In this document: one piece after another, positions 1-31,619 of the stretch
How the letters are laid out: each line of letters opens with the position of its first letter
Numbering within the stretch: position 1 is the first letter of the stretch
Assembly: GCA_036846405.1 (NCBI GenBank)
Contig: DAIUCA010000002.1
Span: 2,881 to 34,499 of the forward strand
Direction: 5' to 3'
Source of the DNA: Candidatus Competibacteraceae bacterium
Lineage (GTDB): Bacteria; Pseudomonadota; Gammaproteobacteria; Competibacterales; Competibacteraceae
DNA: 31,619 bases
The notes under the pieces: generated by a model
Databases searched by the model: none
What the model saw: the letters and a program-made list of their open reading frames with translations, nothing else
Told to the model about the DNA's origin: nothing
Made by a program: the position numbers and the translations under genes

Positions 1-737
1 AAGGGAATGGCTTCGGCACCTAATTCGGTTACGGCTGCCGCGATTAATGGGCCATTCGCGTCGTAGAGTTTTGCCGGTGCTAATGGCGTCCCGCCGGCGC
101 TAATTTCGTTGCCTGTGGAGAAAATCGCCACTCGGGGCTTGCGATACACCACAACTTGGGTTTTACCGAGGGCGGCTAATACCCCAATTTCGCGGGCGCC
201 AATCACTTGATTTTGAAATAAGGCGGTTTCGCCAGTTAATAAATCGCTGCCGGCATGGGCGACAAATTGGCCAGCGGCAACGGGCTTCAAAACCGCCAAC
301 CGCTGGGTGTTTTCGTCCCATTCCGTGTGTTCGATCATGAGTACGGCGTCGGCACCCCGAGGCAATACGCCCCCTGTCGCGATGGCTAATGCTTTGCCTA
401 ATTCGACGCTTTCGACGGGCACAATCCCGGGGGTTAAAATTTGTTCGCCGACCTGCAAATAAATCGGCTGCATTTCATTCGCCCCTGCCGTGTCTTGGGC
501 ACGTAATGCGAAGCCATCCACATTACTGCGATCAAAGGCCGGCACATCGATCTCGGAAATCACATCGGCGGCTAATACACGCCCTAATGCGTGGGCTAAT
601 TCGACGGATTCGGCGCCTAATGGCTGGGGCTGAATTGCCGCCCAAAACTGCGCAAAGGCCGCTTCGGGCTGGGCGATTTGGAGAAACTGTTCTTGTTGCA
701 AAGCGTTGCGAAAGGGCGGCGTCATCACAGTGGGCAT
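1..737 (-). CDS. moeA: Molybdopterin molybdotransferase MoeA, N-terminal ~245 aa (C-terminal part lies beyond the window start)
   Basis: Reverse-strand translation from ATG (complement of 735-737) gives MPTVMTPPFRNALQQEQFLQ...VPAFDRSNVDGFALRA...TGGVLPRGADAVLMIE...RVAIFSTGNEISAGG...YDANGP. This matches the MoeA N-terminal and MoCF-binding motifs, including the STGDEL/STGNEI-type motif. The ORF is open to position 1. It is absent from the supplied ORF track only because it runs off the window edge. Confidence 0.8.
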   Translation of the reverse strand, partial: MPTVMTPPFRNALQQEQFLQIAQPEAAFAQFWAAIQPQPLGAESVELAHALGRVLAADVISEIDVPAFDRSNVDGFALRAQDTAGANEMQPIYLQVGEQILTPGIVPVESVELGKALAIATGGVLPRGADAVLMIEHTEWDENTQRLAVLKPVAAGQFVAHAGSDLLTGETALFQNQVIGAREIGVLAALGKTQVVVYRKPRVAIFSTGNEISAGGTPLAPAKLYDANGPLIAAAVTELGAEAIP

Positions 738-771
738 CCGAATGGAGAAAAACCGCAGATAGCGCGGTTAA

Positions 772-1887
772 TTAGTAGGCATAAAAGGGCAATGCGTGGC
801 CAGCAGCAAATCCCTCCGCCGCCGCCTCCACGAGCACAAAGCCATCGGCCCGCGTGAGGGTGGTCAGCCGCGCCGCCGCCCCCGCTGCCAGGGGCCACAA
901 GCCGTCGGGTCGCCGCTGCACGCGCCAGTATTCGACCCAACCCGGCGCCGAACTAAGCTTTTTAAGCAGGGGCAACGGCGTGGCCGACGGCGGCGGACTC
1001 GCCAACCATCGCCGCAGCAACGGCAACACCAGAACATCCAAACCGCAGCAGGTCGCAACCGGCGCACCGGGCAACAGCACCACCGGCACACCATCCCATT
1101 GGCCGACGCCGAGGGAAATCGCCGGCTGCACCGCCGCGCCGTGCAGCGCCAATTCCCCGTGGCGGGCCAGCCAATGGGGCCAATCGGTGGGCGATTGCCC
1201 GTCGCTGCGCCCCACGGTGATCCACAGATCCGGCCCGGTGGTAGCCATCGTCGGCTGGGCGACGGTGGGCAATACCTCGGCACCGACCGCTTCACAGCGC
1301 GCCGCCACTAAAAGGCCGCTGCCGTCGGGGTGGTAATCGCTCACCACCTGCACGCGCGGGCGCCGAACCACGTCGACCTGGGCCATCTGCTGTTGCACCA
1401 ACCAGGGCAAATCCACCGCCCGCAGCCGATGTCCCGCCGCGAAAACGGGATCGCCGACCCCACCCTCGCTGTGGGGCAACAGCACATTTTCGGACACGGC
1501 CACATCCGCGCGCAGGAGCGCCATCGAACCGACAATCGCAAACCCGTCGGTAGGCAATACCGCGTCGGCGCCGCGGGGCAACGGGGCGCCGCTGGCGATG
1601 GGCAGGGCGGTGGTCGGCGCCAACGGTTCGGTAGACGCGACGAGACGCAGGGGCAGGGGTTGTAAATCGCTTGCGCCCAGGGTGTCGGCGCTACGCACCG
1701 CCAGACCGTTAGTCATCGCGACGGCGTGGGGTGGCCAGGATTGGGGCTGGCCCACGGCGACGGCGAGTCGGCGACCCACAAGCGATGGCGCGACAGCGTG
1801 GGTTTCGCTCGCCAACGACGGCGAAAAGCGTTGCAGATAGGTCTGCAACGCGGCCAGGTCGTGGAGCGTCGCGAAGGGTGACGCCAA
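772..1887 (-). CDS. MoeA-like paralog (molybdopterin molybdotransferase fold) with a degenerate active-site motif
   Basis: 371-aa ORF with MoeA-like architecture along its length (ASGAPLPRGADAVLP, RPRVQVVSDYHPDGSGLL, C-terminal MoeA_C-like beta region). The conserved STGDEL-type motif is replaced by SDYHPDGSG. It sits 34 nt upstream of the canonical moeA and 5 nt downstream of the preceding gene, so it looks co-operonic. Confidence 0.6.
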   Translation of the reverse strand: MASPFATLHDLAALQTYLQRFSPSLASETHAVAPSLVGRRLAVAVGQPQSWPPHAVAMTNGLAVRSADTLGASDLQPLPLRLVASTEPLAPTTALPIASGAPLPRGADAVLPTDGFAIVGSMALLRADVAVSENVLLPHSEGGVGDPVFAAGHRLRAVDLPWLVQQQMAQVDVVRRPRVQVVSDYHPDGSGLLVAARCEAVGAEVLPTVAQPTMATTGPDLWITVGRSDGQSPTDWPHWLARHGELALHGAAVQPAISLGVGQWDGVPVVLLPGAPVATCCGLDVLVLPLLRRWLASPPPSATPLPLLKKLSSAPGWVEYWRVQRRPDGLWPLAAGAAARLTTLTRADGFVLVEAAAEGFAAGHALPFYAY

Positions 1888-1892
1888 TGGAA

Positions 1893-2573
1893 TTATTCCG
1901 AATCGCTCTCAGTCGCGGGCGTCGGCGATGGGATCGCCAATGGAGTCGGCGGCGGGTTTGCTGCCGCCGCCGCTGCGGCGACCTGTTCGGCTTTCTGCTT
2001 CCACGAGAACACGGTTTTGTAATTCACGTTCAGATCGCGGGCCACATTGGTCACTGACTCACCGGCAGCAATCCGCTCGAGGGCCTCCTGCTTCTGCTCA
2101 GCGGGGTGGGTCATGCGACCACTGCGGCTACGGGCCGATTCTTCAACTACTGGCGGCGCAGCCACCTTGGCGGCTTCCGCCCCGTCGGCGGAGGCACTCC
2201 GTCGGCGACCGTTGGTGGACTTGGGTTTGGGCGGTTTTGCCGATGCAGCTTCGGCGACAACCGACGGTGGCGGCGTCACCTCAGCGGCGGTGGACGAGGC
2301 GCCCGTGTGAAAGGTTTCGAGCCGCGTCAATCGCTGATTGAGCTGCTGAAATGCCTGGTCGTAACCATCCAATCGGTCGGCGATTTGCTTGAGCGTCGTC
2401 GCAATATCCACGGACGGCTGATCGCTTTCTGGAATCTGGGGCACGATTTTGAACGACGCGGACATGTTGGCTAAATCCCGCGCCATGGCTTCGAGATTGC
2501 TCTGGGTGAGCTTGGTTGCCGTAAACATTCGCTCGAATAGCGATTGCCAGTTGTCATCTTGATGAGTGGTCAT
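1893..2573 (-). CDS. Hypothetical protein: N-terminal coiled-coil region, Ala/Pro-rich linker, C-terminal helix-turn-helix (IS3-OrfA/HTH_Tnp_1-like)
   Basis: 226-aa ORF. The N-terminus has heptad-like segments (LKQIADRLDGYDQAFQQLNQRLTRLETF). The middle is a low-complexity A/P/S-rich stretch. The C-terminus (ESVTNVARDLNVNYKTVFSWKQK) has the xSVxxVARxLxVxxxTVxxW pattern of IS3-OrfA-type HTH domains. It lies between the GTPase gene and the MoeA-like gene in one apparent operon. Confidence 0.5.
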   Translation of the reverse strand: MTTHQDDNWQSLFERMFTATKLTQSNLEAMARDLANMSASFKIVPQIPESDQPSVDIATTLKQIADRLDGYDQAFQQLNQRLTRLETFHTGASSTAAEVTPPPSVVAEAASAKPPKPKSTNGRRRSASADGAEAAKVAAPPVVEESARSRSGRMTHPAEQKQEALERIAAGESVTNVARDLNVNYKTVFSWKQKAEQVAAAAAAANPPPTPLAIPSPTPATESDSE

Positions 2574-2620
2574 AGAACGGCCTGCTTTGAGATTTTAAGA
2601 AATGATGAGACCACGGTCTG

Positions 2621-3739
2621 TTAGCGTTTGCGCTGAAAGTAGTGGCTCAACAGATTCTGCGCCGATTTGAATTGGTCGCCATACTGATTTTGCAGATTTT
2701 GCAGATTCGGTACACCACCGGCTTTGATGGTTCTGAAATAGGTCGCTAAAACTTGGCCCAGGGCGTAGGTACTCGCCGCCGTCAATAGGGCCGACATGGC
2801 GGTGCCGTAAGCCGGAATGAGCTTTAACAATTGCCGCCGCGCGAGCTGCGCTAACAGCCCCATGCCCACGACCCCGGCGAGTTCCGTGAGGGTCTGGCGG
2901 TCGAAGGGCTGGTCGTAATGTTTCGCCAGGTCTCGGGCCATGTGGGTTTGAATGCCGACGACCACGGGTAAATCCACCGCCGGCACGGGCACGGCCCCTG
3001 CCACCCCTGCCATGAGGGCATGGCGCAAAATGGTTTGGGCCACTTGATCGCGATGGGTCGCTTGAATCGCCAAACCCGCCGTCGGCAACAGCCGTTCGAT
3101 TGCGTCGATCAATGTCGGCAAGCCGTAATCGGGCGGCGTAAAACCCTCTTCTGGGGGCGTAAAGTCGATGGCCACAAACTCGGCATTAAATCGACTAAAC
3201 CGCTGGCGCTGTTCGGCGAGTGCGGCGGCCAGTTCGCTGGGCACGGGAACCGTTAACGGCCAGGGGTCGTAGGGATAGGGCTGGAGATGGTCGGTGTTGG
3301 GGGGATAGCCCTCGTGGAGACTGGTGAACACCACCAACAAAGGCCAATGGGGCTGCTGTCGCCGAATCTGGGCCAGCGCCGACAGCACCGGGTCTTGGGC
3401 CAAATCCATCACCCGCGCTACCACCATGAGTAGTTGGGACTGTTGCGCGAATTGGGCCAGGTCTTCTGTCGGGTCGTAATTCGCTTCGCCTAGACCGCGG
3501 GTGTCGAGAAATCGCAGCAATGGCGTGTCGGCGTCGGGGAAGTCGTAGAAGGCTGCCGTGCGGGTACAGGGCTGGAACAGGTCGCCGATGGTGGCGCGCG
3601 GATCATCGGTAAGCGCCCGCACGATGGAACTTTTCCCCGCTTGGGTTTTGCCCAATAACCACATGACCGGCGGTTGCAACGGCGCTGCGCGCGTCACTGG
3701 TGCCGCGTTTTCTTGGCGCTGTTTTAGCCATTCCCACAT
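2621..3739 (-). CDS. GTP-binding protein: N-terminal P-loop GTPase (HSR1/MMR1-like) fused to a C-terminal DUF697 (YcjF-like) domain
   Basis: 372-aa ORF. G1 P-loop is LLGKTQAGKSSIV and G3 is DTRGLGE. The C-terminal half (VAGAVPVPAVDLPVVVGIQTHMARDLAKHYD...AYGTAMSALLTAASTYALGQVLATYF) is typical of DUF697. A GGGGA Shine-Dalgarno lies 8 nt upstream of the ATG at 3739. Confidence 0.7.
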   Translation of the reverse strand: MWEWLKQRQENAAPVTRAAPLQPPVMWLLGKTQAGKSSIVRALTDDPRATIGDLFQPCTRTAAFYDFPDADTPLLRFLDTRGLGEANYDPTEDLAQFAQQSQLLMVVARVMDLAQDPVLSALAQIRRQQPHWPLLVVFTSLHEGYPPNTDHLQPYPYDPWPLTVPVPSELAAALAEQRQRFSRFNAEFVAIDFTPPEEGFTPPDYGLPTLIDAIERLLPTAGLAIQATHRDQVAQTILRHALMAGVAGAVPVPAVDLPVVVGIQTHMARDLAKHYDQPFDRQTLTELAGVVGMGLLAQLARRQLLKLIPAYGTAMSALLTAASTYALGQVLATYFRTIKAGGVPNLQNLQNQYGDQFKSAQNLLSHYFQRKR

Positions 3740-3846
3740 AAATTATTCCCCATTTCTGAATTGGTTAGTTGACAGAGACAGTTCAGTCGGGATTAACCCC
3801 GTTAACCGTGAACTGCGGTGCATTCACATCCATAGGAGAATAGTCA

Positions 3847-4194
3847 ATGAAAATCGTCTTCGCGTTGTTTGCACTCGCCGCATTAAGCGGCTGCGCCACG
3901 GCCCCCAACGGCCAGACCGCCATGACAGACCAAGGACGCACGGCGCTAGGTACCGTTGCCGGCGGGGCGTTAGGCGGCTATTTCGGCAACCGCATTAGCG
4001 ACGGCTCGCCCACGGGCACGGCCATCGGCGCGATTGGCGGCGCAGCGGTGGGCAACGCCCTGTTCCAACCGTCCTACCCGAGTGGCTATCAGAACCAGAA
4101 CAGCTATCGCCAGGGCAACTATCGTCGGGGCGGCTACAACCGGTCCTACTACGGGCGGCGCGGGGCCTGTCGCGGCCAGGGCTGCTGGTACTAA
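3847..4194 (+). CDS. Glycine-zipper (Gly-zipper 2TM / SlyB-Pcp-like) outer-membrane lipoprotein with a Tyr/Arg/Gly/Asn-rich low-complexity tail
   Basis: Lipoprotein signal peptide with lipobox LSGC (MKIVFALFALAALSGCA). Glycine-zipper core GTVAGGALGGYFGN...GTAIGAIGGAAVGNALF. C-terminal YPSGYQNQNSYRQGNYRRGGYNRSYYGRRG. An AGGAGA RBS lies 7 nt upstream of the start. Confidence 0.7.
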   Translation: MKIVFALFALAALSGCATAPNGQTAMTDQGRTALGTVAGGALGGYFGNRISDGSPTGTAIGAIGGAAVGNALFQPSYPSGYQNQNSYRQGNYRRGGYNRSYYGRRGACRGQGCWY

Positions 4195-4223
4195 ATAGCG
4201 TTCCACTCTCGAGGTTTTAAGCA

Positions 4224-4248
4224 AAAGGCGCTAACGCGCCTTTTTTTG
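4224..4248 (+). terminator. Rho-independent terminator downstream of the lipoprotein gene
   Basis: aaggcgc-taac-gcgcctt perfect 7-bp GC-rich stem followed by a TTTTTTT run (4241-4247). Confidence 0.7.
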
Positions 4249-4383
4249 TGCTTGGCGATGGGCTATTGCTTCTGCACCACCCCGCGCATGGTGCTTTAAT
4301 GCGCTACGCAAAATCGCCCTCCCAATCGCTCGCCGAAGCGATGGTCTTGTGTTTTACCTCATCCACCAAACCGGAGTGTTCTG

Positions 4384-5349
4384 ATGAAAATGCTGTTGTC
4401 TGTGGCCCTCGCGGCCTTCGCTTTTGTCCCCCTGGCCCATGCAGAAAATCCCAGCAACTGGCCTAGGAGCTTCAAAGTCGCCACCGCCTCCCAGGGGGGC
4501 ACCTACTTCGTGTACGGCTCCGGCTGGGCCAACCTGGTGAGCGAAACCCTGGGCATTTCCGGTGGTGCCGAAGTCACCGGCGGGCCGGTGCAGAATGCGG
4601 CCCTCATCCAAACCGGCGACGCAGAATTCGCCCAAGTCACCATGGGACCCGCATTTGATGCGTGGAATGGCGAAAGCGAGCTGGCTCCCGGGTTGCCCCA
4701 CGACAAGTTGCGGGCCCTATTCCCCATGTACCAAACCTCGTTTGCATTCATTTCCCTCAAAAGCTCGGGCATCGCCGCGATCCAAGACCTGGAAGGCAAG
4801 AGCTTTGGCATCGGCCCTGCCGGCGGCACCTCGGGAACCTATCTGCCGCGCTTTCTGCAAGCCCTCGGGGTGAGTGGCGATATGCGTTTTGGCGGCGCTT
4901 CCGATCAAACCGGACAGCTGCAAGACGGCCTTTTAAGCGCTTTTGGCTTCGCAGCAGGCCATCCCATTCCGGCGTTTAACCAACTCGAAGCCCAAATGGA
5001 TGTGAATATCTTCGCGTTTAGCCAGGCCGAAGCCGAAAAACTCGCCACCCTGTTTCCCGTCGTGGTCGATCCCATTCCGACGCAATTCTACAAATCCGTG
5101 ACCGGCCCCGCCGTGAGCGTTTCCATGTGGAACTTTGCCGTCGTTAACGCCGATCTGCCGGATGATTTTGTCTACGCCGTCACCAAAGCCGTGATGGAAA
5201 ATCACGAACGCATGGTGGGCATCCACAAGGCCGCCGTCGAAACCCTGCCGGAAAACGCCTTAAAAAATACCTTCTTGCCCTATCACCCAGGCGCCGCCCG
5301 CTGGTACGCGGAACACGGCATCACCCTGCCCTCGAAACTCCTGCCGTAA
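4384..5349 (+). CDS. TRAP transporter solute receptor, TAXI family (periplasmic substrate-binding protein)
   Basis: 321 aa with signal peptide MKMLLSVALAAFAFVPLAHA and TAXI-family motifs (ATASQGGTYFVYGSGWANLVSE, FAFISLKSSGIAAIQDLEGKSFGIGPAGGTSGTY). It is immediately followed by the cognate fused permease. Confidence 0.85.
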   Translation: MKMLLSVALAAFAFVPLAHAENPSNWPRSFKVATASQGGTYFVYGSGWANLVSETLGISGGAEVTGGPVQNAALIQTGDAEFAQVTMGPAFDAWNGESELAPGLPHDKLRALFPMYQTSFAFISLKSSGIAAIQDLEGKSFGIGPAGGTSGTYLPRFLQALGVSGDMRFGGASDQTGQLQDGLLSAFGFAAGHPIPAFNQLEAQMDVNIFAFSQAEAEKLATLFPVVVDPIPTQFYKSVTGPAVSVSMWNFAVVNADLPDDFVYAVTKAVMENHERMVGIHKAAVETLPENALKNTFLPYHPGAARWYAEHGITLPSKLLP

Positions 5350-5370
5350 ACCCCGTCCCCCGCGTTCTCC

Positions 5371-5403
5371 GCGCCGCTGCCCTCAAAGCAGCGGCGTTTT
5401 TCG
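5371..5403 (+). terminator. Intrinsic terminator/attenuator hairpin between the TAXI receptor and the permease gene
   Basis: gccgctgc-cctcaaa-gcagcggc 8-bp stem followed by gTTTTTcg. Partial intra-operon terminators after the highly expressed binding-protein gene are typical for SBP-dependent transporters. Confidence 0.45.
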
Positions 5404-5440
5404 TTGGGGTAATCCATTAATAAAATAAGAGTTTTCCACC

Positions 5441-7648
5441 ATGACCAATCCCGCGCATTTGGACGGCCCCCTCATTGCCCACAACGTGGATGAAGAGCCC
5501 GTTGCCGATAACGAACGCCTGTTTAGTGGCTGGCAACTGCACCTGTTTTTCGCCTTTGGCGTGGTGTACGTGCTGTTTCACCTACTCGCCCTCAACGTCT
5601 ACCCCATGGAAACCTGGACCTTCCGCCTGCTCCACGTGGCGGGGGCCTTGGTGTTGGGTTACGCCCTCATGAGCGCTGCCCGACTCGATCACGCACCTGC
5701 CCCACTGGCCGCCCCCGCCCGCGGTTTCCTCGGACTCAGCGCCGTCCTCGTGGGATACAGCGCGCTGTGCGTCATCGGTGCCTGGGCGTGGATGCTCACC
5801 AACCAGGGCGGTCGTCCCCCCGCCTGGCTGCTGGCGTACCTCGGCCCCACCCTCGTCGCTGGCGTGGGCATAGCGATCATCCTGAGTTGGCTGGCACGCA
5901 GTCCCAAAGACCGCGTGGCAGGCGCTGATTGGGTGCTACTCCTCGCGTCGGTAGTCGTCATGGGGTTTCTGCTGTTCAGCATGAATCACTTGGCGCTGCG
6001 CATGCGGGCCGGCACGCCCTTTGCCGACCTCCAGAACGCCTATGTGGCCCTCGCCGGCGTTGTGCTCATTTTGGAACTCACCCGCCGCGTGGCCGGTATG
6101 GCCCTCGTCGTCGTCACAACCGTGTTTTTGGCCTACACCTTCCTCGGTCCCTATCTGCCCGGGTTTCTGAATCACACCGGCTATGACTGGAAGCGTTTCT
6201 TCACCTACCTCTACACCGACAACGGCATTTTGGGCGCGACCACCGCCGTTTCCAGCACCTACATCATCCTGTTCATCGTGTTCGCCTCGTTTCTGCAAGC
6301 CTCCAAGGTGGGCGACTACTTCGTGAATTTTGCCTTTGCCATCGCGGGTCGTTCTCGCGGGGGGCCCGCGAAGGTCGCCGTGTTCGCGTCCGGCCTCATG
6401 GGCATGATTAACGGCACCTCCGCAGGCAATGTGGTCGCCACGGGGAGCCTCACGATTCCCCTAATGAAGCGCGTGGGCTACGCGCCCCAATCGGCCGGCG
6501 CCATCGAAGCTGCCGCCTCCACCGGTGGCCAAATCATGCCGCCCATCATGGGGGCCGGCGCCTTCATCATGGCGGAGGTCACCGGCATTCCGTATTCGGA
6601 ATTGGTGATCGCCGCCATCATTCCGGCAACGCTCTACTTCGTGTCGATTTACTTCATGGTCGATCTCGAAGCCGCCCGCACGGGGATGCGCGGCATGCGC
6701 GAGGACGAGCTCCCCAAACTGCGGCCACTCCTGGGCCAGCTCTATCTGTTCCTGCCCATCGTGATGCTCATGGGGGCCCTCTTCGCCGGCTATTCGGTGA
6801 TCCGCGCCGGCACCTACGCCACCATCGGCGCCATGGTGGTGAGTTGGTTTGCCCCCCACAAAATGACGCCCAAGGGCATTCTGATCGCCCTCGAATTGGC
6901 CGCGCGCATGTCGATTCAAATCATCGTCGTCTGCGCCTGTGCCGGCATCATCGTCGGCGTAATTTCCCTCACCGGGGTGGGATCGCGGTTTTCGTCCATG
7001 TTGCTCGGCATCGCCACCAGTGGCGCTTTTTCCGCCGACATCGGCCTATTACTCGCCATGTTCTTTGCCATGATGATCGCCATCATTCTCGGCATGGGCA
7101 TGCCCACCACCGCCGCTTACGCCGTAGCCGCCGCCGTCGTCGCCCCCGGACTTGCCCAAATTCTGCTGCCTACCTTTGCTGAAAACGCGAATCCCGAACG
7201 ACTGTCGCTGCTCACCGCCCACTTCTTCGTGTTCTATTTCGCCGTCGTATCGGCCATTACGCCCCCGGTCGCCCTCGCGTCCTACGCGGGCGCCGCTATT
7301 GCCGGTTCGAATCCCATGGCCACCTCGGTGACCTCCTTCAAGCTCGGCCTCGCCGCGTTCATCGTGCCGTTCATGGCCTGCTACAGCCCGGCCATTCTGA
7401 TGGAAGGCAACCTCCTCGCCGTTCTGCAAGTCGCGATTACCTCCACTGTCGGGGTGTATCTGCTGGCCGCCGCCGTCCAAGGCTATTACTTCGGCGCCAC
7501 CGCCTGGTGGATGCGGCTACTGCTGCTCGTCGGCGCGCTCGCCATGATTAGCGGCGGCTGGGTCACCGATCTTCTGGGGATCGCCATCACCATCGGGCTG
7601 TTTTTGCTGCAAAAACCCGCTAAATCCTCCTCGGTGCCGACGACCTAA
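5441..7648 (+). CDS. TRAP transporter fused permease (DctQ-like 4TM + DctM-like 12TM), TAXI-associated type
   Basis: 735-aa highly hydrophobic polytopic protein with many predicted TM segments, directly downstream of the TAXI receptor. Its length and N-terminal small-permease-like region fit the fused DctQM permeases of TAXI-TRAP systems. Confidence 0.85.
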   Translation: MTNPAHLDGPLIAHNVDEEPVADNERLFSGWQLHLFFAFGVVYVLFHLLALNVYPMETWTFRLLHVAGALVLGYALMSAARLDHAPAPLAAPARGFLGLSAVLVGYSALCVIGAWAWMLTNQGGRPPAWLLAYLGPTLVAGVGIAIILSWLARSPKDRVAGADWVLLLASVVVMGFLLFSMNHLALRMRAGTPFADLQNAYVALAGVVLILELTRRVAGMALVVVTTVFLAYTFLGPYLPGFLNHTGYDWKRFFTYLYTDNGILGATTAVSSTYIILFIVFASFLQASKVGDYFVNFAFAIAGRSRGGPAKVAVFASGLMGMINGTSAGNVVATGSLTIPLMKRVGYAPQSAGAIEAAASTGGQIMPPIMGAGAFIMAEVTGIPYSELVIAAIIPATLYFVSIYFMVDLEAARTGMRGMREDELPKLRPLLGQLYLFLPIVMLMGALFAGYSVIRAGTYATIGAMVVSWFAPHKMTPKGILIALELAARMSIQIIVVCACAGIIVGVISLTGVGSRFSSMLLGIATSGAFSADIGLLLAMFFAMMIAIILGMGMPTTAAYAVAAAVVAPGLAQILLPTFAENANPERLSLLTAHFFVFYFAVVSAITPPVALASYAGAAIAGSNPMATSVTSFKLGLAAFIVPFMACYSPAILMEGNLLAVLQVAITSTVGVYLLAAAVQGYYFGATAWWMRLLLLVGALAMISGGWVTDLLGIAITIGLFLLQKPAKSSSVPTT

Positions 7649-7887
7649 TCGCCTTCAACCTCGGGTGGCCGCCGCCACCCCATCAACCAGCGGGAATCGT
7701 CCTTCAATTGTCGCCAAGGCACGCGATAAATCGCCCCCGTCAACACCGCTTCGACCTTCAGAATCTGCGGGCGCGGCTCATCAAAATCCGCATAGCCCAA
7801 TACGAGAAAATGCAGTTCTCGGTCCACCGGTACCGCCGCCGTCCACTTGGAACCGACGAGTTTTTTCGGATGAATGCGGTTAGGCAT
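7645..7887 (-). CDS. Small Trp-rich conserved hypothetical protein (TIGR02450-like)
   Basis: 80-aa protein MPNRIHPKKLVGSKWTAAVPVDRELHFLVLGYADFDEPRPQILKVEAVLTGAIYRVPWRQLKDDSRWLMGWRRPPEVEGD, starting at ATG (complement 7885-7887) with a GGAGAAC RBS. The longer 147-aa version in the ORF track is an artefactual N-terminal extension. The stop codon overlaps the convergent TRAP permease stop. Confidence 0.6.
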   Translation of the reverse strand: MPNRIHPKKLVGSKWTAAVPVDRELHFLVLGYADFDEPRPQILKVEAVLTGAIYRVPWRQLKDDSRWLMGWRRPPEVEGD

Positions 7888-7900
7888 GGTCGGGGTTCTC

Positions 7901-7930
7901 CATAAAAAAAGCCGATTTTCATCGGCTTTT
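7901..7930 (-). terminator. Rho-independent terminator of the superoxide dismutase gene
   Basis: On the minus strand: aaaagccgat-gaaa-atcggctttt followed by a T-run (the plus strand shows AAAAAAAgccgattttcatcggctttt). It sits 40 nt after the SOD stop. Confidence 0.65.
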
Positions 7931-7970
7931 GGTTGAGTCAGGCAGCGCCCAGCACGGGCGCCCTTACGAT

Positions 7971-8579
7971 TTAGCCCACGGCTTTCTGGTATTCGGCAGC
8001 CACAAATTCCCAATTCACCACATTCCACCAGTTGGCGATGTAGTCGGGACGCTTGTTCTGATACTTCAGGTAGTAGGCGTGCTCCCACACATCGAGGGCC
8101 AAAATCGGTTTGCCAATCGACGGGGCCACATCCATCAACGGGTTGTCTTGGTTCGCCGTCGAGGTCACTTCTAACTTACCGTCCTTCACGATCAGCCACG
8201 CAAACCCCGACCCAAAGCGGTTCAAGCCTTCTGTGCTCATTTTCTCTTTGAAGGCGTCGAAGCTGCCGAACGCGCCGTCAATCGCCACCGCCAACGCGCC
8301 GTCGGGCTTACCGCTGCTCGTGGCCGTCATGCAGTTCCAATACATGATGTGGTTGTAAAAACCGCCACCGTTATTGCGCACCGCCACCGGGGCGCGAGAA
8401 ATTTCCGCCAAGATCGACTCGAGGGGCGCATCGGCCATGGCCGTGTCTTTGACCGCCGCCATGAACTTGTCGAAGTAGGCGCGATGGTGCTTGCCATAGT
8501 GAATTTCCATGGTCTGCGCGTCGATATACGGCTCTAACGCGTTGAAATCGTAGGGTAAATCGGGGAATTGAAAGCTCAT
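7971..8579 (-). CDS. Superoxide dismutase, Fe/Mn family
   Basis: MSFQFPDLPYDFNALEPYIDAQTMEIHYGKHHRAYF...DVWEHAYYLKYQNKRPDYIANWWNVVNWEF is the canonical Fe/Mn-SOD sequence with metal ligands in the HYGKHH and DVWEHAYY motifs. The real start is the internal ATG (complement 8577-8579) preceded by AGGAG. The STANQDNPLM and GGGFYNH motifs lean towards Mn-type/cambialistic. Confidence 0.9.
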   Translation of the reverse strand: MSFQFPDLPYDFNALEPYIDAQTMEIHYGKHHRAYFDKFMAAVKDTAMADAPLESILAEISRAPVAVRNNGGGFYNHIMYWNCMTATSSGKPDGALAVAIDGAFGSFDAFKEKMSTEGLNRFGSGFAWLIVKDGKLEVTSTANQDNPLMDVAPSIGKPILALDVWEHAYYLKYQNKRPDYIANWWNVVNWEFVAAEYQKAVG

Positions 8580-8595
8580 GAGCAATCTCCTGAGA

Positions 8596-9294
8596 TCATG
8601 GATTTGTGGTGGATGGCACATCGGCAATCGCCACGGCCGGGGGCCGCGTCGCCGCTGTCTGTAGATAGCGATCAAGGGCGTTTTTCGCCGCAATCAGGGC
8701 AGCAAGTCCAAAAAAAGCCCCGGGCGGCAACACAGCGACCAAAAATCCGGGGTAATCCGCCCACTGAACCGTCCACGAGCGGGCGCCCTCGCCAAACACT
8801 AAATGCGCATCCGCCAGCAGGGTTCCGTGGCCCACGAGCTCCCGCAGACTGCCCAACACCACGAGCACCGCCGCAAAGCCCAAGGCCATCATGAGGCCGT
8901 CAAAGAGCGCCCGCCGCGCGTCGTGGCGCGACGCGAACGCCTCTGCCCGCCCGATAACGATGCAGTTGGTCACGATGAGCGGAATGAAAATGCCCAGAAT
9001 CTGGTACAGCTCGAAGAAGAACGCGCGGATCACGAGTTCCACCGCCGTCACACAGCCCGCAATGATCACCACAAACACGGCGATCCGAATCTCCGGCCGC
9101 AGATAACCCCGCACCAAGGCGATGACGCCGTTCGTTAGGGTGAGCACCAAAATGGTCGCTAGAGCCAAGCCAAAGGCATTAATGGCGTTGGTGGTCACCG
9201 CCAGCAGCGGACACAGCCCCAACAGTTGCACCAGCCCGGGGTTGTTTGCCCACAGGCCATTTTTGGCGATGTCGCCGTAACTCGGTTCGTTCAT
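8596..9294 (-). CDS. rnfE: Ion-translocating oxidoreductase complex subunit E (RnfE/RsxE)
   Basis: MNEPSYGDIAKNGLWANNPGLVQLLGLCPLLAVTTNAINAFGLALATILVLTLTNG... is classic RnfE. The start ATG overlaps the rnfG stop in ATGA. Confidence 0.85.
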   Translation of the reverse strand: MNEPSYGDIAKNGLWANNPGLVQLLGLCPLLAVTTNAINAFGLALATILVLTLTNGVIALVRGYLRPEIRIAVFVVIIAGCVTAVELVIRAFFFELYQILGIFIPLIVTNCIVIGRAEAFASRHDARRALFDGLMMALGFAAVLVVLGSLRELVGHGTLLADAHLVFGEGARSWTVQWADYPGFLVAVLPPGAFFGLAALIAAKNALDRYLQTAATRPPAVAIADVPSTTNP

Positions 9295-9905
9295 GGCGTA
9301 ACCGCTCCCGTGAGTTCGTCGTGATGTTTTTCGAGGTATTTCAAGGTGTTCGCCACGGCTTTCACCACGGCGCGGGGCGTAATCGTCGCCCCGGTAAATT
9401 GGTCGAAGTCGCCTTGATCTTTGCGCACTTTCCACCGCGCCGCGGTTGGATTGCCCAACGACTTGCCGTCGAACTGGTGCAGCCAATCGGCGCGGCGTAA
9501 ATCCAGCTCGTCGCTAAAACCAGGCGTTTCGCGGTGAGCGACCACGCGCACCCCGACAACTTCCCGCGCCGCATTCACACCCACCAGCAACCGAATCGCC
9601 CCGTTGTAACCGTCTGCCGCGACGGTTTCGGCAATCGCGCCGCCCCATGCCCCCGCTTGGCGCAGGGGAAAAATCGCCACCACGCCACTCGCGTCGTCAT
9701 TCACGACGCGCCGTTCCGCGAGGGGATCGTTGGTGTAGGCCACGGCGGCAATGCCGTTAAGCAGCGCCAATTGGGCAACGCGCTCGTTTTCGGCGATCTG
9801 CGGCGCGGCCACTTGATACGCCACCGCCAACACGAGGGTCGCCGCCGCCGTAAATCCCGCCAACAAGGCCGTCGCCTGCTGGGTTGCCTGCACCACGGAA
9901 GTCAT
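9291..9905 (-). CDS. rnfG: Ion-translocating oxidoreductase complex subunit G (RnfG), FMN-binding
   Basis: 204-aa product from the internal ATG (complement 9903-9905): N-terminal TM segment, FMN-binding-domain-like core (...[38 protein letters not shown]..., ...[14 protein letters not shown]). ATGA overlap with the rnfD stop. The 361-aa track ORF is an artefactual extension. Confidence 0.85.
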   Translation of the reverse strand: [204 protein letters not shown]

Positions 9906-10906
9906 GTGCCGAACACGCGCGGTTTGGCGTAAATGTCCAGGGTGGGCGCGGTGATATTCATGAGCAGCACCGCAAAGGCGACGGCGTCCGGATAGCTGCC
10001 GTAGCTGCGGATGACAAAAATCAGTGTCCCCACGCCGATGCCGAAAATCACCCGTCCCAGGGGCGTGGTGCTGGCAGAAACCGGGTCGGTGGCAATGAAA
10101 AACGCGCCAAAAATCGCCGCCCCACTGAACACATGAAACAGCGCCGACGGATACCGCTGGGGTTCGAGCAGGTGAAACACCGACGCCAACAGCAGTAGCG
10201 TCAACAAAATGCTCAGCGGAATGCGCCAGTCGGCGGCTTTGGTCCACACCAACCAGACACCGCCCGCGAGAAACGCCAGATTTACCCATTCCCAGCCCGA
10301 CGCACCCAAGACGCCAAAGGGCAGTTGACTCAGTAAGGCGTCGCTTACTGGCCCCGATCGCGTAGCGGTGCGCCACACATCCAGGACAGTCGCCCCCGTA
10401 ATGCCGTCGGGTTGGCTAAAGAAAATCGCATTAATTGCGCCGTTCAGCGTGACCCATTCGCCGCCAGCGGTAGTCGGTAAGGGCCATTGGCTCAAAGCTT
10501 GGGGAAACGCCACTAGCACCATCACATAGCCCACCATGGCGGGATTGAACGGATTAAAGCCCAAACCGCCGTACAGCTGTTTGGCAATGACGATGGCGGA
10601 AAACACGGCGATGGTCGAAATCCAGGCCGGCAACAGGGGCGGTAAGGAAATGGCGAGCAACCAGGCGGTCACCAGGGCACTGTTATCGCGCAAGGGCCGC
10701 AAGGAACGCTGGCGCAACAGCAGCATGGCCGCTTCAAACAGGACAGCGAGAAAACTCACCCACAGGATTTGGATGATAATGCCCCAGCCAAACAGTAAGA
10801 ACAGTAAGGCAACCCCCGGTAAACAGGCAATCACCACCCGCAACATGACCCACGACACGGAATCCGTCGGATCAATGTGGGGTGAATCTTGTAGGGCGAA
10901 ACGCAT
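9902..10906 (-). CDS. rnfD: Ion-translocating oxidoreductase complex subunit D (RnfD)
   Basis: 334-aa polytopic membrane protein with the RnfD/NqrB-like motif ...TGATVLDVW... and FMN-attachment-type region SGAAIFGAFFIATDPVSASTTPLG. Confidence 0.85.
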   Translation of the reverse strand: MRFALQDSPHIDPTDSVSWVMLRVVIACLPGVALLFLLFGWGIIIQILWVSFLAVLFEAAMLLLRQRSLRPLRDNSALVTAWLLAISLPPLLPAWISTIAVFSAIVIAKQLYGGLGFNPFNPAMVGYVMVLVAFPQALSQWPLPTTAGGEWVTLNGAINAIFFSQPDGITGATVLDVWRTATRSGPVSDALLSQLPFGVLGASGWEWVNLAFLAGGVWLVWTKAADWRIPLSILLTLLLLASVFHLLEPQRYPSALFHVFSGAAIFGAFFIATDPVSASTTPLGRVIFGIGVGTLIFVIRSYGSYPDAVAFAVLLMNITAPTLDIYAKPRVFGT

Positions 10907-10907
10907 T

Positions 10908-12467
10908 TTAGGCTTTCTCTCCTTGATTATTCGGAGTTTCCCGACTTTCTACCGTCTTGTCGCTCAGAACGGGATTTTTCGCCACAGAATGTGTCGCCAC
11001 GGGTTTCACGGCGGCTTTCTTTTCCCGCTGCTTGGCGTCTTTCTCCGCCTGTTCCTTCGCTTGGCGGGTTTGCCGATTTTCATGGCGTTGACGGGCTAAA
11101 TCCGCTTTGCGCTTGTCTTTTTCCTTCGTCCACAGCTCGCCCTTTGCGTAACGATAGTAAGAAACCAGGGGAATTTGGCTCGGACAGACCGCTGCACAGC
11201 AACCACATTCGATGCAATCAAACAGGTGATAGTCGGATAATTTGTCGAATTCCCGACTTTTGGCGTGCCAGTACAGTTGCTGGGGCAGCAAATGGGACGG
11301 ACAGACCTGCACACATTGGCCGCAGCGAATGCACGGGTCGGGATCGCGGGGCGGACGAGCCAGTTGCGCCGTCGCCAAGAGGCAATTCATTCCCTTGGTA
11401 ATGGGAATCTCATCGGTAAGGAGCGCGAATCCCATCATAGGACCGCCCACTAACAAGCGTTTCACATTCGGGGTGTAACCGCCGCAAGCCGCCACCAGGT
11501 CGCTAACGCGGGTGCCCAAGCGCACCTCAGCCACCTGGGGCTGGTTTACCGCGTCGCCGGTCAGCGTAATCAGCCGCGAAATCAACGGTTTACCGTGAAC
11601 AGCGGCTTGGAACAGGGCGTAGGCCGTGCCCACGTTGTGGCAAATCGCCCCGATGTCCACGGGCAACTTACCGCTGGGCACCTCGCGGCCGGTAAGGATT
11701 TTGATGAGTTGTTTCTCGCCGCCGGTGGGGTAAATCGTGGGGACAGCCACCACGGTGATTGCGAAATCGGGCGGCAGCACCGCCGCGGCGACGGCGGTTT
11801 CCATGGCGCGAATCGCAGCGGGCTTGCTGTCCTCAATGCCGATGAGCGCCCGCGCGATACCCAAGGCCCGCAGCATAAAGGCGACGCCGACCACCACCTC
11901 TGCCGCCCGCGTGGTCATGAGCATTTCGTCGCAGGTGATATACGGCTCGCACTCGGCGCCGTTGACGATCAACAGCTCCAGGGGATGCACCGAATTGGGC
12001 ACGGCATTCGCCGCCAGCTTCACCGCCGTGGGAAACGCCGCGCCGCCCAAACCCACCAAGCCGCCGTCCCGCGCCCGCGCCTGAATCGCGGCGGGATCAG
12101 CATCAAGCGCCAGCGGCGGCAAGGGCGCCACCCATTCATCGCGGCCATCCGTATCAATCGCGATACAAGGCGCGGTGAGGTTGGAAGGATGAGGAATCGC
12201 GTGGTGTTCGATGGCACTCACAATTCCCGAACTGGGCGCATGAATCGGGGCGCTGATGTAGCCATCAGCCCGCGCGATCACCTGTCCCGTCTGTACAAAA
12301 TCTCCCATGTTGACGACGGGTTTAGCGGGTTGGCCGATGTTTTGTTGTAGCGGCACCACCAACTGGGCGGGAATGGGGAGGATGCGCAGGGGCTGGCCGA
12401 GGGAATCGGTCTTGTGGGGATCGAGGTGCAGTCCGCCAAAGGGGGTGGTGAGTGGGATGGCGTTCAT
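10908..12467 (-). CDS. rnfC: Ion-translocating oxidoreductase complex subunit C (RnfC), with two 4Fe-4S ferredoxin motifs and a Lys/Glu-rich C-terminal tail
   Basis: 519 aa. Motifs GGAAFPTAVK and LIVNGAECEPYITCD. Two CxxCxxCxxxCP motifs (CIRCGQCVQVCP, CIECGCCAAVCP). Low-complexity KEKDKRKADLARQRHENRQTRQAKEQAEKDAKQREKK tail. Confidence 0.9.
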   Translation of the reverse strand: MNAIPLTTPFGGLHLDPHKTDSLGQPLRILPIPAQLVVPLQQNIGQPAKPVVNMGDFVQTGQVIARADGYISAPIHAPSSGIVSAIEHHAIPHPSNLTAPCIAIDTDGRDEWVAPLPPLALDADPAAIQARARDGGLVGLGGAAFPTAVKLAANAVPNSVHPLELLIVNGAECEPYITCDEMLMTTRAAEVVVGVAFMLRALGIARALIGIEDSKPAAIRAMETAVAAAVLPPDFAITVVAVPTIYPTGGEKQLIKILTGREVPSGKLPVDIGAICHNVGTAYALFQAAVHGKPLISRLITLTGDAVNQPQVAEVRLGTRVSDLVAACGGYTPNVKRLLVGGPMMGFALLTDEIPITKGMNCLLATAQLARPPRDPDPCIRCGQCVQVCPSHLLPQQLYWHAKSREFDKLSDYHLFDCIECGCCAAVCPSQIPLVSYYRYAKGELWTKEKDKRKADLARQRHENRQTRQAKEQAEKDAKQREKKAAVKPVATHSVAKNPVLSDKTVESRETPNNQGEKA

Positions 12468-12470
12468 AAT

Positions 12471-13013
12471 TTAAGCGGTTGCCACGCGGGGTTGGGGCCA
12501 TTTCCAGGAATCGAGGGTGACGGCGACGGGCCGCATGTCGATGCAATCCACCGGACAGGGGGCGAGGCAGAGTTCGCAGCCGGTGCATTCCTTCGCGATC
12601 ACCGTGTGCATTTGCTTGGCGGCGCCGAGGATGGCGTCCACCGGGCAGGCCTGCACGCACAGGGTGCAACCAATGCAGGTTTGCTCGTCGATGACGGCGA
12701 CGGCCTTGGGTTTTTCTTCAGCAATGAGCGGTTTGGGTTCGCGATTCAGCAGGTCGGCGAGGGCCAACACGGTCATTTGGCCGCCTGGCGGGCAGCGGTT
12801 GATGTCCGCACCGTCGTTGGCGATGGCCGTGGCGTAGGGGCGACAGCCCGGGTAGCCGCATTGGCCACATTGGGTTTGCGGCAATAGGGCGTCGATTTGA
12901 TCCACCAGCGGATCGCCTTCGACGGCAAAGCGGGCGGCTACAAATCCCAAAATCACGCCAAAAACGGCGGCTAACCCACTTAATGCCAGTAAGGCAGAAA
13001 TAATCGCCAACAT
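12471..13013 (-). CDS. rnfB: Ion-translocating oxidoreductase complex subunit B (RnfB), polyferredoxin
   Basis: N-terminal TM helix, then [13 protein letters not shown] and the 4Fe-4S motifs [12 protein letters not shown] and [12 protein letters not shown]. Confidence 0.9.
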
Positions 13014-13014
13014 G

Positions 13015-13596
13015 TTAATTCCTCACTAATCCGGAAAATCCCATAAAGGCTAATGACATTAGCCCGGCGGTGATTAAACCAATGGCAGATCCGCGAAACG
13101 GCATCGGAACATCGGCGACGGCAATTTTCTCGCGAATGGCGGCAAATAAAATTAAGACCAAAGTAAATCCCAAGGCGGCGCCTAAGCCGTAAATAGCCGA
13201 GGCCAATAAATCGTGTTTTTGCTGGATATTGAGCAGTGCTACGCCGAGGACAGCGCAGTTGGTGGTGATGAGCGGCAGATAAATCCCCAACACTTGATAC
13301 AGCAGAGGACTGGTGTAGTGGAGCACCATTTCCGTGAATTGCACGACGACGGCAATGGATAAAATCAAAGCAAGGGTGCGCAAATATTCTAATTCCAAGG
13401 GCATCAGAATGAAGGTGTTGACTAAATAAGACGACACGGAAGACAGGGTTAAAACAAAAGCGGTTGCTAACCCTAATCCGAGGGCCGAACTGAGCTTATT
13501 CGACACCCCCATAAACGGGCATAACCCGAGAAACTTCACGAGCACAAAATTGTTCACCAAAATCGTGCTCACTAATATCAATGCGTATTCCGCCAT
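13015..13596 (-). CDS. rnfA: Ion-translocating oxidoreductase complex subunit A (RnfA)
   Basis: 193-aa product from the internal ATG (complement 13594-13596), [32 protein letters not shown]..., the canonical RnfA/NqrE N-terminus. A GGGGA RBS is present. The 221-aa track ORF is an extension. Confidence 0.9.
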
Positions 13597-13789
13597 AACA
13601 ATTTCCCCAAAAATGGTTGCCCCGACAGGCGGGTGAATGCGGATGCGAAAACCTAGCAAATCACTCGGGTAAAAAGCCAATGCAGTGATGTCGCAAGCAT
13701 ATAACCCACACTCAGCCAGAACCTTGATTTACGGCATAAGACAAGGCGGTTTGATCTTTGGGGCTACACCGTAAAAATCTTTAATCAAA

Positions 13790-15133
13790 TCAATGGTGAT
13801 CGAGCTGTTTTTTGAACAAATGGATGCGCCAGGCGAGCAGCGCCACCACCAGGGGAATGGCGATGCCGGTCACCACGTCTGGATTGAGAGGCACGCCCAA
13901 TTTGCTCAAGGCTTTGGCGCCATAGCCCACTAAACCCACCAGGTAGTAGCTCAAAACCACCACCGACAGGCCCTCGACGGTTTCTTGCAGGCGTAATTGC
14001 AAGTCGGCTCGGCGATTCATGGAGGCCAACAGGGCTTGACTTTGCTGTTGCATCGAGACGTCCACGCGGGTTTGCAGCAGGGCGCTGGCGCGGGCGATGC
14101 GTTGGGAAAGCTGTCCCTGCCACTCGCTCATGGCCTCAATGGTGCGCATGGCTGGCGCCAGTCGCCGTTCCATAAACCCTTCCAGGGTTTGCAATCCCTC
14201 CAGCCGTTGTTCGCGGATTTCGCCAATGCGCTTGGTCACCAGGGCGTAGTAAGCCCGACTGGCCGCGAAACGGTAGGTATGACTCGCCACACTGTTCTCG
14301 ACAACGGCAGCCAATTGGGTCAATTCCGACAATAACGCCGTTTCGTCGATGATTTCTTCTGCTTGATGACTTTCATTACTCGTATTCATTTCCTTGTCGG
14401 CGACGGCATCCATGCGACCAATCAGGCTGGCGAGTTGTTTTTCCCATTTATCCAGCTGGGACGCCAGTTTCCTTGCGGGTATGAATCCCAACATGGCAAG
14501 GGAACGGTAACTTTCGATTTCGAGCAGGTGCTGAACCAACCGCCCGGCCTGGCGCGGCGTCAAGCCGTAATCGTGGATGAGTAGGCGATCAAAACCGTCG
14601 TTGTGAATCCGAAAATCGCTCCACACGCAGGCGGTGCCGTCGAGCACGCGGCTACCCGCCAGGTTCGAGGTACCAAACAACCGCTCAGTCTCTTGGGCGT
14701 TGGGCGGGCCTTTGTCGCTGGTTTCGATGATGACGTGGGTCGCCACGAGCACATCACCACTCAAACTTTGCAGCCAATCCGTGGGCACGAGGGCGATGGG
14801 CGGCGCCACAAACGGGTCATCGGGCTGGGTTTCGGTGCGCGAAAACGTGAAGGTGGAAAACTCGTTGTGGCGCTCCCACCGCAGGCGAATCGCGCCCAAA
14901 TCGGCAAACCAAAACGGGGCGTCATCCGTGGGTTCGGGGGCGTTGTAGCGACGGCACAGTTCCGCCACTTGACGACAATCCGCCAGAGTGCCGCCCGGCC
15001 CGGACAGCACGGCCAAATGGGACGCGCGCAGAGGCGAATGAACCTCTTCCGACGGGCGGGCGTGGAGTTCGCGGTCGAGGACGCGGCGCTGGGAATGTTC
15101 GCGGAGACCCGCCAGCAATGCAGGACGATTCAT
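13790..15133 (-). CDS. DUF3422/COG4949 membrane-anchored protein
   Basis: 447 aa. Large soluble N-terminal region with coiled-coil segments and C-terminal TM helices (LSVVVLSYYLVGLVGYGAKAL..GIAIPLVVALLAW), matching the DUF3422 family layout. Confidence 0.65.
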   Translation of the reverse strand: MNRPALLAGLREHSQRRVLDRELHARPSEEVHSPLRASHLAVLSGPGGTLADCRQVAELCRRYNAPEPTDDAPFWFADLGAIRLRWERHNEFSTFTFSRTETQPDDPFVAPPIALVPTDWLQSLSGDVLVATHVIIETSDKGPPNAQETERLFGTSNLAGSRVLDGTACVWSDFRIHNDGFDRLLIHDYGLTPRQAGRLVQHLLEIESYRSLAMLGFIPARKLASQLDKWEKQLASLIGRMDAVADKEMNTSNESHQAEEIIDETALLSELTQLAAVVENSVASHTYRFAASRAYYALVTKRIGEIREQRLEGLQTLEGFMERRLAPAMRTIEAMSEWQGQLSQRIARASALLQTRVDVSMQQQSQALLASMNRRADLQLRLQETVEGLSVVVLSYYLVGLVGYGAKALSKLGVPLNPDVVTGIAIPLVVALLAWRIHLFKKQLDHH

Positions 15134-15169
15134 GGAAAACGGCTCTTATTTGGGAGGGGTAATGGGGCA

Positions 15170-15964
15170 TCAACTCAGACTTAACTCCAAGCCCACAATG
15201 GCCAGAAGTAAGGCAAAGATGCGCTTGAGCCAGCGGGTAGGCAGTTGATGGGCCAACCTGGCACCCAGGGGGGCGGCCAACATGCTCACCGTCGCAATCC
15301 CCAAAAAGGCCGGCAAATACACAAAACCCATGGCCCAGGGAGGCAGTTGGGGATGTTGCCAACCCGTCGCGATGAAGCCGATGGTGCCCGACAAGGCCAC
15401 CGGAATGCCGCAGCCGGCAGACGTGGCAACCGCCTGTTTCATGGCAATGCCCCAATAACGCATCAACGGCACAAGTAGCAAACCGCCACCAATACCGGTC
15501 AGCGCGGCCACGATGCCCACGCCGACCCCCGCCGTCGGCAGCACCAGGGGCGATCGCGGCAACGCACCGCCGCCGTGGGGCTGCCATTGGGTGAACATTT
15601 GGACGGATAGCACCAGCAAGAGGCCGCCGAAGACCCGTTTCAGCAGCTCGCCGGGCAGCGCGGCAGCAAAGGCGGCACCCAACCACGCCCCAATGACAAT
15701 GCCGATGGTGAGCCTTACGACGACCGGCCATTGCACAGCCCCGTGCCGGTGGTGGCTCCACGCGGACGACAGCCCCGTGAGGACGATGGTGGCGAGGCTC
15801 GTGCCGATGGCCAAATGCACCGTGACGGTTGGGTCAATGGCCAGGTAGGGCGAAAAGTAGATCAGCACCGGCACGATGATGACGCCGCCGCCGATGCCAA
15901 GCAGTCCCGCAGCAACCCCCGCCACCGCTCCAAGAGCGGCAAAAATCAGAGTCATTTCAAGCAT
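15170..15964 (-). CDS. Sulfite exporter TauE/SafE family membrane protein (DUF81)
   Basis: 264 aa with two TauE half-repeats (GIGGGVIIVPVLIY... and GIGGGLLLVPLM...), 7-8 predicted TM helices. GAGGA RBS 6 nt upstream of the ATG at 15964. Start is 10 nt downstream of the metG stop. Confidence 0.8.
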   Translation of the reverse strand: MLEMTLIFAALGAVAGVAAGLLGIGGGVIIVPVLIYFSPYLAIDPTVTVHLAIGTSLATIVLTGLSSAWSHHRHGAVQWPVVVRLTIGIVIGAWLGAAFAAALPGELLKRVFGGLLLVLSVQMFTQWQPHGGGALPRSPLVLPTAGVGVGIVAALTGIGGGLLLVPLMRYWGIAMKQAVATSAGCGIPVALSGTIGFIATGWQHPQLPPWAMGFVYLPAFLGIATVSMLAAPLGARLAHQLPTRWLKRIFALLLAIVGLELSLS

Positions 15965-15973
15965 TTGTAGTCC

Positions 15974-24024: not shown

Positions 24025-27000
24025 ATGACTGCCCTCGATTCTGCGGCCGCTCTGTTTGCGACCGCGCTGAAACTTTCCGAAGACGACGCCGCGCATCTCG
24101 TCGCCACCGCGTCCCTGCGGCTCACCCCGCCGGGCACCGTCGTCATCCGCGAAGGCGATCAGGCGGAAGCGGCTTACATCGTGGCCCGTGGCCTGTTGCA
24201 GGTGCAGGTGCGGGACAGCGCCGGTCTACCGCGCGTCGTCGCCCGCCTAGAAGCTGGCACGCTGTTTGGCGAACAGGCCCTGTTGCCGGGCCGTTCCCAG
24301 CGCAACGCCACGGTCATCGCCGTGGAAGAGTCCCAGGTGTGGACGATTCCCGCCGCCGCCTTCCGCCAACTGCTCGGGCGTCAACCCCAGTTGGCGGCGC
24401 TGTTGGATGCGGAAGGTCGGCGCCAAGCCCTGGGACGTCTCGCGCGCCAGTCGAATTTGCTGTCGGCGCTCACGGATGCGTTGCCCACCCACGAAGGCTT
24501 AATCGTGCGCCACCTGCGGGATAACGAGCGGCTCTTTGCGGAAGGCGACCCCGCCGATGCCGCGTACGTGGTGCTGCGGGGGGTGTTGTTGGTGCAGCGC
24601 CCGAACGACCAGGGCCAGCCGACCACGCTCAGTCGCCTGGGCGCGGGCGAGTTAGTGGGCGAATTGGCGGTGTTAGAGAACCAAAGCCGCGCCGCGAGCG
24701 TGGTGGCGAGTGGCAGCGTCGAGGTGTTGGGGATTCCGGCCGAGGCGTTTCGCCAGGCCCTAGCCCAATTGCCCGATTTAGCCGCCCTCACCGAGACCTT
24801 AAAGGCGGTGTATCGCCTGCCCCAGCGGGGACTCGTGGTGCGCCACAGCGGTTATTGGGAAGGGGAACCCTGTGTGGTGTGCGCGTTTCGGCTCCCCGAC
24901 GACCGCCGCGCTGCCGCCCGCCGACTTCTGCGCCAGGCGGTCACCGATCTCAGCATCACCGACGCCGAACCCAGCCAAACGCTCCGCAGCCCCGACGGCC
25001 AGGTGGAACTGCGCCTGCATCGCCAGGTGATCGTCGGCATCACTGCCCCGACGGAATGGCCCGATTTGAGCGTCATGGCCGGTTGGCTGTTGGACGGTCG
25101 GCCCCTCGAACCCTGGCGGCGCATCGCCTTCGAGACCCGGGGCACCTGTTTACTCGCGCCGCCGCCGTCATTTGGGCGGGACGACGAGCGGGTATGCCAT
25201 TGCTTGGGCACCACCGTGGGCGCCGTGCGCGCCGCCATCAGCATGGGCGCCCACACGGCGGAAGCCGTGGGCCACGTGACCGGCGCTGGCACCGTGTGTA
25301 GCGGCTGCATGGGGCCCTTGGCCCTGTTGATTGGCCGCGAGGATTACACCCTCTGTCGGCTGTCCACCCGCTCCCTCGACGACCACCAGCTGTTGGTGAG
25401 CCTCGCCCCGTTGGGCGGCATGCTCACCCCCACCCAGGCCGGCCAGCAGGTGCAGGTGGAAGCCCTGTGCGACGGCGCGTGGGTCGCCCGACGCTATTGG
25501 GTGGTGAATCCACGGGCGGCGGATCGCTACGACATCGCCGTGACCCGCGAACAGGATGACCCGTTATCCCATTGGTTTTACCAAGCGCCCGAAGGCAGTT
25601 TGGTGCGGGTGTCGCCGCCCCTGGGGAAACCGATTGACCTGCAAAATGGCCGTCCCCTGGTGTATTTGGTGGGCGATGCGGGCGCGGTGGTGGCCATCGC
25701 GACGGTGCGCAGTCAGCCGCTGCGGCCCACCACGGTGATTTACAGCGCCGCCCTGGCCCGCGCGGCCTGGCTGCCGGAACTCAAGCAGCTGGCGTCGCTG
25801 CATTTCATCGAGCTGCATTTCCACGACAGCACCGAATACACCCTCACGCCCATCGAAATCGTCGGTCATCTCAGTCGCCAGCCCGATGCGGAGCTGGTGG
25901 TGTGCGGCCCGTCGGCGCTCACCGACACCGGTCTCCAAGCGGTCGCCCAGGTGCCATCGGTTCAAGTGCAGATCGTGCGCCTGGAAACCGCCAGCCAGCC
26001 GCTCACGGATCTGCCGCTGCCGCCCCTGCGCCCACTGCCCTGCCCAACCCTGCTGCCGGGGCCGTCGACTCCCAACCTGGTCACCGCCGTCGGTACGCCC
26101 AGGGAAGAAACCGAGGGGTTTTTACAGCGATTTTTCGTCGAAAACCGCGTGCCGACCGCGTTTAGCGCCCGTTGGGACGAGGTGCAACCCCAGCTTTTGA
26201 CGGAAAGTGGCTATCAACCCACCCCCGAAGAGCTGGCGTACGGGGTGCGTATCGCCTGGCGTCAAAGCCGCAACGCCTTTGAACGGCCCTTTTGGCCCGA
26301 TGTGGCCGTGCGCGACGTGCGCCATCTCCATCACCCGGACGACGTGGCCCACGCGGTGTTCACCCATTTGGAGCTGGCTTACAACGGCGGCGCCGTGCGG
26401 CCTCTGGTGACCCTGTTCCAGGCAGACCGGGCCAATCGTCCCGGCCCACGGCTCTGGAACCCCGCCCTCCCCCTGTTCAGCAGCCAACGCCATCCCCAAC
26501 AGGCGGCCTTTGTGGCGGCAATCACCAAATTGGGTTGGCACTCCAGCGGCGACCTCTACGAAGTGCTGCCGCTGGTGGTGGAATGCGCGGGCTTTGCGCC
26601 GCAGATTTACCCCGTTCCCCCGGAAAAGGCCCTGGCGGTGGCCCTGGTGCATCCAGAACACCTGTGGTTCAAGACCCTAAATTTGCGGTGGAACACCCTG
26701 ATGGCCGTGGCCGACCAGCCCCTATGGCTGGCGGGGCAGGGGGATCGCAGCCCGCTGGTGAGCGGCGTGCAGTTGAGTCGGGCGGTGGTGGCGTGGTTAC
26801 AGGAGGCGGAAGGGGAATCGCTGCTGCTGCGGATTGCCGGTTATCTGCGCCTCGACACCCAACGAGACGCCAGTTTGTGGCGCTTAAAAGCCATGACCAC
26901 CTTGGAAGAGGCCGTGTTGTGGTCCTTTGAACGGGCAGGCGTCACCGTGGTGGAAACCTACAGCGCGGCTCGGCGGTTTGCGGCCTTTGTGGCCGCAGAA

Positions 27001-27129
27001 ACTGCCGCCAATCGCCCCCTGTGCCATCGAGACCAGTTGCAATTGCCGCTCTTGGGTAGCTTGGGCCTCGCGTGGGATCAATGGCCGAATTACGCCTGGA
27101 GTCCTGCATTTACGGCGCCTGCCCCCTAG
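24025..27129 (+). CDS. Multidomain redox/signalling protein: 2x cNMP-binding (CAP_ED) + BFD-like [2Fe-2S] + FNR-like FAD/NAD(P) reductase + C-terminal NOS-oxygenase-like domain lacking the heme-thiolate Cys
   Basis: cNMP domains roughly aa 20-125 and 155-250 (GTLFGEQALL...RNATVIAVE, GELVGELAVL...RAASVVAS). BFD-like 4-Cys motif C391-x-C393...C425-x2-C428 (VCHCLGTTVGAVRAAISMG...TGAGTVCSGCMG). FNR-like module with RRYWVV (RxYS-type) and LVYLVGDAGAVVAIATV. The C-terminal ~340 aa align with NOSoxy blocks: AWRQSRNAFERPFW (vs AWRNSNRCIGRLFW), VRPLVTLF (vs IRPTITIF), KLGWHSSGDLYEVLPLVV (vs ELGWRGERTDFDLLPLIF), LWRLKAMTTLEEAVLWSFERAGVTVVETYSAARRF (vs [35 protein letters not shown]). AGGAG RBS 7 nt upstream. 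Confidence 0.8.
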   Translation: MTALDSAAALFATALKLSEDDAAHLVATASLRLTPPGTVVIREGDQAEAAYIVARGLLQVQVRDSAGLPRVVARLEAGTLFGEQALLPGRSQRNATVIAVEESQVWTIPAAAFRQLLGRQPQLAALLDAEGRRQALGRLARQSNLLSALTDALPTHEGLIVRHLRDNERLFAEGDPADAAYVVLRGVLLVQRPNDQGQPTTLSRLGAGELVGELAVLENQSRAASVVASGSVEVLGIPAEAFRQALAQLPDLAALTETLKAVYRLPQRGLVVRHSGYWEGEPCVVCAFRLPDDRRAAARRLLRQAVTDLSITDAEPSQTLRSPDGQVELRLHRQVIVGITAPTEWPDLSVMAGWLLDGRPLEPWRRIAFETRGTCLLAPPPSFGRDDERVCHCLGTTVGAVRAAISMGAHTAEAVGHVTGAGTVCSGCMGPLALLIGREDYTLCRLSTRSLDDHQLLVSLAPLGGMLTPTQAGQQVQVEALCDGAWVARRYWVVNPRAADRYDIAVTREQDDPLSHWFYQAPEGSLVRVSPPLGKPIDLQNGRPLVYLVGDAGAVVAIATVRSQPLRPTTVIYSAALARAAWLPELKQLASLHFIELHFHDSTEYTLTPIEIVGHLSRQPDAELVVCGPSALTDTGLQAVAQVPSVQVQIVRLETASQPLTDLPLPPLRPLPCPTLLPGPSTPNLVTAVGTPREETEGFLQRFFVENRVPTAFSARWDEVQPQLLTESGYQPTPEELAYGVRIAWRQSRNAFERPFWPDVAVRDVRHLHHPDDVAHAVFTHLELAYNGGAVRPLVTLFQADRANRPGPRLWNPALPLFSSQRHPQQAAFVAAITKLGWHSSGDLYEVLPLVVECAGFAPQIYPVPPEKALAVALVHPEHLWFKTLNLRWNTLMAVADQPLWLAGQGDRSPLVSGVQLSRAVVAWLQEAEGESLLLRIAGYLRLDTQRDASLWRLKAMTTLEEAVLWSFERAGVTVVETYSAARRFAAFVAAETAANRPLCHRDQLQLPLLGSLGLAWDQWPNYAWSPAFTAPAP

Positions 27130-27160
27130 CCGCTGTCGCCCGTTTTTGCGGCCTAACCCG

Positions 27161-27174
27161 TTGATCTCAATCAA
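27161..27174. promoter_or_regulatory. Perfect FNR/Anr/Dnr-type box TTGATCTCAATCAA (TTGAT-N4-ATCAA) upstream of the chaN-sco1-pcuAC gene set
   Basis: Exact palindromic consensus half-sites with 4-nt spacer, centred about 110 nt upstream of the ChaN-like ATG (27277) and 32 nt after the NOS-like gene stop. Confidence 0.5.
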
Positions 27175-27276
27175 AAAATCGCGGGGATGTCCACTCGGTA
27201 AATGGCGCTTCAATCGAAGCGTCATTTGCGTTTTGGACGGTCGAACGAGGGCGTTGCCCATTAACTCCACCCAGGA

Positions 27277-28455
27277 ATGCCGCTGCCCATGCGCCGATTG
27301 ACTGTTCTTGCCGTTCACCTGCTGTGTTTGTTGCCGCTGCTGTTTGGGGTTGCCCACGCCCAAAGCTGTGCCACCAGTGCGGGGCGTTGGTTTGATCCCA
27401 CGCTGCAAATTCCGCGAGACGCCGCGCCGTTGTTCACCGCCATGGCGCGCCGCGCCGTGGTGCTGCTGGGCGAACAACACGACCAGGCGAGCCACCACCG
27501 ATGGCAGCTCCACACCCTCGCCGGGCTGTACGCCCACCAGCCGAACCTGGTCATTGGCCTAGAAATGCTGCCCCGCAGCGTGCAGCCGGTGCTGGATCGC
27601 TTCAGCCGTGGCGAATTGGATGAAGTGGCGTTTTTGGCCGAAAGCCGCTGGCAAGAGCATTGGGGCTTCGATACGGAGCTGTATTTGCCGATTTTGCGCT
27701 TTGCCCAAATGCATCGCTTGCCCCTAGTCGCCCTCAACGTGGATCGCGATTTGATTAGCGAAGTCGCCCGCGTGGGCTGGGCCAAGGTGCCGATGGAACG
27801 GCGGGAAGGGCTTGGCGATCTGCTGCCGGCCACCCCTGCCTATCGCGCCGAATTGGCCCAGGTGTTTGGCCACAAAAATCCCGATCATCAACAAGACGAG
27901 GCGGCGTTTGATCGCTTTGTCGAAGCGCAACTCACCTGGGATCGGGCCTTTGCCGAGGGATTGATTCAGGCCCGTCGTGCCCACAACAACGCCCTCGCCG
28001 TGGGGTTGGTGGGCCGCTTCCACGCCCAATTTGGTCACGGCGTTGGCCAACAGCTTTTAGATTTGGGCGTGTTAGACGGCGCGACCCTGTTGCCGGTCCC
28101 GGTGAGCGACTGCGAACAGGTGGTGCCGGGTCTGGCCGATGCGGTGTTTTTATTAGATGACCACCAAGTGCTCGCCGAAGCCGACGGCGAACCGCTGCGC
28201 TTGGGGGTACAGGTCGCGGACGGCGCCGACGGCGTGTTAGTGCAAACCGTGGTGAGCGACAGTGTGGCCGCCGCCGCCGGCCTGCAAACCGACGATGTGA
28301 TCGCCCAAGCGGCGGGCCTCGACATTCGACAAGCCACAGAATTGCAGGCGCTGGTACGGCGCCAAGCCCCGGGCACCTGGCTACCGCTCACCGTCAAACG
28401 GCGCGGCCAGGTGCTGGATTTAGTGGCTAAATTCGCCGCCAAACCCCTGCCCTAA
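27277..28455 (+). CDS. ChaN-family (DUF399/Tiki-like) haem-binding periplasmic protein with C-terminal PDZ domain
   Basis: Signal peptide MPLPMRRLTVLAVHLLCLLPLLFGVAHA. ChaN hallmark VVLLGEQHD plus downstream LVALNVDRDLI. The C-terminal ~90 aa (GVQVADGADGVLVQTVVSDSVAAAAGLQTDDVIAQAAGLDIRQATELQALVRRQAPGTWLPLTVKRRG) form a PDZ domain. Confidence 0.65.
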   Translation: MPLPMRRLTVLAVHLLCLLPLLFGVAHAQSCATSAGRWFDPTLQIPRDAAPLFTAMARRAVVLLGEQHDQASHHRWQLHTLAGLYAHQPNLVIGLEMLPRSVQPVLDRFSRGELDEVAFLAESRWQEHWGFDTELYLPILRFAQMHRLPLVALNVDRDLISEVARVGWAKVPMERREGLGDLLPATPAYRAELAQVFGHKNPDHQQDEAAFDRFVEAQLTWDRAFAEGLIQARRAHNNALAVGLVGRFHAQFGHGVGQQLLDLGVLDGATLLPVPVSDCEQVVPGLADAVFLLDDHQVLAEADGEPLRLGVQVADGADGVLVQTVVSDSVAAAAGLQTDDVIAQAAGLDIRQATELQALVRRQAPGTWLPLTVKRRGQVLDLVAKFAAKPLP

Positions 28456-28478
28456 CCCGACCTTCTACTGGTTCACCC

Positions 28479-29120
28479 ATGACGCAACGACTTGTCTTGC
28501 TCTCGTTCACCGCCTTGCTGCTCGGCGTGGCGGTGGCGCTATTTCTGCCGCGCCCCACGGCCCCAGACATCGGCGGTTTTATTCTGCAACCGCCTAAACC
28601 GCTCCCCGAGTTTGTCTTAACCGGCGACGACGGCCAGCCGTTCACTCCCGATAGCCTGCGGGGCCAATGGCAATTTCTGTTCTTTGGCTACACCTTCTGT
28701 CCGGACATCTGCCCCATGGCCCTGCTGGAGTTCTCCAAAGTGCAAAAAGCCTTGGCTGAACAAGGGGTTACCAATGTGGGGTTTCGGTTTATTTCCGTCG
28801 ATCCCGCCCGCGATACCCCGGCGCGGCTCCACGAATTTGTCGGGTATTTCAATCCCACCTTCGCGGCGGCGACGGGCGATCGGGCAGAAATCGACCGTTT
28901 AGCCCAATCGGTGGGCGCGGTGTATCGAATTAACGAACCCGAACCGGGCAAGAGTTATTACCTGGTGGATCACTCGGCGACGGTGATGATTCTGAACCCC
29001 GAGGGCCAACTGGCCGCCGTCATGTCGCCGCCTCACGACCCGCCCACGGTGACGAAGGATTTCATGGCGCTTCGACGGTTTTACGAAGCCTCCCAAGGAT
29101 TCTTTGCCCAAGGGCGGTAA
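28479..29120 (+). CDS. SCO1/SenC family copper chaperone (thioredoxin fold)
   Basis: N-terminal membrane anchor; CxxxC copper-binding motif in FFGYTFCPDICPMAL; conserved His in YYLVDHSATVMILNPEG. Confidence 0.85.
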   Translation: MTQRLVLLSFTALLLGVAVALFLPRPTAPDIGGFILQPPKPLPEFVLTGDDGQPFTPDSLRGQWQFLFFGYTFCPDICPMALLEFSKVQKALAEQGVTNVGFRFISVDPARDTPARLHEFVGYFNPTFAAATGDRAEIDRLAQSVGAVYRINEPEPGKSYYLVDHSATVMILNPEGQLAAVMSPPHDPPTVTKDFMALRRFYEASQGFFAQGR

Positions 29121-29230
29121 GACGCAGGGGTAGGCCCTGCGCCTACCCACTGCGACAATCGGTCGCAGGGTCACCGCCCACAAAATGCGGTCTGAACCCC
29201 GCCTTTTCACCTTCAACTGGAGACTATTCC

Positions 29231-29746
29231 ATGCGCATTTCGCAATTTTTTGCGCTTCTGTTGCTTGCACCCCTCGCGTTAGCGCAAGCCCACGAAGGCC
29301 ACGATCACAGCCATGACCATGACCACGATCACAGTCACGACCAGGCGGCGGTGAACGCGCCGATTACGGTGGAGAATGCGTGGGCGCGGGAGACGCCGCC
29401 GGGCGGCAAGGTCAGCGCGGCGTACATGACGATCACCGGATTGGCCGCAGATCGCCTGGTAAAAGCGAGCGGCGAGGTGGCACAAACCATCGAGCTACAT
29501 ACCCATCTGCTCGAGGATGGCGTCATGAAAATGCGGGAAATCAGCGGCATCGACGTGAACCCCGGCGAACCGGCGGTGCTGCGTCCCGGTGGGCTGCACA
29601 TCATGCTCATCGACCTGGTGGAACCGCTGAAAACCGACGATTCCTTCTTCTTAACCCTGCATTTCGAGAAGGCCGGCGAGTTGACCTTTGAGATTCCCGT
29701 GAAGCGCGGCCCGTCCGCAGCGATGCCGATGCCGCACGCCCATTAG
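29231..29746 (+). CDS. PCu(A)C periplasmic copper chaperone (DUF461) with His/Asp-rich N-terminal extension
   Basis: Signal peptide; HEGHDHSHDHDHDHSHD metal-binding repeat; PCuAC core (VENAWARETPPGGKVSAAYMTITG...HIMLIDL) and C-terminal MPMPHAH Met/His copper motif. Confidence 0.85.
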   Translation: MRISQFFALLLLAPLALAQAHEGHDHSHDHDHDHSHDQAAVNAPITVENAWARETPPGGKVSAAYMTITGLAADRLVKASGEVAQTIELHTHLLEDGVMKMREISGIDVNPGEPAVLRPGGLHIMLIDLVEPLKTDDSFFLTLHFEKAGELTFEIPVKRGPSAAMPMPHAH

Positions 29747-29810
29747 TCTCACGAGGGCAAACCCCAGGGCGACGGCGACGGTCAATCGAAGCGATTTTCC
29801 TCACTGTTGA

Positions 29811-30302
29811 GTGTTTCTCATGTCCACGCCGGCCCTGTTATTGATCAATACCCTAGTTTTTCTCGTCGCGTTGGCGGGTTGCTTACTCATTGGTGGGTTG
29901 TATCTGAACCAGCCGCCGATCCAAGAGCCACCGGGGTTTTGGCCCCGTCTGAATGTGTATTTGACCACCAATGTCGCCGAAACCCGTCTGAATCATCCCT
30001 TTCCGGAATTGGAGTTACGGCGCTACACCCTGGCGCCCGCCCACCTGTTCGCCAAGGTGGAACAGGCATTAACGAGCTTGGGCTGGGAAGTGGTCGAGCG
30101 CGACCCGCTGACTTACCAGCTCCGCGCCGTCATCGAGACGCCGTTAATGCGCTTTCGCGACGATTTCACCGTGAAAATTATTCCCAACGGCCAAGGCAGC
30201 GAACTCCATCTGCGTTCCCAATCGCGGGTAGGACGGGGCGACTTAGCCGCCAACACCCGTCACATCATGCTGCTCTACGCCGCCCTCGCCCACCAAGCCT
30301 AG
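29811..30302 (+). CDS. DUF1499 family protein (N-terminal TM anchor)
   Basis: 163 aa. N-terminal hydrophobic helix; C-terminal RSQSRVGRGDLAANTRHI matches the DUF1499 signature (SRxGxSDxGxNxxR). Confidence 0.65.
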   Translation: MFLMSTPALLLINTLVFLVALAGCLLIGGLYLNQPPIQEPPGFWPRLNVYLTTNVAETRLNHPFPELELRRYTLAPAHLFAKVEQALTSLGWEVVERDPLTYQLRAVIETPLMRFRDDFTVKIIPNGQGSELHLRSQSRVGRGDLAANTRHIMLLYAALAHQA

Positions 30303-30928
30303 TGGTAGGTCTGGCGCAGGGATAAGGGCTTGGTCGTCGCGGCAATCGGTTCAATCCCCAACTGCCGCAGTTGCCCCGCGAGCCGCGCACTCCCTGTGCG
30401 CTGCCATTTCTCGTACAGCCGCATCACGTCGTGGTTATTGGTGAAATACGCCCGCTCACAGACTTCGTTCAACACATCTACAAACTGCCGAAACTGCGCG
30501 GCGAGGGCCTGAAAAATATCGGCACGCGTACGCCAGCGGGTGGACTGGTGGTGCAGTGCCGACAAACTCCCGTAGGCATTGCCGCCCATGGCGATGTAGT
30601 AATCCACATCGACACATTGGCGATTAAGCGCATCGGGAAACACGCCGCTCACAAAGAGGGCCACATCGCCCAGGCGTTGCAGATTCTGGTTGCGCACCTC
30701 CTCATTGGGCGCCTCCAGCGCCTCGGCGTAGTGCATCGCCAGGGGCCGCAGTTCCACCCCGTTTTGGGTGTGCTCAAACAGAGAATCGCTGCGCGAAAAC
30801 ACCGTGAGTAATCGCGTCAGATAATGGCTCGTGGCCGCATCGGTGCGGACCTTCTGATGGGTAATCGCTTGTTGGATTTGTTCGTGAAAAAACACCGTGA
30901 GGTCACTGGATGCAATCAGCGCGGTCAT
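30299..30928 (-). CDS. Hypothetical protein (no recognised domain)
   Basis: 209-aa ORF with plausible composition, no overlapping better ORF. It is convergent with the DUF1499 gene, stop codons overlapping by 4 nt. Start is about 150 nt downstream of the groL terminator. Confidence 0.45.
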   Translation of the reverse strand: MTALIASSDLTVFFHEQIQQAITHQKVRTDAATSHYLTRLLTVFSRSDSLFEHTQNGVELRPLAMHYAEALEAPNEEVRNQNLQRLGDVALFVSGVFPDALNRQCVDVDYYIAMGGNAYGSLSALHHQSTRWRTRADIFQALAAQFRQFVDVLNEVCERAYFTNNHDVMRLYEKWQRTGSARLAGQLRQLGIEPIAATTKPLSLRQTYH

Positions 30929-31074
30929 GACTTATCCCCTGGTTAACTCGTTGATTTATAACGGTTTTTTAGCAAGTAACCCTTGCAAAACAGGTTGTAG
31001 CAACCCCTATCCCTCGCCGACAAGAGAAGCAAAGCCAATGCCGTTTTTCAGGTTCAGAACCCTGCGGCAGTGCC

Positions 31075-31104
31075 AAAAAAAAAGCGGAACCCGAAGGTTC
31101 CGCT
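31075..31104 (-). terminator. Rho-independent terminator of groL
   Basis: On the minus strand: agcggaacc-ttcg-ggttccgct followed by TTTTTTTTT (the plus strand shows AAAAAAAAAgcggaacccgaaggttccgct). It sits 28 nt after the groL stop. Confidence 0.75.
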
Positions 31105-31131
31105 GTTTCGTCGAGGCCGTTGAGGCGTCGA

Positions 31132-31619
31132 TTACATATCCATATCGGCGCTGCTGGATTTGCCGTCTTTCTTCACTTTTTCCGCCACCATCGCTTCGGT
31201 GGTCAACAACAGCCCGGCCACGGAGGACGCGTTCTGCAACGCCGAACGGGTCACCTTGGTGGGATCGAGAATCCCCATGGCCACCATGTCGCCGTACTCG
31301 CCCGTCGCCGCGTTGTACCCGTAGTTGCCCGTACCTTCGCGCACCTTGTTCAACACCACCGACGGCTCTTCGCCGGCATTCAGCACGATTTGACGCAACG
31401 GCTCTTCAATCGCCCGCTTGAGAATGCGAATGCCTGCATCCTGTTCTGCATTACTGCCCTTCAGCCCTTCCAGCGCATCTACCGTGCGAATCAGCGCCAA
31501 ACCGCCGCCGGGCAGAATGCCTTCTTCCACCGCCGCGCGGGTTGCGTGTAAGGCGTCTTCCACGCGGGCTTTCTTTTCCTTCATTTCGACTTCCGTCGCC
31601 GCACCGACCTTAATCACCG
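31132..31619 (-). CDS. groL: Chaperonin GroEL, C-terminal ~160 aa (5' part of gene beyond window end)
   Basis: ...[75 protein letters not shown]...[44 protein letters not shown] is the canonical GroEL equatorial C-terminus. The frame is open to the window end. Confidence 0.9.

Follow-up and report, generated by a model that had tools for sequence, protein, structure and literature searches.

Bacterial MoeA-PBP and archaeal MoeA1 proteins (Megrian et al. 2025, PMC11733289) resemble one gene of a locus that we analysed in a Candidatus Competibacteraceae bacterium, within a 31,619-nt stretch of DNA referred to here as the window. This gene encodes the domains MoeA_N, MoCF_biosynth, MoeA_C and PBP_like (PF12727), has PRK14498 as its best NCBIfam match, and keeps the catalytic residues. 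In bacteria, TupA accompanies MoeA-PBP in 86% of cases, and the fusion protein has been proposed to insert tungsten (PMC11733289). Unlike in those cases, the gene studied here has no tupA nearby, and neither a tupA nor a Mo/W enzyme gene was found in the window or in the 22-kb contig. The text of PMC11733289 describes no degenerate MoeA upstream of MoeA-PBP (the words "tandem" and "synteny" are absent), and in this respect the gene pair described below differs.

In D. vulgaris, the tungsten cofactor of Aor requires both DVU0951 (a MoeA with PF12727) and DVU2990 (a MoeA-like protein), which are non-redundant and have a cofitness of 0.85 (Trotter et al. 2023, PMC10102598). As in our locus, these are two distant MoeA-like proteins, one with PF12727. 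The comparison is by description only: their locus tags are non-consecutive and the genes presumably non-adjacent, whereas the window pair is adjacent, and PMC10102598 does not state the active-site condition of DVU2990, whereas the partner in the window clearly lacks the catalytic residues. The gephyrin-like Glp of Actinobacteria (PDB 8BVE and 8BVF) is likewise a paralog with the fold of MoeA and an eroded active site, and it coexists with an intact MoeA. The window paralog differs from Glp in that it belongs to another clade, has no GlpR or FtsZ context, and has counterparts that are always adjacent to MoeA-PBP.

Several MoeA paralogs per genome can also divide tungsten and molybdenum labour, as MoeA1 and MoeA2 do in Methylorubrum extorquens (PMC13197769); a metal specialisation of MoeA1 and MoeA2 in Campylobacter is cited in the same paper. 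There, each paralog is competent and acts separately, whereas the partner in the window is predicted to be inactive. A further gene of the locus combines a P-loop NTPase with a hydrophobic C-terminal DUF697 domain, as in the GTPase-DUF697 family and E. coli YcjF (DUF697). Unlike other members of that family, the Competibacteraceae copy is shorter, lacks an adjacent second GTPase, and lies upstream of moeA genes.

Layout and transcription of the four-gene run

The window begins with four genes on the minus strand, and the open reading frames reported in a preliminary description of this DNA (2621-3739, 1893-2573, 772-1887 and 1-737) were confirmed. The features are as follows:

1..725, minus strand: 5' part (about 241 codons) of a MoeA-PBP_like fusion gene, cut by the window start
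772..1887, minus strand: degenerate MoeA paralog, 371 aa, TTG start, MoeA_N and MoeA_C above cutoff
1893..2573, minus strand: small helix-turn-helix (HTH) protein, 226 aa, Pfam HTH_Tnp_1 at residues 154-209
2621..3739, minus strand: GTPase-DUF697, 372 aa, first gene of the same-strand run, Pfam MMR_HSR1 and DUF697
3740..3846, no strand: intergenic region of 107 nt that separates the divergent genes of the GTPase and a Gly-zipper lipoprotein

MoeA-PBP probably starts at its second ATG, at 725, because the sister genome has its start at the aligned position and an ACG opposite ATG 737. The gap between the paralog and MoeA-PBP genes is therefore about 46 nt (34 nt if ATG 737 were used), and of the gaps reported earlier as 47, 5 and 34 nt only the first two (GTPase to HTH gene and HTH gene to paralog) stand. 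For the paralog, NCBI calls a 314-aa protein with an internal start, which is why an exact search with the 371-aa sequence gave no match; the TTG start and the length of 371 aa are supported by a 371-aa orthologue that aligns from residue 1. The sister genome has the same gene order with corresponding gaps of 45, 15 and 33 nt, and its four proteins are 47-75% identical to those in the window.

Neither terminator-like sites nor a sigma-70-like consensus were found in the minus-strand gaps between the four genes, and the single weak terminator-like site on this strand (265-247) falls within the coding sequence of MoeA-PBP. The gap that follows the paralog gene contains a small hairpin, which was weighed as a terminator and rejected, because its z-score is -0.39 and it is missing from the sister genome. 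The short gaps kept in the sister genome, together with the lack of terminators, make the shared transcript suggested earlier plausible, with transcription itself predicted from sequence. If the run has a single promoter, the intergenic region 3740..3846 is the sole place for it. This region includes GGGGA about 8 nt ahead of the GTPase ATG; a sigma-70 consensus was not found in it, and an Rfam search that covered it found no Moco riboswitch or other Rfam family.

The degenerate MoeA paralog and its MoeA-PBP neighbour

The gene at the window edge was first described as a canonical MoeA. It is an intact MoeA-type insertase but not a plain MoeA, and the impression arose from the window edge. Its full-length version, at 10047-12011 of L002 from the same genome, is 100% identical over the window part and encodes a 654-aa fusion with the four domains named above, of which the PBP domain lies outside the window. 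The fragment scores 255 bits against PRK14498. The alignment places all catalytic residues in the window-genome protein, and 20 of 20 MoeA-PBP sequences keep D59, T100, D142, STG[DN]E, N205, D228, GGxSxGxxD, KPGKP and S371.

In the paralog, MoeA_N and MoeA_C are the Pfam domains above cutoff, MoCF_biosynth reaching 13.7 vs a cutoff of 26.6, and the NCBIfam scores fall below their cutoffs (PRK10680, 70.6 vs 440; MoeA_actino, 76.8 vs 560; PRK14498, 124 vs 534). SDYHPDGSG stands where STGDEL is expected, so that STGDE (E188) of E. coli MoeA corresponds to SDYHP; further changes relative to E. coli MoeA are N205S, G252R, S254D, D259T, K279Q, K282I and S371A. Domain III carries two deletions, and D228 (Mg2+) falls in a deletion of 10 aa. 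In domain II, D59 is replaced by N in the window paralog and T100 is variable among the partners. Judged by its domain III residues and its scores under the curated cutoffs, the paralog is predicted not to be a catalytically competent MoeA. The four-domain MoeA fold is nevertheless predicted with high confidence (AF2 pLDDT 93, pTM 0.85), and the top Foldseek matches of the model are 1UZ5, 1G8L and Cnx1E (TM 0.7-0.84), all MoeA/GephE/Cnx1E folds. The site table and the model thus bear out the earlier reading of a MoeA-fold protein that lacks an STGDEL-type motif.

The pairing of a MoeA with a degenerate paralog, initially thought unusual, recurs widely. Of 24 informative loci from Gammaproteobacteria, Alphaproteobacteria and Planctomycetes, 22 have a MoeA-like gene immediately upstream of MoeA-PBP. 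The distance from the end of the MoeA-like gene to the MoeA-PBP start ranges from -8 to about +290 nt and is mostly below 75 nt; in three loci (L007, L023 and L035) the stop and start codons overlap. The flanks of these loci are otherwise unrelated. Every proteobacterial partner lacks STGDE, D228, S254 and K279/K282, and the planctomycete partners still retain the active site. A phylogeny of the MoeA copies, proposed earlier as a check, recovers the partners as a clade with 100% support, separate from E. coli-type MoeA, in which the degenerate proteobacterial subclade, including the window protein, has 97% bootstrap support (neighbour-joining, a distance method). The distance matrices of partner and MoeA-PBP correlate (Mantel r = 0.84, reached by 0 of 2000 permutations), as is also expected from plain vertical co-inheritance. 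A metagenome scan with the paralog alignment found no relatives.

Two other explanations of the paralog have to be weighed against a role beside MoeA-PBP. One is that it is a functionless, decaying duplicate, as its two domain III deletions and its faster evolution relative to its neighbours (dN 0.45 vs 0.17 in MoeA-PBP, window genome vs sister lineage) might indicate. We regard this as highly improbable: the partner ORF is intact in more than 20 lineages, the 371-aa ORF is intact in both Competibacteraceae lineages, the predicted fold is of high confidence, and 53 columns (including E142, D259 and R350) are at least 90% conserved among 16 gammaproteobacterial partners. The paralog dN is also far below dS, which is saturated at about 2.4, so that dN/dS is not usable as a ratio. 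The other is that the MoeA scaffold has been repurposed for a role outside cofactor synthesis, like that of actinobacterial Glp in cell division, with adjacency a relic of tandem duplication. The active-site loss parallels that of Glp (PMC11733289), Glp is the second-best NCBIfam match, the best fold matches include Glp structures from C. glutamicum, planctomycete partners are named Glp by PGAP, and one pair locus has a ZapG-like gene upstream. The score against the Glp model (NF045515) is, however, 93.7 bits vs a cutoff of 475, and an unlinked function is not expected to preserve strict adjacency and co-divergence across phyla. The separation of the partner clade from E. coli-type MoeA and the active site retained by its planctomycete members also speak against repurposing, which we consider unlikely.

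The GTPase-DUF697 and HTH genes

The GTPase matches MMR_HSR1 (30 bits) and DUF697 (36.5 bits), and its TIGR00231 match is below cutoff. The G1 (GKTQxGK[ST]) and G3 (DTRG) motifs, together with an HEGY motif, do not vary among 12 homologues; in the window protein G1 reads GKTQAGKS, and NKxD (G4) is absent, with a conserved TxLHEGY in its stead. One borderline hydrophobic segment spans residues 241-265. We found 1319 homologues, with 45-50% identity in Beggiatoa, Methylobacter and Planctomycetes, relative to which the Competibacteraceae protein is shortened by N-terminal and 11-aa internal deletions. In five contexts elsewhere, the neighbour of the family is PspA or a dynamin-like GTPase, company that suggests a role related to membranes, and none of the five includes a moeA. 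A defence system was considered and rejected, PADLOC giving only weak matches, with LeoA/LeoBC over the P-loop and with PDC-S29 over a short stretch of the DUF697 region.

The HTH protein begins with 45 conserved residues, continues with a middle part of low complexity, and carries a helix-turn-helix of the HTH_Tnp_1 type (37.3 bits) in its C-terminal part. Its only full-length relatives are the orthologues at L001 and L032 (47% identity), all in Competibacteraceae. A word-based search returned nothing beyond the protein itself, an exhaustive HMMER search added one orthologue and otherwise gave matches that cover only the HTH segment, and a metagenome scan with the HTH alignment found no relatives. 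The protein could be a local regulator. Alternatively, the gene could be a domesticated or remnant accessory gene of an IS3/IS66-type transposase, inserted by chance downstream of the GTPase gene and ahead of the moeA pair, as its best Pfam and NCBIfam matches (HTH_Tnp_1, IS66 TnpA and IS3) might suggest. Such an origin seems very unlikely, given that the NCBIfam scores are all under the curated cutoffs, that no adjacent transposase ORF or flanking IS-like inverted repeats are present, and that both the gene position and the strongly conserved non-HTH N-terminus are shared by two lineages.

The preliminary description united all four genes in a specialised, regulated metal-insertion module, in which the membrane GTPase would deliver or gate the metal and the HTH protein would regulate the operon. 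GTPases do act as metallochaperones in other systems, the four genes share a strand with gaps (47, 5 and 34-46 nt) free of terminator-like sites, and the sister lineage, whose proteins are 47-75% identical, repeats the order with similar gaps. This recurrence is not independent evidence, however, because six additional downstream genes are likewise common to the two Competibacteraceae lineages, the only ones in which GTPase and HTH genes accompany moeA. A GTPase or HTH match lies within 7 kb in 0 of about 20 other MoeA-pair loci, the GTPase family elsewhere keeps the company described above, and the two metagenome scans yielded no further instance of the arrangement. Absence of the GTPase beside moeA elsewhere had been named in advance as evidence against the module, and beyond these close relatives only the last two genes stay together. 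The module does not hold up and we consider it improbable; the GTPase gene accompanies the moeA pair in Competibacteraceae only and does not belong to its conserved core. The short conserved gaps may nonetheless mean that in this lineage the GTPase and HTH genes have a functional connection.

Proposed role of the pair in tungsten or molybdenum insertion

The reading that we favour, and consider probable, is a conserved pair of pseudoenzyme and enzyme that serves W/Mo cofactor insertion, accompanied in Competibacteraceae by two functionally unlinked neighbours that are probably on the same transcript but outside the conserved module. The partner, which keeps the MoeA fold and has lost the domain III ligands for Mg2+, MPT-AMP and oxyanion, would act jointly with the intact MoeA-PBP encoded next to it when the metal is inserted during synthesis of the pterin cofactor. 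MoeA active sites are composed of domains III and IV from one subunit and domain II from the other. A heterodimer, the most likely form of such joint action, would thus have one working site, with the dead subunit serving as a scaffold or regulator. Against a heterodimer, the domain II residues due from the dead partner are poorly kept (T100 variable, D59 replaced by N). More tentatively, MoeA-PBP might be an obligate asymmetric heterodimer with a dedicated dead MoeA subunit, widespread among bacteria with the pair, to which the GTPase and HTH proteins were perhaps recruited in Competibacteraceae.

The substrate would probably be tungstate. Of the Mo/W module proposed earlier, the link of the pair to metal selectivity is reasonable, because the partner of the degenerate paralog is a MoeA-PBP fusion, tied to tungstate in the literature. 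In Methylorubrum extorquens, deletion of moeA3 or moeA5 has no effect on the W-dependent FDH (PMC13197769); these adjacent genes may represent the same pair, and the result counts against the favoured reading, as does the lack of a tupA or Mo/W enzyme gene in the window and contig. In its favour, the pair in one of our loci is flanked by fdhD, a third moeA of canonical type and genes for formate dehydrogenase.

It is an open question how cells select tungsten over molybdenum at insertion, and why many genomes have two moeA-like genes that are not redundant (PMC10102598, PMC11733289). A pseudoenzyme–enzyme pair in W/Mo cofactor insertion was not found described as such in the literature searched. 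The co-diverging dead and live MoeA proteins offer a concrete, directly testable hypothesis, a single-site heterodimer, which, if true, would explain the need for two such genes, for example in Desulfovibrio.

The members of the partner clade encountered here carry the names "molybdopterin molybdotransferase MoeA", "Glp" or "molybdopterin-binding protein", an annotation problem given that the proteobacterial partners lack the catalytic residues.

The degenerate MoeA and the adjacent fusion gene

ORF calling bears out the four consecutive minus-strand genes that the preliminary description placed at positions 1-3739.

2621-3739, minus strand: GTPase-DUF697 gene (372 aa; Pfam MMR_HSR1 and DUF697)
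1893-2573, minus strand: HTH gene (226 aa; HTH_Tnp_1-type helix-turn-helix, residues 154-209)
772-1887, minus strand: MoeA paralog (371 aa, TTG start; MoeA_N and MoeA_C above cutoffs)
1-737 (ORF), minus strand: 5' part of the MoeA-PBP gene, running past the window start (strong MoeA_N match)

The last of these had been read as a canonical MoeA. Its MoeA portion stands, but the gene is a partly seen MoeA-PBP fusion rather than a plain MoeA, because the complete gene carries a PBP_like domain. The window, part of a metagenome-assembled genome, is 100% identical to contig CAZHAP010000031.1 of GCA_964530395.1, where the full product has 654 aa (MoeA_N, MoCF_biosynth, MoeA_C and a C-terminal PBP_like domain, PF12727), and the top NCBIfam match of the window fragment, PRK14498, agrees with this architecture. 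Translation probably begins at the ATG at 725, since in alignment this codon, and not the ATG at 737 (which pairs with ACG), matches the start codon in the sister genome, a MAG of an uncultured Candidatus Competibacteraceae bacterium. The last intergenic gap would thus be about 46 nt rather than 34 nt; the other gaps are 47 and 5 nt, as originally given. A consensus scan detected no minus-strand terminator-like or sigma-70-like sites in any gap, and no riboswitch was found. Co-transcription of the four genes in the Competibacteraceae lineage is plausible. The last gap contains a small hairpin whose fold is not more stable than that of shuffled sequences (z = -0.39) and which the sister genome lacks.

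The paralog is predicted to be a folded MoeA that lacks catalytic residues, in line with the earlier reading of a MoeA-fold protein that has lost the STGDEL-type motif. Its AlphaFold2 model (pLDDT 93, pTM 0.85) matches structures of MoeA, gephyrin E, Cnx1E and Corynebacterium glutamicum Glp over the full length (TM 0.7-0.84). The Pfam MoCF_biosynth score is below cutoff (13.7 vs 26.6 bits), and the protein falls below every curated MoeA-type cutoff (PRK10680, 70.6 vs 440; Glp, 93.7 vs 475; PRK14498, 124 vs 534). Alignment to E. coli MoeA, with numbering verified on the E. coli sequence, locates the substitutions, and the deleted D228 is a ligand of the active-site Mg2+ in MoeA (PMC9458074).

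Table. E. coli MoeA residues and their counterparts in the window paralog
D59: N
T100: S
D142: E
S184-T-G-D-E188: S-D-Y-H-P, then a 14-aa deletion
N205: S
D228: within a 10-aa deletion
G252: R
S254: D
D259: T
K279-P-G-K-P: Q-P-A-I-S
S371: A
D203, G251, P298, P301, R350: retained

A decaying pseudogene is ruled out by comparison of the two Competibacteraceae lineages, in which a dN of 0.45 against a saturated dS of about 2.4 indicates relaxed but real purifying selection on the paralog. The TTG start is backed by a 371-aa orthologue that aligns from the first residues. The NCBI call is a shorter, 314-aa product from an internal start (9056-10000 on CAZHAP010000031.1), and exact look-ups of the 371-aa protein fail for this reason. 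PGAP names for relatives of the paralog vary among MoeA, Glp and molybdopterin-binding protein.

Conservation and co-divergence of the MoeA pair

The pairing had been called unusual; instead, it is a conserved module, seen at 22 of the 24 loci that were informative across all contexts. A scan with the full MoeA-PBP, using one genome per GTDB species, returned 26 loci (41-75% identity) from Gammaproteobacteria (Chromatiales, Ectothiorhodospiraceae and unclassified MAGs) and Planctomycetes. Neighbours were read by tblastn and ORF extraction, and counts were limited to loci with enough upstream sequence. Except at two planctomycete loci, a MoeA-like partner gene ends near the MoeA-PBP start; the spacing ranges from an overlap of 8 nt up to about 290 nt and is mostly below 75 nt. 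When all flanking ORFs were clustered, no other gene proved conserved around the pair, and Pfam scans of 20 immediate neighbours gave unrelated functions. Protein matches added two further contexts with the pair, an Azospirillum-like contig and a metagenomic locus. In the latter (L035, 7978-14961), fdhD, a degenerate MoeA, MoeA-PBP, a third, canonical MoeA and NAD-type formate-dehydrogenase subunits lie consecutively, a gene row that links the pair with Mo/W-bisPGD enzyme maturation.

Phylogeny of the two MoeA copies, a check suggested in the preliminary description, separates them into a MoeA-PBP clade and a partner clade of 31 sequences, each with 100% bootstrap (NJ); the degenerate proteobacterial subclade that includes the window protein lies inside the partner clade with 97%. 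In alignment, all MoeA-PBP proteins retain D59, T100, D142, STG[D/N]E, N205, D228, GGxSxGxxD, KPGKP and S371, whereas all proteobacterial partners lack STGDE, D228, S254 and K279/K282; the two planctomycete partners still have most of them. R350 (E. coli numbering) shows a complementary pattern, being invariant in partners but replaced in each MoeA-PBP by M, L or P. Conservation reaches 90% or more in 53 alignment columns of the 16 gammaproteobacterial partners, E142, D259 and R350 among them. Partners are more divergent than MoeA-PBP (mean p-distance 0.58 vs 0.38), and pairwise distances of partners correlate with those of their own MoeA-PBP (r = 0.84, reached by none of 2000 label permutations).

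A putative MoeA heterodimer

MoeA acts as a dimer. Conserved adjacency, co-divergence and one-sided loss of domain III residues, together with the literature, make a heterodimer of the dead partner and the live MoeA-PBP the most likely arrangement. Such a heterodimer would have one working site, with the dead partner serving as scaffold or regulator. Bacterial MoeA-PBP branches with archaeal MoeA1 and co-occurs with the tungstate-binding TupA in 86% of cases; a role in tungsten insertion has been put forward for it, in which its PBP domain would channel the oxyanion (PMC11733289). The Aor tungsten cofactor of Desulfovibrio vulgaris depends on both a MoeA with PF12727 and a second MoeA-like protein; the two genes are non-redundant, with cofitness of 0.85 and, in a second strain, 0.90 (PMC10102598). 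Against a heterodimer, T100 is not conserved in partners, the window protein has N in place of D59, and neither tupA nor a gene for a W/Mo enzyme occurs close by. Deletion of the adjacent moeA5/moeA3 in Methylorubrum, which may be this pair, also left W-dependent FDH unaffected (PMC13197769).

Earlier work has described MoeA-PBP, inactive MoeA paralogs (Glp) and genomes that carry several MoeA copies. We found no description of a dedicated clade of dead MoeA genes always directly upstream of MoeA-PBP in Proteobacteria, and the words tandem and synteny are absent from the most relevant paper (PMC11733289). The dead/live pair is a worthwhile and testable lead on an open question in W/Mo cofactor biosynthesis.

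The GTPase and HTH genes and other genes of the window

The proposed four-gene regulated metal-insertion module is largely explained away. The GTPase-DUF697 family is large (1319 matches), with members at 45-50% identity in Beggiatoa, Methylobacter, Planctomycetes and Desulfobacterales; its G1 and G3 motifs are invariant, and NKxD is lacking. Although the GTPase had been tied to moeA, in none of five contexts outside Competibacteraceae does it adjoin this gene; there its neighbour is a dynamin-like/MMR_HSR1 GTPase of 487-541 aa or a PspA cluster. For the GTPase, this is the outcome that the preliminary description had named as refuting its model. Because the usual neighbour is this second, larger GTPase, a two-GTPase membrane system is suggested outside Competibacteraceae. 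The dynamin-like neighbours are at 9392-11017 (L004), 7242-8705 (L036) and 3646-5175 (L038), and in Beggiatoa alba the GTPase-DUF697 gene instead follows PspA and DUF2170.

No GTPase or HTH match occurs within 7 kb at the other MoeA-pair loci. Membership of the HTH protein in a metal module likewise finds no support. Among 1.8 billion representative proteins, its orthologues come from just one further lineage, and two metagenome scans gave no further instance. No flanking IS-like repeats and no defence-system match were found. Both genomes with the four-gene order (47-86% protein identity) share six further downstream genes (chorismate-binding, HAD, aminotransferase IV, zf-CHCC, GT9 and methyltransferase); the order is therefore ordinary synteny of relatives and no independent evidence of coupling.

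Divergent from the GTPase gene is a Gly-zipper (YMGG/Rick_17kDa) lipoprotein-like gene with an LSGC lipobox (3847-4194, plus strand), an arrangement that the sister genome shares (about 65% identity). A TAXI-type TRAP transporter follows (4384-7648, plus strand; NMT1_3 solute-binding protein of 321 aa and fused DctM-type permease of 735 aa), at whose position the sister genome has two DNA methyltransferase genes. The 1034-aa ORF at 24025-27129 (plus strand) is predicted to encode an unusual multidomain bacterial NOS, with two cyclic-nucleotide-binding domains, a BFD-like [2Fe-2S] domain and a nitric oxide synthase oxygenase domain; genes for a ChaN haem-binding/PDZ protein (27277-28455) and SCO1/SenC (28479-29120) come after it.

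Follow-up and report, generated by a model that had tools for sequence, protein, structure and literature searches.

A candidate FNR-type operator in the gap between a NOS-like gene and a chaN-senC-pcuAC cluster of an uncultured gammaproteobacterium

What does an exact FNR-family palindrome do in a short gap between a NOS-like gene and a set of genes for haem- and copper-handling proteins? The question was raised by a first-pass annotation of the window—by which we mean the whole 31,619-bp stretch of DNA that was analysed—which had picked out the palindrome, proposed that it serves class II activation of the downstream chaN-like operon, and found its pairing with the cNMP/CRP-like domains of the adjacent protein intriguing. 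Our preferred reading is that the box is an operator for a regulator of the FNR/Anr/Dnr/FixK type, which would activate chaN-senC-pcuAC in class II fashion under low oxygen or NO; going by the DNA sequence, we consider the case for and against this reading to be evenly balanced. The features on which the argument turns are collected in Table 1.

Table 1. Features of the region around the box, with coordinates given as positions in the window.
Feature	Position	Strand	Basis or remarks
NOS-like neighbour, 1034 aa	24025..27129	+	two cNMP-binding domains, BFD-like [2Fe-2S] domain, degenerate reductase-like region, NOS-oxygenase-like domain
FNR-family consensus box TTGATCTCAATCAA	27161..27174	.	perfect palindrome; sole exact site; centre between 27167 and 27168
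Candidate weak -10 region GGTAAATG	27197..27204	+	hexamer scores on both sides of the box; start inferred
Hairpin, 14-bp stem and 4-nt loop (GUAAAUGGCGCUUC AAUC GAAGCGUCAUUUGC)	27198..27229	+	folding compared with shuffles
Post-hairpin tail GTTTTGG	27230..27236	+	four T, below the terminator-scan rule (5 T in 8)
AGGA, likely Shine-Dalgarno sequence for ATG 27289	27273..27276	+	12 nt upstream of ATG 27289; directly abuts ATG 27277
ChaN-like (Cofac_haem_bdg, Tiki superfamily) + PDZ, N-terminal signal peptide	27289..28455 (alternative start 27277)	+	PF04187 2e-58, PDZ_2 3e-11
SCO1/SenC copper chaperone	28479..29120	+	PF02630 1e-38; 23 bp after chaN
PCuAC copper chaperone	29231..29746	+	PF04314 1.4e-35; 110 bp after senC

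The box matches all ten specified positions of TTGAT-N4-ATCAA, and both the sequence and the coordinates reported for it earlier are correct. It also fits TTGA-N6-TCAA; compared by inspection with the CRP core, TGTGA-N6-TCACA, it shows no fit. The palindrome runs directly into an A-run (27173-27179), the first two bases of which are the last two of the box. A scan of both strands found one exact copy of TTGAT-N4-ATCAA in the window, and the earlier statement that the site is the only one of its kind thus holds for exact matches.

How rare is such a site? Shuffles of the window that preserve dinucleotide composition contain a mean of 0.03 exact boxes, with at least one in 3 of 100 shuffles, and a first-order Markov calculation gives 0.022 per window. 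If one mismatch is allowed, the window holds three sites against 0.63 expected—a count that 4 of 100 shuffles reach, and which is mildly above chance. The two that carry a mismatch, at 8662 and 20670, both lie within coding sequence, and their number is close to what chance would give. The first-pass annotation had judged a chance occurrence very unlikely in a genome of 62% GC; the measured G+C content of the window is 59.5%. The statistical case is weaker than it appears because the annotation was free to match any of many known motifs, and extrapolation at ~0.02 per 31.6 kb yields two to four exact boxes by chance in a 4-Mb genome, few of them non-coding.

Both points lend weight to the rival explanation that the box is a palindrome by chance and plays no part in regulation, the chaN cluster being read through from the NOS-like gene or transcribed from an unrecognised promoter. 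The same can be said of the experience with E. coli, in which good FNR-like sites often prove silent: of 187 predicted sites with high scores, 124 were unbound in vivo (PMC3688515). Chance sites would, however, be expected mainly in coding DNA, which makes up ~90% of the window, whereas the box is non-coding and occupies a short gap at a workable distance and orientation. We regard this explanation as somewhat unlikely, though one to be taken seriously.

Several weaker sites in the window deserve a brief record. The one-mismatch box at 8662-8675 (TTGATCGCTATCTA, - strand) falls within the last codons of rnfE and is centred 90 nt upstream of the start of an Fe/Mn superoxide dismutase gene (ATG 8579, - strand), which begins 17 nt after the rnfE stop codon; this site is probably due to chance, since there is no -10-like hexamer at class II spacing. 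The window has 16 sites within two mismatches of TTGAT-N4-ATCAA (8.3 +/- 2.7 expected), a count that 0 of 100 shuffles reach; the excess may be an effect of codon usage, since most of these sites are in coding sequence. One of them, TTTAATCAAATCAA at 13780-13793, precedes the - strand start of rnfA by ~100 bp. The form TTGA-N6-TCAA occurs twice (0.44 expected), its second copy, 22849-22862, being just within the Band_7 gene. Finally, a perfect palindrome, TTGTT-TTAG-AACAA, is found at 23998-24011, 14-27 nt ahead of the NOS-like start codon—it equals the FNR consensus with one symmetric change, and overlaps the T-run of a terminator-like hairpin, GGCGAGTTGTCGCC (23983-23996), 3' of the Band_7 gene.

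The gap that holds the box measures 147 bp, as had been noted, from the end of the NOS-like stop codon at 27129 to the first ATG at 27277, and 159 bp to the start annotated by NCBI; in a 99.7%-identical MAG this is the second ATG, 27289, which gives a 388-aa product. Read from the stop codon, the gap consists of 31 nt, the box, 23 nt, a hairpin, the GTTTTGG tail, ~36 nt, the AGGA and the ATG. The end of the box and the first possible ChaN-PDZ start codon are 102 nt apart.

Only on its + side does the box have A/T-rich hexamers at class II spacing. These are GGTAAA, GTAAAT and TAAATG, which overlap in GGTAAATG, their first bases 22-24 bp beyond the box; in each, three of the six positions agree with TATAAT, and none has both A2 and T6. 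At the mirror position on the - side the sequence is GC-rich and matches at 0-2 of 6. Taking the hexamers as a guide to the -10 element, transcription would start at ~27209-27211, and the centre of the box would then lie at -41.5 to -43.5. The class II reading is thus geometrically compatible with the sequence, given a weak -10 and a start placed by means of it. The search for other promoters gave nothing stronger: no sigma-70-like promoter passes a consensus scan of 26900-27500, no -10-like hexamer was seen by eye at class I spacings (-61.5 to -92.5), inspection found no sigma-54 promoter, and neither the scan nor inspection turned up another convincing promoter between the hairpin and the start codon. 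The weakness of the -10 candidate and the lack of a scan-passing promoter are points in favour of a chance palindrome.

The placement suggested here is the usual one for known class II sites. Among the FNR-activated promoters of E. coli with a mapped start, 19 of 23 carry the site at -41.5 +/- 4 (PMC3688515). The class II FNR promoters of that species, narG, dmsA, nirB and others, share with the window box the same consensus, TTGATnnnnATCAA, and its possible centre at about -41.5 to -43.5 and absence of a -35 hexamer, commonly missing where the activator sits at that position, also resemble them (PMC3688515), with the difference that the start is here inferred from a -10-like hexamer. Two further features set the window site apart from those promoters: its -10 is weaker than the usual TAnnnT, and its predicted start falls inside the terminator-like hairpin of the upstream gene.

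This hairpin, which the first-pass annotation does not mention, has a dG of -21.2 kcal/mol on the + strand (z -6.3), and 0 of 200 shuffles fold equally well. On the - strand the dG is just -12.1; the structure is specific to + strand RNA because two G.U pairs are lost on the other. It begins 69 nt after the NOS-like stop codon. Clear terminators elsewhere in the window, at 31104-31083 (-) and 19261-19283 (+), have longer T-runs than its tail, and no Rfam family matched the hairpin or the sequence of the gap. We interpret the hairpin as probably the intrinsic terminator of the NOS-like gene.

Taken together, box and hairpin allow the preferred operator reading to be stated as a sequence of steps. 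A dimer of the CRP/FNR family—an O2-sensing FNR/Anr, an NO-sensing Dnr/NNR, or a protein of the FixK type—would bind TTGAT-N4-ATCAA and activate the weak promoter in class II fashion, with the -10 in GGTAAAT (27197-27203). The start would fall among the final bases of the hairpin's 5' arm, and the terminator of the NOS-like gene would thereby be bypassed; because they begin within the 5' arm, transcripts from the box promoter would be unable to form the hairpin, and could reach chaN-PDZ, senC and pcuAC. On folding, RNA from 27209 has no significant structure (z +0.58), and read-through RNA forms the -21.2 kcal/mol hairpin. Under low oxygen or denitrifying conditions the outcome would be a larger supply of periplasmic haem- and copper-handling factors for haem-copper oxidases, such as cbb3, or for N2O reductase. 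A bolder version of the idea can be put forward, in which box and hairpin form a compact switch: an O2/NO-responsive activator of the FNR/Dnr type would initiate transcription within the terminator of a gene for a catalytically dead, cNMP-binding NOS-like sensor; expression of the periplasmic haem and copper chaperones would thereby be coupled to a module that senses redox state and cyclic nucleotides, and SenC and PCuAC would join an FNR-family regulon. We offer this version as a speculation that is very unlikely to hold in full.

The box falls in untranslated sequence at the 3' end of the NOS-like gene, with the stop codon on one side and the hairpin on the other, and this location also suits a different role for a real FNR-family site. 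Read-through from the NOS-like gene might be repressed or blocked there, or termination modulated at the hairpin, which begins 23 nt further on. Where FNR represses, its sites vary in position (PMC3688515), which would accommodate such a role. However, class II spacing to an A/T-rich hexamer is the simpler account, and the consensus scan found no promoter overlapping the box that could be repressed. We are aware of no case in which FNR acts at a terminator, which counts against the variant that involves termination, and on balance we consider an alternative role of this kind rather improbable.

Two cNMP_binding domains in the neighbouring protein are of the kind that forms the effector domain of CRP/FNR proteins, and the NOS-like gene adjoins chaN in the species that carries the box—observations that could be taken to mean that the box is the target of this very protein, acting as a CRP-like factor. 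We find that explanation highly improbable. No HTH_Crp or other DNA-binding domain is detectable in its linker regions (residues 240-400 and 431-700), even at E <= 1. The cNMP domains are instead followed by [2Fe-2S], reductase-like and NOS-like domains, and a 34%-identical homologue over the first ~670 residues has a P450 in place of the NOS domain, with RPYTLS and GIGVTP motifs intact; for both reasons the protein looks like an enzyme-type scaffold. In a sister species, moreover, the NOS-like gene and the chaN cluster are on different contigs and have other neighbours. With no HTH in the neighbour and no conservation of the NOS-like/chaN adjacency, the suggested pairing is not borne out, and the NOS-like gene probably lies outside the regulatory unit of the box.

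The NOS-like protein itself appears to have lost its enzymatic function. The haem-thiolate Cys is replaced by Ala in the NOS-like domain (AWRQSRNAFERPFW, compared with AWRHSNRCIGRLFW of Geobacillus NOS) and the substrate-binding Glu of GWYMGTEI is altered (GVQLSRAV); both of these catalytic-residue changes are also present in a 78%-identical orthologue. In the reductase-like region the FAD/NAD(P)H motifs have degenerated (RRYWVV, GDAGAVV); the protein retains the four BFD [2Fe-2S] cysteines and both cNMP domains. The degenerate motifs and the retained elements alike are conserved in that orthologue, the sole one found. The pattern points to an enzyme-derived cNMP-binding protein that is probably catalytically dead and probably does not produce NO. 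The cNMP/[2Fe-2S]/reductase-like/NOS-like architecture occurs in two species only among 5.8 billion proteins, in both of which a Band_7 gene precedes the NOS-like gene, and a literature search for cNMP-NOS fusions found nothing relevant. The fusion next door, rare and shorn of its catalytic residues, is a more unusual object than the box.

Is the box conserved? In a second MAG of the same species, GCA_964530395.1, the box and the gap are identical, which is uninformative because the two are 99.7% identical. The lineage is sparsely sampled: a search of 5.8 billion proteins gave ChaN a single relative at more than 53% identity (72%) and the NOS-like protein likewise one, at 78%. Homologues of ProRS, which assign the organism to the Gammaproteobacteria, comprise one relative at 82% identity, with the next matches at ~65%; the best match that bears a name is Candidatus Competibacterales, at 64%. 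The one informative relative, which makes for a weak test of conservation, is the sister species, in which identities are 72% for ChaN, 66% for SenC, 78% for PCuAC and 78% for the NOS-like protein; its G+C content, ~49-52%, is ~8-11 points below that of the window, despite proteins that are 66-82% identical. The order of chaN, senC and pcuAC is kept there. The 105-bp AT-rich gap upstream of the sister chaN (L002/L003) has no box, and borders a divergently transcribed gene of unknown function. The sister Band_7/NOS-like pair is located on a separate contig, where it precedes a convergent peptidase gene and a terminator hairpin unlike that of the window. For the record, the sister intervals that were compared with window 27130-27288 are L002 3982-4086 and L084 13100-13170, and the two blocks found on different contigs are Band_7/NOS-like and chaN-senC-pcuAC-DUF1499.

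With two blocks on different contigs in the sister species, and a gap there without a box, the window box sits at a synteny junction and is specific to one species. A perfect inverted repeat where two blocks meet that show no linkage in the sister species could also be an RNA or DNA structure rather than an operator, whether one that terminates transcription, a repeat element, or a site of recombination at the breakpoint in synteny. As a stem, however, the palindrome offers 5 bp of A/T pairs worth just -1.4 kcal/mol, and 18 of 200 shuffles fold equally well; the intergenic sequence has no other copy in the window or in any fetched locus, and no Rfam match. A + strand terminator is excluded because an A-run, not a T-run, follows the palindrome. 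A structural role of this sort is, in our estimation, highly improbable.

The comparison was extended to more distant loci with two sets. For ChaN, a genome scan with a ChaN alignment gave 80 ChaN-PDZ loci at 42-52% identity; the 350 bp upstream of chaN contain no exact box in any of them, and two-mismatch sites occur at background frequency. These loci are poor comparators; tblastn found no senC or pcuAC beside any of the 80. For SenC, a metagenome scan with the first query yielded no loci, and restriction of the query to the conserved core yielded 80, at 36-50% identity and some with pcuAC. None of the 80 SenC loci has a non-coding, promoter-proximal box that is exact or within one mismatch. 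Four candidate boxes (L143, L119, L094 and L099) were rejected; they lie within coding sequence, of an SCO-like gene, a TonB-dependent receptor gene and ctaB. The lack of a promoter-proximal box in all 160 distant loci indicates that control by an FNR box is not general for chaN/senC loci, and its absence from both these loci and the sole related species favours the chance explanation.

The sister species does hold an exact box of its own. This second copy, TTGATCGAAATCAA, is at L002 69-82 (GCA_964613675.1, CAZTIH010000022.1), at the end of a contig and 59 nt upstream of a called gene of the phage-integrase family, and an open frame that runs off the contig end might cover it. Its occurrence in only 48 kb of sister-species sequence argues against the chance explanation. 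Over 79.5 kb of non-redundant sequence from the lineage there are two exact boxes against 0.106 expected (Poisson P = 0.005), which suggests that the lineage uses the TTGAT-N4-ATCAA motif. Proteobacteria that possess an FNR regulon carry several promoter sites that equal the consensus or come near it. On the contigs examined—the 34.5-kb contig that contains the window, the 16.4-kb contig of the second MAG, and three contigs of the sister species—no protein with an HTH_Crp domain is encoded.

The proposal of class II activation of the chaN-like operon therefore meets with mixed evidence. For it are the consensus match, the non-coding position, and the -10-like element present on the + side alone; against it are a -10 that matches at 3 of 6, the lack of a promoter that passes the scan, the absence of the box from the sister species and the 160 distant loci, and the intervening hairpin. 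We nonetheless favour an operator, because few boxes are expected by chance and those mostly in coding sequence, and because of the position of the box, the one-sidedness of the -10-like element, the second box in the lineage, and the fit with what is known of FNR/FixK physiology. The site is plausibly an ordinary, species-specific operator of the FNR type.

What would such an operator control? The ChaN-PDZ gene is the first downstream of the box, and chaN, senC and pcuAC are co-directional on the + strand. SenC and PCuAC supply haem-copper oxidases and N2O reductase with copper, and the senC and pcuAC genes of studied species respond to copper supply. The genes for cbb3 oxidase and its copper supply (ccoNOQP/ccoGHIS) are under FNR/FixK control. 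The same logic is seen in the control of fixNOQP-fixGHIS by FixK/FnrN in rhizobia and Paracoccus, in which low-oxygen regulators switch on copper delivery for high-affinity oxidases. In Paracoccus, FNR boxes are found in the ccoN and ccoG promoters; senC and pcuAC in studied species are reported to respond to zinc supply rather than to FNR proteins (PMC5387054). A search of the literature found no report of control of senC or pcuAC by FNR/FixK, or of an FNR box before these genes.

Other relatives of the FNR system offer further points of likeness. The Anr/Dnr boxes of Pseudomonas and the FnrL/Dnr boxes of Dinoroseobacter shibae have the same palindrome, to which O2- and NO-sensing paralogues bind interchangeably. 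In D. shibae, a TTGAT-N4-ATCAA box that precedes the napD start codon by 96.5 bp is part of the napF transcript (PMC5398030); the window box, placed just after a co-directional gene, has its centre 109.5 or 121.5 bp upstream of the two candidate starts. Unlike those of the Anr/Dnr/FnrL systems, the targets here would be copper and haem chaperones, and not nap, nir, nor or nos. So far as sequence and possible geometry can show, the window box cannot be told apart from class II FNR/Anr/Dnr sites.

If the site is real, an uncultured, deep-branching gammaproteobacterium would raise its periplasmic ChaN-PDZ, SenC and PCuAC under low oxygen or NO. That would extend FNR-type regulons, already known to control the cbb3 oxidase and its CcoI/FixI copper supply, in a sensible and apparently unreported direction. 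The target genes would be mildly new; the element is of a thoroughly known kind—one more predicted operator of a type that is very well understood, apparently confined to one species, and touching on no open question.

The remainder of the window encodes rnfABCDGE, the Fe/Mn superoxide dismutase, metG, mrp/apbC, a MazE/PemK pair, dcd, proS, the Band_7 gene and the end of groEL; no denitrification genes are present in the window. The MazE/PrlF-type antitoxin and PemK-type toxin pair, at 19335-19923 (+), lies between mrp/apbC and dcd, and is found at the same place in the sister species (L087). Between the divergent proS and Band_7 genes, with the Band_7 start taken from the NCBI call in the sister MAG, ~520 bp (22278-22796) are apparently non-coding; the longest open reading frame in this interval would lengthen Band_7 by 178 codons, from a TTG.
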